64,000 nt of DNA from a virus (IMGVR_UViG_3300033049_000020:88465-152464); one strand, 5' to 3'. Shown: positions 1-64,000, numbered from the stretch's first letter. Translations and numbers: made by a program. Notes: a model not told the origin generated them from the letters alone.

Positions 1-1
1 C

Positions 2-415
2 TTGTTACTTAGTATGAGCACAAAGTCTATGGGTACTATACTTAGAGAGCTAATGGCTGACGGAATGGATGAGGAAGATGCTGCGGATTTAGCTTTCGAA
101 TTAAAACATGGTATGATGTCCGAATCTAAAAAGAAAATCGCTTACCGATTACTTAATTTTGGTTGTAATGAACATTCAGTTAAAAATCCGATAACTAGAG
201 CATACTTTGAAGCTGTCAAAGAAGGTAAACTGAGAGATGTAGTTAGAGACTTCTGGAGATTCGACAGTTATATGTACCCAACTGGTAGATTTTACGATAT
301 TATCGGTACGTCTCCACAATGTGGAGACGCTATATCGGTTAAAAGAGTATTGGAAGCCGCATTGGTAGCAGTAGCCCCACAAGTAGCTCAAGAAGAGGAA
401 TACGCAAACGAATGA
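2..415 (+). CDS. Hypothetical phage protein (probably 5'-truncated)
   Basis: ORF at the window edge, coupled to the next ORF by an ATGA overlap. Confidence 0.6.
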   Translation: MLLSMSTKSMGTILRELMADGMDEEDAADLAFELKHGMMSESKKKIAYRLLNFGCNEHSVKNPITRAYFEAVKEGKLRDVVRDFWRFDSYMYPTGRFYDIIGTSPQCGDAISVKRVLEAALVAVAPQVAQEEEYANE

Positions 416-1122
416 AAAAAAATTTAAAAACATCAAAAGAGTGGGAAGAGTTAGTTCCCAAAAGATTTAAATTGCAAATCCTAGACCCAGATGGTTGGGA
501 TAGAAGTAACTATGAATTCTCCTTTCATGAGGAGTTGATTACGTGGGAGCAATTCCGTAACAGGATGTCTTATTCTACGTGCATTGTACATGCCGATATT
601 CATAAGTGGGATGGTTTAATATTTCGGGAGGAATTAGAAGAAAACGGATGGAAAGAAGAAGAAGGATTGTGGCGTCACGAAACGTTCGGTGCAGAAGGAT
701 TGATGTACGATGAGGCGGTACCAAACCTACCATCACAAAATGAAATACCAGAAGGCTGGATGGATTGGAATAATCAGTCAATGGACTTCTATGTAAGTGT
801 ACTTGGGGGGTGGCAATTCCAAAGTAGTGGAGAAGCTAAAGCTATATGCAAATTGATAGCGTTCTATGAAGCCAACAAGGATAGAGACCCAAACCGAACA
901 GAAACGGAACTATACTCAATCAAAGACGAGTGGGTGCGACATAACGCTAAAACAGATAGAGTAATTGCAGAAGGAACTAATCGTATAAATGGAATGTTCA
1001 CAATGGAAGAAGCTCAAGCGTATGTAGCTAAACAAGATGAGAGGGTAGAACTAGAGAAGTTCAACCAATATAGGTTACACTCTTTTATAATAGAAGAAAT
1101 CACCAGTAAACCATTAGTATAA
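412..1122 (+). CDS. Hypothetical phage protein
   Basis: 236 aa ORF in a tightly packed + strand run. Confidence 0.7.
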   Translation: MKKNLKTSKEWEELVPKRFKLQILDPDGWDRSNYEFSFHEELITWEQFRNRMSYSTCIVHADIHKWDGLIFREELEENGWKEEEGLWRHETFGAEGLMYDEAVPNLPSQNEIPEGWMDWNNQSMDFYVSVLGGWQFQSSGEAKAICKLIAFYEANKDRDPNRTETELYSIKDEWVRHNAKTDRVIAEGTNRINGMFTMEEAQAYVAKQDERVELEKFNQYRLHSFIIEEITSKPLV

Positions 1123-1123
1123 G

Positions 1124-1360
1124 ATGGACTTAGAAAAACAATGGAACGACTTACGTAACGATGGTAAATTATTATCATATATTGAGGATAAGTTTGACCA
1201 CTATAAAGAACTTGGCTATCAAGTAAGTGCCTTCATAAGCTCTTCTTATATTAGTATTGGAGATGAGAGTATCACAGGCAACAAATCCATGTACCACGAA
1301 TTAAAGAGTATTCATGATATGGATGCGTACTTAAAAGATAAAGAGGAAAGTCAACCATGA
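1124..1360 (+). CDS. Hypothetical protein
   Basis: Packed ORF with ATGA coupling. Confidence 0.6.
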   Translation: MDLEKQWNDLRNDGKLLSYIEDKFDHYKELGYQVSAFISSSYISIGDESITGNKSMYHELKSIHDMDAYLKDKEESQP

Positions 1361-1677
1361 ACAAACTACACGCAAGAAAAATAAGTGAAACCATACCTGA
1401 TGTTGCAATATTCAACATGCTGGAACGTGCTAAGACTGAGGTAAAGGATTGGTCGGTTCCATGTAAGGTGAATGGTCAGATAAGTAGGGGACATTTCTGG
1501 AACATGTTCGCATGTCAACTTAAAGCTCCAGATTTTGAAATCGTGAGTAGTATGGTTAAGTATAGTCTTATATATGAGTTCGGTGACCTACTTCCAAAGG
1601 AGTACCAACCACCCAAAAAGAAAAAAGGTAAGGAGTTACCATTAAACTATATTCATTCAGAACCAAAATTTAACTAA
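1357..1677 (+). CDS. Hypothetical protein
   Basis: Packed ORF with overlapping start/stop. Confidence 0.65.
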   Translation: MNKLHARKISETIPDVAIFNMLERAKTEVKDWSVPCKVNGQISRGHFWNMFACQLKAPDFEIVSSMVKYSLIYEFGDLLPKEYQPPKKKKGKELPLNYIHSEPKFN

Positions 1678-2174
1678 TGGAAACAGATGGAGATTACGAT
1701 ACTGGATGGGATGAATCAGAAGATACTGAACTAGAAGCATGGGATGTAGAAACGGATTCTGAAGACCCAGAATTTGAAACTGGTAAGGAACCAAATAAGG
1801 ATATTGATTATTTATACATTCTTGGTGAGGCTTGGCCAGTATATCCGCAAGGTATCACCACTATTTTCGAAGATAAATATGAAAGACCTCATATTGTATC
1901 TAGAGAGCAATTTGATGCTATTCACACCAAATACTCTTGTATAGATATTGATGATGAGGTAACGGCTATCGATATAGTCAAAATTGGAAACACATCTTAC
2001 GAATTTACCATTAAAGAACTTAATATCAGATGTCGCTCTAACTATCCTTGGGCATTCTTTGAGAACACTCCAGAGAATAGACCGAAAATCAATGAGTACT
2101 ATAGACAGAAAAAGAATAGAGAAGAGTTGGCTGAAATAGTTGAAGTATTAAGAAACGATATTGCACAACTATGA
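1677..2174 (+). CDS. Hypothetical protein, acidic N-terminus
   Basis: Packed ORF with TAATG coupling. Confidence 0.65.
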   Translation: METDGDYDTGWDESEDTELEAWDVETDSEDPEFETGKEPNKDIDYLYILGEAWPVYPQGITTIFEDKYERPHIVSREQFDAIHTKYSCIDIDDEVTAIDIVKIGNTSYEFTIKELNIRCRSNYPWAFFENTPENRPKINEYYRQKKNREELAEIVEVLRNDIAQL

Positions 2175-2380
2175 ACGAAGAAGTTACCCACTTCAATTAT
2201 TGTATAGCTAGACCATGGAAAAATAATCCAAATAGTCTATCCGCATACGCTTTAGGTACTCAATTATTTTATGGTACTATGGAGGAGGCTGAAGACACAA
2301 GAGCGAATATAAGTAAACGAGCTGGAAAAGAATATGAAATCTATAAGCTTGATAATCAACCACTTATGAGAAAACCTTAA
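2171..2380 (+). CDS. Hypothetical protein
   Basis: Packed ORF with ATGA coupling. Confidence 0.55.
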   Translation: MNEEVTHFNYCIARPWKNNPNSLSAYALGTQLFYGTMEEAEDTRANISKRAGKEYEIYKLDNQPLMRKP

Positions 2381-2397
2381 AATATTTTACAAAAGAC

Positions 2398-2428
2398 TTG
2401 TATTATCCAAATACTTTTCGTATCTTTG
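2398..2428 (+). promoter_or_regulatory. Bacteroidetes-type sigma-A promoter of tRNA operon 1
   Basis: TTG (2398) ... TATCTTTG (2421-2428) matches the -33/-7 TTTG/TAnnTTTG consensus. Confidence 0.8.
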
Positions 2429-2459
2429 TACTATATTTAATAGAAAGACATAAACAGTT

Positions 2460-2528
2460 ATGAGAAACTTTAACGACATATTCGAATTCAACTTTGCCGC
2501 ATTTGCGGAGGAGGATGATTGCATCTAG
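2460..2528 (+). CDS. Attenuator leader peptide MRNFNDIFEFNFAAFAEEDDCI
   Basis: 22-codon ORF (ATG 2460, TAG 2526-2528) between promoter and terminator; 5 Phe, 3 Glu, 3 Ala, 3 Asp codons. Confidence 0.8.
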   Translation: MRNFNDIFEFNFAAFAEEDDCI

Positions 2529-2530
2529 AT

Positions 2531-2604
2531 GCCAAAGGATATGTTGTAAACGAAACTCAATACGATATACAAAACCTTTGGCTAACCAGTCAAAGGTTTT
2601 TTTT
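2531..2604 (+). terminator. Attenuator: antiterminator overlapping an intrinsic terminator
   Basis: Terminator AAAACCTTTGGCT-AACC-AGTCAAAGGTTTTTTTT (2571-2604); competing helix GCCAAAGG (2531-38)/CCTTTGGC (2575-82) extended by TATGTTGTA/TACGATATA. Confidence 0.8.
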
Positions 2605-2698
2605 ATGCCTTAAAATTAAAATATGCGACCTAAGCTAACTTGGTAGAAGCACTGGCTTGAAACCCTTCTTTCTAATAGAAGTAAAACAATTAGAGTGA

Positions 2699-2710
2699 GT
2701 TCTTTGACAT
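2699..2710 (+). promoter_or_regulatory. boxA-like antitermination site (also 3447-3458, 15846-15856, 21373-21384)
   Basis: GTTCTTTGACAT / GTTCTTTGAAA resembles rRNA-operon boxA; always upstream of RNA genes. Confidence 0.6.
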
Positions 2711-2721
2711 CTTGGTTAAAT

Positions 2722-2795
2722 GGGGTAGTGGTAGAGTTGGTCAATTGCGTTCGGTTGAAGCCCGAAAGATGTAGGTTCGATTCCTACCTGCCTCA
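2722..2795 (+). tRNA. tRNA-Phe(GAA)
   Basis: Acceptor GGGGTAG/CTGCCTC; TTCGG-TTGAAGC-CCGAA; GTAGG-TTCGATT-CCTAC. Confidence 0.85.
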
Positions 2796-2859
2796 CAAAA
2801 GTTTGAACTATTTTTACACTTTTCAGTCTTTGTTGATATTTATATTAAACGATGATATT

Positions 2860-3276
2860 ATGGAAAAGAAAATTTGTACACGATGTGAAGATAGTAAAGA
2901 GTTAGACGACTTCAGTTGGAAGAGTAAAGTAAAAGGGACTAAACAGTCTAAGTGTAAAGTATGTATGCGTGAGTTGGATAAGATAAAATACGCTAATGAT
3001 ACTGAAAGGAGAAGAAGAATAAGGGAAACCGCAAAACTGGCTTATATTAGGAATCGTGATTTTGTGCGGAGAGTAAAAAGGTTGGGTAGCTGCTCTGAAT
3101 GTGTAGAAGATAGGTGGTATTGTTTAGACTTCCATCATTGTGGAGATAAAGAGTTTGAACTTAGTGATATGGTACATTCTGGGTATTCCATTATTAAGAT
3201 TAAAAAGGAAATTAGAAAATGTAAGCTTCTATGTGCTAATTGTCATAGAGAAGAACATTACCAGAATGGTTATTGA
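2860..3276 (+). CDS. HNH homing endonuclease with N-terminal Cys/Zn domain
   Basis: CxxC ... LDFHH ... C.LLCANCHREEH; likely start ATG 2860, since the track start at 2695 overlaps a tRNA. Confidence 0.8.
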   Translation: MEKKICTRCEDSKELDDFSWKSKVKGTKQSKCKVCMRELDKIKYANDTERRRRIRETAKLAYIRNRDFVRRVKRLGSCSECVEDRWYCLDFHHCGDKEFELSDMVHSGYSIIKIKKEIRKCKLLCANCHREEHYQNGY

Positions 3277-3312
3277 CGCGGTTCGAAACTGGTAGGTCGC
3301 ACCAAAACATAC

Positions 3313-3385
3313 GTGACAGTAGCTCAGTTGGTAGAGCATCGCCCTGAAGAGGCGAGTGTCGGGGGTTCGAGACCCTCTTGTCACA
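3313..3385 (+). tRNA. tRNA-Phe(GAA)
   Basis: GTGACAG/TTGTCAC; canonical D arm; TCGCC-CTGAAGA-GGCGA. Confidence 0.9.
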
Positions 3386-3549
3386 CAGCTAATATTTTAG
3401 CCAGAAATAGCTAAAATAGAGGTAAATAGTTAATATATTAGCTATTGTTCTTTGACATCTTGGTTAAATGGTGCTGTATGCAAGCGGTTCAACGCAGCAA
3501 TTTGACATTTTCTAAATGTTTAGTATATTTATATTAAAATAGATATATT

Positions 3550-4176
3550 ATGGTAAGAAAATGGAGAGAAAAGGAAATTGAGTTTTTAAAGCTTAATTAT
3601 GGTGCTAATGGTTGTAAATACGTTTGTGAAAAATTAAATAGAGGTAGAGGTAGTGTACAGAAAAAGGCTAAAGTCTTCAACCTGAAAGTAGATAGGAAAA
3701 AAATTTATTATTCAGTGGAAGTTGTTAGTAGAATAGTCAGTGAAAGTATGTCGATGAAGGATGTGGTGTTGGCATTAGGTAAAAGTGTTAGTGGTAAACA
3801 ATATAAGGTAATAAAAAAGTTTATAGATGATAATAGTATTGACGATACACATTTTAATCCTTACCACTTAAATAAAACTAATTTAAAAATTGGTAGAGTC
3901 ACATATCCAATTGACCATTGGCTTAAGAACGGTTCTAATATTAGTAGTTCTAACTTAAAGGTTAAACTATATAAAGAAGGTCTGAAGAAGAGGGATTGCG
4001 AAATGTGTGGGCAAGGTGAAGAATGGTTAGGTAAAAAAATGAGTTTAATACTTGACCATATTAATGGGGTGAATGATGATAATAGGTTGGATAACTTAAG
4101 GATTGTTTGCCCTAATTGTAACGCTACCTTGGAAACCCATTGTAGAGGTAGTAAGGGATTAAAACAACGTGCGTAA
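3550..4176 (+). CDS. HNH homing endonuclease
   Basis: CEMCG ... LDHINGVNDDNRLDNLRIVCPNCNA. Confidence 0.9.
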   Translation: MVRKWREKEIEFLKLNYGANGCKYVCEKLNRGRGSVQKKAKVFNLKVDRKKIYYSVEVVSRIVSESMSMKDVVLALGKSVSGKQYKVIKKFIDDNSIDDTHFNPYHLNKTNLKIGRVTYPIDHWLKNGSNISSSNLKVKLYKEGLKKRDCEMCGQGEEWLGKKMSLILDHINGVNDDNRLDNLRIVCPNCNATLETHCRGSKGLKQRA

Positions 4177-4250
4177 TGCAATTGGGTGCGCAACTGGGCT
4201 TTCACCCCAGCTACATTGTTAGAGAGTGGGTTCGATTCCCACACGCATGA
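4168..4250 (+). tRNA. tRNA-Glu(TTC), long variable region
   Basis: CGTGCGT/ACGCATG; CTGGG-CTTTCAC-CCCAG; overlaps the HNH stop codon. Confidence 0.75.
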
Positions 4251-4444
4251 CTATACAACCTTGTGTCTATATGACTTCGAGGGTTCGAATCCCTTCGGCA
4301 CTACATTATTGGTGTTCCAAATTGACCTAAAATTGAGTGTTTTGGAACACCAATAACCAGCCAAAACTACCTGTTTTAGGGTACATTTGGCTGGTTATAG
4401 AACGCGGAATGTACTTAAATGTGGTAGATTCCGAGAAATATCAC

Positions 4445-4517
4445 CGCCCGTTGGTCTATCGGTTAGGACGTCTGGTTTTCAACCAGAAGGTGATGGGTTC
4501 AATTCCCATACGGGTGA
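4445..4517 (+). tRNA. tRNA-Glu(TTC)
   Basis: CGCCCGT/ACGGGTG; TCTGG-TTTTCAA-CCAGA. Confidence 0.85.
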
Positions 4518-4519
4518 CC

Positions 4520-4543
4520 TTGACAATCTGGAAAGACAGATAA
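4520..4543 (+). repeat. 24-nt inter-tRNA repeat TTGACAATCTGGAAAGACAGATAA (second copy 5909-5932)
   Basis: Exact repeat; boxA-like TTGACA followed by the hairpin ATCTG-GAAAGA-CAGAT. Confidence 0.7.
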
Positions 4544-4547
4544 TTAT

Positions 4548-4624
4548 GGGGGATGGGACTGCTTTGGAGTGGTCACCTCACTTGCAATGAGGAAATCAGA
4601 TGGGTTCGAATCCCATATCCTCCA
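4548..4624 (+). tRNA. tRNA-Ala(TGC)
   Basis: G3:U70 pair; CCTCA-CTTGCAA-TGAGG. Confidence 0.85.
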
Positions 4625-4689
4625 CTCAATGTGGGACTTTGATTTACTTTTTCTCCACTTTGCGTATATTTATAATAAAGACTAAATAA

Positions 4690-5469
4690 ATGGCTAAGTG
4701 TAAGAATATTGAGTGTAAAAATAATACAGAAGGTAAACGAGTTTATTGTTCGTTACAGTGTAGGAACTATTATGTTAACAAATATATTAGGGACTACAAT
4801 AAAAATAGCAAGGGGCTTGCCAAAGACGCTAAGAAAGTTTATGAGGACAACCCTAAATATTGCTTAAACCCTAATTGCGGAGAGAAGATAACATATAAGA
4901 AAAGAAGGAACCAATATTGTAATAGCTCATGTCAGGCGTCTGTTACGGGTGTAGGTAGAATTGTTAGCGAAAGTACTAGGGAAAAGCATAGATTAAGTAG
5001 GTTAAAACAAATTGGTGATTACAAAAAGGTTGATTGTAAATGGTGTGGTTCAGAACTATTAGTTATGAATAGAAGACTATATTGTGATTCAGAATGTAGA
5101 AGAAAATATAATCGTAAGAATATGGATGAGTTCTTAATCTACAAAGCTGACACAAAATTCGGTTTTAATTTGGGTGATTATCCTAAAGAATTTAATTTTG
5201 GGCTGATAGAGGAACACGGTTGGTACTCACCAACCAATTCAAGAAAGCCTAATATTGGTGGTATAAGTAGAGACCACATGTTATCAGTTAGAGAAGGGTT
5301 TAATAGTGGGATAGACCCAAAATTATTGAGTCATCCAGCCAATTGTAAATTGATGATTCATGGTGATAATATTAGTAAGAATAAGAAATCTAGTATAACA
5401 GAAGAAGAATTAAAGGAAAGGATTAAAGAATGGAATAAGAAATATGGGGCTATGGTGACAACTGGCTAA
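4690..5469 (+). CDS. HNH-like homing endonuclease with Cys-rich repeats
   Basis: Repeated C..C...YC...C motifs; C-terminal SRDH...HPANCKLM...NISK. Confidence 0.7.
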   Translation: MAKCKNIECKNNTEGKRVYCSLQCRNYYVNKYIRDYNKNSKGLAKDAKKVYEDNPKYCLNPNCGEKITYKKRRNQYCNSSCQASVTGVGRIVSESTREKHRLSRLKQIGDYKKVDCKWCGSELLVMNRRLYCDSECRRKYNRKNMDEFLIYKADTKFGFNLGDYPKEFNFGLIEEHGWYSPTNSRKPNIGGISRDHMLSVREGFNSGIDPKLLSHPANCKLMIHGDNISKNKKSSITEEELKERIKEWNKKYGAMVTTG

Positions 5470-5519
5470 CACGTTGCTTTTGCAAGGCAGAGATGGGGTA
5501 TCGTACACCCCTAGCTCCA
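5446..5519 (+). tRNA. tRNA-Ala(TGC), atypical T loop
   Basis: GGGGCTA/TAGCTCC with G3:U70; loop TTTGCAA; T loop ATCGTAC. Confidence 0.75.
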
Positions 5520-5544
5520 CTTATTAACTTAAAAATGAAGTAAA

Positions 5545-5814
5545 ATGAGACTTACAGAGAAAAGAGAAATGCTTATGAAATTGGGTGAGAACCTAATGAG
5601 TAAAGGTGGTAAGCTAACACTTAACTTCACCAACGGTAGTATGAGGTATACGGAGCTTATAGCTTCTGAACAGTATCACTATCAAAGTGACAAACGATAT
5701 GTCGAAATATCGGCTATGGTTCATTTCAGTGAACCAAACGTCTACAGGGTAATACCTATAGGCACTAATACAATTAGTTTTGTACTGGAAACACTTCTGA
5801 GTAACTCCAAGTAA
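5545..5814 (+). CDS. Hypothetical protein
   Basis: ORF between tRNAs. Confidence 0.55.
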   Translation: MRLTEKREMLMKLGENLMSKGGKLTLNFTNGSMRYTELIASEQYHYQSDKRYVEISAMVHFSEPNVYRVIPIGTNTISFVLETLLSNSK

Positions 5815-5833
5815 CCGCTTGGCATCAGTAATT

Positions 5834-5905
5834 GGTCTTGAAGCACAATGGCTGTGCAACTCGTTGTCTGCGAGAAAGTTGCGAGTTCGAATCTCGTCAG
5901 GACCG
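5834..5905 (+). tRNA. tRNA-Asp(GTC)
   Basis: GGTCTTG/CAGGACC, G73; loop TTGTCTG. Confidence 0.8.
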
Positions 5906-5934
5906 CCTTTGACAATCTGGAAAGACAGATAAAT

Positions 5935-6017
5935 GGATATGGCGCATAACGGCTGGTGTACCTGACTGTCACTCAGGTGTGTGTAACACGTAGTGGGTTC
6001 GACTCCCATCATATCTG
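5935..6017 (+). tRNA. tRNA-Asp(GTC), long variable arm
   Basis: GGATATG/CATATCT; CCTGA-CTGTCAC-TCAGG. Confidence 0.8.
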
Positions 6018-6053
6018 CCCTTGACTTTTTGGTACTTAGCCATATTTATATGT

Positions 6054-6695
6054 ATGAGGAAACCAAAAACGATACATTACCTTTACAAGACTACTTGTAA
6101 AGTAACAAATAGGTACTATGTAGGGATGCATAGTACCAACGACTTAGAAGACGGTTATATGGGTTCTGGAAGAAGGTTACGAGCCTCAATCAGGAAACAT
6201 GGTGAAGATAACCATACCAAAGAGATATTGGAGTTCTTTGATGATAGAGGACGACTGATAGAAGCAGAGAAGGAATCTATTACCTTAGACATGATTGATG
6301 ATAAGGATTGTATGAATCTGATGGGAGGTGGAACAGGTGGTTTCATCAGCGAAGACCAACAGAGGCATCGTTCAACGATTGCAGTGGAGAAGAGAGAAAA
6401 GAAGAGAGAGGACGACCCAGAGTGGGATAAAGAGTATAGACAAGCTCAATCCCTATCATTGATGAAGCAATATGAGAGTGGTAAGCGAGTATCCAAGCTC
6501 CCAAACTGGGAAGGTAGGAAACATTCAGAAATTACTAAAGAGAAGATGAGGGAGACTAAGAAGGGACAAGGCTCTGGCGAAACTAACTCTCAATACGGTA
6601 CTTGTTGGATAACCAAAGATGGTTCCAACAAGAAGATTAAGAAACAACTTCTTGATTCATTCCTTACTGAAGGATGGGTTAAAGGTAGAAAATAA
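6054..6695 (+). CDS. GIY-YIG (Seg-like) homing endonuclease with NUMOD3-like motif
   Basis: YLYKTT...YYVGMH...YMGSG; GRKHSEITKEKM. Confidence 0.85.
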   Translation: MRKPKTIHYLYKTTCKVTNRYYVGMHSTNDLEDGYMGSGRRLRASIRKHGEDNHTKEILEFFDDRGRLIEAEKESITLDMIDDKDCMNLMGGGTGGFISEDQQRHRSTIAVEKREKKREDDPEWDKEYRQAQSLSLMKQYESGKRVSKLPNWEGRKHSEITKEKMRETKKGQGSGETNSQYGTCWITKDGSNKKIKKQLLDSFLTEGWVKGRK

Positions 6696-6742
6696 TTTGG
6701 ATAGGTCGAATATTTTACGTATCTTTTACGTATCTTTGTAGG

Positions 6743-7009
6743 ATGAAAAGATTTAAGATAGGCGATACGTTCGTCAATAATGTAGACCATAGTAAGGTTA
6801 GTTCTAAAGGATATGACCATGCAGTTAACTACCTGCCATACACTTCAGAACCAGATGAAAGTTTGGAAACTATTGGTAAAACACAAACGGTTATAGATAT
6901 TGAAGATGGTGATACTATAATCACTGATTTTGTTTTATCATCTGGAGAAACGTACTGGTTTGAAAAGGATTCCTCATACGCAGAAAGTTGTAAAAAAATA
7001 CGAATGTAA
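6743..7009 (+). CDS. Hypothetical protein
   Basis: ORF directly after a TATCTTTG promoter. Confidence 0.6.
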   Translation: MKRFKIGDTFVNNVDHSKVSSKGYDHAVNYLPYTSEPDESLETIGKTQTVIDIEDGDTIITDFVLSSGETYWFEKDSSYAESCKKIRM

Positions 7010-7112
7010 GAGCAAGCTGTCGTGAGACGCTGTATTGGGTTCATTACCCGATAAGTCTACGGTTAAAGGTGGTACCATTGTTAACTTATAGGTGCAATTC
7101 CTATTACATTCG
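7002..7112 (+). ncRNA. Expanded tRNA-like RNA, CAT anticodon
   Basis: GAATGTA/TACATTC acceptor; ATTGGG-TTCATTA-CCCGAT; ATAGG-TGCAATT-CCTAT; oversized D and variable regions. Confidence 0.5.
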
Positions 7113-7203
7113 CTAAGGTTGAATACAGCAAACAAAAATTCCGAGAGATGTGCCCACGGGCACCCTTCCCGACCAAATTCCCGAAAGGGGTCAACCTACA
7201 TTC

Positions 7204-7275
7204 CGTCCTATGGTGTAACGGCTAACATGCTACCCTGTCACGGTGGCGCTAGGGGTTCGATTCCCCTTGGGACGG
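7204..7275 (+). tRNA. tRNA-Asp(GTC)
   Basis: CGTCCTA/TGGGACG, G73; CTACC-CTGTCAC-GGTGG. Confidence 0.85.
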
Positions 7276-7739
7276 CTCTGGAACTTTTGTACCTTAGCTA
7301 TATGAGGAAACAAAATGATGGTGTTTCAAGTAGAAAATAATTTGTAAATGTCAAATAAATTTTGTATCTTTGTATTATGAGTAGATATGAAGTAAGGGTA
7401 ATATGGTACGAGGGTGCCACTCAAACTGAAATAATCACAGGTAACCTAACCATGGGTAATAATTATTATCAGATAGTTGACGAAGATTTTAAGGACTGGT
7501 TCTTCCCAATGGGAAGAACCGTAATTCAAGAACTATGAAAGGATTTATATTTTGTATATGGATGTTTATGGATGTTTATAACACTTGTACTTGTACTTAG
7601 TCTTATAGGTTTGTGGGTGGTATTACCTACCACAACACATTACGTTGAAGGTCCGCCAAACATCATTAGAAGTGACTGGATGATATTAGGTGACAAATTA
7701 CTGGAAGCGGTATTAACGGATAAGAAATAAAACTGACAG

Positions 7740-7967
7740 ATGAAACTTAAGAAATTTATAAAGAACTTAGAAGCGTTCGCAAAGAAACATCCAGAAGCAT
7801 TGGAAATGACGGTAGTAACTGCCATTGATGATGAAGGTAACGGATTCAATGAGGTGTACTTTACTCCAATATTGGGATTCTACGAAGATAGAGAATTCAT
7901 GTCTGTTGAGAATATGGAGGAGTACGAAAGACCTCCATCTGACATCAACGCTGTCTGTGTGAACTAA
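7740..7967 (+). CDS. Hypothetical protein
   Basis: Small phage ORF with a DDEGNGF motif. Confidence 0.6.
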   Translation: MKLKKFIKNLEAFAKKHPEALEMTVVTAIDDEGNGFNEVYFTPILGFYEDREFMSVENMEEYERPPSDINAVCVN

Positions 7968-8188
7968 TGGGTAATAAGAAAATAAATAGGCTGCTTATCA
8001 ACATGAAGAACAAGATTGATATTATTAACGGTTCAATCAACATGGTTCATGAGATGAGGCGAGGAGAAACGATTACGTTAAATGGAATACACCGATTGGA
8101 AGTCGGGATGTCAGAGTCTACAACCAATGACGAGTACATCGGAATAATAGACAAGTTGATTGATGAGAGAGATAACCTTCAAAATTAG
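7967..8188 (+). CDS. Hypothetical protein
   Basis: TAATG coupling. Confidence 0.55.
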   Translation: MGNKKINRLLINMKNKIDIINGSINMVHEMRRGETITLNGIHRLEVGMSESTTNDEYIGIIDKLIDERDNLQN

Positions 8189-8244
8189 TTAACCGAATGG
8201 ATGGTTAAGTACGAATAACGCTTCTCTCTGTCATATTTACATAT

Positions 8245-8661
8245 ATGACAGAGAGAAGAAAAAAACTCCATTTTATTTATAAGATTACCCATATCAAATC
8301 TGGTAAGTATTATTTGGGTATGCATTCAACATTCGATATGGATGATGAGTATATGGGTTCAGGTAAAAAGATAGTGGCATCCGTTAAAAAGTACGGAGTA
8401 GAGAAACACACTAAAGAGATTTTAGCATATGCTAAGAGTCGTAGTAGTCTGGTAAAGTTAGAAGCTGAGATGGTTACCGAAGATGTTGTGAGCGAAAAGC
8501 TTTGCCTCAACATGAAGAATGGTGGACATGGAGGTTTTGCTGGCGAGACGCATAAGAAGAGATTCATGGCCGCAGGCAGAAGAAAGAGGAGATTTAATCT
8601 TAAGAAGAAGAAAGTGAAGAAACGTATTGCAGCAAGGAAAGCAAAAGCAAGGAAAAAATGA
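8245..8661 (+). CDS. GIY-YIG endonuclease-family protein with basic tail
   Basis: FIYKITH...YYLGMHS...YMGSG; similar to 6054. Confidence 0.8.
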   Translation: MTERRKKLHFIYKITHIKSGKYYLGMHSTFDMDDEYMGSGKKIVASVKKYGVEKHTKEILAYAKSRSSLVKLEAEMVTEDVVSEKLCLNMKNGGHGGFAGETHKKRFMAAGRRKRRFNLKKKKVKKRIAARKAKARKK

Positions 8662-8844
8662 AAGAAAAAGAGAGAAACAAAAGATTGATAGAACTCATTA
8701 CTAAACTTAGGATGGAAGGTGATGATAAAGCAATTGAATTATTAGGTACAATGGTGGCTTATAATACCGAAGCGATGCAAAAGTCCTATGAAATAATGAC
8801 AACAGATAATTTCATCACAAGGATGCTTGATGAGTAAATAATAT

Positions 8845-8960
8845 TGGCGTATGGTGTAGTGGTAGCACACTTATAACGGAACCTGACCAAGGTTCTATTC
8901 AGCAACAAAAATTTCCATTTCGAGGAAGTAGCGGAGGTTCGATTCCTTCTACGTCAACCA
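8845..8960 (+). ncRNA. tRNA-like RNA whose anticodon arm is replaced by an insert of about 55 nt
   Basis: TGGCGTA/TACGTCA-ACCA; intact D arm and GGAGG-TTCGATT-CCTTC T arm. Confidence 0.6.
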
Positions 8961-9142
8961 GACATATTTATAGAGAAACATAGATATGGAAAAGAAGATT
9001 AATAGTATTAATAGTTGGAAAGCTAGAAACAAACAACGTGACAAGGTTTATATTTATGTTCGATTCGGCAAATTAACCGTATTCGAGGTTTACTTAGACT
9101 TATCCACAAAAGAATTCAGAGTAATGATACTCAATTTCGGGT

Positions 9143-9334
9143 ATGAAAGAAAATGATACATTTAAGAAGGACGTAGATTACTACATGGAAGATGGTCGGT
9201 TAGTTTTTACCGAACATTATTTAACCAAGATTAGGAAATACTGCTGCGGCAACGGCTGTAGACACTGCTGTTTCACACCAGCCAACCAAAAGGGAAACAC
9301 TCAACTGAAGAGTCAAAAAATCAAATTAAACTGA
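9143..9334 (+). CDS. DUF5522-like small Cys-rich protein
   Basis: DYY.EDG.LVFT..Y...CCGNGCRHC. Confidence 0.7.
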   Translation: MKENDTFKKDVDYYMEDGRLVFTEHYLTKIRKYCCGNGCRHCCFTPANQKGNTQLKSQKIKLN

Positions 9335-9377
9335 AATTAAATTTGGTAGTATGGATTATTTTACCTATCTTTGTAGT

Positions 9378-9662
9378 ATGAGAAATCAAAGAGAAATAGA
9401 TTTAGCAATCGCATCGATTGAAAAGGACATGGAAACTGCCCCAGAGTATAACTACTTCGGGGATAATAATCATGAGAAGATGAGACTCGGTTTGAGTATC
9501 TTACAAGGTTTGATTGATGAAGACGAACTTGACCAGATGGGGGATGATGAGGAAATTACTTCCGAGGAATATAATGATGCTTATACGTATATTGAGTATC
9601 TTAATGGTGATGTTGAATTGGTCGAGATGTTGTTCAATCCAGAAAACATCGTCACAGAGTAA
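9378..9662 (+). CDS. Hypothetical acidic protein
   Basis: ATG just after a TATCTTTG promoter. Confidence 0.6.
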   Translation: MRNQREIDLAIASIEKDMETAPEYNYFGDNNHEKMRLGLSILQGLIDEDELDQMGDDEEITSEEYNDAYTYIEYLNGDVELVEMLFNPENIVTE

Positions 9663-9664
9663 GT

Positions 9665-10021
9665 ATGGTCAACGTCTGCAAGAAAACATGTAAGGACTGT
9701 CCGTTCTCCAATCAATCTATGAAAGGGTGGCTGGCAGATTATGAAATCCAAGATTTTCAAAATTATATGTCTCGTGAAGTCAGCTTTCCTTGTCATATGA
9801 TGATGACCAAAGATAATTTGGACGCTAATGAAACCAAAGAAGCCATTACCAACGGAGAGATGAGTTTGTGTAGGGGATATGTTGAGAGTATTATTAAATC
9901 GGCTAAGATGCCGTACATGAACAAGCAACTGGTTGAGGCCATTGCTCAAGTTAAAGAAGAGGGATTATCTAACAATACAATGTCCATATTTGAATTCAGA
10001 ACTTATCATACATTAAATTGA
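9665..10021 (+). CDS. Cys-rich hypothetical protein
   Basis: CKDCPF ... FPCH ... CRG. Confidence 0.65.
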   Translation: MVNVCKKTCKDCPFSNQSMKGWLADYEIQDFQNYMSREVSFPCHMMMTKDNLDANETKEAITNGEMSLCRGYVESIIKSAKMPYMNKQLVEAIAQVKEEGLSNNTMSIFEFRTYHTLN

Positions 10022-10095
10022 ATAATAATACGTAGTAGGCTTGTTTTTCTCAATATTAATGCGTATATTTGTACTTACAAACATTACTATTAAAC

Positions 10096-10839
10096 ATGGA
10101 ACTAATAATTGGGTCAACCGCCCTTAAATACCACTTCCCCGACTTCAATCGGGAACCGAAGGACTTAGACATTGCGGTGCCAGATAGTTCTAAGTATAAG
10201 ACTTCTAGAGAGATAGAATATCTCCAAAATCCAGTAATTTTCAAGTATATAGAAGAAGGTCAAAAATACATTGACCCAAACTTGTTATTATCCTTAAAAA
10301 TGTCACACCTATTCTTTGATAATAGATGGGACAAACATATGTGGGATACTCAGTTCCTAATAGATAAAGGTTGTGAGTATGACATCAATATTATGATGGA
10401 CTTATACGAGTACTGGAAGAAAGACTATCCTAGACATAGAAGAAGTGATTTGGATATGACCAAAGATGAATTCTTCACCAATGCTATTAACTATGATGAG
10501 AATGAACATGATTACCTTCACACTCTAATCAATCCAGAGCCACTATATCGTAAGATATTGGTTGGAGGTAAAGAGGTGGAGATAAGTGAAGCCCAGTTCA
10601 ACGCTTTAGACTTTGAAACTAAGTTGGAATTGATTAGGGAAGAAGTATATGTAATGGCATTTGAAAGGTATAAGGATAAACATCATTTGGTGGCCTATTC
10701 TATAATGCTTAAGAAGTTTATCAGACAACACGCACCGATATGGATGTTTCCATTTGTGGTGGAGAATTACATTAAATTAAGTAGAGCAAAAATCAATTTT
10801 ATAACAAAAATAGAAACACAATTAAATCATGGAAATTAA
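10096..10839 (+). CDS. Putative nucleotidyltransferase-fold phage protein
   Basis: N-terminal IIGSTAL...DLD motif. Confidence 0.55.
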   Translation: MELIIGSTALKYHFPDFNREPKDLDIAVPDSSKYKTSREIEYLQNPVIFKYIEEGQKYIDPNLLLSLKMSHLFFDNRWDKHMWDTQFLIDKGCEYDINIMMDLYEYWKKDYPRHRRSDLDMTKDEFFTNAINYDENEHDYLHTLINPEPLYRKILVGGKEVEISEAQFNALDFETKLELIREEVYVMAFERYKDKHHLVAYSIMLKKFIRQHAPIWMFPFVVENYIKLSRAKINFITKIETQLNHGN

Positions 10840-11062
10840 CTTAACAGAACTTAACACAAAGCTGAAGAACTTCGGCTCACTACCTGTCGTAGAGTCACAC
10901 TCTGACGTCAACGTTGACGAAGGATACACTATCAGAAAGCTTACCGATGACTTATTCTTGAAGGTATACACCTATGAGGATTCGTATGGTGACAACGTAA
11001 CCACTGGAATCGAATTCGTTAAAGCGGTAGAATCAAAAGTAACAAATTATGAAACAATTTAA
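10829..11062 (+). CDS. Hypothetical protein
   Basis: Packed ORF. Confidence 0.6.
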   Translation: MEINLTELNTKLKNFGSLPVVESHSDVNVDEGYTIRKLTDDLFLKVYTYEDSYGDNVTTGIEFVKAVESKVTNYETI

Positions 11063-11071
11063 AAATAAAAC

Positions 11072-11464
11072 ATGGAAGACAAGAAATTAACATTTGACGA
11101 GATTATAACTATCGCTAAAGAAATGTACGGTGATGATGGTGTATCTGACTTCGCTGAAGGAATGTGGTATAGCGTCCCAGAAGACTTCGAACCACTGTCA
11201 GAAGATGCTACTGCTGAAGAAAGAAAAAGTAGACGAGAGAATTATGCAAATACACAACCATTGGGGCATACTACAGAGGTAGATAGTACTGGTGGTATGG
11301 ACGAAGGTTCTGATTGGAGTACCGTACAACACTTTACCAAGCATGATGTGTACATCCAAACATCTGGATGGTACCAGTCTCATAGTGGAGTCGAATTCTA
11401 CGATGGGTGGGAATCCTGTTCTGAGGTAACACCTAAACAAAAAACAATAACTGTTTACACATAA
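11072..11464 (+). CDS. Hypothetical protein, tandem paralog of 11469
   Basis: Shared KKLTFDEII, TQPLG, GGMD.GSDW, HDVY...SGWY.SH motifs. Confidence 0.75.
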   Translation: MEDKKLTFDEIITIAKEMYGDDGVSDFAEGMWYSVPEDFEPLSEDATAEERKSRRENYANTQPLGHTTEVDSTGGMDEGSDWSTVQHFTKHDVYIQTSGWYQSHSGVEFYDGWESCSEVTPKQKTITVYT

Positions 11465-11468
11465 AACT

Positions 11469-11891
11469 ATGGAAAATAAAAAACTAACGTTTGATGAGAT
11501 TATAGCTCTAATACAAGAAATATATGATGTTGACGAAACGGCTCAAGATGATTATGGTGGAAGTATTGAAATGTTCGCACATGAAGGTATGTACTACCCA
11601 ACCCCCCAAGACTTCGAACCGTTAGGGAGTGATTCTACCTACCAAGAAGATATTGCTAGGGATAAGCGATATGTAGATACCCAACCATTGGGTCGAACTG
11701 AGCAGATGGCTAGTAATGGTGGTATGGACAAAGGTTCTGATTGGTGGAGAATTTACCATTTTGTTAAGCACGATGTATATGTGAAGGTTAGTGGTTGGTA
11801 CGCATCTCACGATGGTACACACTTTGAAGATGGATGGGGTAGCTGTAAGGAGGTTCATCCTAACGAAGTCACCGTTATCGAATATAAATAA
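11469..11891 (+). CDS. Hypothetical protein, tandem paralog of 11072
   Basis: Same shared motifs as 11072. Confidence 0.75.
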   Translation: MENKKLTFDEIIALIQEIYDVDETAQDDYGGSIEMFAHEGMYYPTPQDFEPLGSDSTYQEDIARDKRYVDTQPLGRTEQMASNGGMDKGSDWWRIYHFVKHDVYVKVSGWYASHDGTHFEDGWGSCKEVHPNEVTVIEYK

Positions 11892-11943
11892 AAAAAATGG
11901 GAATTTATTTGTATATGTCAAATAAATTCCCTATCTTTGTTGT

Positions 11944-12402
11944 ATGAACGACTCAATATTATTTCACGGAGGGTGCCACGGATGTACTATGCAGACTGAA
12001 GGAGAAGGATTAGGCGGCTGTGTCGGCTGTAGATTTTTCGACTTCACTGCGCACTCAGATTTACCTGACCTTAATGATTCTCATCTAAAAGAAGAGGATT
12101 CTCATCTAAAAGAAGAGAATTATATGACTAAAGTTAGAGGTGAGGCAAGAGCATTAGCCGCAGGTCTAAACAACATACCAAAAGAGCCGAAGGTATCCTT
12201 GGGTGACCAACTGGATGTTGCAGTTGGAGCCGAGAACTATGAAGAGGCTGCAATTGTCAGAGACAAGATAGCGGCTGAGAAACCTTTTAAGGATGCCCTT
12301 AATGCTGCAATAGCTAAAGGTGATTATGAAGAGGCTTCTAATATCAGAGAAAAGAATAAGAAAGGTTTTTTTGGTAAACTCGGTGATTACTTCAAGAAAT
12401 AA
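11944..12402 (+). CDS. Protein with an N-terminal Cys cluster and two UVR (UvrB/C) motifs
   Basis: ENYEEAAIVRDKI and GDYEEASNIREK; 21-nt tandem duplication (DSHLKEE x2). Confidence 0.65.
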   Translation: MNDSILFHGGCHGCTMQTEGEGLGGCVGCRFFDFTAHSDLPDLNDSHLKEEDSHLKEENYMTKVRGEARALAAGLNNIPKEPKVSLGDQLDVAVGAENYEEAAIVRDKIAAEKPFKDALNAAIAKGDYEEASNIREKNKKGFFGKLGDYFKK

Positions 12403-12404
12403 AA

Positions 12405-12869
12405 ATGGGAAAATATAAAATACTTATATCATATGGTACGGGTGATAGTTTCAATAATTATGATACTACCAGTTTCATTGAATTGGAATGGGATAATCTT
12501 GACGTAGCCAAAGAGAATTTGAAGGCTATTCGAGAGCACGACAATATGTGCGAGTTAGCCAATGCTTGGAGAACTAAATTCGAGGACAAGGTTAAATATT
12601 ACCAAGATAATGAAGACAAGTTCTGGTTTGTTTCGGATAGTAAGCCTTTACACAATAAGAATAAGTGTTATCATGCTATGGCAGACTATAAGAAGTCTCC
12701 AGACGATTTCACTTTAGTGCCAGATGATTACTCTGCACAACACCTCATTAAGTTTAAAGCTGATAACGGCAACTTGATGCAAATTCAAGCTTTTTGGGTT
12801 GGTTATTTTGAAAGATTTATGGGTGCTGAAATAATCACCGATGACTCAGATATGAAATTCATTAAATAA
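12405..12869 (+). CDS. Hypothetical protein
   Basis: Packed ORF. Confidence 0.65.
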   Translation: MGKYKILISYGTGDSFNNYDTTSFIELEWDNLDVAKENLKAIREHDNMCELANAWRTKFEDKVKYYQDNEDKFWFVSDSKPLHNKNKCYHAMADYKKSPDDFTLVPDDYSAQHLIKFKADNGNLMQIQAFWVGYFERFMGAEIITDDSDMKFIK

Positions 12870-13711
12870 TGGCATTCAAAATTAAAGTATTACATATTAC
12901 GGTTGGCTTACCAGCTAGCGGTAAAACGACTTGGGCTAAAGAGCAAGCGGCTAAGGCTGGTTACTCACGTAATTTTGGTGCCATACACTTAGATGAGTGG
13001 ATGATGAGAGACCAATTCGATAGTTATTCTGACTTCATCGAGTCGACTTCATTTCGTCCATACTGTAGAGAAACAACCATCATTGATGGTTTGTTCTTGA
13101 CTGTGGCCAATATTGAGATGTTCTTGACAGCTTTGAATAAGAAGGGTATGTCATTTGAAAAGGTGGTTATTCATAAGTGGGATATTGACCGAGAATCATG
13201 TATCTGGAATGACTTATACCGTAGAGAGAAGGGTTCGGGTATTACTATTGCAAATGGTGAAATAGATATGTTCAGTAGAGAGCAACTAAAGGCTCTGAAA
13301 GATAAGTTCAATGGTACCGTATTCATTAGAGAGAAGCACTTAGTCGAGAAGAAAGAACCTTGGCAAGTATTTGCCAATCAGTACGAAATATATCACAATA
13401 GAGACGGATACGTAAAAAGCGAATCGTGGTCTGGTGGTGGTGATTGGAGAGACTGTTGGGAAGGTGGGGGCATTATTCATCCAGACTCAGAGCCTGAATA
13501 TATGAATGAGTTATATGACCTATTAAAGAAAATCGATGAGACTACTGACCACTACAAGTATAAAGTTATTCATAATTCGGTAGTATGGGAAGACGAGGAT
13601 TACGAGAACGACTACTATGGTGGTAGTGAGAAACGTATTCGGCACGTATTCTCTGTAGAGTCACTTTACAAAATGTTGGTTACTGATAAATTGATAGAAG
13701 CAATAACATGA
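12869..13711 (+). CDS. P-loop kinase (polynucleotide kinase-like)
   Basis: VGLPASGKTTWA Walker A; IIDG. Confidence 0.7.
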   Translation: MAFKIKVLHITVGLPASGKTTWAKEQAAKAGYSRNFGAIHLDEWMMRDQFDSYSDFIESTSFRPYCRETTIIDGLFLTVANIEMFLTALNKKGMSFEKVVIHKWDIDRESCIWNDLYRREKGSGITIANGEIDMFSREQLKALKDKFNGTVFIREKHLVEKKEPWQVFANQYEIYHNRDGYVKSESWSGGGDWRDCWEGGGIIHPDSEPEYMNELYDLLKKIDETTDHYKYKVIHNSVVWEDEDYENDYYGGSEKRIRHVFSVESLYKMLVTDKLIEAIT

Positions 13712-13958
13712 TTTGGATTATAGTGGAGCTAATAATACCTTAGATGGTCTTCATACCTTCGATAATAATAAGTTCAAAGCAGTGTATTTGCATAAGCATG
13801 GTGCTAACATCATGTTTAAGAGTTCAACACCAGCACACGAAGTTATTAAATTCATTGATTGCAATATTCAATTGGGGGTTAAAACCATATAAATGTTAAT
13901 AAATTACTTGTTATTGTCAATTTTTTTACGTATCTTAGCATAATCAAAACAAAAACAG

Positions 13959-14882
13959 ATGTTTAATAAATTATATGGTAAGCCAGTGGCTACAGTTGAA
14001 GAAATTCACGAAGAATTTGATTCGGCACAAGAAAGACTACTTAAAGAGTGTGATGATATTTTGAATACACTTGAAATCCCTACTGAGGGTAAAGTGGAGC
14101 GAAAAGCATCTAACTTAGAAGCGTTAGGTTTTATTAATTCAAAAACAGTAGAAGATTATAAGGACTTTAAAGAGTCAGTAAAGAACGTAGAGGAAAAAAT
14201 TGATTTTACAACCACACAAGCCACTGAAATCAGAAACTTAGCATTCAGATATCCATTCGAGAAATTCATCACTACTGACGAATTAGATAGAATCTGTACT
14301 AAGTACGACCTACTTCATGCGCCAGTAGCTAACTACATCAAAGATGTTCCAGAGAAGAATGTGTTGGAGATGAAGAATAGAAAACCTTTGGACGTAAAAG
14401 ATGCGGTTGAGGCGGTTTACGAATTATTTGGATTCGAAACCAATAGATTCATGAATCTATTGGGTAAAACGGATACTAAGTTCACTGAGTCTGAGGTAAT
14501 AGCTATCTGTGAAACATACGGAGGGCGTCCAAATACTACGATTGGACACCTTAAAAATGGTGATACTAGTTTTACCTTCGGAATTCTTTATAGTATTTTA
14601 AACGATTTTACGAAAATTAATTATAGTGATTATAATTTTACTAGTATGACCACGATAGACCAATCTGGATTACATGTTGCTGCACCAAAATCACACTTTA
14701 ACCTAAAAGGGTTAGATAAAATTACTAAATTTGGGTGGGGCGTTAAAAGAGAGGTAGAAGTTAAAGACCCAGTAGTATTTGAATACTGCCAAAATGACAT
14801 CGTAAGAATTATTACTAAATGGGGAACGGAAGACGACCAATCATATTTGGATGATGCATTACAAAACCCAACACTAAACTAA
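13959..14882 (+). CDS. Hypothetical protein, paralog of 14888
   Basis: Shared TVEEIH.EFD, YIKDVPEKN, KDP.VFEYC, KWGT.DDQSYLD motifs. Confidence 0.8.
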   Translation: MFNKLYGKPVATVEEIHEEFDSAQERLLKECDDILNTLEIPTEGKVERKASNLEALGFINSKTVEDYKDFKESVKNVEEKIDFTTTQATEIRNLAFRYPFEKFITTDELDRICTKYDLLHAPVANYIKDVPEKNVLEMKNRKPLDVKDAVEAVYELFGFETNRFMNLLGKTDTKFTESEVIAICETYGGRPNTTIGHLKNGDTSFTFGILYSILNDFTKINYSDYNFTSMTTIDQSGLHVAAPKSHFNLKGLDKITKFGWGVKREVEVKDPVVFEYCQNDIVRIITKWGTEDDQSYLDDALQNPTLN

Positions 14883-14887
14883 GAGAC

Positions 14888-15781
14888 ATGTTTAATATTT
14901 TTAACAAAGAGGTGTTTGACACCAAGAAGATAGTTACTGTGGAAGAAATCCACCAAGAGTTTGATGATGCACAAGAAAAAGTGTTAAAGGAAGCTTCAGA
15001 CATACTGGATGGTATTCCTACCAAAGATTCTAGATTAGAAAGGAAGGCACTTAAATTAGAAATTACTGGTTTCGCTAAGTCGGAATTATTACAGGAATAT
15101 TATACTAAGAATACCGAAATAGAAACTATTGCAAAAGCGGTGGAGGGTAGAAAACGTATGTTGGATAGTATTATGAAATTCATTCAGAAATATCCATACC
15201 AAAAGTTTATCACAGTTGATGAATTGGATAATATTTGTGGCAAATATGGGTTGATATATGCACCCGTCAAACACTACATCAAAGATGTTCCAGAGAAGAA
15301 TCTAGACGAAATAGTTAATAGGAAGGAGCTTCATAGTTCTGAAATAACACCAGTTGTTCATATTGTGTCAAAAATAAGTTTTTGGGACAATACACCACAA
15401 GATTATCAGGATTTTGTGAATAAGCATATCTTGAACCGAGTCTTTCCCGATAAAGAAATGACTGAACGAAACTTTGAACAAGTGATTGAAGAGCGAGGAT
15501 GGAAAGATGGTAAGTCATCCCAGTATTGGTTTAGGAAGGCAACTGTGAAGACTGAAGATAATGCTGGATTACAGGTTGCCGCTCCAGAATCACATTTTGA
15601 TTTGAAAGGATTGAAAAAGACCAAGAAATTTGGTTTCGCTAAAGTGGAATATATCGAAACTAAAGACCCAATTGTTTTTGAATACTGTAAAGACAATATT
15701 GTACGAATAATAAGTAAGTGGGGGACTGACGATGACCAATCATATTTGGACGAATCGTTGATTAATCAAAATTTAAACTAA
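14888..15781 (+). CDS. Hypothetical protein, paralog of 13959
   Basis: Same shared motifs as 13959. Confidence 0.8.
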   Translation: MFNIFNKEVFDTKKIVTVEEIHQEFDDAQEKVLKEASDILDGIPTKDSRLERKALKLEITGFAKSELLQEYYTKNTEIETIAKAVEGRKRMLDSIMKFIQKYPYQKFITVDELDNICGKYGLIYAPVKHYIKDVPEKNLDEIVNRKELHSSEITPVVHIVSKISFWDNTPQDYQDFVNKHILNRVFPDKEMTERNFEQVIEERGWKDGKSSQYWFRKATVKTEDNAGLQVAAPESHFDLKGLKKTKKFGFAKVEYIETKDPIVFEYCKDNIVRIISKWGTDDDQSYLDESLINQNLN

Positions 15782-15865
15782 AAGAAAAAGTGAAATAATT
15801 GTCCAAAGATTTGGTAGTGTGGATTATTTTACCTATCTTTGTAGTGTTCTTTGAAATGATAGATA

Positions 15866-16181
15866 TTGAAGTATTAGGATTTAAAGATTTATTTCTGCAA
15901 TTAAAAGCGAAATAACGGTTCTAAGGTACTGACAGCCGTGAAAGCGGCCTAGGGATAGTAGTGTTAGACAGAAGTTTGATGTTAACGCATTAAATGTTTA
16001 CTGCGGTAGGAAAGGCTCTTCGGAGTTACGAAAACATTACGTGCTCAGTGTTGCATATGTGGGCTGGTTCAAGGAGGTTAGACTCTCTGCCCAAAAAAAT
16101 GCAATTTATAGCGGCCATAAGCGCTCGTGGAGATGTAGTCTGCATCGAATAGAGTAATTAAATCTATATCCGATACTTCAA
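15866..16181 (+). ncRNA. Structured ncRNA of about 315 nt, family unknown
   Basis: Ends pair (TTGAAGTAT/ATACTTCAA, AGATTTA/TAAATCT); GC-rich tetraloop hairpins; preceded by promoter and boxA. Confidence 0.6.
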
Positions 16182-16202
16182 CCTTTAAAAATATTTAGGA
16201 AA

Positions 16203-17016
16203 TGCTTGGCATTAACCTGATGAGGCAATCACGAATGTAGTGGATACATTGCAATAGTAGTGATTGTAACTGGTAAGTGAGAACCAACCATGGAACGGTT
16301 ATCATAGTCTTGCCGCACGTAGAGTGCCAACATGCCTCTAAAGCATTAGATTCATACGATTGAGTGTGGGTCGTGGTTGACGGATGGTGCAAACCCCTCC
16401 CAAGACGCAAAGGAATAGTGAGAAGAGTGGTAGTTCGCCCTACTTTGTCCCCTTAAGTGGGATGCTCTTCTGGCGACATTATTCCGAGAAATTAAAGATA
16501 GATTGGAGAGTGACCTATTAGCGTAGGCGGCCTAGTTGGGGTGGAACATACTACGACACCCAACAACGTGGTTAGAGGTCATTGAAGAGTAAGTGTATGT
16601 GACGATGACACGCTCTCCTAACTGTATTGTTTACCGCAGCATCCGAGATTCAAGGTAGGACTGGGCGTTTGGTTTATCCAACGAAGAAAACTTGGGAGAA
16701 TTGGCGAGTCGATAGGGTAGATATACCTTGAATACGCGAAATAAATTGTTCAAAAGGGGCGAATCGAGAGTCGAGGTATTTGTCGTTCCAAACCGAGAAA
16801 CTCGAACTACTGGCGAGTAGATTCCACTAAAGATGAAAGCTTGTCTAGGGTGGTGAATACGTAGATGCCCCACCTGTTAAAAGGTTCCAACTACCGTTGG
16901 AGGATGGTCGTGGTCGGAGTGGTGTTCGATTAGTAGCAATGACTTGAAAAAATCAGAGGTCACTGTCATACGCTGTGAATGGGCGTATCGGTAGTCGGAC
17001 ACCGTAAGTTCTGATG
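16203..17016 (+). ncRNA. Series of self-closing structured RNAs (16203-16409, 16412-16485, 16505-16618, 16626-16940, 16952-17016)
   Basis: No credible ORF; elevated GC; terminal complementarities such as GGAATAGTG/CATTATTCC and GGAGAGTG/CGCTCTCC. Confidence 0.5.
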
Positions 17017-17212
17017 AAGGGGTGCCCATGCCCCACCTATATGGTTCGAACTACCGTTCGAACAGAGATGTGTCGACTTCCAACCGACTATATAGCATTC
17101 TCGAAAAAAACAGAGGCAAAGGGGGTACGCTGCAAATGGGCGTAATAGGTAGCTATATCCGAATAAGTATAGTAAGTCGCCAGAGACTTGGGATTCATCT
17201 CTGGCGGTAATT

Positions 17213-17297
17213 GGCGCAATAGCTCAGTTGGTAGAGCGAGGTTTAAAAATGCTACTTGTAGCGGCCTTGGTCGGTGGTTCGAATCCATCTTGCGCCA
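17213..17297 (+). ncRNA. tRNA-like RNA with aberrant anticodon arm
   Basis: GGCGCAA/TTGCGCC; canonical D and T arms; anticodon region holds an extra GCTAC-TT-GTAGC hairpin. Confidence 0.65.
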
Positions 17298-17302
17298 CAT
17301 AT

Positions 17303-17360
17303 GGGGAGGTCAGAGAGGTAGCATTAGGGCTACCCAAGGGTTCGAATCCCTAACTCTCCA
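17303..17360 (+). ncRNA. Mini tRNA-like element lacking a D arm
   Basis: GGGGAG/CTCTCC, GGGTTCGAATCCC, one internal hairpin. Confidence 0.4.
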
Positions 17361-17371
17361 CTATTATATAA

Positions 17372-17570
17372 GGTACGGTAGCTCAGATTGCGTTAGAGCA
17401 CTCTTCCTATTAGAGGTGTACAACTTGAAGTAGGAGTATTAAGATGACTGATAAGATAGTATAGTGAGATTCCCTGATGTACAAGGAGGAACGTTGCTAG
17501 AGTGAAATTGAAAGAAGTCTCGATATTAATAACATGAGAGGGGTCGGTGGTTCGAATCCCTCTAGTGCAA
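17372..17570 (+). ncRNA. tRNA-like RNA with an insertion of about 125 nt at the anticodon loop
   Basis: TAGCTCAG..AGAGCA D arm, CTCT/AGAG stem, GGTTCGAATCC; acceptor stem poorly paired. Confidence 0.45.
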
Positions 17571-17595
17571 CTAAAATATTTTAAACGAATATACT

Positions 17596-18483
17596 ATGTA
17601 TAAAGGAGATTTAAAAAATGTACCATCAGAAGTGGTGGTAGTAATCTTGGAAAGGCAGTTAGAACAAGGCAATAGAAGGGATGTAAGTGTATTTGAAGAA
17701 ACTCTATATGCCCAACAAGATGAAAATGGGTTCGATTGGGATGCTGCGCCAGAAGGCGATAATTTTTGGGAGAGAGTTTTGGAGTTTGAGGAGTGGGAAA
17801 TATTTTTCGAGAAATATCCTAGGAAGTCTTGTGGAGATTATAAGGAGGGTGATTATATTATAGTTACTGAACTTCACGGTGAGTCTAACTACTATAATTG
17901 GTTTATGCCAAATGAAGTTATAAAAGTTGGTGGTGACCGTTGGATGGGGTCTTTAAGAGAACATTTTGCGGCTATAAGTGCTAACAACTACCCAAATGGT
18001 AACGGCATGAATTATAATTTTGAAGAAAACTACAAGATAAGACATGCTACAGATTGGGAAATATTATTATCATTTTGGGGTAGTTTTCCAAAAACTAAAA
18101 TTGAGTTACAAGTAGGGGACACTTACGAGAACTCAACAGGTAAGATGATGAGGATACATTCAATGAATAACAGTATGTTATGGTACATACATGAGAATGG
18201 TACTCTGTACGAGGAAGAAAAAAATACAATATTGGAACGATTAGAAAGGAAGTTATACAAGAATTATAAATCAGTAAATAATAAATCAAAAACAATTAAA
18301 AATGAAGTACACAGAGAGAATTCAGAATCAAGGCGAACAAGCAACAAAGGTATTAGAGCAATTAGGCAAAAGGTCGAAATTGCAAGCGCAAGCAGACCTG
18401 TTGGAAGTAGAGTCTCAGATATCCGACAAAGAAACAGACCTAGAAAATCTACGATTAGCGGAAGGAGAGTATTCTTTAACTAG
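17596..18483 (+). CDS. Hypothetical protein
   Basis: 295 aa; its C-terminal ~60 codons overlap the next gene. Confidence 0.65.
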   Translation: MYKGDLKNVPSEVVVVILERQLEQGNRRDVSVFEETLYAQQDENGFDWDAAPEGDNFWERVLEFEEWEIFFEKYPRKSCGDYKEGDYIIVTELHGESNYYNWFMPNEVIKVGGDRWMGSLREHFAAISANNYPNGNGMNYNFEENYKIRHATDWEILLSFWGSFPKTKIELQVGDTYENSTGKMMRIHSMNNSMLWYIHENGTLYEEEKNTILERLERKLYKNYKSVNNKSKTIKNEVHRENSESRRTSNKGIRAIRQKVEIASASRPVGSRVSDIRQRNRPRKSTISGRRVFFN

Positions 18484-18571
18484 AGTAGCGGAATGTCAAC
18501 TTGCGTTGAACGACCTGAATGCCGTTTACAAATTGATGAATAAAGAGATGATTGCCGAATTCGGCAAGTAA
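18302..18571 (+). CDS. Hypothetical coiled-coil protein
   Basis: A-rich leader; helical composition. Confidence 0.6.
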   Translation: MKYTERIQNQGEQATKVLEQLGKRSKLQAQADLLEVESQISDKETDLENLRLAEGEYSLTRVAECQLALNDLNAVYKLMNKEMIAEFGK

Positions 18572-18611
18572 TCAAAAACATTAAGGATAACAACCTTGTG
18601 GGTTACAAAAT

Positions 18612-18921
18612 ATTATCTGCTTTAAGCAAACAGTAAACACGCTGCCCATGGAACCGTTGATAACCTATATTATAGGAAGGAGGGGCAAGGATAATGAAAG
18701 GAATAATACGTCCTTTTTAATTTACAGTCTAACCAAGACGTTGTTTGTATTAGAGGTGTAGACAGAAGTAACTGTTTTGTTACGACCACTCAACCTTTGG
18801 TGGGTTGACAGATATAATATTGAGAGTGATAGACAGCTCCTGAGTGGATACAGGGCGATTAGGACTAAGGAGAGTCATTAATGACTAGCCTCCTACGGGA
18901 ACACAACTCCGTCTAGCTCTT
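18612..18921 (+). ncRNA. Two putative structured RNAs (18612-18818, 18822-18921)
   Basis: ATTATCTG/CAGATATAAT and GAGAG..TAGAC/GTCTAGCTCTT end pairing; several hairpins; no ORF. Confidence 0.4.
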
Positions 18922-18969
18922 TTATTGTTCTCATCCAATTTGCAGAGAGCACAACATATTTATATACAC

Positions 18970-19449
18970 ATGAGAGCAATAGAGACACAAGCACCAGACC
19001 CAATAGAGAATAAAGATGGATTCTTAACAGTTTTCTTAGCTGGTTCCATTGAGATGGGAATAGCTGAAGACTGGCAGAAAGAATTAATCGGACTATTATC
19101 AGATAAACCAATTGAATTCTTGAATCCAAGACGAGACGATTGGGATTCATCTTGGATTCAAGAATTCGGTGATAATGAATTTACCGAACAAGTAGAATGG
19201 GAACTATCATCATTAGATGCGGCAGACTTAATCATCTGCTATTTCGACAAAGAAACCAAATCACCGATTACCATGATGGAACTTGGCTTACATGCTAAGT
19301 CTCAGAAGCTAATTGTTTGCTGTCCAGAAGGATTCTGGCGTAAAGGAAACGTTGATGTTATTTGTAATAAATACGGTATAACACAAGTAACAGAATTAGA
19401 AAAATTAGCCAATATATTAAGATTACGAAGTCTTATAAGTACAATTTAA
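18970..19449 (+). CDS. Nucleoside 2-deoxyribosyltransferase-like protein
   Basis: VFLAGSI...WQ...NPRR...QVEWEL...SPITMMELG. Confidence 0.85.
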   Translation: MRAIETQAPDPIENKDGFLTVFLAGSIEMGIAEDWQKELIGLLSDKPIEFLNPRRDDWDSSWIQEFGDNEFTEQVEWELSSLDAADLIICYFDKETKSPITMMELGLHAKSQKLIVCCPEGFWRKGNVDVICNKYGITQVTELEKLANILRLRSLISTI

Positions 19450-19709
19450 TTTGGTAATATCGGATATTTTTTGTATCTTTGTCTTGAATCAAAACAATTA
19501 CTATGATTAAGAACTTATTACAGGCGAGAGCCAACGGTATTATCGATAGCATGGAAGCCTTGGAAGGTAGAGATGATGAGGAGGCTAACTATGAATTTGA
19601 TGCATTGTATAAGATGGGTATATCTTTGAATATGATGGCATTACACATATTTAAGGTAGAATTAGATTAATTTGTTGAAATTCTCAGAATAAATGTGTAT
19701 CTTTGTATT

Positions 19710-19880
19710 ATGAAGAAAAATAATTACAGAAGACGAATGACCGTCTTAAACCAATTAGAAGCCCAATTGGAGTCTGGAACTAAAAATTCTGATGGGAAGG
19801 AAATCTCTCTTACTGACAAGGATAAGAAGAGAATAACGAAGGAAGTTGAGGTGTTAACTACTCGACTAAAGAGTGCATAA
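19710..19880 (+). CDS. Hypothetical protein
   Basis: ATG after promoter. Confidence 0.5.
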   Translation: MKKNNYRRRMTVLNQLEAQLESGTKNSDGKEISLTDKDKKRITKEVEVLTTRLKSA

Positions 19881-19918
19881 ATAGTTTTAGATACTATTTA
19901 TCATAAAGAATAGGAACT

Positions 19919-20398
19919 ATGGAATTTGACGATAATGAATTTGATTTCAATGGCTTTCACAATATGAAAGACCTTGGAGAACCCACCAGTGTTGAGAAAT
20001 TTACCCAAGGTGGAGTAACTTACGAACTTAAAGTATGGCAAACAGCTAACGGTGTTATTAAAACCATGGACATCATAGATGTCTCCAGCAACTTTGACGA
20101 TATAGATTTTAAGGTTGTTAAGGAAGAGGTTTCGTTTAATAAGGACGATTTAAACTCAGTATTTGATAATGCAGGTGCAATACCAATGGGCTTTTTACGT
20201 TTATTAGGTGAAGCGGCACAATTGCATGACAGTCATGCAGAACGATTCAGAGGTATGAAACCACCTGAACTCACAATAGAAGAACAAATTGAGGAACTAG
20301 AAGAAGACCTTTTAGTTGTAGTAGGCCAAGAAGATTACGAAGCTGCTGGTGACATTAAAAAGGAAATTGAAACTCTTAAGTTAAAAACTAATGGTTAA
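19919..20398 (+). CDS. Protein with C-terminal UVR motif
   Basis: QEDYEAAGDIKKEI. Confidence 0.65.
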   Translation: MEFDDNEFDFNGFHNMKDLGEPTSVEKFTQGGVTYELKVWQTANGVIKTMDIIDVSSNFDDIDFKVVKEEVSFNKDDLNSVFDNAGAIPMGFLRLLGEAAQLHDSHAERFRGMKPPELTIEEQIEELEEDLLVVVGQEDYEAAGDIKKEIETLKLKTNG

Positions 20399-20404
20399 AA
20401 ACTA

Positions 20405-20698
20405 ATGGCTAAGAAACCAGTACCATGTATAAAGTGTGGCGAAACTAAAATAGTAATCGGAGATGCAAACGAAAGCGCCTTCAACTATTTTACGGGTAAA
20501 TGTACCAATTGTGGTAATGAAGTATTTGGTGATTGTGGCATATTCCCTGAGATGGATATGATGGTTGGAACGTGGAATGCGTCTAACGACCCAAAGAAGA
20601 TACTTAAGTCTTATAAGAGTACTATTAAAGATTACGAGAAGAAGATTGACGAAGTAAAACAAAAGATAGTTGAACTTGAATTCTGGCATACCAAATGA
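20405..20698 (+). CDS. Zn-ribbon protein
   Basis: CIKC ... CTNC ... WN. Confidence 0.6.
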   Translation: MAKKPVPCIKCGETKIVIGDANESAFNYFTGKCTNCGNEVFGDCGIFPEMDMMVGTWNASNDPKKILKSYKSTIKDYEKKIDEVKQKIVELEFWHTK

Positions 20699-20817
20699 TA
20701 GATATTAAAGACCTAAGAGTAGGAAATCATATTCAACTTCATGAGGTAGATGCTGGTGAAGATAGAAAGGCAACCTTTGATTGGTTGAAGTCAAATCAAT
20801 TGAAAAGGATATGATAA

Positions 20818-21033
20818 ATGGATAAATTAGAGATAGGAACAAGAATAATATTCGTAAAGCTTTTAGATAGCCCAGCCACTGGCGACCACCCAGAATTAGT
20901 TTATGCTTATAAAGGAGACGAAGGAGAGGTAACTGGATACAATAACTTTGAAGGGTATTGGGTTAAAAGAGATAAATGGCCAGCCCCTTTCGGTGCAGAG
21001 ATAGAAACCGAATTCATCGAGTTAAAATTATAA
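20818..21033 (+). CDS. Hypothetical protein
   Basis: Packed ORF. Confidence 0.55.
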   Translation: MDKLEIGTRIIFVKLLDSPATGDHPELVYAYKGDEGEVTGYNNFEGYWVKRDKWPAPFGAEIETEFIELKL

Positions 21034-21084
21034 GACTGAAAATCAGTCACTTAAGAGAAATTTTAAAAATAATTGTACGAACAC

Positions 21085-21115
21085 TTGTTTTATTCAAAAC
21101 TATTTCGTATCTTTG
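21085..21115 (+). promoter_or_regulatory. Bacteroidetes-type promoter of tRNA operon 2
   Basis: TTG ... TATCTTTG (21108-21115); context resembles the promoter at 2398. Confidence 0.8.
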
Positions 21116-21178
21116 TACTATAATTAAAATAAACAAAGAAACTTTGCACTTTTATTAAGTGCGCTATATTTAAAAGAA

Positions 21179-21268
21179 ATGAGAAACTTTACTACGACTT
21201 ATAAAGGGAAACAGTATCCGCAAGGCACAAAGCCAAGCGCACTGAGATTGTCGTATCTTGTTTTCTAA
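21179..21268 (+). CDS. Attenuator leader peptide MRNFTTTYKGKQYPQGTKPSALRLSYLVF
   Basis: 29-codon ORF; same MRNF start as leader 1; residues 5-19 are only T/Y/K/G/Q/P. Confidence 0.8.
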   Translation: MRNFTTTYKGKQYPQGTKPSALRLSYLVF

Positions 21269-21334
21269 CTTTTTAGAATAGAAAAACACATAGATATTGC
21301 GAAAGCCTCAGTGAGAAATCACCGAGGCTTTTTT
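21240..21334 (+). terminator. Attenuator: antiterminator overlapping an intrinsic terminator
   Basis: Terminator AAAGCCTCAGTGA-GAAA-TCACCGAGGCTTTTTT (21302-21334); competing CACTGAG (21240-46)/CTCAGTG (21307-13) with inner TGTTTTCTA/TAGAAAAACA. Confidence 0.8.
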
Positions 21335-21400
21335 GTTGTTTCATATTTTGACAACGTTAAAAATAAAATATGGTTCTTTGACATCGTGGTAATAAATAAA

Positions 21401-21472
21401 TTGAGAAGTAGCTTAAACTACAAAGCTCCATCCGTGAGGGGTGGGGATGGAGGTGTAAACCCTCCTTCTCAA
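21401..21472 (+). pseudogene. Degenerate tRNA-like element, isotype unclear
   Basis: Cloverleaf with TTGAGAA/TTCTCAA and GGAGG-TGTAAAC-CCTCC; collapsed anticodon loop. Confidence 0.4.
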
Positions 21473-21479
21473 CTAATAT

Positions 21480-21558
21480 CTAGGTACTTGAGCAGTTGGT
21501 TGAACTCGCTTGCTTTGGGAGCAAGAGTATTGCGCTGGTTCGAATCCAGCTACCTAGA
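21480..21558 (+). tRNA. tRNA-Pro(TGG)
   Basis: CTAGGTA/TACCTAG; CTTGC-TTTGGGA-GCAAG. Confidence 0.85.
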
Positions 21559-21569
21559 CTTTTTAATCT

Positions 21570-21663
21570 CTAGTAATGTGCGAGTGGATTAAGCAACTGG
21601 CCTTGGAAACCAGTGAGGACTTCAAGAGGTTGTCTTCCGTAGGTTCGAATCCTACTTACTAGA
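21570..21663 (+). tRNA. tRNA-Pro(TGG), long variable arm
   Basis: CTAGTAA/TTACTAG; loop CTTGGAA; GTAGG-TTCGAAT-CCTAC. Confidence 0.75.
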
Positions 21664-21784
21664 AATGACTAAGTTAACTACTTCCACGTAGTAGTCATTG
21701 GAAACAGGTAATGCTGGCTAAAAGTTAACAAAAAATTCTGGTCACTTTCTCTGACTTGAACATATTTATATAGAAATAGATATT

Positions 21785-22132
21785 ATGGGACAATCAGAGA
21801 AACAACAATTATGGAAGAAGCAACACTACCAAGAGAACAAAGAATTTTATATTAATAAGCAACAAAAGAGGAGGAAAGAAATTAAAGAATTCATTGATTC
21901 CTTTAAAACGGAATGTGATGCATGTTATGAATATGATAAAGCGTGTTTGGACTTTCATCACCTAGATGGAGCTGATAAAGATGCGGCAGTATCTCAAGCA
22001 TTGGTAAATAAATGGGGCAATAAAAGGATTATAACAGAGATAGAAAAATGTGTTGTATTATGTTCTAACTGTCATCGTAAGTTACACGCTTATAATTTAA
22101 CAGTCGAAGAACTTAAAATTAGAATAGCATAA
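21785..22132 (+). CDS. HNH endonuclease
   Basis: CDAC...LDFHH...KCVVLCSNCHRKLH; same family as 2860 and 47356. Confidence 0.85.
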   Translation: MGQSEKQQLWKKQHYQENKEFYINKQQKRRKEIKEFIDSFKTECDACYEYDKACLDFHHLDGADKDAAVSQALVNKWGNKRIITEIEKCVVLCSNCHRKLHAYNLTVEELKIRIA

Positions 22133-22184
22133 TAATATACGGCAATTAGTTGTCGTATTTGCCGCAGAAAATGCGGCAAATAAT

Positions 22185-22259
22185 CGGGGGGTTCCGCAGA
22201 TGGATATACGGACCTGCTTTGGAAGCAGGTGTTCGTGGGTTCGAATCCCACTCTCCCGA
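22185..22259 (+). tRNA. tRNA-Pro(TGG)
   Basis: CGGGGGG/TCTCCCG; CCTGC-TTTGGAA-GCAGG. Confidence 0.85.
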
Positions 22260-22326
22260 CTAAAGGATGATTACAGCAAACAAAAACAATTTGACTCTTA
22301 ATCAAAAAAAATTCATCCTGTTATAT

Positions 22327-22412
22327 TGAGCGATATGCAAACTGGCAAGCAAACAGGTTTTGAACCTGTCGTGACGAAAGTCCAATTGTAGGTTCGAACC
22401 CTACTCGCTCAA
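22327..22412 (+). tRNA. tRNA-Gln(TTG), long variable arm
   Basis: TGAGCGA/TCGCTCA; ACAGG-TTTTGAA-CCTGT. Confidence 0.8.
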
Positions 22413-22467
22413 CCGTTTACTTTTCTGTACTTTTTAAGTACATTATACAATAACAAAAAATGATACT

Positions 22468-22713
22468 ATGGAGAATATAGAGAAATTAATAACTGAATAT
22501 GAAACCAAATATGAAGAAGGTTTCACCGATGATGAAATCAAAAACATATTAGAGAATTATCCCAACATTAACATGGATAAGTTTAATGGTGCAATGATGG
22601 GAAATACGTGTGCAATGAGAGATGGGTTACTAGTAATGTATCCTTGTGATGTAAGAGCAGCATTGTATTGTGGAATGGAGAATCGAGATTTAAATATACA
22701 GGAATGGGATTAA
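22468..22713 (+). CDS. Hypothetical protein
   Basis: ORF between tRNAs. Confidence 0.6.
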   Translation: MENIEKLITEYETKYEEGFTDDEIKNILENYPNINMDKFNGAMMGNTCAMRDGLLVMYPCDVRAALYCGMENRDLNIQEWD

Positions 22714-22721
22714 ACGTATAT

Positions 22722-22792
22722 TGCCTTGTCGTCTAGCGGCAGGACCCTCCCCTTTGAAGGGAGTGACGGTGGTTCGAATCCATCCGAGGCAA
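22722..22792 (+). tRNA. tRNA-Gln(TTG)
   Basis: TGCCTTG/CGAGGCA; CTCCC-CTTTGAA-GGGAG. Confidence 0.85.
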
Positions 22793-22819
22793 CCCTTAAC
22801 TTTTTGGTCGCTTTACTCC

Positions 22820-22890
22820 AATTATAAAAATTGTACATGACCTAATTATAAAAATCGTACATGACCTAATTATAGATATTGTACGTCACT
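22820..22890. repeat. 24-bp tandem repeat, about 3 copies (AATTATAAAAATYGTACATGACCT)
   Basis: Two near-exact copies and one degenerate copy, no spacers. Confidence 0.75.
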
Positions 22891-22910
22891 TTAGAGATGA
22901 ATAAAAATAT

Positions 22911-22996
22911 CGGTTAGATGGTAAATTGGCTAAATCAGCAGACTGTAAATCTGTCGTCTTTCGACTATGTAGGTTCGATTCCTACCTGACCGACCA
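22911..22996 (+). tRNA. tRNA-Tyr(GTA)
   Basis: CGGTTAG/CTGACCG-ACCA; GCAGA-CTGTAAA-TCTGT; variable arm. Confidence 0.9.
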
Positions 22997-23039
22997 AGCT
23001 AAGTTCACACTATAATCGCAAAGAAGAGGAAGTGTAATT

Positions 23040-23111
23040 GGGAATATGCTCAGGGTAAGTCAGACGGATTGTAACCCCGAACTGCATGGAGTTCGAGTCT
23101 CCTCATTCCCA
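23040..23111 (+). tRNA. tRNA-Tyr(GTA), short-arm, atypical
   Basis: GGGAAT/ATTCCC; loop TTGTAAC; weak D arm. Confidence 0.6.
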
Positions 23112-23224
23112 CAGCTTAGTTGGTACTATACTCGGTTGACGAGGAAGTACATTGGTTGAAGTTATAATAAACCACCCTTCTTGAAAGGGAACCCATAAAG
23201 ATGGGTTATAAATAAAACTTAGAT

Positions 23225-23307
23225 GCTTGATTAGTATAACGGAGGGGAAACCCGTATTACCTTGGCTTTGTAACCCAAAAATATCAGTTCGATTCTGATA
23301 TCAAGCT
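23225..23307 (+). tRNA. tRNA-Thr(TGT) with a hairpin inserted in the D loop
   Basis: GCTTGAT/ATCAAGC (C2:G71); loop TTTGTAA. Confidence 0.7.
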
Positions 23308-23391
23308 CTACATAGTGATTATTTGTGGTTGATGTATAACAATTAATCATTATCACTATACTTTTTGATGATAATGCTTATATTTATTATT

Positions 23392-23892
23392 ATGGAAGCT
23401 AAAATATGTAAAAATTGTGGTGAGGAAATCAAAGGTAGAGGCATTAAGTTCTGCTCTCAAACCTGTAATGGTATCTACAACAATAAAGATAGGATTAAGA
23501 AGGTAGAACGAGAATGTAATAATTGTGGTGTAGTAACAACTAATAAATTTTATTGTACGCCAGAGTGTAATCAAAAACATAAAACTCAATTAAGGTTTGA
23601 CCAGATTGAGAATGGTGACATTACATTAGATTTTAGGCAGTATAAAAAATACCTAATTAATAAACATGGTGCTAAATGCATGAGATGTGGTTGGTGTGAG
23701 GTTAATCCGACATCTGGTAATGTGCCTATAGAGTTGGAACATAAAGATGGTGACTCAAGTAATAATTCATTAGGTAATCTTGAATTACTTTGTCCTAACC
23801 ACCATTCACTAACACCAACGTATAAAGCGTTGAATAAAGGTAACGGTAGACATAAAAGGATGGAACGTTACAAAGAAGGTAAAAGTTATTAA
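23392..23892 (+). CDS. HNH homing endonuclease
   Basis: ELEHKDGDSSNNSLGNLELLCPNHHS. Confidence 0.9.
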   Translation: MEAKICKNCGEEIKGRGIKFCSQTCNGIYNNKDRIKKVERECNNCGVVTTNKFYCTPECNQKHKTQLRFDQIENGDITLDFRQYKKYLINKHGAKCMRCGWCEVNPTSGNVPIELEHKDGDSSNNSLGNLELLCPNHHSLTPTYKALNKGNGRHKRMERYKEGKSY

Positions 23893-23902
23893 ATTAATAG
23901 TT

Positions 23903-24106
23903 ATGGAAGAGACAATAATCGATGGTAGAGAAGCCATCATAACAAGAGGAGAGGGGTTAGTGGTCATAGCATCCAAAGGTAAAGGTGGTGCTGTAATATC
24001 TGATGAGAATGAAGATGTTGCTAAGGAGAAGTTTTCTGAAGCGATGAATTTGGCTGAGTCAGTTTACAAACTAATCTTTTTTGAAAAACATGGGAAATTC
24101 CCATAA
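23903..24106 (+). CDS. Hypothetical protein
   Basis: ORF. Confidence 0.55.
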   Translation: MEETIIDGREAIITRGEGLVVIASKGKGGAVISDENEDVAKEKFSEAMNLAESVYKLIFFEKHGKFP

Positions 24107-24112
24107 ACATAA

Positions 24113-24186
24113 GCGAGTAACGCATAAGTGGTGGTGCGCCAGCCTTCCAAGCTGGAATAGAGTCGGTTCGATACCGTCTACTCGCT
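24113..24186 (+). tRNA. tRNA-Gly(TCC)
   Basis: GCGAGTA/TACTCGC, U73; CCAGC-CTTCCAA-GCTGG. Confidence 0.85.
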
Positions 24187-24226
24187 CACGGACATATCGG
24201 ACTGTCCAATAAAATGTCCGATAAAT

Positions 24227-24297
24227 GCAGTATAGGTGTTACGGTAGCACATCTGGCTTCCACCCAGAAGGCGAGATTTCGACTATCTCATACTGCA
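24227..24297 (+). tRNA. tRNA-Gly(TCC)
   Basis: GCAGTAT/ATACTGC; TCTGG-CTTCCAC-CCAGA. Confidence 0.8.
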
Positions 24298-24442
24298 CAA
24301 AAGTAAGTATAGTAGCAATAACACAAAGCGCTTGTGTTATGTACCTTGCAGTGGGTGACCACAAGGAGAAGTACGTTTCGAGTAATTAACGGGATGGAAT
24401 TGGGCTAATCAGGCGAATAAACTTCTCTTACTTTTAATAATT

Positions 24443-24517
24443 CCATCGGTAGCAAATGTGGATAAGCAACTGGTTTTTACCCAGAATGGAAGACGGGTTC
24501 GACTCCCTCTTGGGGCA
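24443..24517 (+). pseudogene. Chimeric tRNA-Lys(TTT) with mispaired acceptor stem
   Basis: First 25 nt identical to tRNA 24557; 3' strand TTGGGGC does not match CCATCGG. Confidence 0.6.
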
Positions 24518-24556
24518 CTGGATTAGTTAGCACTATACTCGAAAGGAAGTGCAAAA

Positions 24557-24630
24557 CCATCGGTAGCAAATGTGGATAAGCGTTCGGTTTTTACCCGAAG
24601 TAGGAGTGGGTTCGACACCCACCCGATGGA
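24557..24630 (+). tRNA. tRNA-Lys(TTT)
   Basis: CCATCGG/CCGATGG; TTCGG-TTTTTAC-CCGAA. Confidence 0.8.
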
Positions 24631-24635
24631 CAAAT

Positions 24636-24707
24636 GGCTCTATAGTATAAGCGGCAATACACTAGTCTTGTAAACTTGAGTTCTGGCATCGATTGCCAGT
24701 AGAGCCT
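24636..24707 (+). tRNA. tRNA-Thr(TGT)
   Basis: GGCTCTA/TAGAGCC; loop CTTGTAA; atypical T loop ATCGATT. Confidence 0.7.
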
Positions 24708-24713
24708 CAATAT

Positions 24714-24783
24714 GCGATTATAGTTTAATTCAGAATACCAACCATCTAGGTTGGAGATGTTGGTGGAAACCCAGCTAATCGCT
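24714..24783 (+). pseudogene. Gly-like tRNA body with non-canonical anticodon loop
   Basis: GCGATTA/TAATCGC-T; CCAACC-ATCTA-GGTTGG lacks U33. Confidence 0.45.
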
Positions 24784-24788
24784 CATAT

Positions 24789-24876
24789 GACTCCATAGTT
24801 CAATTGGTTATCCCGAAAGGGTGTAGAATAGTTGCCTTTTAAGCTTCGGATTTGGGTTCGAGTCCCAATGGAGTCA
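24789..24876 (+). tRNA. tRNA-Lys(TTT) with D-loop hairpin insert
   Basis: GACTCCA/TGGAGTC; loop CTTTTAA; insert ATCCCGAAAGGGT. Confidence 0.7.
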
Positions 24877-24989
24877 CACAAGTTTGTACGTTTGTGCTGT
24901 AAAACGTACTTATCATGATGAATTCATGTGCAACTGGGTAACAGGTTAACCACTCTCCTGTCCTAATGTTAAAGACTAAAAGTGGATAT

Positions 24990-25064
24990 GCGAATGTAGC
25001 TCAGTTGGTTTAGAGCGTCTGGTTGCCAATCAGAAGGTCGTGAGTTCGAATCTCATCTTTCGCT
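24990..25064 (+). tRNA. tRNA-Gly(GCC)
   Basis: GCGAA/TTCGC-T; TCTGG-TTGCCAA-TCAGA. Confidence 0.9.
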
Positions 25065-25103
25065 CTCTTGACTTTTTGGTACTTCCCACCTCCCCAACAA
25101 TAA

Positions 25104-25177
25104 CCATCGATAGCAAATGCGGATATGCACTTGACTCTTAATCAAGACGGGAAAGGGTTCGACTCCCTTACGGTGGA
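25104..25177 (+). tRNA. tRNA-Lys(CTT)
   Basis: CCATCG/CGGTGG; CTTGA-CTCTTAA-TCAAG. Confidence 0.8.
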
Positions 25178-25200
25178 CTAACATTAAAATCAACATTATT

Positions 25201-25875
25201 ATGGAAGATGAATCGTATTACGTCTCTGACGTAACAGGTAATAAGTACCCCAAAGATGAGTATCATAATCATGGTTGGGGTGGGATTAAGTACAATTTTA
25301 AGGATTTACCTCATGATGAATATCCTTATTCAGTAGTAGAACCAAACATCAAAAGCGATGAGGAGTTACTGGTTGAATATATGCGAGAGGTCTTTAGTAT
25401 CCTTAAGGAACGAGAAGTGCCGAGTAAGTATGATAAAGAGTATGATGCTAGACTATACAAAGCTCTGGCTAATTGGAACATTCACGTAATACCTCACGCC
25501 TTTAAGGAGCGTGGATTGAGAGAAGAGGATGTTGCGATAATATTACCGTCAGCACGATTAAGAGAGCTGGCAGAATACGTTGAATTCACAAATTTAATTG
25601 ATTTTACCACGGGAAAGAAGGTATTGGGCGAAATGCTTGATAGTAATGAAGACGCTTGGACGGTAATGGAAAGAATGGATTTATTATACAAGGCCGAAGG
25701 TTCGGCAGTAGAAGATGCTGTTGACGCAGTATTAGCTAAATATCCAGATAAAATTATTGCCTACAAAGGTGGAAAGAAAGGTTTATTTGGAATGTTTGTT
25801 GGTGAGATAATGCGAAGCATTAAGGGTGTTAATGGGAAAGAAGTAAGTGATATATTAACCGAAAAATTAAAATAA
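25201..25875 (+). CDS. GatB/YqeY C-terminal (tRNA-binding) domain protein
   Basis: VDAVLAKYPDKIIAYKGGKKGLFGMFVGEIMR resembles the GatB tail. Confidence 0.75.
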   Translation: MEDESYYVSDVTGNKYPKDEYHNHGWGGIKYNFKDLPHDEYPYSVVEPNIKSDEELLVEYMREVFSILKEREVPSKYDKEYDARLYKALANWNIHVIPHAFKERGLREEDVAIILPSARLRELAEYVEFTNLIDFTTGKKVLGEMLDSNEDAWTVMERMDLLYKAEGSAVEDAVDAVLAKYPDKIIAYKGGKKGLFGMFVGEIMRSIKGVNGKEVSDILTEKLK

Positions 25876-26171
25876 TGATGGAACGAATAGATTTTCCAAC
25901 ATCTGGAATGCACATCAACGACTATTTAACGTCAGTTGAACGTGAAGTATCTGAATACTACTCAGATTCTATTCGTAGAATTTGGGTAAGCTATGCTAGA
26001 ATCAGCAAAGGACGTGGAGAGTATAGGCTACAAGTGACTGTATTTCCAAATGGAGTTGACTCCCCATATAGGATTATCACTGGAGAGGTTGATACTCAAT
26101 TGACTCTAGAGGGAGTCTGCGAAATGATTGATGGAGCACTTAAGGCCATCAATAATGCCTCCATGGTATAA
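25875..26171 (+). CDS. Hypothetical protein
   Basis: Coupled ORF. Confidence 0.55.
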   Translation: MMERIDFPTSGMHINDYLTSVEREVSEYYSDSIRRIWVSYARISKGRGEYRLQVTVFPNGVDSPYRIITGEVDTQLTLEGVCEMIDGALKAINNASMV

Positions 26172-26228
26172 AGGTTATTACGTGCCCTTGGTAAGGGTAA
26201 AATTCCGATTCAATTTCGGGTGGAGGCT
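26157..26228 (+). tRNA. tRNA-Thr(GGT)
   Basis: GCCTCCA/TGGAGGC; TGCCC-TTGGTAA-GGGTA. Confidence 0.8.
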
Positions 26229-26278
26229 CCCTGAACTTTTTATTTGTACATGTCAAATATTATGCGTATCTTTGTCTT

Positions 26279-26959
26279 ATGGATAAGTATGTAAAGGTAA
26301 AGTTCAATGGTAAGGTAACACCTTATTTACTTTACGTAGATGAGAATTACGTATGGACAGATGAGCAGGTAAAGTCGGAAAACGCTAAAACAGTTGAATT
26401 AGCTAAAATGGCTTTCCTTGACCACGGAGTACCATTAATACCTTTGGATTCAATATCAGATGTCTTGAGCCTTAAAGCGGCCTACACAACACCAACCAAA
26501 GATGTAGTATTACTCATTTATGAGGGTGGAAATTTCATGACACTATTACCATCTATGGAGATAGTAAAGGAACAATACTCTGAGTATTACCCAATAGAAG
26601 AAGGTTTTGCGGTTATATGTGAAAATGACCCATTCGATAAAAACGTGAGTATGACGGACTACATATTTGAGAGGATGTGCAAGGATAACTCAATAGTTGG
26701 GTATCATTATCTGTTCAGCTTCAGGAATAGATTAGAATCGGAATTGATTAAAGCATTTTCTGAAGCACCAGCGATACTATTCAATAGTTCGTATGTGGAT
26801 GTGGATTGGTGGGAATTAATGCTGAGGTGTATAATAAAGTCTAAAACCAAGGCTAAAGTCATCGGTAAGAAAAAAACTCACCCAAAAATGGTGGAGAGAC
26901 AGGATAAGTATCTTGAATTAGCCAATAAGTTTGGGGTTGAAATATCGATGATGCTATAA
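26279..26959 (+). CDS. Hypothetical protein
   Basis: ORF after promoter. Confidence 0.7.
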   Translation: MDKYVKVKFNGKVTPYLLYVDENYVWTDEQVKSENAKTVELAKMAFLDHGVPLIPLDSISDVLSLKAAYTTPTKDVVLLIYEGGNFMTLLPSMEIVKEQYSEYYPIEEGFAVICENDPFDKNVSMTDYIFERMCKDNSIVGYHYLFSFRNRLESELIKAFSEAPAILFNSSYVDVDWWELMLRCIIKSKTKAKVIGKKKTHPKMVERQDKYLELANKFGVEISMML

Positions 26960-26998
26960 TTTGCATATGTCAAATATTTTATGTATCTTTGTTCTATT

Positions 26999-27520
26999 AT
27001 GAGTAAAGAAGACAAATTCAATCCAGAGAGACTATTACGTAGTCTAGGCTTCACTAGTGTAAGTAAGGATGAAGACGGAAATTCTAAACCTAGCGATTGG
27101 GGTAGTAGTCGTTTCTACAATCATCCTCTAGGTTATCGTGTAGATATCACTTACGATGACAATACGACTAGGAAGCCTGATAATGTCCTTTACTACATGT
27201 TCAGGGATAACCAACATAGAGAAGTGGTTGAGGATTACAATAAATCATACGGACAGCATAGAACGTCAACGGAGTTTGCTAACGCTCTACACGACTTCAA
27301 TAAAGAACTCAAAGAATTTTACAAAGACAAATTAGAGGCTAATCCACTATTAAAAAAGTATGTAACAACCTTCGAATACGTAGGCTGCTCAGGATTTCAC
27401 CCTTCTCACTTTGGAACAAGGACTAAAGGTCATTTAAGTATGGACTGGTGGTTAGAAACATTCAAAAACTTAGAGTGGGATGTGGACATGATGAAAGAAG
27501 CAAAAGAAAAATCAGAATAA
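26999..27520 (+). CDS. Hypothetical protein
   Basis: ATG after TATCTTTG promoter. Confidence 0.7.
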   Translation: MSKEDKFNPERLLRSLGFTSVSKDEDGNSKPSDWGSSRFYNHPLGYRVDITYDDNTTRKPDNVLYYMFRDNQHREVVEDYNKSYGQHRTSTEFANALHDFNKELKEFYKDKLEANPLLKKYVTTFEYVGCSGFHPSHFGTRTKGHLSMDWWLETFKNLEWDVDMMKEAKEKSE

Positions 27521-27577
27521 ATTTGCATAGCTCGAATATTTTTCGTATCTTTGTAATCTAATCAAAACAAAAAACGT

Positions 27578-27940
27578 ATGATTCTAATTTTTATATTACT
27601 AGCATTAATAATACTCGGTGGGTATATAATGAACACTAGTTATAATTATGAGCCTCTTGGCTTTATGATGGTAGCTATATTCAGCATTTGGCTACTTATT
27701 CATACTATTATGTGGGGGTTAACTACTTACGATTATTATATGTTTGTAGTTAAGAGAAATGCATTTGAGCAAACGTTGAGTGACTCTAGAGAAAACGGCA
27801 ATGAATATGAGACTGCTGCAATTGTTAAAGAGGTGGCTGAGTGGAATATTAGTTTGGCCACTAGACAGTACGACAATAAGACTTTCTATCTAGACCAATA
27901 TCATGACGATAGAATAGAAGATTTAAAGCCAATCAAATAA
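27578..27940 (+). CDS. Membrane protein
   Basis: Two N-terminal hydrophobic segments. Confidence 0.65.
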   Translation: MILIFILLALIILGGYIMNTSYNYEPLGFMMVAIFSIWLLIHTIMWGLTTYDYYMFVVKRNAFEQTLSDSRENGNEYETAAIVKEVAEWNISLATRQYDNKTFYLDQYHDDRIEDLKPIK

Positions 27941-28099
27941 ATGGCCTCTAAGAATAAGTGGAATAAGATGAAGAACGCTCGTTCTAATCGTGGATTTGCA
28001 CTTAAAGAGTCTAAATTAAAAATGAAGCGAAGACTATTCTTCAACGCCTCAACAAGAAAAAATTTAAACAACCCCAAAAACTGGGATTAATTAATAACA

Positions 28100-28468
28100 A
28101 TGAAAGAATTAAAAGAATTTGCAGAGAGAATAGCCAACTTCACACCAAGTGAAGCAAAAGAGCTAAAAGAAATATTAGAAGATACTTACGGTATTGAAGC
28201 ACCTAATACTGATGTTGTGGTATTTGATAACGTTGAGGTAGAAGAAGTGGAAACTCAAACTGAGTTTGACGTGATTCTAGAGAACTCTGGCGCATCCAAA
28301 TTGGGAATCGTTAAGTTGGTTAAGCAAATGCTTGGTTTAGGGCTTAGAGAGGCTAAAACCATTGTTGATGCGGCTCCTACAGCAATAAAGGAAGCAGTTT
28401 CTGACATGGAAGCTCAGTCCCTTAAGTCTGAATTGGAAGCAGCAGGTGCGACTGTAACAATTGTATAA
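28100..28468 (+). CDS. rplL: 50S ribosomal protein L7/L12
   Basis: QTEFDVIL...KLGIVKLVK..LGLGLREAK.IVD.AP..IKE...LEAAGATV. Confidence 0.95.
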   Translation: MKELKEFAERIANFTPSEAKELKEILEDTYGIEAPNTDVVVFDNVEVEEVETQTEFDVILENSGASKLGIVKLVKQMLGLGLREAKTIVDAAPTAIKEAVSDMEAQSLKSELEAAGATVTIV

Positions 28469-28735
28469 TGACCTTTAAAAAGATTGACGTCATAAATCGA
28501 ATATTGGTTTTCTGTGATGAGGTCAAAATTTATCGTAAAGAACTTATGGTTCGTAAGCACTTTATATGCGAGTCAGAAGAATATACTGATGAGCTGTGGG
28601 AAATATTCAAAGAAATTTGGTTATCCAAACCCCTATTGTAATGTTCGATAAGATACTAGAAGAACATAAAAACTTGATGAATAGTAATCACCGTAACATA
28701 GTTATTGTGGTTATGATACTAACAATACTTATAGC

Positions 28736-29035
28736 ATGTTTATAGAGAGATACACTTCCCCGACTTCCGACCTATACCTTGATGGTGAGTTCGTGACAAC
28801 CCTCTTTAATGAGGAAGAACTTCTTAGAGTAAGACTTAAAGTGGCTCAAGAAGAACTTAAAGGTTACACAGTGGTGATTGAAGGATACGAATATAACATG
28901 TTACATGACGGCATGTTGGAGTCGGAAGATGATAAGGATGGTGAAGCGCTCAGAGAGGTATTTAATGTGTCCTTTGAATGTGTTCGGAAAATATGCTTAC
29001 TCAATCGAGAAAGAAAAGACCTTTTGAAGAACTAG
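28736..29035 (+). CDS. Hypothetical protein
   Basis: ORF followed by a hairpin terminator (29063-29087). Confidence 0.6.
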   Translation: MFIERYTSPTSDLYLDGEFVTTLFNEEELLRVRLKVAQEELKGYTVVIEGYEYNMLHDGMLESEDDKDGEALREVFNVSFECVRKICLLNRERKDLLKN

Positions 29036-29127
29036 AGTTCTTTTCCATACCACCCTGAGTACAAAGCCGAAGTTTATTTTCGGCTTTCCTTGCATTTGTC
29101 AATTATATTTTGTATCTTTGTCTCATA

Positions 29128-29403
29128 ATGAATGAAACAAGACTGAAATTAGACCATTGTCCAGCTTGCAAAAGTGAATGTGATTCTGCATCATCTTCTG
29201 ATAATAGTAATGCTAAACCAGTACCATACGATATTACAGTATGTTTTTACTGCGCAGAGACATTACAATTCGATGAGGATTTGCGATTAACATCATTATC
29301 TAGTCGAGATTTCGACATGTTGGATAAGGAGACAAGAATAGAGGTTTTGAAAGTAAAGAGGTTTGTTAAAGAGGAAATAGATAGAAAAGAAAAAAATGAG
29401 TAA
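29128..29403 (+). CDS. Zn-finger protein
   Basis: CPAC ... CFYC. Confidence 0.6.
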   Translation: MNETRLKLDHCPACKSECDSASSSDNSNAKPVPYDITVCFYCAETLQFDEDLRLTSLSSRDFDMLDKETRIEVLKVKRFVKEEIDRKEKNE

Positions 29404-29995
29404 CAAAAGTAATAAAAGTGACATATTTGTCACGAGTGACCAACATTTTGGTCATAAGAACATCATACGATTCTCCAATCGCCCGTATCGAGACGTGAAT
29501 CATATGAATGAGGAAATGATAAAGAATTGGAACGCTATCATCAGTGATAATGATGATGTTTACATGCTGGGAGATGTAAGTCTAACAAATGCAGAGAAAA
29601 CAAAGGATATAATATACCGATTAAACGGTAGATTACATCTGATTAACGGTAACCATGAGAAGAGTGTTCTTAGCAAAAGCTATAATAGAGACCGATTTGA
29701 GTGGATTAAAGATTACTACGAATTGAAGATTAATGACGAAGGCGAAAAAGCAATGTTCGTGATGTGTCATTACGCATTTAGAGTATGGAATAAAAGCCAT
29801 CATAAATCAATTCACCTTTATGGGCACTCTCACGATAGCTTAGACGCTAACGGAGAATTTTGGGGGAGAAGTATGGATGTTGGGGTTGACAGTGCCGCCA
29901 GAGTATTGGGAGAATATAGACCATTTAGACTTAGCGAAATTACGAATATAATGAAAAAACGTGAACCTAAAATTATTGACCATCATGGTAAATAA
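29396..29995 (+). CDS. Calcineurin-like metallophosphoesterase
   Basis: SDQHFGH, LGD, GNHE, GHSH motifs. Confidence 0.9.
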   Translation: MSNKSNKSDIFVTSDQHFGHKNIIRFSNRPYRDVNHMNEEMIKNWNAIISDNDDVYMLGDVSLTNAEKTKDIIYRLNGRLHLINGNHEKSVLSKSYNRDRFEWIKDYYELKINDEGEKAMFVMCHYAFRVWNKSHHKSIHLYGHSHDSLDANGEFWGRSMDVGVDSAARVLGEYRPFRLSEITNIMKKREPKIIDHHGK

Positions 29996-30060
29996 TTTGG
30001 AGTATTTCACATCAGTTATGACTTTTTGGTTATTCTACGATATTTATATTAAAGACTAAG

Positions 30061-30642
30061 ATGGAAAAAAGATGTGTAATATGTGATGACGTGAAACCAC
30101 TTAATAAGTTTCATAAAGCTTCAGATAGACCAGATGGATATAGAGGTGATTGTAAAATTTGTAGGAAAACTAAGAGGAGATTAGACCCAAACGCCACTAA
30201 ATTAAGGTGCTATACTTGCGATGAGCTAAAAGATAAAACGGACGAAAATTTCCACATATCTAAAAAGAGTAAGTATGGGTTTAGGCGTTGTTGTAAAGAG
30301 TGTCACAAAAATATACAGAGGAAGAGTCACCTAAATAGGAATTACGGTATAACACCAGAAGAGTATGAGGGTATGCTAATAAACCAAGATTATAAATGTT
30401 TAATATGTACAGAGGTTAAAAAATTGGTTGTTGACCACAACCACTTGAGTGGTGAGGTGAGAGGTCTTCTATGTGATACTTGTAATCGGGGAATCGGTTA
30501 TCTACAGGAAAGTAAGACCAACCTTTGGAACTCGATACTATATTTGATGCCAGAATTAGAGAATGTTAGATTTAGTGAAGTAAAAGACATTTTGGATAAA
30601 AGAGAAAAAAAGGTGGTAGACCACCACACAGGGAGGACTTAG
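30061..30642 (+). CDS. Endonuclease VII-family homing endonuclease fused to a remnant phosphoesterase C-terminus
   Basis: YGIT.EEY..ML..Q...C.IC...LVVDHNH.SGEVRGLLC..CN.GIG. Confidence 0.85.
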   Translation: MEKRCVICDDVKPLNKFHKASDRPDGYRGDCKICRKTKRRLDPNATKLRCYTCDELKDKTDENFHISKKSKYGFRRCCKECHKNIQRKSHLNRNYGITPEEYEGMLINQDYKCLICTEVKKLVVDHNHLSGEVRGLLCDTCNRGIGYLQESKTNLWNSILYLMPELENVRFSEVKDILDKREKKVVDHHTGRT

Positions 30643-30703
30643 ATTTGTCTTAGACAATTGTCCTCTACTATTTATAAATGAGGATAATTAAAAAAGAGAA
30701 ATT

Positions 30704-31309
30704 ATGGAAACAGTTTTCAAACTAAAGAATGGTGCATCAGTCGATGTTATCGAGCACACTAACAGCGTAATCGCTGAAAATAGAGCATTAGGATACGTAA
30801 CCAGAATCTACATTGGTACAGACTCACAAGACAGAGGTAGCAAGTCTACTTATGCTACTTGTATTTGTTACAGAAGTGGGTTCTACTTAGAACCAGCATA
30901 TGAAGGTGCAGACCCAGAATTTGTTGGTAAGGGTGTTCACTATATCTACACTAAGGAAAAGATTCCAAGGTTAAGAGACATCTGGTCAAGGTTGTACAAG
31001 GAAACTGAGTACACCATGGAAATTGCCACTTGGTTCATTGACTTGTACCCAAATGCAGATGTAACAATCGATTTGGACTATAATATCAAGCCAAGCGAAA
31101 ATAGTAACATCTTGGTAAGCGCAACCAAAGGTTGGGCAGAAAGTATGGGTATGAAGGTTAACATTAAGTTGGACTGGGAGGACGAAAATACTAAGTACCA
31201 TGTACAAGTTGCTACAAAGGCGGCTGACCGTGAATGTAGAGGTGGTGGTTCAAAAGCTGGAAACAGAAAGAAGTTCCGAAAGGAAAACAAAAAAGCCGCT
31301 AAGTCATAA
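30704..31309 (+). CDS. RNase H-like YkuK-family protein
   Basis: IYIGTDSQ ... RLYKET ... ATKAADR. Confidence 0.75.
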   Translation: METVFKLKNGASVDVIEHTNSVIAENRALGYVTRIYIGTDSQDRGSKSTYATCICYRSGFYLEPAYEGADPEFVGKGVHYIYTKEKIPRLRDIWSRLYKETEYTMEIATWFIDLYPNADVTIDLDYNIKPSENSNILVSATKGWAESMGMKVNIKLDWEDENTKYHVQVATKAADRECRGGGSKAGNRKKFRKENKKAAKS

Positions 31310-31313
31310 TTTA

Positions 31314-31342
31314 AAAAGCCCATTTATTACAAATGGGCTTTT
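31314..31342 (+). terminator. Intrinsic terminator
   Basis: AAAAGCCCATTT-ATTAC-AAATGGGCTTTT. Confidence 0.75.
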
Positions 31343-31726
31343 TATTTGCATATGTCAAATATTTTGTGTATATTTGTATTATCATTAATAAAAACTATTA
31401 ATTATGGAATGGGTAATGTTAAACATGTTTCTGGCAATAGCCAATTTTGGAGTGGGGGTACACTCTTATAATAATAAAGAGTATGGACAATATGTGGGTG
31501 TCTGGATTATGTACAATGAGTACATTTAGTCAAATTGCAAACCTTATAGTCTAATGGGAGTTCTACTATTCGTATTGTTACTCCTATTAATATTAGCGCC
31601 AGAGATACTGCTACTACTTGCAATGGTTCCAATCATACTACTTGTAGTGATATTCGAGTTCATATTGAACCTATTTGGTAAGAGCCTTGATGGTAAAGAC
31701 CTTAATAATAACTAAAATAAATAATA

Positions 31727-31999
31727 ATGAAAAGAATACTATTAGTACTTGCGGTTGCGGTGACATTTATGTTCACTATTACAAGCTGCACTGAGAACCA
31801 AAGAGCAAAGCGATTTGGTGGGAATATGACAATCAACCTACCAGCAGGTCAGAAATTGGTTGAGGCAACGTGGAAGAACGAAGACCTTTGGTATCTCACC
31901 AGAGATAGACGAGAAGGAGAAGTGGTTGAGAAATTTAGCTTCGTTGAAGAATCCTCATTTGGGATTATTGAAGGAAGTGTAACCTTTATAGAGAAATAA
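31727..31999 (+). CDS. Putative lipoprotein
   Basis: Signal peptide ending ITSC; TENQRAKRFGG. Confidence 0.7.
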   Translation: MKRILLVLAVAVTFMFTITSCTENQRAKRFGGNMTINLPAGQKLVEATWKNEDLWYLTRDRREGEVVEKFSFVEESSFGIIEGSVTFIEK

Positions 32000-32152
32000 A
32001 CCATGTCAGTATTTGCAATGAACATATTATTTGTCTTCCTTAACGGAGGAGTATCAATTTTGAATTACAACATTGGAAACCACAAGACATCATTATTTTC
32101 AATGTTTGTGGTTGGATGGTGTGCTGCCTTGGCATTTAAAGCAATCCTTTAA

Positions 32153-32467
32153 ATGACTGAGATAATCATTTGTAGTGCTGTTTGGTATAAGGACTTACCA
32201 ACGATGGTTCACTTACCTAAAAACATTGATGTTGGAACGGTAGTATGTGGTCATAGACATCACAACTGTATTCACACCGTTTTTACCCTATGTAAACTTA
32301 GAAGTGTTACTTTCGCTGAAGATGCCGCAGGTGAGGATGTACAAGGTTTCCTAACCAATACGAACAGATTTGTGGATAGGTATGATGGGATGGAAATTGC
32401 AATTGCATGTGGACAAGTGGGTGAAGAGAAAACTGGTAAAGAATTATATAGTGAAGATTTATATTAA
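32153..32467 (+). CDS. Hypothetical phage protein
   Basis: CGHRH ... QGFLT..NRFVDR ... LYSEDLY. Confidence 0.7.
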   Translation: MTEIIICSAVWYKDLPTMVHLPKNIDVGTVVCGHRHHNCIHTVFTLCKLRSVTFAEDAAGEDVQGFLTNTNRFVDRYDGMEIAIACGQVGEEKTGKELYSEDLY

Positions 32468-32880
32468 TGAGCGATAAAGCCTACATAAGGATGATTGAAA
32501 CGGCTGAGTCCATACAGAAGGGTGACTGGTTGTTTACCTGTGATATGGAACCTAAACAATTTGAGTCTTTTGACCCAGAGAAATCTCCCGATGATTGGGA
32601 GAGGGATAAATTCTCGGACAAGAATTGGGAGCAATTCTCCAAGTATGGGGACTTTACAACCATTGGAGGTGCATGTCATTCACAATCTAATTGTGGTCTA
32701 CACCCAGTATCGGAGAAGTACGCTAAGTGGTTCATCGAGAACAAATGCTGGGAAGAATATGATAAGTTGAAAGGTAGCGACATAAATTATGATTCGACAG
32801 ATAATGACATCTGGGAGGACTATGAGATACGAGTAAAGGAACGATGTGAAGAAGAAGGAATAACTTACGAAGGAATATAA
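32467..32880 (+). CDS. Hypothetical protein
   Basis: Coupled ORF. Confidence 0.65.
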   Translation: MSDKAYIRMIETAESIQKGDWLFTCDMEPKQFESFDPEKSPDDWERDKFSDKNWEQFSKYGDFTTIGGACHSQSNCGLHPVSEKYAKWFIENKCWEEYDKLKGSDINYDSTDNDIWEDYEIRVKERCEEEGITYEGI

Positions 32881-32997
32881 AACATGGAGTGGATATTGAT
32901 AGCATTAGTAATTTGGTATTTCTTCTTTCGAGAAGATGATTATTGAGAAATAAAGGCAGAGATTGTATCGCTGGGCGAAAGCCTTGAGGAATTATAT

Positions 32998-33266
32998 AGA
33001 GTGGGTAAACAGAGAATCTAACGCTGTGAATACGCTAGACGTATTCATTGAGGAAGTTCAGGGCATCTCTCCAAGAGGTAGGAGATTCGGGCTAACGTTC
33101 GGGTTGTTTGGACTACCGCAACATGGGATGCAACACCAACAGTCTTAGCAAGCGAACTTGGATTGCGATGATAGACGGGTAGTGGCACCAGTATGAAAAA
33201 CTGGATGACTTTTAGGGTCATAGATAAATGTTAGATTTAAAAACAAGACCTTGGCTATGCTCACTT
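32998..33266 (+). ncRNA. rnpB: RNase P RNA (compact, phage-encoded)
   Basis: GAGGAAGTTCAGGGC (33050-64) and ACAAGACCTTGGCTA (33243-57) match the conserved P4 strands, including the bulged U; TAGATAAATG; P1 GAGTGGGTA/TGCTCACTT. Confidence 0.8.
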
Positions 33267-33827
33267 ACCCACTCTTATGTAATTTTCTCTCTTTATTTCT
33301 CTATTTATCTTACTACACAAAGGTTGGAGGTTAGTATAGTGATTTAGGTTAATAATATCATCCTCAGTCTTACCAGATGTCGATGGTATTATGTGGTCAA
33401 TATCCCAACCGTAATCAAATTCACCATTATACTTACCATAATTATCCCAGTTCATCCATGGCTCCCAAAGGGATTCTATACGTATTTTAAATTCATTAAA
33501 CGAACAATCTAGTATTTCAGTGGCTTTAGACTTTTTGGTATAACCATTACGATATATGGTCATTCTTATTAGTCTACTAATACTGCTACGTATCTTGAAT
33601 AGGTTATCGGATTTGCGCTTAGTCTTTAGGTACTCACGTTTATACTTTCGTCTATAGTCAACATTTTTAAGTTCCCAGCGTCTACGGCCATCTTTAACCT
33701 TTTCTGGGTTATTATTACGCCATACTTTATGCTGAATACTGGTACATAGCTTACAAATACCCTTATGTTTATAGAACGTAACATTAGGTTCATACTCACC
33801 ACAATGTTTACAGGTTTTAACCTTCAT
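33261..33827 (-). CDS. HNH-type homing endonuclease
   Basis: WMNWDNYG...WDIDHIIP...LNHYTNLQPL. Confidence 0.85.
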   Translation of the reverse strand: MKVKTCKHCGEYEPNVTFYKHKGICKLCTSIQHKVWRNNNPEKVKDGRRRWELKNVDYRRKYKREYLKTKRKSDNLFKIRSSISRLIRMTIYRNGYTKKSKATEILDCSFNEFKIRIESLWEPWMNWDNYGKYNGEFDYGWDIDHIIPSTSGKTEDDIINLNHYTNLQPLCSKINREIKRENYIRVGK

Positions 33828-33960
33828 CGATATCTTTCTTTAGTAACACCCTTAGTCGTTGTGATATAGAATATCCATTATCTTTGCAGTGCTTAACGAA
33901 CGCATCCTTTAATTCTTGTTCAACCCTTACGTTGAGCATTATCTCCTTTTTATTTCCCAT
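33817..33960 (-). CDS. Small ribbon-helix-helix DNA-binding protein (not in the ORF track)
   Basis: MGNKKEIMLNVRVEQELKDAFVKHCKDNGYSISQRLRVLLKKDIDEG. Confidence 0.65.
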   Translation of the reverse strand: MGNKKEIMLNVRVEQELKDAFVKHCKDNGYSISQRLRVLLKKDIDEG

Positions 33961-34031
33961 GTAAATCAATTGCTTTACAATAAATATAATAAAAATTTGG
34001 AAAAGTCATATTAATTGTGTATATTTGTAAT

Positions 34032-34526
34032 ATGAAAGTAATAACAGGTAAAGCGAGATATAAGAAAGAGAGTAGGTTCATCTATAATACTGATGAAAAA
34101 CTTATCTTCGACATCACTAAGGTGTATATCACGACTACAGCTAAGAGTTGTGTCGGTGTATACCCAGTAGGGTCACGAGAATATCGACTTAGCTTAGTTG
34201 GTACCGAATGGGACGACTCTGATGGTAAGTATAAAAAGGATACGGTGTGTCATGATAGTGAACTGATTATACTTGAGTTGTATGAGACAGTTACACTGCC
34301 ATTGACAGATGAAGAGTGTTACAAGCTAGTCGATTTCATTAAAGAAGACTCAACTAGAGTATTACAAGATTTCTTGGATGCTAACATTAGGGTATCTAAT
34401 TTCCCAATTATTGATTTGTCAACCTCTAACTTCCCCTCAGTGAGGGAAAGCTACTTGGAGTGGGAACAAGACCCAAACGCAAGAATCATCAACGCAGACG
34501 TTGAACCTGCGCCATACGATAGATAG
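34032..34526 (+). CDS. Hypothetical protein
   Basis: ATG after promoter. Confidence 0.65.
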   Translation: MKVITGKARYKKESRFIYNTDEKLIFDITKVYITTTAKSCVGVYPVGSREYRLSLVGTEWDDSDGKYKKDTVCHDSELIILELYETVTLPLTDEECYKLVDFIKEDSTRVLQDFLDANIRVSNFPIIDLSTSNFPSVRESYLEWEQDPNARIINADVEPAPYDR

Positions 34527-34544
34527 GACTAATAGTGGAGGGGT

Positions 34545-34907
34545 ATGGGTAAGCTCACCTCCTTTATTTTAAAACCAAACAACATGGCTAAGACTAAAAA
34601 GAAACGTACAGATTTAAGGTCACTTACAGTTAACGGTGTGGAGTGGGGGTATAAGATTGGAAAGACTTGTATTGCTATTCACGACCCTAACGATAAGAGG
34701 TACTTCCCTAAGATTGACAGTTTAATCGATTCTAGCAGTATAGGTTACAGAATAACACCTGCGCTGATACTCAACTATATTAAGGTTGTGATATTGAAAG
34801 AGGAAGCGGTACATAGTACGTGTTGTGACTGTGGTATAGTGTCTAGTAATTTGGAAGTGTTAACTTTTGATGGTATTACCAGTGCGTGGTGTTATAGTTG
34901 TGTATAA
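34545..34907 (+). CDS. Hypothetical protein with C-terminal Cys cluster
   Basis: ORF followed by terminator AAAAACCACCCATTGGGTGGTTTTT. Confidence 0.6.
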   Translation: MGKLTSFILKPNNMAKTKKKRTDLRSLTVNGVEWGYKIGKTCIAIHDPNDKRYFPKIDSLIDSSSIGYRITPALILNYIKVVILKEEAVHSTCCDCGIVSSNLEVLTFDGITSAWCYSCV

Positions 34908-35026
34908 AGAATATGATTCTGAGTAAGCTCACCTTTATTTATTTTTTGAAAAACCACCCATTGGGTGGTTTTTCTCGTTTTAATATAGTATCTTTGTTGT
35001 AACCTTAAAAATAATAAACAAATAGA

Positions 35027-36316
35027 ATGAATTTAGACCCAAAGACTAAAGTATGGAACGAATCAGGAGGTAGACACTATCTACAATTCCCAACCAACAG
35101 AATGCAAGAATTAGATAAAAACTCTGTCTATGTGGTAGAGCAAGATGAATTTAAAGTGTTTTATTTATCTAAAGTATCGAATGGATATGTTTTCGATTAT
35201 AAAATTTACGGATTAGAATCAGAATTCGTTAGGAGAGTGGAGAAGAGTTATGCCGCTACAAATAGCAACTTAGGTATTCTACTTAATGGTACAAAAGGAA
35301 CTGGTAAAACTGTATGTTGTAAAACGATTGCTAACAACCTTAATCAACCAACGGTTATTATTAATGTCCCGTTTCCAGGAGTCCAATTCTTCGTGAATAG
35401 TATTCCACAGGACATCACCATTTTTGTTGATGAGTATGAGAAGATTTACGGTAATTCAAATGATATGCTTACCATTATGGATGGGGCACTTAATTCTGAG
35501 TTCAAGCGTATGTTCTTATTGACAACTAATAAGTTGTACATCGAGGACAACCTAAAACAACGACCATCAAGATTACGTTACTTGAAGACCTTCAGTGACC
35601 TATCACCAGATGTTGTCGAGGAATTGGTTGAGGACATTCTCATATTGGAGAAATTCAAAGATGAGTGCTTCAAGTTTATCAGCTCTCTAGAGATTATCAC
35701 TGTGGACATAGTGAAGGAGATTTTGAATGAAGTAAACCTTCATAATGAATCACCATTTGAATTCGCTGAAGACTTTAACGTAGAAATGCGAGAAGGTAAG
35801 TATAAGATTTTCAATGTAGACCAAAATGGTAACACGTCATTGGCTATGAACAATGCGAATATCTACCCTAGACCTAAGTTTAACGAACAACATACTCGAC
35901 ACTACGTTGAGGTTGGTGGTATAATGATTGGTGAAATAGTCAACGTGATTGATGAAGATACCATTATGATTGGTGAATGGGTGGTTGATGAAGAAACTGG
36001 TGAAAATACACCGACTCTGAGCAAGCTAATGGTATTACGACTTGAAAAGACATATACTACTCACGTTCATTACGCTTACGGTGGCTATGATGATTACGGT
36101 TTCGGTGGTAGAACTGATATTAATTCGTCAAAGATAGCAGGTGGATTCACAAATATCTTAATAGGTATGACGGCTGAAGAGCTATTGAAAATCATGAAAC
36201 TTATCAATCATAACCAGCCAACCGATGAAGGATTTGAATTCGGTGATGAGGCGGTTGCAAAGCCAAAAGCATACCAAGCTATAAGCGAAGTAGAAGTAGG
36301 AAAGGCAGAGGGATAA
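35027..36316 (+). CDS. AAA+ ATPase
   Basis: GTKGTGKT, IFVDEYEK, TTN, RPSR. Confidence 0.85.
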   Translation: MNLDPKTKVWNESGGRHYLQFPTNRMQELDKNSVYVVEQDEFKVFYLSKVSNGYVFDYKIYGLESEFVRRVEKSYAATNSNLGILLNGTKGTGKTVCCKTIANNLNQPTVIINVPFPGVQFFVNSIPQDITIFVDEYEKIYGNSNDMLTIMDGALNSEFKRMFLLTTNKLYIEDNLKQRPSRLRYLKTFSDLSPDVVEELVEDILILEKFKDECFKFISSLEIITVDIVKEILNEVNLHNESPFEFAEDFNVEMREGKYKIFNVDQNGNTSLAMNNANIYPRPKFNEQHTRHYVEVGGIMIGEIVNVIDEDTIMIGEWVVDEETGENTPTLSKLMVLRLEKTYTTHVHYAYGGYDDYGFGGRTDINSSKIAGGFTNILIGMTAEELLKIMKLINHNQPTDEGFEFGDEAVAKPKAYQAISEVEVGKAEG

Positions 36317-36336
36317 TACCCACTAATATATCAATA

Positions 36337-36371
36337 AATAAGGAAGCTGGATTAAATCCAGCTTCCTTATT
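36337..36371. terminator. Perfect hairpin terminator
   Basis: AATAAGGAAGCTGGAT-TAA-ATCCAGCTTCCTTATT. Confidence 0.7.
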
Positions 36372-36405
36372 TGCATATGTCAAATATTATTTGTATCTTT
36401 GTGGT

Positions 36406-36771
36406 GTGGATTTATTCAAGAACGGCATATTAAGTTTAAAAGATATATTCTCTTTACTTAATTCCCCTAGGGATTTAACTGAAGAAGAGTTTCATTGCCT
36501 ATCTATTTTCTGTAGTCTTAAGCCGTGGAAACATATTATTGAATCCATAGATACTCCACAAGTAGTGATAGATTGTGGAATCTCATCCACGCTTAGTGAG
36601 GTGAGAAGGATGATAAAAGCTAACGCACTATCAATCGGTAAGCGAAAGGTAAAAGACTTTAGTGATACTATCCAACCTGAAGATTTCTTTGAGACGGGTA
36701 TCGAAGGGTTAAAGTGGACAACAGTTAAACACGGAAAGAAAATTCAAGAAGTAATACTAACATGTCAGTAA
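36406..36771 (+). CDS. S4-like RNA-binding protein resembling the TyrRS C-terminal domain
   Basis: SSTLSEVRRMIKANALSI...KHGKK. Confidence 0.6.
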   Translation: MDLFKNGILSLKDIFSLLNSPRDLTEEEFHCLSIFCSLKPWKHIIESIDTPQVVIDCGISSTLSEVRRMIKANALSIGKRKVKDFSDTIQPEDFFETGIEGLKWTTVKHGKKIQEVILTCQ

Positions 36772-37301
36772 GAGGAATAACATACAATGATGGTGGAAAT
36801 CCGATTGATTACAAAGAGGTAACAATCAGCACCAGAGAAACTGGAGACCATAAGTGGAACTCTGGAGATTTCGTAAGAGATTGGTATTTCTCGACTAAGT
36901 TCATTCTAATGGGTGGGCTGAATGGAGAACACGGTTGCCATTCATCAAGTGTTGACCATTTTGTTATGGATGGTGCTCCGTATGATTCGCTTTATCTGGT
37001 TTTCGGTGAGGACGACAAACCTAGTTTAACTAATCAGTATGATTGGGATGGTGATAATATCGAACTTTTCGTACCAGAAGGAACCCAACCAACGTGGGAA
37101 GAATTAAGAGAGATGTGTGGTGACCCAGTATTAAAAGTTGGTGATATTGTTAGCTTCATGCCAGATTATGATGTAATCACTGGTATGGTTGACGAAATCA
37201 TTGATGAGGAGAAGGAAAGATTCGTGATGGTTAATTGTGTTGAGCCTGTGCAAGGTACCATAAGAATACCATTTTTGGACTTAATACGGCCAGAGAGGTA
37301 A
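36762..37301 (+). CDS. Hypothetical protein
   Basis: Packed ORF. Confidence 0.65.
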   Translation: MSVRGITYNDGGNPIDYKEVTISTRETGDHKWNSGDFVRDWYFSTKFILMGGLNGEHGCHSSSVDHFVMDGAPYDSLYLVFGEDDKPSLTNQYDWDGDNIELFVPEGTQPTWEELREMCGDPVLKVGDIVSFMPDYDVITGMVDEIIDEEKERFVMVNCVEPVQGTIRIPFLDLIRPER

Positions 37302-37594
37302 TGAAAAAACGAACTCCCTGTCAGCGATTTGATAAGGATGGCAATTTAGTACCTAAGAAGGCGTTTAATACGTTTGAGAATGCTTTAAGACGGGCTAGAG
37401 AGCTTAATTTAAGAAAAGGGGAGACCGATATGCTTACACCCTATAAGTGCCCTATATGTGCTTTATTTCACATGGGACATAATGGTGAAAAAATAACAGA
37501 TGCGTATCGCAAAGCAGTTATACCTAAGATGTTTGCCATTAAGGTTGTGGGGAAGATTGATTTAGAGGAGTTGAGTAAACGAATAAAGAAATAA
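37301..37594 (+). CDS. Zn-finger protein
   Basis: YKCPIC..FH.GH. Confidence 0.6.
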   Translation: MKKRTPCQRFDKDGNLVPKKAFNTFENALRRARELNLRKGETDMLTPYKCPICALFHMGHNGEKITDAYRKAVIPKMFAIKVVGKIDLEELSKRIKK

Positions 37595-37653
37595 TGAAAT
37601 ATAAACTAACATGTGGGTATCAATATACCAAAAGACTTTAAAATAGAAGGAAT

Positions 37654-37956
37654 ATGAGTACAATAAGAGAAGAAATATATTACGAACACTTTGGGGGTCA
37701 CCACGTATTAAGGTTTTCTGATTTACCAGAAGATATGTTACCAGACGACCAAATAGAGATGACACATGTTGAGGGATTCTATTCTGAGAATAATAGTTGG
37801 GATGCATATTCTGAGTTAAGGGTTTTCCATGTGAGAGAAACAACAGAAGAGGAAAAGGTTGAGTTGAAAGCACATTTCGCTAAACTAAAGGCTGAGAGTA
37901 AGGAAAAAAGACGACTTCAGTTTTTAAAATTACAAGAAGAATTTAAAGATGAGTGA
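37654..37956 (+). CDS. Hypothetical protein
   Basis: Packed ORF. Confidence 0.6.
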   Translation: MSTIREEIYYEHFGGHHVLRFSDLPEDMLPDDQIEMTHVEGFYSENNSWDAYSELRVFHVRETTEEEKVELKAHFAKLKAESKEKRRLQFLKLQEEFKDE

Positions 37957-38206
37957 ATTTATATTAAAGTTTAATGAGGCCAATAACTTCGACCCAGTTG
38001 GTGAGAAGTATGGAACTCTAGGAGATAGAGAGGACATAGCCAGAAACGTTGCGTGGATTATCAATTGTGCTGAATCGGCTATCGAAAAGGCTTATGGTGA
38101 TGGTGCTCCTAGAAGGGTGGAGATGTTCAAAATGTGTAATGAATTAAGAGGTCAATTGAGAAACCAATTATCTCAAGAGGAGATTGAAACGTTGAAATTA
38201 GGATAG
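37949..38206 (+). CDS. Hypothetical protein
   Basis: Packed ORF. Confidence 0.6.
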   Translation: MSEFILKFNEANNFDPVGEKYGTLGDREDIARNVAWIINCAESAIEKAYGDGAPRRVEMFKMCNELRGQLRNQLSQEEIETLKLG

Positions 38207-38233
38207 GTCAATTTAATTTTGTATATTTGTACT

Positions 38234-38674
38234 ATGGAAAAACAATTTGTACCATATGCCGAGGCTAAGGCTATGAAAGAGCTGGGATTTGATGAAACAT
38301 GTTTTGCATGTTTTTATGATGGAGTGTTAAGTTTGACAACTGACGAAGAATCTTTGGTTTATGAAATAGAAGATAATTTTTGGAGAAAGAATAGTGATAT
38401 GGATAATTCAGTCACTACACCACTATACCGACAAGCATTAGAATGGTTTAGAAAGGAACACGGATTATACTATTCAATTATACCTGAGTTCTATACTAAT
38501 GTAATACATTTTAATTGGCAATTACGTTGGTATTTACCTAAAGAAGAGTGGACTAAATATGTTATTAGTGGTGGTACATATTGGTATGGTGATGATGGTC
38601 AATATCCCACACAAGAAGAGGCAGAGTTAGCCACTTTAAGAAAAATGATTGAAAGAGTGAAACAACAAAGTTAA
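38234..38674 (+). CDS. Hypothetical protein
   Basis: FVPY..AK.MKELGFDE.C ... P...QALEWFR. Confidence 0.7.
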   Translation: MEKQFVPYAEAKAMKELGFDETCFACFYDGVLSLTTDEESLVYEIEDNFWRKNSDMDNSVTTPLYRQALEWFRKEHGLYYSIIPEFYTNVIHFNWQLRWYLPKEEWTKYVISGGTYWYGDDGQYPTQEEAELATLRKMIERVKQQS

Positions 38675-38741
38675 TATGGAAAATGGGTGAATTATATGGT
38701 GTTAGTTTGGAAACAATTAAGAATATAAAATATAAGAAGAC

Positions 38742-39863
38742 GTGGAAACATATAAAGATTTAAAAGGGAAAAGGGTCTTGTGTGCGATGTCGGGAGGATT
38801 AGATTCCACCATGACAGCGTTACTATTGCACGAGGCTGGATGTGACTGTATAGGTATCACGATGAAAACTTGGGACTATGCATCTTCTGGAGTTGCTGAC
38901 AGTAACTCCAAGACCACAGGTTGTTGCTCGTTGGATGACATCAACGATGCTAGACAACTATGTGTCGATTACGATATCCCTCATAACATCATTGATATAC
39001 GTGAAACTTTCACCGACTCAGTGGTTGATAACTTCATTGATGAATATATGGCTGGTAGGACACCCAATCCTTGTATAGTATGTAATACTCACATTAAGTG
39101 GGGTGCGCTATTAAATTATGCCGACCAATTAGGGTGCGACTATATTGCGACTGGCCATTATGCTCGTATCCGTTACGAAAATGACAGATACGTTATCTCA
39201 AGTGGTATTGATGTAACTAAAGACCAAAGCTATGTGCTATATGGGTTGAGCCAAGAGGTGTTAGCCCGTACTCTAGTTCCTATGGGTGAATACCTTAAAA
39301 GTGATATCAGGAACATGGCTAAAGAGCGTGGCTATGACGCAATTGCTACTAAATCGGAGAGTTACGAGATTTGTTTTGTACCTATTGGACACTTTAGTGA
39401 TTTCTTAAAATTTAAGAGACCAGAGTTATTGCACTTAGATGGTGGGGAAATCAGACTTAAAGATGAGACCGTAATAGGTACGCATCATGGGTATCCTTTC
39501 TACACCGTAGGACAAAGAAGAGGACTTGGGTTATCGACTGGCAATGCGGTATACGTTAATGACATAGACCCTAAGAATAATATTGTCTACGTTGGTGGTG
39601 AAGATGAGTTGAATAAGACTGTGGTATATGTCAAAGATTTTAACTACGTCAAATACCCGTCTATTGAGGATGGATTCGAATGTGTTGTTAAAATACGTTA
39701 TAAGGATAGAGGTTCCCATGCTAGGTTATACAATGCTGAAGATGGGTTAATTAGGGTAGAGTTCCTAAAAGAGGTGAAAGCCCCTACGTTAGGTCAGAGT
39801 GCAGTAGCCGTTGATTATGATGGTGACCTGATTGGTGGTGGTATAATGATTAAGCGTATGTAA
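38742..39863 (+). CDS. mnmA: tRNA-specific 2-thiouridylase MnmA
   Basis: AMSGGLDS, GRTPNPC..CN..IK, ATGHYA, KDQSY, GQRRGLG. Confidence 0.95.
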   Translation: METYKDLKGKRVLCAMSGGLDSTMTALLLHEAGCDCIGITMKTWDYASSGVADSNSKTTGCCSLDDINDARQLCVDYDIPHNIIDIRETFTDSVVDNFIDEYMAGRTPNPCIVCNTHIKWGALLNYADQLGCDYIATGHYARIRYENDRYVISSGIDVTKDQSYVLYGLSQEVLARTLVPMGEYLKSDIRNMAKERGYDAIATKSESYEICFVPIGHFSDFLKFKRPELLHLDGGEIRLKDETVIGTHHGYPFYTVGQRRGLGLSTGNAVYVNDIDPKNNIVYVGGEDELNKTVVYVKDFNYVKYPSIEDGFECVVKIRYKDRGSHARLYNAEDGLIRVEFLKEVKAPTLGQSAVAVDYDGDLIGGGIMIKRM

Positions 39864-40545
39864 ACGTAAATCCTAAATGGGTTTTACGTCTTCCACAAAC
39901 AACGTTTGATATGTACTTAACTTGGGTGTTTAACGCATTAGCGCAATGCGTTAAACTTTCCCATTTCTTGATGAATTCACCATCCTTAGTGAATTGCTTG
40001 ATTCTCTTATAGGTCTTGTGTTCTTCCTTAACTGTTTTACCGTAAAACGGGTTTTTGTTACCTAATTTAGATTTTCGTATGTTTTCTACGTGAGTTTCTG
40101 ATAATTTCTTACCTTTACGGGCTTTGCTTAATTTTAATTTAGTTTCTTCTGTAAGTGTTTTACCCTTTCTATGTGATGGTCTACCCTTTAATGATTCACT
40201 TATTTTACGTTTAGTTTCTTCACTTTGTTTAGACCCTAAACGACTTCCAGCTACAGGACAACAATTGTAGCCGAGTTTATATGTATCACCTTCATCAATG
40301 AAACTTTGTTCGATGGTTATAAGTTCTTCTATATCACATGTGGTAATAACCTCAAACTTGAAATTACTTTCACCATATTTATTCCACGCTCGTTGCAGTT
40401 TAATTGAGTGATGTTTATCACCCTTTAAGTCGTTTAGGTGTTCTCTCCACCTCACCCCAATATTAATAGCTGAACCGATGTAAACCTTACCGTTGGTAAT
40501 ATTCGTGATAGAGTAAATGCCAGATACGTTTAAATCCTCTTTCAT
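39850..40545 (-). CDS. GIY-YIG homing endonuclease with NUMOD3/NUMOD1 motifs
   Basis: SGIYSITN...VYIGSA...RW..H; SEETKRKIS repeats; start corrected to ATG 40545. Confidence 0.9.
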   Translation of the reverse strand: MKEDLNVSGIYSITNITNGKVYIGSAINIGVRWREHLNDLKGDKHHSIKLQRAWNKYGESNFKFEVITTCDIEELITIEQSFIDEGDTYKLGYNCCPVAGSRLGSKQSEETKRKISESLKGRPSHRKGKTLTEETKLKLSKARKGKKLSETHVENIRKSKLGNKNPFYGKTVKEEHKTYKRIKQFTKDGEFIKKWESLTHCANALNTQVKYISNVVCGRRKTHLGFTFTYA

Positions 40546-40697
40546 GGCTTTACTAATCCAAAATGTTGTTCCAACAACCAATTAATCAGTTGCGACTTAT
40601 TCGTACCAGTCTTGGCTAACGATTCGTAGTTCTCTGGTGAGATGGTAACACTTACCGTACTCTTTTTATCACTATCTTTTTTCTTTGGTCTTCCCAT
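40542..40697 (-). CDS. Small RHH/CopG-like protein (not in the ORF track)
   Basis: MGRPKKKDSDKKSTVSVTISPENYESLAKTGTNKSQLINWLLEQHFGLVKP; ATGA-coupled to the GIY-YIG gene. Confidence 0.65.
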   Translation of the reverse strand: MGRPKKKDSDKKSTVSVTISPENYESLAKTGTNKSQLINWLLEQHFGLVKP

Positions 40698-40758
40698 ATC
40701 TATTATTCCTTTAATATAAATATGAAGCTACTTAGTAAAAACACGATAAATATTATTT

Positions 40759-40887
40759 TTATTTATTCTTTTCGAAATATTCGGTCAGGAGTGAGTCAAT
40801 CAGTTTGGAGCGATTATAGTTACCGTCTTCAATCAGTTTGATTATCTCTGGAGATAACGTGACGCTGAGTTTAGTTTGTTTTTTCAT
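40759..40887 (-). CDS. Small RHH/CopG-like protein (not in the ORF track)
   Basis: MKKQTKLSVTLSPEIIKLIEDGNYNRSKLIDSLLTEYFEKNK. Confidence 0.6.
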   Translation of the reverse strand: MKKQTKLSVTLSPEIIKLIEDGNYNRSKLIDSLLTEYFEKNK

Positions 40888-40968
40888 ATTGGTAAATATA
40901 CACATAGTAGATGAGAAAATACATGGTAAAAACTTGTATTCTGGGAAACTTTTCCGTATCTTTGTAAC

Positions 40969-41316
40969 ATGAAGAAGTGTATCGTAACTAAACAGAACTT
41001 ATTACACACCGAAACGGTGGATAACACTAAAACTGAAATTCATATTTATGCAGATGAAGTTGAAATCATTAATCGTGATGAATTAACTATTACCATTACA
41101 GATGAAACTCTCCCATTGGCTAAACTCATAAATGATTCTTTTGAGGTTAACGATAAATTGATTCTACCGCCCAAAGAATTTGCATTCAAATTAAATGGTG
41201 AGGTGGTTGAAACCGTTGAAACGTTCCACGACTTGTCATTCCAAATATTAGAGATGGAGTTGAGTGGAGATACTGGTAAACTAATCTACCAATTTAAAAA
41301 TATGAGACCACTATAA
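40969..41316 (+). CDS. Hypothetical protein
   Basis: After promoter; TAATG-coupled to the helicase. Confidence 0.65.
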   Translation: MKKCIVTKQNLLHTETVDNTKTEIHIYADEVEIINRDELTITITDETLPLAKLINDSFEVNDKLILPPKEFAFKLNGEVVETVETFHDLSFQILEMELSGDTGKLIYQFKNMRPL

Positions 41317-44300
41317 TGACCGATAAAACCAAAGAGTTTATTCAGAAGTTAAAGGATTCGGGATACTGGAATGATGAATATGATTATTCCAAGGTTGAGT
41401 ATGTTAATAGTAAAACGAAAGTTATCATTATTGATAAGAAGTTTGGTACTGAGCATAAAATTAAACCCAATAATATATTAAGTCAGGGGTTCAAACCTTC
41501 TATTCGAAATGCCGTAGATAGAAACGAATATCTGGTAAATCAATTTAGGGAGGTTCACGGTGAGTGGTATGACTATTCTAAGGCGAATTACGTTGGAAAT
41601 GGTAAGGTAAAAACTACTATTATATGCCCAGAGCATGGTGAGTTTGAACAGTCAGTAGCTAAACATATCTTTGGTCAGGGTTGCACTAAGTGTGGTGGTA
41701 ACGAAAAGGATATAACAACGGAAAGATTTCTTCAGAAGTTAAAGGATTCGGGATACTGGAATGATGAATATGATTATTCTAAAGTAAATTATGTTAATGG
41801 TAATACCAAAGTAATTGTAATCGATATTAAGTTGGATACTGAACATCTGATTACCCCAACTAAACTATTAGTAAATAACAAATGTACCATTCAGAATGCT
41901 GTTGACCAAAATGAATATCTGATAAAACGATTCGAAGAGGTTCATGGTGGTAGGTATGACTATTCTAAGGTTGAGTATGTGAATTCGTACGATAATGTCA
42001 TTATCATTTGTCCAGAACATGGTGAGTTTGAGCAGACACCTACTAACCATAGGAGAGGCGCTGGCTGTCGTGAATGTGGGGGTAATAAACCACTTACGAC
42101 AGAAGGGGTGATTGAACAATTCAAAGAGGTTCATGGTGAGGGGTATGATTACTCTAAGGTTCGTTATAGTGGTATTGATAATAAAGTAATTATCATCTGC
42201 CCAGAGCATGGAGGATTTGAGCAGACACCTTATGACCATAGGAAAGGTGCTGGTTGCTCGATATGTAATCGTGGTTGGAATAGGGGACACTTGATTAGGT
42301 TCTTCTCGGATATGGAGAAGGGTAGAGATATTCTTCTTATGGATTCTATGGAGCTTATGAGACTTATCGAGCAAGGTAAACTACCTAGAGAGGTGCAAGA
42401 GCTTGTGTTTGAAATGGATGATACTGGTGATAACACATTGCGAGACCTTAAAGATAGGGTTCTGGGTGAAGATGGAACGGAAGAACCCACGACCCAAAGT
42501 GGTGAAACCGACACCACAACTGATACTGAAGAAGGGGTTGAAACCCCACAACGAACGCAGACTGAGGATGAAGAGGTTGGTGAGGAACCAGAACCCACAT
42601 TACCAACAATGGGTGGTATTGATGATTTGTTAGTCTTAGATAATGAGATGGTGGTAACATGTGACGATGAGACCGTTGAGTTCTTCATCTCACACCGACT
42701 GAATAAGTATTGGAACGGTGTCATCAATGGTGAGCGAGATGTGAATGAATTAATTGGTTCTGAAGGTGGTGTTAATTTCCAGACCACTAAACAGAGGTTC
42801 CTTGAAGAGTATCAAGAGGTAATGGATTACCAAGTTCCAGAAGGTTATAACTTCAGGGATAAGAATGGTAAGCTATTGCAACCATTCATGATGCAGAAAC
42901 TAACTGTTCTTAGGGTTAAGAATTATAGGAGATATGGTAATTGGTCTGGTACTGGCGCTGGCAAAACAAATGCGTTCATCATTACCTCTCGTGAGATTGA
43001 TAGTCGATTAACGTTGGTTGTTGGTCTGAACGCTACGATAAACCAATTGGGTGAGGATATTTTGAGTGTATTCCCAGATAGCGTTATCCACACTAGATAC
43101 AGTAAAGGTACTACATATGATAGAAGTAAGCATAATTACCTATTATTGAACTATGAGAAGTTCCAACAGGACTATTCCGAGGGGTTATTTCAAGACCTCA
43201 ATGATAATAATCAGATTGATTTCGTTGTAATTGATGAGGTACATAATGTTAAACAACGCACTACAGATGATGAAAGTATTAGACGTGGTACATTAATGCG
43301 TTTGGTTGGTAGAGCCGAGGAAACGAACCCTAACCTACACCTATTGGCTATGAGTGCAACACCTGTCATCAATAACTTAACCGAAGCCAAGTCATTATTA
43401 CATATGACCACTGGTGAAGAGTATAATGATATACACAATAGAAGTACTATTAGTAATGCCATAAGGGTGTTCTCACATTTAACACGTAATGGTATCAGGT
43501 ACAGACCCAACTACGACATTAAGGTTAATGAGTTGAGTGGAGAAAATACCCCACACCTTAGAATCGATGGTATGCACCTTATTGATAGATTGGTTACGTT
43601 GAGTAACACCGACTATGTTGGGGTGGAGAGGACATTACTTGATGATAAACTGAATGCAGTATTCAACGATATTGATAAGGGTACAATAATGTATAGTTAT
43701 TACACGGATGACGGTATCATTCCTAGATTGATAGCTGACCACATTAAGAGGTTAGGATTTAGTTATGGTCTCTACACTGGTGAGGTTGGTACTAGCGAAA
43801 GGGTAAGCACACTTAACGACTTCATTGATGGTAAAATAGATGTGCTAATAACGAGTGGACCTATATCAACTGGTGTTGATGGGTTACAGAAGGTTTCAAA
43901 TAAGATTATAATCACCACACTACCATGGACTGACGCAAATTACGTTCAGTTGAAGGGTAGACTACAAAGAACTGGCAGCATCTTTAAGGAGGTTGATATT
44001 ATTATACCTCAAATTCACATTGAGTATGATGGTGAGCCGTGGTCTTTAGATAGTCAGAGGTTAGCCATACTGCGAAATAAGAGAACCATTGCTGATGCGG
44101 CTGTTGATGGTGTATTACCATCCCAAAGTATGGTGACAATGAAGGGTTTACACACAGAAGCGTTTAAGTCGCTAGCAGTTATTAAAGAACGATTAGAATT
44201 AGATGGTGCCCGATTATCCCAACGTAATAAATTAACATTCCCTTTGAGACCAGAGGTTGTTGAAACCATGGGACGTAAGTTGGGTGACTTCTCTGAGATG

Positions 44301-44837
44301 AATAGGACTTGGAGTATATCTAAGTCCACCACAACACACGATAGGCTTAAGAAAGACCCTATGGAATGGTATTATTACCATACCTTATATGCTGAATCAC
44401 GTAAATCTTGGTTGGAGATACCGTTTGTTGAGATAGCTAAGAAGTTGAAAGGTAGACCTGATTGGATTGTGGGTGATTTTGGTTGCGGTGAGAACCTATT
44501 GGCTAAGGAAGTCGATAATAAGGTTCATGGATTTGACCATGTGGCTATCAATGACTCGGTAGTATCGTGTGACATAACCAACGTACCACTAGAGGATGGG
44601 GTATTAGACGTTGCGGTGTTCTCATTATCCTTGATGGGTACTAACTACAAGGGATACTTCCAAGAAGCGTATAGAACGCTTAAATCCTATGGTAATATAT
44701 TCGTATGTGAGCCAGCAGCCAAATGGGAAGGAAGAGAAGAACAACTTAAGGCTGAATTAGAAGTAGTCGGTTTCAAGTGTTTCGGAACCATAAGGAATAC
44801 TGACAAATTCATTTACGTTGATGGTGTTAAGTATTAG
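41316..44837 (+). CDS. Multidomain protein: Zn-repeat array + SF2 helicase + Rrp8-like SAM methyltransferase
   Basis: YDYSKV..CPEHG.FEQ..GC..C repeats; GTGAGKT, DEVH, SAT, GRLQR; VGDFGCGE, DVAVFSLSLMGTN. Confidence 0.85.
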   Translation: MTDKTKEFIQKLKDSGYWNDEYDYSKVEYVNSKTKVIIIDKKFGTEHKIKPNNILSQGFKPSIRNAVDRNEYLVNQFREVHGEWYDYSKANYVGNGKVKTTIICPEHGEFEQSVAKHIFGQGCTKCGGNEKDITTERFLQKLKDSGYWNDEYDYSKVNYVNGNTKVIVIDIKLDTEHLITPTKLLVNNKCTIQNAVDQNEYLIKRFEEVHGGRYDYSKVEYVNSYDNVIIICPEHGEFEQTPTNHRRGAGCRECGGNKPLTTEGVIEQFKEVHGEGYDYSKVRYSGIDNKVIIICPEHGGFEQTPYDHRKGAGCSICNRGWNRGHLIRFFSDMEKGRDILLMDSMELMRLIEQGKLPREVQELVFEMDDTGDNTLRDLKDRVLGEDGTEEPTTQSGETDTTTDTEEGVETPQRTQTEDEEVGEEPEPTLPTMGGIDDLLVLDNEMVVTCDDETVEFFISHRLNKYWNGVINGERDVNELIGSEGGVNFQTTKQRFLEEYQEVMDYQVPEGYNFRDKNGKLLQPFMMQKLTVLRVKNYRRYGNWSGTGAGKTNAFIITSREIDSRLTLVVGLNATINQLGEDILSVFPDSVIHTRYSKGTTYDRSKHNYLLLNYEKFQQDYSEGLFQDLNDNNQIDFVVIDEVHNVKQRTTDDESIRRGTLMRLVGRAEETNPNLHLLAMSATPVINNLTEAKSLLHMTTGEEYNDIHNRSTISNAIRVFSHLTRNGIRYRPNYDIKVNELSGENTPHLRIDGMHLIDRLVTLSNTDYVGVERTLLDDKLNAVFNDIDKGTIMYSYYTDDGIIPRLIADHIKRLGFSYGLYTGEVGTSERVSTLNDFIDGKIDVLITSGPISTGVDGLQKVSNKIIITTLPWTDANYVQLKGRLQRTGSIFKEVDIIIPQIHIEYDGEPWSLDSQRLAILRNKRTIADAAVDGVLPSQSMVTMKGLHTEAFKSLAVIKERLELDGARLSQRNKLTFPLRPEVVETMGRKLGDFSEMNRTWSISKSTTTHDRLKKDPMEWYYYHTLYAESRKSWLEIPFVEIAKKLKGRPDWIVGDFGCGENLLAKEVDNKVHGFDHVAINDSVVSCDITNVPLEDGVLDVAVFSLSLMGTNYKGYFQEAYRTLKSYGNIFVCEPAAKWEGREEQLKAELEVVGFKCFGTIRNTDKFIYVDGVKY

Positions 44838-45477
44838 AAGCTATGTACTTTGGGGACTTCCACAAGAAGTGATTGCTAGAACGCTATTCCCAATGGGTGA
44901 TTACTTGAAGGCTGATATTAGAAAGATGGCAGAAGATAGAGGATATAAGGCTATTGCTACTAAGTCAGAAAGTTATGAAGTTTGCTTCATTCCAGATAAT
45001 AATTATCGAGGATTCTTATCTCGAAAGAGAGAAATCAAAGGTGGTAACTTCTTGGACATGGATGGTAATGTAATGGGAACTCATGATGGGTATCCATTCT
45101 TCACCATTGGACAAAGAAGAGGATTGGGGATTGAAGGTGGCGCTGACCCGTATTTTGTTTGCGCCATTAATCCTAAGACTGGTGACGTGGTTTTAGGTAG
45201 AGAAAAGGACTTGATGCGTAAGAGTATGTTGGTGACTGATATCAACACTGTTAAGTACCCAATCGAAATGTTGGATGGTATGGAAGTACTTGCCAACGTG
45301 AGATATAGAGGCGCTAAAGTGACTGGTAAGTTGACCGATATGGGAGATGGTATATTCAGAGTAGACTTCAATCACCAAGTTAAGTCTATAACTGCTGGTC
45401 AATCCACTGTGTTCTACGATGTTAAGTATACTGACGATGTAATCGGTGGTGGACATATACATAGTGTATTAGAATAG
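44838..45477 (+). pseudogene. mnmA: Orphaned C-terminal half of mnmA (frame still open; in-frame ATG at 44821)
   Basis: SYVLWGL.QEV.ARTLFPMG...ESYEVCF...GQRRGLG...GQS...GGG; lacks the SGGxDS domain. Confidence 0.8.
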
Positions 45478-45515
45478 TATTTACATTAAGTGTCGTAAAG
45501 GTTATATTTACCTTT

Positions 45516-46169
45516 ATGACACTTAATGAATTCGCATCTGAGGCATACTGTCCTCACGATACATATGAACATTTTTTCGATTCTTTAGATTCTGGCCAAA
45601 ATACACATTTAGTTGGTTGCAGACAAAGCGGTAAATCTACCGCTTTGGCCGTTTATATGGCATATCACTTAATCACCAATACTCAAGAGAATGCTAAAAC
45701 AATTATGTTCAGCACGTTCAACTCTTCTGGTGGTAAAATACTATTAGATTTGGTTAGGACATTCGTTAAAGAGTATAATTTAAGGCATGGTGGAATGCCG
45801 TGGGATAAAGACGAAAAATTACGAGTAGTAATGGCTAATGGAAATAAAGTAGAGTATTTCGATAGCAAACGACTACAGGAATTTAGAGGTAAAAATAATG
45901 TAAGAGCGATATTATTAGACGAGTTCGGAACTATGTGGGATGCGCTTACCATATATGGCACTTTAAGATACAACGCTGAGATACTTGATGCCCAATTAGT
46001 TATCGTAGGTAAAAGACCTAAAGTGGTTCCAGACTCGACATTCAATTTTTATTCAATTCAATGGTTTGAATGTGGACTAACAAAAACGAATCTAAAGGGG
46101 GTGCCTATGATGTTTCCAGATACGGTTTTCCACTCAACATATGAAAGAATGACACCTTATTTGGGATAA
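45516..46169 (+). CDS. Terminase-like ATPase domain protein
   Basis: GCRQSGKST Walker A; FRG...ILLDEF; no nuclease domain. Confidence 0.55.
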   Translation: MTLNEFASEAYCPHDTYEHFFDSLDSGQNTHLVGCRQSGKSTALAVYMAYHLITNTQENAKTIMFSTFNSSGGKILLDLVRTFVKEYNLRHGGMPWDKDEKLRVVMANGNKVEYFDSKRLQEFRGKNNVRAILLDEFGTMWDALTIYGTLRYNAEILDAQLVIVGKRPKVVPDSTFNFYSIQWFECGLTKTNLKGVPMMFPDTVFHSTYERMTPYLG

Positions 46170-46207
46170 GGGTTGTTTTTATAAATAAAAAGTAGTATCT
46201 TTGCAGC

Positions 46208-46576
46208 ATGAAAAATATTGTAATAGTAGACATAGACACTGAAAGAACTGATGCCGTTATCGTAGGTAAGCCTGCCGATATTCCTGAACCAACTTCTCTT
46301 GAAGAAGCTAAGGTGATGGTAGATTTAGACATTAAGACGATTACGGAGGCTTTAGTAACCTTAGTAGCGGCATCACACATCAACAACTTCTCCGATAAGG
46401 ACGGGTTGATTAAGGGTATTAACAACAGACTATTGGAAGGTGTGAAACAATACACTGACATGGTTAATGCGGAACCAATTTCGCAAGTAGCCGATATAGT
46501 TGCTAACGAACCAGTAACGGAGGATGCGACAGACGAAGACGTAACCGATATAACGAACGAAGAGGCAAAAGACTAA
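46208..46576 (+). CDS. Hypothetical acidic protein
   Basis: ORF after promoter. Confidence 0.65.
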   Translation: MKNIVIVDIDTERTDAVIVGKPADIPEPTSLEEAKVMVDLDIKTITEALVTLVAASHINNFSDKDGLIKGINNRLLEGVKQYTDMVNAEPISQVADIVANEPVTEDATDEDVTDITNEEAKD

Positions 46577-46654
46577 TGAAATTAGTAATCAATATCTTTT
46601 ATTGAACATCTATTTCATTTTTACTGCATTAAGTATGTTTTAAGATGAGAAATA

Positions 46655-47284
46655 GTGACTAAGAAAAAAGAAAAGATATTATTTGCGAAAAGCGCTCTAC
46701 TAAACAAAGCAGGGTATAACAGTACTGCTGCTATTAGCGCCACTGTTATTAACGACTACGGAGACAACCCTAGTATAGAGTTACAATTGACTGATTGTTA
46801 TAAAGCAATCACTTTTGATTTTTCATTATATGAAGAAATTGACAGAGATAACACACTATACAAGTTGGACACATTATTGGACGTATTAGTGGATTTCAGA
46901 CATGCAGTTTCTGATGCGTGTGACAAAGCCAAAATAGTCCAAATAAAAAGGGAGAAAGCCAGTCGAAAAGCCAAAAAAAACGGAAAAGACGTGAACGAAA
47001 GCCAAACGTGTGAACTATGTGAACGTGAACGCACAACAACGTTCCATCACTTAGTACCTAAGAAAAGTCACAAGCGTTCAAGAGTAACCAAACTACACAC
47101 CAAGGAATACATGAATGCTATTGGTGTTGACCTATGCAAAAGTTGTCATAAGACTGTTCACAAATTTTTTACTCATATGGAATTAGCATTAGAATACTAC
47201 ACCTTAGACTTGCTCAAAGGTAATGAGAAATTAATGAAATTCGTTATATGGCTTAAAAAACAGAAGAAAGACGTTAAGGTATAA
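46655..47284 (+). CDS. Protein with C-terminal HNH (YisB-like) domain
   Basis: CELC...TFHHLVP...LCKSCH..VH. Confidence 0.7.
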   Translation: MTKKKEKILFAKSALLNKAGYNSTAAISATVINDYGDNPSIELQLTDCYKAITFDFSLYEEIDRDNTLYKLDTLLDVLVDFRHAVSDACDKAKIVQIKREKASRKAKKNGKDVNESQTCELCERERTTTFHHLVPKKSHKRSRVTKLHTKEYMNAIGVDLCKSCHKTVHKFFTHMELALEYYTLDLLKGNEKLMKFVIWLKKQKKDVKV

Positions 47285-47355
47285 CTTTATGTCACAATAA
47301 TATAAAGTTTTTACTACTTTCACATTTTAGTTCATAGTTATATCTAAACGGGATT

Positions 47356-47952
47356 ATGAAAGAATGTGTTAAATGTGATGAGATAAAATTGGATGATGAG
47401 TTTTACTTGAGGGGTTCCCCTAAAAAGTTGACTAAATATTGTAAAGACTGTATAAAGAAATCTGATAAGGAGCGAAGAATTAGGCGACTCATGAAGTCAG
47501 ACCCAAATAAGGCTAACCGAATACTAACTCTCCATAAGGAGAAAGAAGTTAGAGATAAAACTAAACGAGATGGGTGTTCTTGGTGTTACAAATGTAAAGA
47601 ACATGTCCCAAATGAAGGCTTCTCAGAGTATAATTTGGGAAATCATGGTTCGTGTAGGAATTGTTCCAATATGGATTCGATACAAAGAACTAGAAAATTA
47701 AAATTAGAGGGTATTGAATATTTAGGTGGTTGTTGTAGTATTTGTGAGTTTATAGGTCACTACTCAGCATTTGATTTTCACCATAAAGATTCATCAACTA
47801 AAGAGTTTGATTGGAGAATAGGTAGGAAGATGACATTTGAAAAAATTAAAAAAGAGTTGGATAAATGTGAACTACTTTGTGGTAACTGCCACTCAATGGT
47901 ACATAGTAAATTAAATAATAATGGTACATTAAATAATATGTACATCATCTAA
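47356..47952 (+). CDS. HNH homing endonuclease
   Basis: YLGG.C..C...FDFHH...ELDKCELLC.NCH..VH. Confidence 0.85.
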   Translation: MKECVKCDEIKLDDEFYLRGSPKKLTKYCKDCIKKSDKERRIRRLMKSDPNKANRILTLHKEKEVRDKTKRDGCSWCYKCKEHVPNEGFSEYNLGNHGSCRNCSNMDSIQRTRKLKLEGIEYLGGCCSICEFIGHYSAFDFHHKDSSTKEFDWRIGRKMTFEKIKKELDKCELLCGNCHSMVHSKLNNNGTLNNMYII

Positions 47953-48094
47953 TTGTCATAAGGCTATTCATAAAATGTATGACCACATGACTCTAGCATT
48001 AGAGTATTATACCTTAGAACTACTTAAAGGTAGTGAAAAACTAATGAAGTTCGTAACTTGGGTTAAGAAACAAACTAAAAAAGCAAAGATATGA
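47953..48094 (+). pseudogene. Orphaned 3' end of the 46655 gene
   Basis: CHKAIHKMYDHMTLALEYYTLELLKGSEKLMKFVTWVKKQ is homologous to 47144-47284. Confidence 0.8.
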
Positions 48095-48663
48095 AATTAA
48101 CTGACGCATTCAATGAAGTTGTGAATAACCCACTTAATGAGGCAAAACGAGATTACGGTTGTGTAATGTTATATTTTCCAGTATCAGACGAGTTCTGGGA
48201 TAAAATTCAAGGGAGAATTGATGATGAAGACATATCATCGGATAAGGATGAAGACGGTAAAGAGAAGAATGGTAGACAACCTGCTAATGAAGCTCATGTT
48301 ACCCTACTATATGGTATCCATGCTGACGTTACAGATGAAGACGTTGAGGCTATCATCAACCAAATTGGTAAAATGGACTTAACATTACGCAAGATTTCAA
48401 TGTTCGAGAACGATGAGTTCGATGTGTTGAAATTTGATGTAGAAGGAGATGGTTTATTCGAATACAATAAGAAATTCCGTGAATTACCACATACGACCAA
48501 CTTTCCAGACTACCATCCACACCTTACAATCGCATATATGAATAAGGGTACAATTACTGATGAGATACAGAAAGATTTGTCTAAGGACGAGACCTTGACG
48601 GTTCAAGCCAACAAGGTAGTATACTCAAAACCAGATGGTTCCAAGAAAAATTATGAGCTTTAA
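48091..48663 (+). CDS. 2H phosphoesterase, Acb1 (T4 gp57B)-like
   Basis: Two HxT motifs: AHVTLLYG and YHPHLTIAY. Confidence 0.75.
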   Translation: MKLTDAFNEVVNNPLNEAKRDYGCVMLYFPVSDEFWDKIQGRIDDEDISSDKDEDGKEKNGRQPANEAHVTLLYGIHADVTDEDVEAIINQIGKMDLTLRKISMFENDEFDVLKFDVEGDGLFEYNKKFRELPHTTNFPDYHPHLTIAYMNKGTITDEIQKDLSKDETLTVQANKVVYSKPDGSKKNYEL

Positions 48664-48968
48664 GATAGGTGACTTCATTAAATGGAAAGGTAGGGAAGTA
48701 GACTTACCATGGGTATACCTTATCCATTACATTATAGATGATGAGATATATAGTAGTCGTTTTGAAGAATATTCGGATGACCCACCAGCACCTAGAGAAT
48801 TAAAAGTATATTTCGGTAGGGGTGATACCTTATGGTACTGTTCTGAACCATCAGCGTGGCAACTGAATTGGAGGCTACCAATCGATGTGGTAGAGGATAA
48901 ATACGAACTTCTTTAAATTAATTTACTTAGGGGTTGAAACTCTCATTTATATTCGGTATCTTTGCTGT

Positions 48969-49349
48969 ATGAGACTAATATCAACACACGTTGTAAAGAC
49001 CTTAGACCTTGGAGTTCACGGAAATTTATTCGGTGGACGAATGTTAGCTTGGGCTGATGAAGCTGGGGGAGCATACGCATCAGAGGCTGCAAGGTCTACT
49101 ATGTTAGTAACCGTATCTTTAGGGTCGGTAGAGTTTAGAAAAGCGGTCAAATTAGGTCGAATAGTTAAAATATATGGAGATACCATTAAAATCGGTAACT
49201 CATCAATCACAATCAAATTAGAAGCTAGGTCGTTCAATACTTATACGGGTAAGGAGACCATTGTGTTTTCAACTGACGCTATATTCGTGAGGATTGATGA
49301 TGAAGGTTCCCCAATACCAATAGATAAAGTCAAAATTGAGAATGGATAA
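48969..49349 (+). CDS. Hotdog-fold acyl-CoA thioesterase
   Basis: DLGVHGNLFGG..L.W.DE...VTV. Confidence 0.85.
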   Translation: MRLISTHVVKTLDLGVHGNLFGGRMLAWADEAGGAYASEAARSTMLVTVSLGSVEFRKAVKLGRIVKIYGDTIKIGNSSITIKLEARSFNTYTGKETIVFSTDAIFVRIDDEGSPIPIDKVKIENG

Positions 49350-49956
49350 AAAATATGAATCAAAAGAGATAGATGCGGTAGTAGAATTATTGTGCCGAAT
49401 GATAAATACCAAGGACTTTACCTATGGTCATATGATAGACCTAATGGAGGGAGTTCAATCTAATGGTCATTTTATGGGTGAAGAATATTGTGGTAATGAC
49501 CACGAATATTGGGGTGATTATGACGAAGGTGAAATCTTTGATAATTATATGGTCACCACTTATGAGCCTGACTTAAATATGGTAATGGCCAGATATGGAT
49601 TTGTTCCTACGATTAAGGGTTTAGAACTTGAGAACTTAATAGATGAAGAGAAACATGAGTTATTGGTTAGTATAGGTAAAAAGTTTGGGTCAATACAGCA
49701 ATTGGAAACCTTTATAGGTGAAGAATTGATGAGTGAGTTTAGAGGATTCGAATATAAGAAGACGGATATAGCTAATACTGATAAGAACTGTATATGTGAA
49801 AATATTATCGAAAACGAAAACTATGAAATTGAAGGTTGTTGTCGATATAATAACAAATCATTCCATAATCAGTGGATAGGAACGGGCAAAGACGGTGATT
49901 TTTTCCAGACAGTCTGTCCATGTGGAAAAGTTTCTAAACCTTTTTTAGGTGAATAG
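49336..49956 (+). CDS. Hypothetical protein
   Basis: Packed ORF; start uncertain. Confidence 0.6.
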   Translation: MRMDKKYESKEIDAVVELLCRMINTKDFTYGHMIDLMEGVQSNGHFMGEEYCGNDHEYWGDYDEGEIFDNYMVTTYEPDLNMVMARYGFVPTIKGLELENLIDEEKHELLVSIGKKFGSIQQLETFIGEELMSEFRGFEYKKTDIANTDKNCICENIIENENYEIEGCCRYNNKSFHNQWIGTGKDGDFFQTVCPCGKVSKPFLGE

Positions 49957-49992
49957 GTTGTAAGTCTCGAATAAATTTTGTATCTTTGTAAC

Positions 49993-50385
49993 ATGCTATT
50001 AGAAACGATAAATACGGACATTAAAAATGCTATGAAAGCTAAAGAAGCTGACAAGCTTCTGACACTAAGATTCCTTAAAGGTCAAGTCCAAAGAAAATAC
50101 GACAATCCAACGGATGGTGATATAGTTAGCACAGTCAAGAAGTGTATTAACGATGTTAAAGATACTACCAATGACGCTGCTGAAATTGCTATTTTAGAAA
50201 TTTATCTACCAAAGCAATTATCTTCTGAAGACATGGGTGCATTAACATATATGTTCGTTAAGGAAAATACCCTTGAGGGTAGAGCTGGAATGGGGCAAAT
50301 TATGAAACACTTCAAGGAAAATTATGCTGGTCAATATGACGGTAAGGAATTATCTAATATTGCTAACAACGCATTAGGACTATAA
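49993..50385 (+). CDS. GatB/YqeY domain protein
   Basis: DIKNAMKAKE...LR.LK...EIAILE.YLPKQLS...MGQIM. Confidence 0.85.
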   Translation: MLLETINTDIKNAMKAKEADKLLTLRFLKGQVQRKYDNPTDGDIVSTVKKCINDVKDTTNDAAEIAILEIYLPKQLSSEDMGALTYMFVKENTLEGRAGMGQIMKHFKENYAGQYDGKELSNIANNALGL

Positions 50386-50750
50386 TGACAATCACTATAG
50401 GTTACGTACTTCTGATAGGTTTTATTCACTGGATAAGTGACTTTATTTTTCAGACTGACGATATGGCTAATAATAAAGGTAAGTCGATTAAATGGCTTTC
50501 CTTTCATGTTTTCACCTATTCCTTATTGACAACAATGGGATGGGCGGCTTTTACACAAAATCCAGAGGACTTATTCATGGTTTTCTTGATAACATTTAGC
50601 ACTCATTGGGTGACGGACTTCTTCACCAGTAAGGCCACAGGATATTTCTACTTAAAACAAGAATGGAGAAATTTCTTTAATGTAGTGGGGCTAGACCAAT
50701 TAATACATTTAACAACACTAATGCTAACATACAACTATATACTAAACTAA
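50385..50750 (+). CDS. DUF3307-like membrane protein
   Basis: HWISDF.FQ...K...H...HWVTD...GLDQLIH. Confidence 0.8.
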   Translation: MTITIGYVLLIGFIHWISDFIFQTDDMANNKGKSIKWLSFHVFTYSLLTTMGWAAFTQNPEDLFMVFLITFSTHWVTDFFTSKATGYFYLKQEWRNFFNVVGLDQLIHLTTLMLTYNYILN

Positions 50751-50755
50751 GAAAT

Positions 50756-52141
50756 ATGTCGGAAGAGAAGAATGAGAATAAGAGGAAAACGTATTTCCCA
50801 AAAGTGAATGGAGAATTAGACCCAGCTTTAGTGATTAGCGCAGAGGCTAAGACACCATCCGATACCGTACTCAAAACTATTAAAAGTCATCTTAAAATGG
50901 AAGAACAATATGAGTTCGACTCTGAATACCCATTAGAAGAAGTCGAAGAAGGAGAAGAGACAATTGGGGCTGGATTAGAGAACGGTAGAGATTTTAAAAT
51001 TAGTTGTATAGAATTAGCCATTATCAATAGGTTTTTGACTGATGTTCTATTAAAAGGATTCGAGGGTATCAAGGTTAATTCTTATGGTACAACTACAAGT
51101 ACAGGTAGATTATCATTTGGTGGTGACCTTAACGTAACTAACGGATGGTGGTATGATATTAGCATTGAGGATGATAACAATAGTTATATTTTTCAAACTA
51201 TGTCACACCTTGATAGATATGATAGATTACAAACATACTTAAGCATCTCCTCAAAAGAGGGTTTACTCTTTAACGTTTTTAAAGAAATGTTCGAAGAGTT
51301 CAAACTAATAGCATTCAACAACTCAGCATATCAAGGTAAGTGTATCGAGGTTGAAATATTTGAAGGTGTATTCCAAGGAATAGAAATCTTAGATTTGGGT
51401 GATATTGTGCATAACTTAATATTAACTGAAACTCAAGACCGATATGTAAACCACTTCATTAAAAGAGTGAGTAGAGGTAAGACGGCTAGAGTGCTGTTCA
51501 ATGGGATTCCAGGAACTGGAAAGACTGAAAGTATTCGAAAAATTAATGCGGCACTAATGCCTCATGCAACCTTCATTATACCAAGATTTGCAACAATCAA
51601 CGACCTTAGAATGGTTCTAGAAACCTGTGAGGTGTTTAACAATGGTGTCGTGATTATGGATGATATTGACTTATTCATTGGGTCTAGAGATAAAGGTAAC
51701 TACACCAACCTATTGGGTGAATTCTTATCATTTTTTGATGGGGTTAAGAAACGCAAAATTAGCCTATTAGCATCTACCAATGATAAAGGATTAGTAGATA
51801 GGGCGGCAGAGCGTCCAGGACGATTTAACTTCATCATTGACTTTGAATATCTTGATAAGGGGCAAACAATTGAAATTTGTAAAATCCATTTGGATAAGAA
51901 ATGGCAAATACAAAAAGTATATGATGCCTTAACTGGGTCAATTGATGGAAAGCCCATGAAAGTAACTGGTGCATTTATCGCAAATCTATCAGAAAACATT
52001 AGAGAGATGTCAGAAGATGCTGATGAAGAAGGAGATGTGTGGACAATTGAGGACACTATCTCGCTCATCAACTCATCTTATAAAGGATTCTATAGTAGTC
52101 AAGTAAATAATAAAAACGGTCACGTAGGATTAGTACAGTAA
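50756..52141 (+). CDS. AAA+ ATPase
   Basis: GIPGTGKT, MDDID, ASTN, RPGRF. Confidence 0.85.
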   Translation: MSEEKNENKRKTYFPKVNGELDPALVISAEAKTPSDTVLKTIKSHLKMEEQYEFDSEYPLEEVEEGEETIGAGLENGRDFKISCIELAIINRFLTDVLLKGFEGIKVNSYGTTTSTGRLSFGGDLNVTNGWWYDISIEDDNNSYIFQTMSHLDRYDRLQTYLSISSKEGLLFNVFKEMFEEFKLIAFNNSAYQGKCIEVEIFEGVFQGIEILDLGDIVHNLILTETQDRYVNHFIKRVSRGKTARVLFNGIPGTGKTESIRKINAALMPHATFIIPRFATINDLRMVLETCEVFNNGVVIMDDIDLFIGSRDKGNYTNLLGEFLSFFDGVKKRKISLLASTNDKGLVDRAAERPGRFNFIIDFEYLDKGQTIEICKIHLDKKWQIQKVYDALTGSIDGKPMKVTGAFIANLSENIREMSEDADEEGDVWTIEDTISLINSSYKGFYSSQVNNKNGHVGLVQ

Positions 52142-52204
52142 AATTAAATTTGCATATGTCAAATATTTTACTTATCTTTGTGATATCAAAACAAACTTAT
52201 TAGA

Positions 52205-53167
52205 ATGGGAGTAGAATTAAAAACAGCAGTTAACCCAGATGATTACACGTTAGGTGTAATTGTTGCGAGATTCCAAATAGACCGACTACATGAAGGTCAC
52301 ATTGCATTAATTGACTCTGTAGTTAGTCATCACAAGAAGGTAATTGTTTTCCTTGGTATTCCAGCCAAAGATAAAGGTGGTACAAGAAGCAACCCACTAC
52401 CTTATGCTGCAAGAGAAAAGATGGTTAAGGAAGCTTACCCTAATGTAGTGGTAATGCCAATACAAGACAAACGAAGTAACGAAGAGTGGAGTAAACAACT
52501 CGATACTCTAGTTAAACAACCTTTCGGAAACACTAAGTGCTTACTATATGGTGCAAGAGATTCATTCTTGAAACACTACTGCGGTAAGAATGATACAACC
52601 GAACTTACATCAGACATCTTTTATTCAAGTACAATTGCTAGGAAAGAGATTTCAGAAGAAATCCAAGGCTCCGAAGCATGGAGAGCTGGAGCAATTCATG
52701 CTATATATGACAGATACCCAGTATCTTACCCAACAGTAGACATTATTCCTTATAACGTAAACAACCAAATCCTATTGGCTCAACGTGAGAACTCTGACAA
52801 GTGGAGAATGATTGGCGGATTTGTTGACCGAACAGATAAAAACTTGGAATCTGCCGCTAAACGAGAGTTGAGCGAGGAAGCTGGAATGTGGGAAAGTACA
52901 CCAATGGAATATGTAACCAGTGGCCAAGTAAATGATTGGAGATACCGAGGTGACGAAGATGGTATTATGACCACAGTATTCAAGTGTCAACACCTTTTTG
53001 GCCGACCTGCACCAGACGATGACATTTATGCCCTTAAGTGGTTTGACATCAATGTGTTACAAGAAACACTTGAAGATATCATTGTAGAGGAGCATAAAGA
53101 ATTTTTACAAACATTTTTGGACACTCATGTAGAGATGGTCGGAGATACGAAGGGAAAAGGAGTATGA
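52205..53167 (+). CDS. nadM: Bifunctional NMN adenylyltransferase / Nudix ADP-ribose pyrophosphatase
   Basis: RFQ..LHEGH; NPL; Nudix GGF...AAKRELSEEAG. Confidence 0.9.
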   Translation: MGVELKTAVNPDDYTLGVIVARFQIDRLHEGHIALIDSVVSHHKKVIVFLGIPAKDKGGTRSNPLPYAAREKMVKEAYPNVVVMPIQDKRSNEEWSKQLDTLVKQPFGNTKCLLYGARDSFLKHYCGKNDTTELTSDIFYSSTIARKEISEEIQGSEAWRAGAIHAIYDRYPVSYPTVDIIPYNVNNQILLAQRENSDKWRMIGGFVDRTDKNLESAAKRELSEEAGMWESTPMEYVTSGQVNDWRYRGDEDGIMTTVFKCQHLFGRPAPDDDIYALKWFDINVLQETLEDIIVEEHKEFLQTFLDTHVEMVGDTKGKGV

Positions 53168-53451
53168 CACCAGAAGAATGTAGAATATTTCGTGGTCAAA
53201 ACATGAAGGTCAAAAACAAAGATGTTCGTGTGAAACTATTGGCAATGTCCCAAGAAAATATGTGGGACTATATGGACTGGCATGAGTCTGAATTGATTCA
53301 TGGGTGGAGATTGAAAGCCAATCACACAGACGAGGATATTAAAATTCTTAAGACTGCATTAGCGGAAGCCAACGAGTGTATCGAGATACAATCATATGAG
53401 TTAGATTCTAGTAACGAAAGAATCATAGAGCTGATGGAAGAGAATAATTAG
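53164..53451 (+). CDS. Hypothetical protein
   Basis: Coupled ORF. Confidence 0.55.
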   Translation: MTPEECRIFRGQNMKVKNKDVRVKLLAMSQENMWDYMDWHESELIHGWRLKANHTDEDIKILKTALAEANECIEIQSYELDSSNERIIELMEENN

Positions 53452-53461
53452 ACAAAGAACA

Positions 53462-53716
53462 ATGAAATATCGAATCAAAATAATCACGTTTAGAAATGGT
53501 AAACAAGAATTTGAACCTCAAGCAGGAGAAAACTCAATGCTACCTTGGAAGGAAACAACTTGGAATGGTGTCAATTATAAAGGTGAAGTCTTATCTGGTT
53601 TTTATGATTACGCTCCTAAATGTGATACTAGGAAAGATGCATTAAGAGCTATTGACAGGCATTATGACGGTAACACTGATGCTCATACCATTGAATTTGA
53701 ATACATCAACAAATAA
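53462..53716 (+). CDS. Hypothetical protein
   Basis: ORF. Confidence 0.55.
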   Translation: MKYRIKIITFRNGKQEFEPQAGENSMLPWKETTWNGVNYKGEVLSGFYDYAPKCDTRKDALRAIDRHYDGNTDAHTIEFEYINK

Positions 53717-53766
53717 ATTTGCATAATCGGAAATAATTCCATATATTTGTATAAAATTAAAACAAT

Positions 53767-55350
53767 ATGAGTTTACAAAGACAACTTAGACGAAACCTCA
53801 AGACAGCCTTAGAGAATAGGGATTGGGAGACCATGAACATATTAGCTCCATCATTAGACAAACTATTGGAGAAGCCTGATAATTTAGTACTTCTTGGAGA
53901 TGCTTACAAGTATTCTCATCATAAGTTTTATCTTGACAATACAAGTGTAATTGGTTCGTATATGGAATCAAGAGGGGGTCGATACTCCTCAACAGTATTC
54001 TACGGACTACAATACTTCCTTAAACGATATTTGAGTGGAGTTGCTATCCTTGCAGAAGAGGTAGACGAGGCTTATGAGTACCTAGGAACTAAATTGGGTA
54101 CATTCGGTAGAGACGATGTGTTTGACCGAAGTAAGTTTGACTACATTGTTGAGAAGCATGGTGGTAGACTACCAATCAGAATTAAGGCAGTTCCAGAGGG
54201 AACGTCAGTTAACGTTAGTAACGTTATGTTGTACATCGAGAACACTGACCCTAATTGTGCATGGTTAACCAACTTCTTAGAAACATTGATTCTACAGATT
54301 TGGTATCCAATTACAGTAGCTACTCTTTCAAGAGAGGTGAAGAAAGTAGCTAATCAAGCGTTCCTTGATACTACTGACCATGATAAAGACACTATTGATT
54401 TCTTATTGGACTTCGTATTGAATGACTTTGGTTTCCGTGGAGTGTCCAGTGTTCAATCAGCCGCAATCGGTGGCTCTGCACACTTGGTGAACTTTAGAGG
54501 TTCAGACACTACAGTAGCGTCTCAACTTATTAGAGAGAATTATAATACCGATGTTGTTTACAACCTATCAGTTCCAGCAACTGAGCACTCCATCATGTGT
54601 ATGGAAGGTAAGGAGGGTGAAGCTAAGATGATGAGACGAGTTCTTGAGCAATATCCAACAGGTATTGTAGCTTGTGTGTCAGATACTTATGGTATTATGA
54701 ATGCAATCAGAAACATCTGGGGCGATGAGTTGAAGGATTTGATTTTGTCAAGACCTGCGGAACCAGGAAATCAGTTGGTTATCCGACCTGATTCTGGCCA
54801 CGTAATCAACACATTGATTATGATTTTCGATGAGTTATTTGACATTTTCGGATACACAACCAACAGCAAAGGTTATAAGGTACTTCCATCACAGATTAGA
54901 GTAATCCAAGGTGATGGTGTCAACCCAGACGCAATTGCTGAGATTTATGACATGCTACGAGAGAGAAAAATCTCTGCCGAGAACATTGTATTCGGTATGG
55001 GTGGAAAGCTTCTTCAAGCTAATATTGATAGAGATACGCAGAATTTCGCAACCAAAGCATGCTATGCTGTGATTAATGGTAAAGAACGTAACATCGTTAA
55101 GGAGCCGATTGAAATTAATGAGAACTTCGAGGAAGTTCCATCATTCAAGAAGTCTAAGCAAGGAATGCCTAAATTGGTTAAGAATGATGATGGAACGTTC
55201 CGAACAGTTACTAGCCATATGGTCGAGTTTGACTCAGTTAAAGATGAGTTAGTGACTGTGTTTGAAAATGGTAACATTTTGGTTGATTACACTTTCGAAG
55301 AAATTAGAGAACGAGCAAGTATTCATGAAGAAACTCTGGAGCTAGTTTAA
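53767..55350 (+). CDS. nadV: Nicotinamide phosphoribosyltransferase
   Basis: DAYKYSH, DFGFRG, PATEHS, VSDTY, IRPDSG, QGDG, FGMGG. Confidence 0.95.
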   Translation: MSLQRQLRRNLKTALENRDWETMNILAPSLDKLLEKPDNLVLLGDAYKYSHHKFYLDNTSVIGSYMESRGGRYSSTVFYGLQYFLKRYLSGVAILAEEVDEAYEYLGTKLGTFGRDDVFDRSKFDYIVEKHGGRLPIRIKAVPEGTSVNVSNVMLYIENTDPNCAWLTNFLETLILQIWYPITVATLSREVKKVANQAFLDTTDHDKDTIDFLLDFVLNDFGFRGVSSVQSAAIGGSAHLVNFRGSDTTVASQLIRENYNTDVVYNLSVPATEHSIMCMEGKEGEAKMMRRVLEQYPTGIVACVSDTYGIMNAIRNIWGDELKDLILSRPAEPGNQLVIRPDSGHVINTLIMIFDELFDIFGYTTNSKGYKVLPSQIRVIQGDGVNPDAIAEIYDMLRERKISAENIVFGMGGKLLQANIDRDTQNFATKACYAVINGKERNIVKEPIEINENFEEVPSFKKSKQGMPKLVKNDDGTFRTVTSHMVEFDSVKDELVTVFENGNILVDYTFEEIRERASIHEETLELV

Positions 55351-55746
55351 TGAATAAATTTGAATCGTTGTTAGAAAAGTTTGAGCGAGAAGGGAAGGTG
55401 ACAACGTTGCCACCAAAACAAGTAAGTAAACTACATAAAGGTCTTATGAAGGATTTGGCCGAGTATAGAGCAGAGGATAAGATTCGTAGATATAAGTCCG
55501 AACAAGATATTTTAGTAACAATATTAAACGCATAATTATGAGTGATATGAAAGATTTAAAGTGGGTAGAAACCAACATTAGCAGGTGTAGACACTTTGCT
55601 ACGATAGGTAACCCCATAGCACTGCATTTGATTCAATCAGGCTTCAAGGATGAGTATGTGATGGTTGAGGAGTATGGAGAGTACGAGTCCTATGAGATGT
55701 ACATTCTTACTGGTGCAGAAGTTAAAAAAAATTATGGAATAATAGT

Positions 55747-56457
55747 ATGAGTATAGTAAGAGCATTCGAAACCGCATTTTCAGACGCTGAGAGAAAGGGT
55801 TGGGATTATATTTATGTCTTCGTGGACTTACATAGTACTGTAATTAAGCCAAATTATACTGCTGGTAACATACCATCAGAATTCTATATTGGAGCCTTAG
55901 AAGCACTTAAAATGATGAGTGATACTGACGACATGAAACTCGTTATGTATACGTGTAGTCATCCACATGAGATTGAGAAGTATATTAAGCTGTTCGAGGA
56001 GCACAATATAATATTCAATTATGTAAATGAGAATCCAGAGGTAACTACAACACCTCAAGGGTATGGTTGTTATGATATGAAGCCATATTTTAATGTAATG
56101 CTTGAGGATAAGGCAGGTTTCTATCCAGAAGAGGATTGGGAGCCAGTAAATAATTATCTAAGACTTAGATATGATGTAGGTAGTCCAGATGCATGGTTCA
56201 AAGGATTGTTGATTAATATCAAAACCAATCCTAATTTTAAGGAAGACACTATGATAAGGTCAATATCGGCTATAGATATTGACATGTGGAATGAAGAATT
56301 TCCTGAAGCCAATTTTTATAATAGTTCTTTAGATAGGAAAGAATTTTTCAGTAGAATCAAAATAGCTAGCACCAAAGGGATGTTATCCTGTGACCCATGG
56401 AAACCATTCATAGATACTATTATAGAGATACAAAAAACAAAACCAAGATTAGGATGA
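55747..56457 (+). CDS. HAD-like hypothetical protein
   Basis: FVDLHST ... YVNENPE ... KPYF...EDKAGF. Confidence 0.6.
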   Translation: MSIVRAFETAFSDAERKGWDYIYVFVDLHSTVIKPNYTAGNIPSEFYIGALEALKMMSDTDDMKLVMYTCSHPHEIEKYIKLFEEHNIIFNYVNENPEVTTTPQGYGCYDMKPYFNVMLEDKAGFYPEEDWEPVNNYLRLRYDVGSPDAWFKGLLINIKTNPNFKEDTMIRSISAIDIDMWNEEFPEANFYNSSLDRKEFFSRIKIASTKGMLSCDPWKPFIDTIIEIQKTKPRLG

Positions 56458-57227
56458 CAAAGATTAAGGGAGAAGATTTTAGAAAATTACATGAAGGTGC
56501 GTGTGGAGAATGGCAAAAAAAGTTAGAAGATTGGTTTGCCCTCGATATTGCTATATATGGCTGGGCTAATGTATCTAACTCTAACTTATCAAATATGAGA
56601 AGTGCCTCAGATTCAGCACAACGCAAAATATTAGATGATATGTTCGGTTGTCAATATGAAATTGGAGATTGGGTTACTAAAATTGATACCCCATTTTCAG
56701 ATGACACATATACTAAGAAAATCTACAATATACAGAACGATGGTTGGTTACAATTTGAAGGGGAATTAATGCCAGATAATACACTAAACGCTTTCAATCC
56801 ACGTAAAGAATATTTGCGTTTGGCAACCAATGACGAAATAGATTCGATGAAATCTAAATTTAAAATAGGTGATTGGGTTACATGGACAGGTGCCCATCCC
56901 ACTACTGCTCAGATAATGGATACTTGTAAGTATGAGTCAGATTGTTGGAATTTATTAGGTATAGGGAAAACAGGTAACTACGACTTATGTAATGAAAAAC
57001 ATTTAAAATTTGCGACTAAGAACGAAATCAAGGTAGCTAAAGAAAATAGCTGGAAAGAAGGTGAGCCGTATTTAGTGTCATTCAGGGATGAAGGGTGGAA
57101 GTTAGCATATAGCACTGACACATTTGAACATTTCTATTATGAGTCTAAAAAGAGTGGTGGTAGCTCATACTACTCAATTTACCAAAAGTTGAGCTTAAAT
57201 ATTGATTATCCCGTAAAGGACTTTTAA
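56397..57227 (+). CDS. Hypothetical protein with internal repeats (true start probably 56454)
   Basis: Two IGDWVT ... AT..EI repeats. Confidence 0.65.
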   Translation: METIHRYYYRDTKNKTKIRMTKIKGEDFRKLHEGACGEWQKKLEDWFALDIAIYGWANVSNSNLSNMRSASDSAQRKILDDMFGCQYEIGDWVTKIDTPFSDDTYTKKIYNIQNDGWLQFEGELMPDNTLNAFNPRKEYLRLATNDEIDSMKSKFKIGDWVTWTGAHPTTAQIMDTCKYESDCWNLLGIGKTGNYDLCNEKHLKFATKNEIKVAKENSWKEGEPYLVSFRDEGWKLAYSTDTFEHFYYESKKSGGSSYYSIYQKLSLNIDYPVKDF

Positions 57228-57275
57228 TTAGCAGACCTTAGCATTGTATTTATTAATATAACAGCGACATCACTA

Positions 57276-57638
57276 ATGAGCGACAAAGAAGCGTCTAAAC
57301 CAACCGATGGTAAGGCAGAAGATAAGTTACCAGTTGAACTAGAAAATCAGAAGGAACTTCTTGCATTAGAGTCACAAAGACTCGATAATTTCGACAAGAA
57401 ACTTAAGATTAAAGGTTTAACTGCTAAGAACGAATTGGAGAAATCCAAGAACGAACTAGACCTATCTAGACACTATATTGACCAGATTAATACGCTTAGA
57501 TGGTTATTATCCGACACAATGCTAGATGAAGACGCTACCCAAATTGGTAGTGAAGCGAAGTTCAAGCACCTCTTTGTAGAGAAAGACCAACAAATCATTA
57601 AAAAAAAGATAATGACACTGGTAAAAAACCTGAAATAG
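57276..57638 (+). CDS. Hypothetical coiled-coil protein
   Basis: ORF. Confidence 0.6.
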   Translation: MSDKEASKPTDGKAEDKLPVELENQKELLALESQRLDNFDKKLKIKGLTAKNELEKSKNELDLSRHYIDQINTLRWLLSDTMLDEDATQIGSEAKFKHLFVEKDQQIIKKKIMTLVKNLK

Positions 57639-57685
57639 GTTGACATTATCAATTTAATTGGGTATCTTTGTGGTAAACAACAACA

Positions 57686-58051
57686 ATGAGCTTAATAAAA
57701 TTTGAATTAACTAACGACCACTTAAAGCTGGTCAAGCAACTACGATTTACCAAGGGTAAAGGAATCACAATCAATGCAGCAGACGAGTTCGGCTCACCAT
57801 TCGGTGGGGACAATTTGTATGAAGACATGGATGTAATTCTATCTGGTAAACCAGAGGTCAACTTTGACCCATTAGGAGAGCCAGAACCATTAGATATGGA
57901 GGCTATTGAACTATACAAGAAACTATACGATGAACTTCCAACCGCGTTAGAAGTAATGTTGAACCTCAACACCTTTGAAACGGGACACTACAAACGTAAG
58001 TTCCATCAACGAGGTTACTGGAAACTATATACACCAAAGATTGAGTCGTAA
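57686..58051 (+). CDS. Hypothetical protein
   Basis: ORF after promoter; PFG...YEDM motif. Confidence 0.65.
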   Translation: MSLIKFELTNDHLKLVKQLRFTKGKGITINAADEFGSPFGGDNLYEDMDVILSGKPEVNFDPLGEPEPLDMEAIELYKKLYDELPTALEVMLNLNTFETGHYKRKFHQRGYWKLYTPKIES

Positions 58052-58388
58052 ATGTGGAGAATTAAATACTTGCTACATGATTGGTTTGGAATCAATTGGT
58101 CTAAGGATATTAGTTGTAAACATAGGTGGGTAATGAGTGAAATGTCAAAGAACATATGTCTTGATTGTGACGCTACCAGATGTCATTGTAAATGTGGATT
58201 ATATAAACACTAATTATGGATAATATACGTTGTTATTTATGTGGAAGATTTATCGGAAATAAAGACTTCGAAGCCAATAAGGTTGACGTGAAGTTCACGC
58301 CTGACACGGAATTCACGTCAGAAGATATAAAACATTATCATTCAGAGTGTATGTGCAAAATTAGTCAGAACAGTAAAAACAAAAAAAT

Positions 58389-58811
58389 ATGAGTGTAGAT
58401 TTTTATGGTTGCGAATCATGCGGCAATTCGAGATACGAAGAGTATGTAGCAGCATGTAATAAGTGTTACAATGACTTATGCGTATCATGTCTGGTTGATA
58501 AGAACACTATAGAGGTTGATTCCGACTTCGCATACGTATATGGGTATAGGTTCGACTCTAAGAACCCAGAACTAATGGAGCGTTACAAGTCAGAGGGATT
58601 CTACCTTTATAACGAGGATGGTACAACTGACTACGAAGATGGTGAAATCATCGGTGACAGTGGTATTGATAGTAAGTACTGCCCGTTTTGTGCTGGTAAT
58701 AAAATAGACAAAGTAGAAGTGTTAGGTTACCTATTAGGTAAATGTGGACTAAGCCTTGATGAGGCTTGGGAAGAAATGAAAAAATCATATCAAAAAGAAG
58801 AGAATGAGTGA
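58389..58811 (+). CDS. Cys-rich hypothetical protein
   Basis: Four CxxC pairs. Confidence 0.65.
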   Translation: MSVDFYGCESCGNSRYEEYVAACNKCYNDLCVSCLVDKNTIEVDSDFAYVYGYRFDSKNPELMERYKSEGFYLYNEDGTTDYEDGEIIGDSGIDSKYCPFCAGNKIDKVEVLGYLLGKCGLSLDEAWEEMKKSYQKEENE

Positions 58812-59286
58812 GAGAGCACCATCATACGTAATCGTAAAACAATACATCAACTCCAAAGGGGTAACGATACCAACAATACTCATTAACAATATTAGTGAGA
58901 TAATGGAATTTGATGACGAAGACAAGGCCACTAAGCTGGCCATGTTATTTGAAGCCAATTCTGATTCAGGTTGGAAATATAACGTTAAAAAAATAGGATA
59001 ATTATGGAAAAGCAAGAAGTGCAAAAAGTAAAAGTTTATCTATCGATATATGGTGATTATACCGCATTTCATGAAATATCAGTGGTTGTTGAATATGACA
59101 TTACTAATAAGAAACAAATAGGTGATATGACATTAGAAGAATGTGAAAACTTCAATAGTGATGATAGTGATTATGGTGACACTGAGTTACATGATGCAAT
59201 ATTGATTGATGGTAGGTATTACTATTCGATTTAATTTGCATATGTTAAATATATTTCGTACCTTTGTATTAAATCAAACTTAATAG

Positions 59287-60255
59287 ATGGGTAAAAAATC
59301 AATAATTTTTTCAGTAGATAATAGGTTAGACCTTAGAGATGAAGTTGTAACTTATATCAGGGGAAGACTCAAAAAGATTCATAAAGGCACGATGAAGAAT
59401 CGTGAGTTTAAGGACGGAGAAGTCAACGTTGATTTCCAAGATAGTATCAGAGGGAGACGAGTATATCTACTTTCGTCTCCCAATACATCTACAGAGCGAG
59501 AAAAATTAATGTTCGCCATTGATGCTGCTAAACGAGCATCAGCCAAAGAAATAGTTTTAATTCTACCATTCTTCCCGTATGCTCGGCAAGATAAAATGGA
59601 CCAGCCTAGAGGTGCCATCGGTGCCAAGGTATTGTCTGGTGTGTGGGAATACTTAGGATGTGATAAAATAATCACATTGGAGCTTCATGCGGAGCAGATT
59701 CAAGGTTTCTTCCAAATTCCAGTAACACACATTAAAGGTAAGTATTTATTTGCTGATTACGTAGCTGAAAAGGCTCGTGAATACGGTGGTGATGTTGTAT
59801 TAGCGGCAGCAGATGCTGGTGGTGGAAAGCGATTGGAGAAGATGGCGGCACTCGTACATAAACGTCACGGTATTGACCTACCATTGGTATTCGCGCATAA
59901 GACCCGTATCGAAGATAATAAGGTCGACAAGATGCGTATCATAGGTAAAGTGAATGATAAATACGTTATCTTCTTAGACGACATGTTAGATACTGGCGGT
60001 ACACTATGTGCCGCAGCAAGTGGAGTAATGGGTGAAGGTGCTCTAGGTTGTGAAGGTATTGTAACACACGTATTAGCGAGTGGTAATGCCGTAGAAAATA
60101 TTGAAAATTCAGATTTAAAAACCTTGATGGGTTCGAATAGTCTTATCATACCAATACACCCTAAGTTCGTTCAATTGAGTGCGGCAGGTGAGATTGGTAA
60201 AGCGATTATAGCCGAAGACTATAATCTTAGTCACAATAAGTTACAAGAGAACTAA
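59287..60255 (+). CDS. prs: Ribose-phosphate pyrophosphokinase-family protein
   Basis: FKDGE, PYARQDK, LHAEQIQGFF, DDMLDTGGTL. Confidence 0.9.
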   Translation: MGKKSIIFSVDNRLDLRDEVVTYIRGRLKKIHKGTMKNREFKDGEVNVDFQDSIRGRRVYLLSSPNTSTEREKLMFAIDAAKRASAKEIVLILPFFPYARQDKMDQPRGAIGAKVLSGVWEYLGCDKIITLELHAEQIQGFFQIPVTHIKGKYLFADYVAEKAREYGGDVVLAAADAGGGKRLEKMAALVHKRHGIDLPLVFAHKTRIEDNKVDKMRIIGKVNDKYVIFLDDMLDTGGTLCAAASGVMGEGALGCEGIVTHVLASGNAVENIENSDLKTLMGSNSLIIPIHPKFVQLSAAGEIGKAIIAEDYNLSHNKLQEN

Positions 60256-60881
60256 TGATTGATAAGAATTTCTTTTATGAAACTGAACTTAAAGCTGCTC
60301 ATGGTGGATGTCCTCACGCAATGAATAATGTGTACCTAAAGTTATATAAGGCTATGCAACCAACGGTTGAGTATCATTTTTATAATAATGCATTAGGACG
60401 AGAAATCATCCAAGATAGTATTATAAAGATATTCAAGCGTCTTGATAAAATTAATTACAAGGCAATGAGTAGATACGCTAAGAGGACGGCCAGTAATATG
60501 TGTATTGATACGCATCGTAAAAATGCCATAAAAGACCGTAAACTTGAAATTAGTATGGATAAGCCTCTAATGACTTCCTATGATGTGAGGACGTTTAAAG
60601 ACTTACTCCCAAACACAGACGATACTAGCCTTTACGATAAATATAATCCAGATATAGTCTGGGAGCAATTGTTTGAAGCTATTAACGAACTATCTCCAGC
60701 ATACAAGAGAATATTTGAGATGTTTTACTTAGACGAAATGAGTCACGAAGAAATTAGCGAAGAGCTAGGAATTTGCAAAGGAGCATCCAAATCCAACCTG
60801 TTCAAGGCTAGGAATAACATGAGAAAGAAATTAGGTTCATACAACGGAGTCTTGAAGAAAGATTTTGAACCTATATGGTAA
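60255..60881 (+). CDS. ECF-type sigma-70 factor
   Basis: EIIQDSIIKIF...N..ID..RK; LSPAYKRIF...MSHEEISEELGI..GASKSNLFKAR. Confidence 0.9.
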   Translation: MIDKNFFYETELKAAHGGCPHAMNNVYLKLYKAMQPTVEYHFYNNALGREIIQDSIIKIFKRLDKINYKAMSRYAKRTASNMCIDTHRKNAIKDRKLEISMDKPLMTSYDVRTFKDLLPNTDDTSLYDKYNPDIVWEQLFEAINELSPAYKRIFEMFYLDEMSHEEISEELGICKGASKSNLFKARNNMRKKLGSYNGVLKKDFEPIW

Positions 60882-60920
60882 ATACCGATTATTTTCGGTA
60901 TCTTTGTACAAAACAACAAT

Positions 60921-62501
60921 ATGAAATTTAAGGAACTAACGGATGAACATATCCAAGCTATACGTAATATATTTACAGATAAAAGCGTCTCTTGGGATGA
61001 GAGAATCGACCAAATTAAAGCTATTACCGATACGTCCGAAAGAACGGTTAGGAAATGGTTAATCAAATTAGGTATTTCCAAGACCAAAGAGGAAGTATCA
61101 CCTCAATACGAAACAGCTAAAAAGAAGAAAGCTGATAAGACCAAAAATGTTCTTTGTATAACATGGGGTCAATGTAATACTGATGTCCATGAACAATTAT
61201 TTACCAATATAGAATCATATGCTAAAGAGCGTAATGGTGCTATTCACGTAATCGCAGGTCGATATAAAAATCCAACTAGCTTGGAGGGTATGCACACCAT
61301 CCAACAAGGTGAGACTTGGCATTCTCGTTTAGTACCATATTTGGATGCTAATCGACATGACATTCATAAATACTTATCGATACTATCTGATATTAAAACC
61401 CAACCAACTGCTATTAATCCAATGTCGGGTATGGCAGGTGTAAGTGGTGTTAATTCGTGTATTTTCGGGTCACCTAAAGTACAAATGGAAATGATACCAG
61501 TACTTGAAGGTAATAGACCTAAAATGATGATGACTACTGGTGCCTGTACGGTTAAGAACTATACAGACAGTAAAGCTGGTAAAAAAGGTGAATTCCATCA
61601 TACGTTAGGTTTTATAGTAGTAGAAATTGAAGATAAGGATACGTTCCACCTTCGTCATGTAACTGCTGATGATAATGGTAATTTTATAGACCTATTTTAT
61701 GAGGTTAAAGACGGTGTGGTTTCGACCATTGAAGATTGTGATGCAATTGTATTGGGTGACCTTCACGTTGGCCACCACGATGAAGAGGTTCTTGTTAAGA
61801 CGTCTGACCTTATGAATAGACTTAAGCCGAAGCACACCATATTGCACGATGTGTTTGATGGTAGGTCAATAAGTCACCACGAAGCTAAAGACCCGTTCAT
61901 TCAATACGCTAAGGAATTCCATGGTCAAAATGATTTGGGAGAAGAGATTGAGGAGATGATGGGAGTTCTGAGTATGTTCAAACATAGACCAAATGTGGTT
62001 ATTGTTAGAAGTAATCACGATGACTTCTTAGATAGATGGTTGAAGCTGAATGATTGGCGTAAACAATCCACACCAAAGAACAATAAGCTGTATATGGATT
62101 TTTCTCAAAGATTGATGAACCAATATGAGAATACTCCAGACCAAGTATTAGGTGTTATTCCCGAATTGATTACTGATAGATTCCCTAAGTATAAAACATT
62201 AGGCAGGGGCGACTCTTATAAGGTAAATGGATGGGAGTTAGGTCATCACGGAGATATGGGTGCTAACGGCTCCAGAGGTAGCTTATTGAGCTTCAGGAGA
62301 CTTAATACTAAAGTAATTGTTGGTCACTACCATAGCCCACAGAGAAAAGACGGTGCTTTGGCAGTCGGAACATCAACTCACTTACGAGTAGGCTACAATA
62401 AAGGAGCTTCAGGTTGGTTGCAAAGTCACGTAATTATTCATAAAAATGGTAAGGCGCAGCATATCAATTTTATAAATGGTAAATTCACCATTATAAAATA
62501 A
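60921..62501 (+). CDS. Large-phage metallophosphoesterase-like protein with N-terminal HTH
   Basis: GDLHVG, HD.FDG, SNHD, HGD, GHYHS. Confidence 0.7.
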   Translation: MKFKELTDEHIQAIRNIFTDKSVSWDERIDQIKAITDTSERTVRKWLIKLGISKTKEEVSPQYETAKKKKADKTKNVLCITWGQCNTDVHEQLFTNIESYAKERNGAIHVIAGRYKNPTSLEGMHTIQQGETWHSRLVPYLDANRHDIHKYLSILSDIKTQPTAINPMSGMAGVSGVNSCIFGSPKVQMEMIPVLEGNRPKMMMTTGACTVKNYTDSKAGKKGEFHHTLGFIVVEIEDKDTFHLRHVTADDNGNFIDLFYEVKDGVVSTIEDCDAIVLGDLHVGHHDEEVLVKTSDLMNRLKPKHTILHDVFDGRSISHHEAKDPFIQYAKEFHGQNDLGEEIEEMMGVLSMFKHRPNVVIVRSNHDDFLDRWLKLNDWRKQSTPKNNKLYMDFSQRLMNQYENTPDQVLGVIPELITDRFPKYKTLGRGDSYKVNGWELGHHGDMGANGSRGSLLSFRRLNTKVIVGHYHSPQRKDGALAVGTSTHLRVGYNKGASGWLQSHVIIHKNGKAQHINFINGKFTIIK

Positions 62502-62722
62502 ATTTGGAAAGTTAAATAATTTTACGTATCTTTGTGATATGGAAGAGCAGGTAACAATTGTTATTGATAAGAAAGACCTAAACATATTAGCTATGGCGGT
62601 TAATAGATTTTGGGCGATGACTTATAAAGAGTCTATAGAAGATAAAACTGACTTAGGTAAAAATACGCCAAGCATGTTATGGAAAGAACTGAATTGTTGG
62701 AGAAACAATTAATATCTTTAAA

Positions 62723-63178
62723 ATGAAAACAACCTGTGGATTATTCCTTATCAATAAGGACAATGAATTGCTTTGTGTTCACCCGACTAGACATCCTATT
62801 GATGTGTGGTCAGTACCTAAAGGTATTGTGGATGAAGGGGAAAGCCATTTACATGCGGCTATACGGGAAACTTTTGAGGAAACTAGTATTACGCTGAATA
62901 CGGATGAACACATCTTTCACAGCATAGCAGTGCCGTTTATGTACCCAAGTGGTAAGAAACAGTTATCTGCTCACTTCATATTCGAAAAAGAGAATCCAGA
63001 ATTGGACTTCGGTAACTTCAACTTCAATTGTAGTTCATTTGTACCAGAGTTCTTAGGTGGGTTTCCAGAAGTGGACTCATTTGGTTGGGTAGACATAGAT
63101 TTAGCTATGGAATTCATCCACTTGACACAAGCAAAAGCACTTGATAGTTCCATTACTTTACATAAGTTTTGGCCATGA
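62723..63178 (+). CDS. Nudix hydrolase
   Basis: PKG..DEGES...AA.RETFEET. Confidence 0.85.
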   Translation: MKTTCGLFLINKDNELLCVHPTRHPIDVWSVPKGIVDEGESHLHAAIRETFEETSITLNTDEHIFHSIAVPFMYPSGKKQLSAHFIFEKENPELDFGNFNFNCSSFVPEFLGGFPEVDSFGWVDIDLAMEFIHLTQAKALDSSITLHKFWP

Positions 63179-63218
63179 GTGGTTTTTTACATATTAATTT
63201 AGTATCTTTGTACAAATA

Positions 63219-63767
63219 ATGGCAAGAAGAAACGAGAGAATTCAACCGAGAATTCAACAAAAACATAAACTTAACGACCAAATAATAGGCGATGAAGTTA
63301 GGTTAGTTGGAGATAATGTGGAGAACGGAGTGATAACTTTATCAGAGGCTAAAAGTATAGCCAAGGCGAAGGAGATGGATTTGGTATTAATTAACCCCAA
63401 CTCAGAGCCAGTTATTTGCAAAGTGATGGACTACAAGAAATTTCTCTATGAGGAAAAGAAGAAAGGTGGTCAGCCGAAGCCAAAACCGATTAAAGAATTA
63501 AGATACCGTCCTAACACGGACGACCATGACTTCGAGTTCAAGCTTAAACACGCTAAGAGCTTCTTAGATAAGGGTCATAAGGTTAAGGCATATGTCATGT
63601 TTCGAGGTAGAGAATTATCTTTTAAAGATAAGGGGGAAGCTATATTATTGAGGCTATCAGTAGAGTTAGAAGGACTTGGTGTGCCAGAGGCGTTACCTAA
63701 GTTTGAAGGGCGTAAATGTATAATGATTTTTAAGCCAATAAATGGAGATAATAAAAAAAATGGGTAA
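63219..63767 (+). CDS. infC: Translation initiation factor IF-3
   Basis: EVRLVG...DLVLI...CKVMDY.KF.YE...KE....P..D.HD..FK...FL..GHKVK..FRGRE. Confidence 0.95.
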   Translation: MARRNERIQPRIQQKHKLNDQIIGDEVRLVGDNVENGVITLSEAKSIAKAKEMDLVLINPNSEPVICKVMDYKKFLYEEKKKGGQPKPKPIKELRYRPNTDDHDFEFKLKHAKSFLDKGHKVKAYVMFRGRELSFKDKGEAILLRLSVELEGLGVPEALPKFEGRKCIMIFKPINGDNKKNG

Positions 63768-64000
63768 GAGAAGAATGGCTATCGACACCAAACGTGGTGA
63801 ACAGATAAAGGATAGTGACGATTACAAATGGACTGTCATAATAGAAGAGATTGACGGAACGGTTGTGACCAAACATGCAAATGGTCACAACTTAGAAGAA
63901 GCATTATATAGATTACAAATAATTGAGCGTAAAGATTCAATCACTAAATTCATTGATAAAGTACCTGAGTGGATACTACAAGTTGCAATATTTTCCTTAA

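Follow-up and report, generated by a model that had tools for sequence, protein, structure and literature searches.

The closest described counterparts of the locus analysed here are the enterobacterial leader-peptide attenuators thrL (Thr/Ile), ilvL of ilvGMEDA (Ile/Leu/Val), trpL, hisL and pheL, with which it shares a short ORF near the promoter in which control codons are clustered, an intrinsic terminator downstream of it, and an alternative helix that joins the 3' region of the ORF to the terminator 5' arm. A further likeness is that the position of the ribosome picks the helix (modelled in the present case) and that the multivalent members sense more than one amino acid. Attenuation of a translation component that serves the sensed codons has a parallel in E. 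coli pheM/pheST (Phe codons, phenylalanyl-tRNA synthetase), and T-box riboswitches likewise tie terminator read-through to the state of a specific tRNA, the controlled genes serving its amino acid. To our knowledge, all described leader-peptide attenuators control biosynthesis, transport or synthetase genes. The tRNA arrays of T4, T5 and vibriophages, which resemble the present locus in being large phage tRNA sets interspersed with homing endonucleases, are a supplement or counter-measure to host tRNA loss and are described as transcribed from ordinary early or middle promoters; we know of no isotype-matched leader for arrays of this type.

Here, we analyse a window of 64,000 nucleotides from a 152-kb phage genome and conclude that it quite probably contains a multivalent, ribosome-mediated leader-peptide transcription attenuator that gates the phage's own tRNA operon and senses the supply of charged tRNAs.

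Anatomy of the leader and the tRNA block

The region 5' of the tRNA genes comprises the following features:

21084..21115, + strand: Bacteroidota-type promoter, with CTTG (-33-like), a 20-nt spacer and TATCTTTG (-7, 21108-21115)
21143..21164, + strand: 5'-UTR hairpin GCACTT / AAGTGC, from folding, 5' of the leader start
21179..21268, + strand: leader ORF, 29 codons, ATG to TAA
21191..21235, + strand: control codons 5-19, TTTYKGKQYPQGTKP, encoding Thr, Tyr, Lys, Gly, Gln and Pro only
21193..21198, + strand: segment 1, TACGAC, with its partner GTCGTA at 21250-21255
21240..21255, + strand: segment 2, CACTGAG (21240-46) and GTCGTA (21250-55)
21248..21301, + strand: long hairpin, from folding, between segment 2 and the terminator
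21305..21334, + strand: intrinsic terminator, stem GCCTCAGTGA / TCACCGAGGC, loop GAAA, T run
21373..21390, + strand: boxA-like site GTTCTTTGACATCGTGGT, core GTTCTTTGACATC at 21374
21401..21473, + strand: tRNA-shaped element lacking a 7-nt anticodon loop, cloverleaf consensus, just 5' of the first tRNA

This inventory bears out the original prediction, which had placed here a promoter at 21108, a 29-codon ORF at 21179-21268, TACGAC/GTCGTA and CACTGAG/CTCAGTG helices, a poly-U terminator (present at 21305-21334) and a boxA 5' of the tRNAs, for which a candidate boxA-like site was found. The Bacteroidota promoter consensus, known from Bacteroides promoters, is -33 TTTG / -7 TAnnTTTG; as in housekeeping promoters of this phylum, where a TTG-containing element precedes the -7 element by about 20 nt, TATCTTTG at 21108 is preceded by CTTG 20 nt upstream. 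In the whole genome, the -7 motif TATCTTTGTA has 27 matches on the + strand against a single one on the - strand, most of them 3-60 nt 5' of an ATG, and the same promoter motif heads all four putatively attenuated tRNA blocks. The leader ORF starts approximately 60 nt 3' of the -7 element and lies between the promoter and the tRNA genes. The 5'-UTR hairpin is kept in two relatives (L112 and L115), and in leaders of the His/Trp/Ser type, this position is taken by a hairpin with another sequence. The tRNA-shaped element shows compensatory changes at 7 of 21 pairs in four copies and did not match the Rfam tRNA model.

The block downstream, which would be the regulated part, contains 16 tRNA genes along with ORFs that resemble homing endonucleases and one for a GatB/YqeY-domain protein:

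21480..21559, + strand: tRNA-Pro (UGG); ARAGORN, Rfam
21569..21664, + strand: tRNA-Pro (UGG) with a 21-nt variable arm; ARAGORN, alignment
22185..22260, + strand: tRNA-Pro (UGG); ARAGORN, Rfam
22327..22414, + strand: tRNA-Gln (UUG), long form; ARAGORN, Rfam
22721..22795, + strand: tRNA-Gln (UUG); ARAGORN, Rfam
22911..22996, + strand: tRNA-Tyr (GUA); ARAGORN, Rfam
23225..23307, + strand: tRNA-Thr (UGU) with a C.C mismatch at positions 31-39; Rfam 46 bits, loop read by hand
24113..24187, + strand: tRNA-Gly (UCC); ARAGORN, Rfam
24227..24298, + strand: tRNA-Gly (UCC); ARAGORN, Rfam
24557..24631, + strand: tRNA-Lys (UUU); ARAGORN, Rfam
24636..24708, + strand: tRNA-Thr (UGU); ARAGORN, Rfam
24714..24783, + strand: odd tRNA-like gene with anticodon loop CAUCUAG; Rfam 39.9 bits, fold
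24789..24876, + strand: tRNA, probably Lys (UUU); Rfam 49.9 bits, loop read by hand
24990..25065, + strand: tRNA-Gly (GCC); ARAGORN, Rfam
25104..25178, + strand: tRNA-Lys (CUU); ARAGORN, Rfam
25201..25875, + strand: GatB/YqeY-domain protein inside the block; Pfam PF02637, E 4e-20
26157..26230, + strand: tRNA-Thr (GGU), last tRNA of the block; ARAGORN, Rfam

By default, ARAGORN called Pro x3, Gln x2, Tyr x1, Gly x3, Lys x2 and Thr x2, and Rfam added three genes, at 23225, 24789 and 24714. The first of these has orthologues in L112 and L113 (90% identity), and its syntenic place in L115 and L155 is occupied by Thr(tgt); in the second, the D region is enlarged and the anticodon stem contains two U.U pairs, and its relaxed ARAGORN call differs. 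The third reads as UCU with A33, so that its isotype is not assignable; it may be Arg-like and the sole member of the block outside the six-isotype set, a possibility that counts against the attenuator reading. Thus, the expectation that the block would hold exactly six isotypes stands for every confidently assignable tRNA, with the exception of this unassignable gene and slightly different counts: Pro x3, Gln x2, Gly x3 and, with Rfam, Thr x3 agree with those predicted, whereas the candidates for a second Tyr (23040) and another Lys (24443) are weak or degenerate. Homologues of the GatB/YqeY-domain protein are present in the syntenic blocks of relatives.

Correspondence between leaders and tRNA isotypes

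The fifteen consecutive control codons, an element of the prediction that is confirmed here, together sample all nine anticodons of the tRNA block. This run of Thr, Tyr, Lys, Gly, Gln and Pro codons is the longest in any of the six frames of the 152-kb genome (the runner-up has 11), where these residues make up 26% of all six-frame codons, and it is also the longest of its set among the 565 small ORFs of 20-35 codons that formed our comparison set. The out-of-set residues, at codons 2-4 and in the 3' tail, count against an attenuator.

The same succession of promoter, ORF of 22-31 codons, terminator and tRNAs is found at four genome positions (55983, 80539, 90885 and 109572), and the four isotype sets, namely, H,W,S,N,R,I,M, C,V,L, F,E,A,D and P,Q,Y,T,G,K, partition the amino acids, such that the units together cover all 20. 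When leader residues are tabulated against sets (4x4), each leader is enriched for its own block (chi-square p 1e-9), and for each set, the longest run in any of the 565 small ORFs is that of the corresponding leader. The Cys/Val/Leu leader is looser, with 12/30 residues in the set, which again counts against the attenuator reading. Another of the four units lies within the window:

2421..2596, + strand: second putative attenuator (F/E/A/D), with promoter, leader, antiterminator and terminator

Its -7 element (2421-2428) is followed by a 22-codon leader rich in Phe, Glu, Ala and Asp (2460-2528), an antiterminator strand GCCAAAGG 2 nt past the stop codon, and a terminator (2575-2596), and the unit heads genes for Phe x2, Glu x2, Ala x2 and Asp x3 (2722-7276).

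The leader is also conserved, as had been anticipated: its reading frame is open in relatives, with an unchanged number of codons in L112 and L115 and with 32-33 codons in L155 and L141, and the changes in codons 6-19 are synonymous third-position changes or within-set K/Q swaps. In L115, a -1/+1 indel pair restores the frame, and in L141, the sequence has drifted, yet a 13-residue run remains in the set. We infer from the sequences that the leader is translated.

That leader composition tracks the downstream isotypes, an expectation of the original prediction, holds not only for the four units of this genome but also in unrelated phages and in a cultured one. Among eight non-homologous units from five phages, the true assignment of leaders to arrays is the best of 40,320 permutations (summed z 20.8 vs 11.6 for the best full mismatch). 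One leader whose first 33 residues include every one of the 20 amino acids (P about 4e-4) heads an array of 19/20 isotypes, as called by ARAGORN with default settings, Ile being uncalled there but called in the sister locus L137. Three units of this kind are present in the cultured Cellulophaga phage phi4:1 (chi-square p 4e-7), and the leaders of this phage match their blocks down to the anticodon level, given that the leader of the Arg(ACG) block has a CGT codon and that of the Arg(UCU) block has AGA. Being cultured, phi4:1 offers material for testing the design.

The correspondence between leaders and blocks is real and far beyond chance, which bears on the idea that the short ORFs encode trans-acting micropeptides or are untranslated, the match arising by chance or from shared base composition. 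Small ORFs are indeed common in AT-rich DNA, as the 565 counted here illustrate, and only about half of each leader is in its set, but the run lengths, the 4x4 table and the permutation test (1 of 40,320) argue against this explanation, as do the synonymous and within-set substitutions and the fixed place of the ORF, flanked on one side by a promoter and on the other by a terminator, the arm of which co-varies with the 3' part of the ORF. This already disfavoured alternative appears very improbable.

Alternative helices and the proposed switch

The leader folds better than all 200 of 200 shuffled sequences (z -3.8), and folding, which had been suggested as a check, yields the alternative helices. 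The segment 1:2 helix is kept in five homologues, with 85% of cells paired, and has a single compensatory pair (L141), which is not significant and counts against an attenuator. CACTGAG (21240-46) pairs with CTCAGTG (21307-13) of the terminator 5' arm and is the best partner of that arm (-11.7 kcal/mol); at the place of segment 2, L155 has CTGGGC opposite GCCCAG. In the fold, the long hairpin is stacked upon the antiterminator helix and carries the stop codon TAA (21266-68) close to its apex. The terminator, with its stem at 21305-21328 and T run to 21334, forms in the minimum-energy fold and has a counterpart at the equivalent position in all relatives, where the stems differ in sequence. In 10 of 12 units, the upstream region that binds the terminator 5' arm most strongly is the one from the same unit, and none of 100,000 random assignments is as good as the cognate pairing; the present unit is among these, its own partner outranking the other 11. 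In each case, the strand that pairs with the arm falls within the final third of the ORF or directly 3' of the stop codon. The antiterminator strand thus co-varies with the terminator 5' arm across units.

Alternatively, the terminator could simply end a short leader transcript, with the tRNAs transcribed from a separate promoter in 21340-21400 and no leader control. Sigma-70-like hexamers are present 3' of the terminator in this strongly conserved stretch, which is almost identical in L112 and L115. However, the host-type motif, for all its 27 uses, is absent from it, and the conserved stretch corresponds to the boxA-like site, which is itself identical in L112 and L115. The 18-mer pattern of this site was found in 43 IMG/VR stretches, about half of the time inside or just 5' of phage tRNA arrays, including between the tRNAs. 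We take its core to resemble the rrn boxA consensus; rrn-type boxA lies downstream of the promoter and is bound by NusB/NusE. Moreover, in the first two units of the genome, the first tRNA begins 8 and 25 nt past the terminator T run, which leaves no room for a promoter, so that these tRNAs can be made only by read-through. A separate promoter would also leave the codon match unexplained, and we regard it as improbable.

For attenuation, the following course of events is proposed. Host RNA polymerase would initiate at the Bacteroidota-type promoter, and a ribosome would translate the 29-codon leader while the polymerase heads for the terminator. When all six charged tRNAs are plentiful, the ribosome would pass segment 2 and reach the stop codon at the apex of the long antiterminator hairpin, melting it, so that the terminator folds and transcription ends at ~21334. 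Were any one of the tRNAs scarce, the ribosome would stall in codons 5-17 and leave segment 2 free to pair with the emerging terminator 5' arm, and the polymerase would read into the tRNA genes, with the boxA-like site probably lending it processivity. Since a gate opened by lack of particular tRNAs would deliver those same tRNAs, the unit would be a self-limiting supply sensor, an OR gate over six isotypes. The phage, a giant marine one, thus probably makes each tRNA block only when ribosomes lack those tRNAs; in nature, the shortage might arise from host anticodon-nuclease defence, a trigger suggested in the original prediction.

Folds in which a ribosome masks part of the leader model how its position might decide between the helices. 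In the F/E/A/D unit, a ribosome on codons 2-20 leaves the 5' arm sequestered (P 0.89), and one on codons 21-23 releases it (P 0.3). In the P/Q/Y/T/G/K unit, the antiterminator is 6-8 kcal/mol better with the ribosome at codons 8-14 than at the stop codon. Two results count against an attenuator: at equilibrium, the terminator state is always stabler than the 7-bp antiterminator in the P/Q/Y/T/G/K and His/Trp/Ser units, and in the former, a ribosome resting on the stop codon leaves segment 2 uncovered. Because of the latter, the P/Q/Y/T/G/K switch would depend on kinetic coupling and melting of the long hairpin, and in these models the three-helix logic is textbook-clean only for the Phe/Glu/Ala/Asp unit. 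Both the direction of the switch and a response of read-through to ribosome stalling are what the models suggest.

In the masking model, any slowdown of the ribosome 5' of segment 2 would give read-through, and ribosome-free truncated transcripts already favour the antiterminator (P 0.63-0.89), so that an untranslated leader may also open the gate. The element could accordingly be a real attenuator that senses general translation capacity or amino-acid starvation, the codon match being a by-product of always-decodable codons. Such a sensor needs no isotype-specific composition, yet the 20 amino acids are divided among the four leaders just as the isotypes are among the blocks, leaders in distant phages match arrays in which the tRNAs have been re-sorted, and in phi4:1 the family of Arg codons found in a leader agrees with the Arg anticodon that its block encodes; we consider this account unlikely. 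The originally predicted multiplexed attenuator-sensor is supported, every computational test proposed for it having come out favourably, and it unites the observed anatomy and repetition of the units, their conserved coding frames, the leader/isotype correspondence and the antiterminator/terminator covariation.

Comparison with described attenuators

A literature search found no published description of leader-peptide attenuation for tRNA genes and none of an isotype-matched leader for phage tRNA arrays, in agreement with the earlier view that the design is undescribed for such arrays. With T-box riboswitches, the difference lies in the sensor: a T-box recognises uncharged tRNA directly, by means of a specifier codon and the T-box sequence, and needs no ribosome, whereas here a translated ORF would do the sensing; no Rfam match to a T-box was found in 20500-27000 at E up to 1. 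The pheM/pheST system is cellular and concerns the synthetase for one amino acid, whereas the phage units are viral and concern tRNA genes. The enterobacterial leaders regulate biosynthetic enzymes and sense one to three isotypes, in contrast to six to twenty for the phage leaders, which belong to a viral element of a Bacteroidota host lineage without sequence homology to them. As the genes that the phage units would regulate are tRNA genes, the sensed species would be the product itself. The downstream genes are mainly tRNA genes rather than genes for amino-acid biosynthesis, transport or synthetases, in which they depart from those of described attenuators.

Attenuator-like units and tRNA blocks in the genome

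The window covers bases 88465–152464 of an IMG/VR virus record. This 152-kb record, 43% complete according to CheckV, has a GC content of 36.5% and contains 52 tRNA matches (Rfam), all on the plus strand, as well as a tmRNA and two CUA suppressor tRNAs. A promoter-like motif, TTG-N20-TATCTTTGTA, which fits the Bacteroidota −33/−7 promoter type, is present 27 times on the plus strand and once on the minus strand of the genome, mostly just 5′ of start codons; a 15-mer taken from the promoter and searched against IMG/VR gave only single, scattered hits and revealed no relatives. Among cultured phages, those of Maribacter, Cellulophaga, and Flavobacterium provide the best matches of a conserved A1-like protein, the relatives originate from marine metagenomes, and the source is a large marine phage with Flavobacteriia-like hosts. 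The start codons of many genes, such as those at genome positions 86422, 95829, 97830, and 108162, are located 3 to 6 nt past the −7 element, a distance that suggests leaderless or near-leaderless mRNAs. The window also encodes several auxiliary proteins:

38742–39863, QueC-like 7-deazaguanine synthesis gene
53767–55350, nicotinamide phosphoribosyltransferase
59287–60255, ribose-phosphate pyrophosphokinase
60921–62501, T5 A1-like "DNA transfer" protein

The promoter, leader ORF, terminator, boxA-like site, and tRNA block of the main unit were all found where the original prediction had placed them. Window positions of these parts and of the ORFs inside the block:

21108–21115, −7 element of the promoter
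21179–21268, leader ORF of 29 codons
21305–21328, terminator stem, followed by a T run to 21334
21373–21390, boxA-like site
21480, start of the first tRNA of the block
21785–22132, 23365–23892, and 25201–25875, ORFs resembling homing endonucleases (a weak HNH_3 match in one of them) and a protein with a GatB/YqeY domain, between tRNAs of the block

The leader fold is more stable than those of all 200 shuffled sequences (z −3.8), with the terminator included in the minimum-energy structure. Leader codons 5 to 19 specify only Thr, Tyr, Lys, Gly, Gln, and Pro, residues that make up 26% of the six-frame codons, and this in-set run of 15 residues is the longest in any of the six frames of the genome, the next longest being 11. 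For all nine anticodons of the block, at least one matching codon occurs among these 15. Between 21480 and 26230, the tRNAs that can be assigned with confidence are Pro ×3, Gln ×2, Tyr, Thr ×3, Gly ×3, and Lys ×3, so that all of them belong to the six isotypes originally listed; the list had counted two tRNA-Tyr genes instead of one, and the gene at 24714–24783 is unassignable. Relaxed ARAGORN searches allowing introns produced many spurious calls, and their results were used only where Rfam or synteny agreed. The homing-endonuclease-like ORFs and the GatB/YqeY-domain protein would be co-regulated with the tRNAs of the block.

The same promoter, combined with an ORF of 22 to 31 codons and an intrinsic terminator, also heads three other blocks of tRNA genes (genome 55983, 80539, and 90885, the last of these inside the window at 2421–2596). 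For genes detected by Rfam only, anticodons were taken from their folds; these genes include Trp, a second Ser, three noncanonical Ile-like, two noncanonical Arg-like, and two Ala with G3:U70. Counting these fold-read genes, the four blocks divide the 20 amino acids cleanly among themselves.

Isotypes of the four tRNA blocks
Block 1: H, W, S, N, R, I, M
Block 2: C, V, L
Block 3: F, E, A, D
Block 4 (main unit): P, Q, Y, T, G, K

In the first leader, the opening 14 codons call for all seven isotypes of its block and no others. In a 4 × 4 table of leader residues versus block sets, 59 of 107 fall on the diagonal (chi-square p 1e-9), and every leader holds the longest run for its own set among the 565 small ORFs of the genome. 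The five noncanonical tRNA-like genes (genome 59554–59945 and 64674–64865, 5′ of the window) have good acceptor and T arms, a rearranged D region, and anticodon loops reading GAU, GAU, and UAU (Ile) and UCG and UCU (Arg), and they fill out the set of isotypes that the first leader predicts. Only 8 and 25 nt separate the terminator T run from the first tRNA in the first two units, and hence their tRNAs can be transcribed only by read-through.

A fifth cluster, consisting of tRNA-Cys and the two CUA (amber suppressor) tRNAs and preceded by the tmRNA (genome 44751–47483, 5′ of the window), has the common promoter without a leader or terminator. Because the genome carries two such suppressors and the F/E/A/D leader ends in TAG, recoding of this codon was considered. 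The gain in frame from TAG read-through is no greater than that from TGA, 17 long ORFs end in TAG, and the sequenced fragment gives no sign of recoding.

Leaders and arrays in other phages

A blastn search of the main-unit region against GenBank phages matched only one tRNA-Pro. The GatB/YqeY-domain protein encoded inside the block retrieved no related loci when used as a query against IMG/VR; in the protein database, it led to three marine contigs (L112, L115, and L116), each with a syntenic block, and the boxA-like 18-mer, used as a pattern, led to further phages. The open frame of the leader, 29 to 33 codons long, is kept in L112, L115, and two other relatives, L155 and L141. Across codons 6 to 19, the four closer sequences differ by third-position synonymous changes or K/Q swaps; in L115, the frame lost through a one-base deletion is regained by a one-base insertion farther on; and in L141, the nucleotides have diverged, yet a run of 13 residues still falls within the same six-letter set. 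The leader is thus conserved, as the original prediction demanded, and this substitution pattern is the one expected if the decoded isotypes are under selection, in which case the ORF would be translated.

A mechanical search for units, defined as a terminator within 260 nt upstream of a tRNA and a short ORF ending within 110 nt before the terminator, found them in phages with differently sorted arrays. When eight leaders without mutual sequence similarity were each scored against the isotype set of each array, the true assignment was the single best of 40,320 permutations, with a summed z of 20.8 compared to 11.6 for the best complete mismatch, bearing out the predicted covariation of leaders and isotypes. 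In one phage, represented by loci L137 and L139, the L139 array comprises 19 of the 20 isotypes under ARAGORN defaults, with Ile, uncalled there, called in the sister locus L137, and all 20 amino acids occur among the first 33 residues of the leader (P about 4e-4 given the composition of the phage proteome).

A cultured example is provided by Cellulophaga phage phi4:1 (NC_021788.1), in which a single array of 23 tRNAs is divided by three units of promoter, short ORF, and terminator, with the leader terminators at about 87186, 88145, and 89920 of that record.

Leaders of phi4:1 (positions in L166, the phi4:1 stretch)
766–834, unit 1, before Pro, Glu, Gln, His, Leu ×2, and Arg(ACG); in-set run of 11 residues
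1726–1809, unit 2, before Ala, Lys, Ile, Gly, Met, Asp, Thr, Val, Arg(UCU), and Met; run of 17
3472–3570, unit 3, before Tyr, Ser, Asn, Trp, Phe, and a Cys-like gene; run of 10

The 3 × 3 table of leaders and blocks gives p 4e-7, and the sole Arg codon, CGT in the first leader and AGA in the second, fits the Arg anticodon of the respective block. The second ORF overlaps, in the same frame, the small "hypothetical protein" gp075, for which no annotation of a role was found and whose GenBank start is a TTG within the promoter motif. The first leader (L166 766) starts 3 to 6 nt after the −7 element, as do the genes with presumed leaderless or near-leaderless mRNAs noted above. Since cultured Cellulophaga phages carry the units, the idea is directly testable.

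RNA structures of the proposed switch and of the arrays

For 12 units, we asked which upstream region pairs best with each terminator 5′ arm. In 10 of the 12, the top-ranking region is that of the unit itself; it comes second in one (behind its own homolog) and fourth in the last, and none of 100,000 random assignments equals the observed pairing. The partner of the arm is found a few codons 3′ of the control codons, either within the final third of the ORF or immediately after its stop. In the His/Trp/Ser family, the partner changes with the terminator (TGGTCAG/CTGACCA, TCAAGG/CCTTGA, and GAATTCGG/CCGAATTC), and the CACTGAG/CTCAGTG pair of the main unit is replaced at the same place in L155 by CTGGGC/GCCCAG. 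The alternative antiterminator and terminator helices originally proposed are present; the proposed protector helix, TACGAC/GTCGTA, is conserved and includes one compensatory pair, but its covariation is not significant.

The effect of a translating ribosome was modeled by masking 28 nt around the A site and folding the transcript up to the terminator loop. In this model, the F/E/A/D unit behaves as a textbook attenuator, the arm being sequestered (P 0.89) with the ribosome on codons 2 to 20 and freed (P 0.3) with the ribosome on the last codons and the stop. In the main unit, segment 2 of the leader (CACTGAG at 21240–21246 and GTCGTA at 21250–21255) is hidden only with the ribosome on codons 18 to 21. 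The stop codon of this unit lies at the apex of a long hairpin stacked on the antiterminator helix, so that a ribosome finishing the ORF must melt the hairpin. In full-length transcripts, the antiterminator state fares 6 to 8 kcal/mol better with the ribosome at codons 8 to 14 than at the stop; at equilibrium, the terminator state is always more stable, and, by analogy with classical attenuators, the decision would have to be kinetic. Overall, equilibrium folding is clear on the direction of the switch for the F/E/A/D and C/V/L units, modest for the main unit, and uninformative for the His/Trp/Ser unit.

The arrays also contain several unusual RNAs. For many isotypes whose variable arm is normally short, namely Pro, Gln, Glu, Asp, Cys, Met, and Asn, a normal tRNA is accompanied by a form of 84 to 96 nt. 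In the 96-nt tRNA-Pro, the extra length is a long variable arm, as judged by alignment; for the other long forms, length was the sole criterion. L115 retains the long versions of Pro and Gln. Directly past the 3′ end of the long tRNA-Pro begins a match to the HDV-like ribozyme family RF02682, with 27.5 bits, less than the gathering score (44), and E 0.003 when 400 nt were searched. An HDV-type ribozyme cleaving its own 5′ end would release the 3′ end of this tRNA.

Unusual RNA elements
Window 21569–21664, 22327–22414, 4168–4251, and 5934–6020, and genome 80756–80842, 60452–60539, and 61689–61775, long tRNA forms
Window 21664–21730, HDV-like ribozyme match
Window 21401–21473, L112 6077–6151, and L115 5293–5367 and 5372–5447, tRNA-shaped element between the boxA-like site and the first tRNA
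Window 24714–24783, tRNA-like gene, Rfam 39.9 bits
Window 17213–17298, tRNA gene with an insertion in or beside the anticodon loop, Rfam 53 bits

The tRNA-shaped element, duplicated in L115, has acceptor, D-like, and T-like stems with compensatory changes and a variable "anticodon" hairpin lacking a 7-nt loop; it may act as a handle for processing or may be a tRNA of very aberrant form. The gene at 24714–24783 has an atypical T loop and the anticodon loop CAUCUAG, which would read as an Arg-like UCU with A33, U at position 33 being universal in tRNAs. AGA is used for both Arg codons of the main-unit leader; a link to this gene is possible but uncertain. The isolated gene at 17213–17298, 4 kb 5′ of the leader, is read by ARAGORN as having either a four-base anticodon or Tyr(GUA) with a 12-nt intron. 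Copies of the 18-mer GTTCTTTGACATCNTGGT lie between the tRNAs of arrays from many phages that otherwise differ (IMG/VR loci L120 to L162), and the sequence resembles a boxA-type signal for antitermination or processing that phage tRNA operons have in common.

Interpretation and comparison with known attenuators

The analysis confirms the original observation, and the same layout recurs in four units of this genome and in several phage lineages. The attenuator interpretation is the best-supported explanation and, in our judgment, probably correct, with the translation of the leader and the direction of the response being the parts that we infer. Discussions of phage tRNA genes usually turn on codon usage or on the replacement of tRNAs that are destroyed in the course of infection. 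In a broader reading, which we consider possible but less likely than not, the units would constitute an inducible countermeasure, each block of replacement tRNAs being switched on selectively when the corresponding host tRNAs are cleaved or depleted by host anticodon nucleases, other tRNA-targeting defenses, or the phage's own host shut-off. The four units would then be independent damage sensors that jointly watch all 20 amino acids and would represent a widespread, unrecognized regulatory class in Bacteroidota phages and beyond.

If true, a leader that senses the very tRNAs encoded behind it would couple tRNA synthesis directly to decoding capacity by feedback, and attenuation, a 50-year-old paradigm, would be widened from amino acid supply to tRNA supply. 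With 6 to 20 isotypes per leader, these would be by far the most multivalent attenuators known. The rule that the leader predicts the array could serve for annotating tRNA operons, for giving aberrant phage tRNAs an isotype, and for inferring the tRNAs that a phage expects to lose.

The device is not a T-box, and there is no Rfam match to a T-box or another known riboswitch. We found no description of leader-peptide control of tRNA genes, phage or cellular, in the full-text literature, coverage of which excludes most subscription journals, so that this is absence of evidence only. Every structural feature of the leader-peptide attenuator class that could be checked here was found, and the proposed working principle is the same as in the multivalent thr and ilv leader-peptide attenuators and the pheST attenuator. 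Unlike these systems, the phage units are viral, belong to Bacteroidota, have a valency of 6 to 20 isotypes per leader, and would control tRNA genes, and because of the latter, signal and product would coincide.
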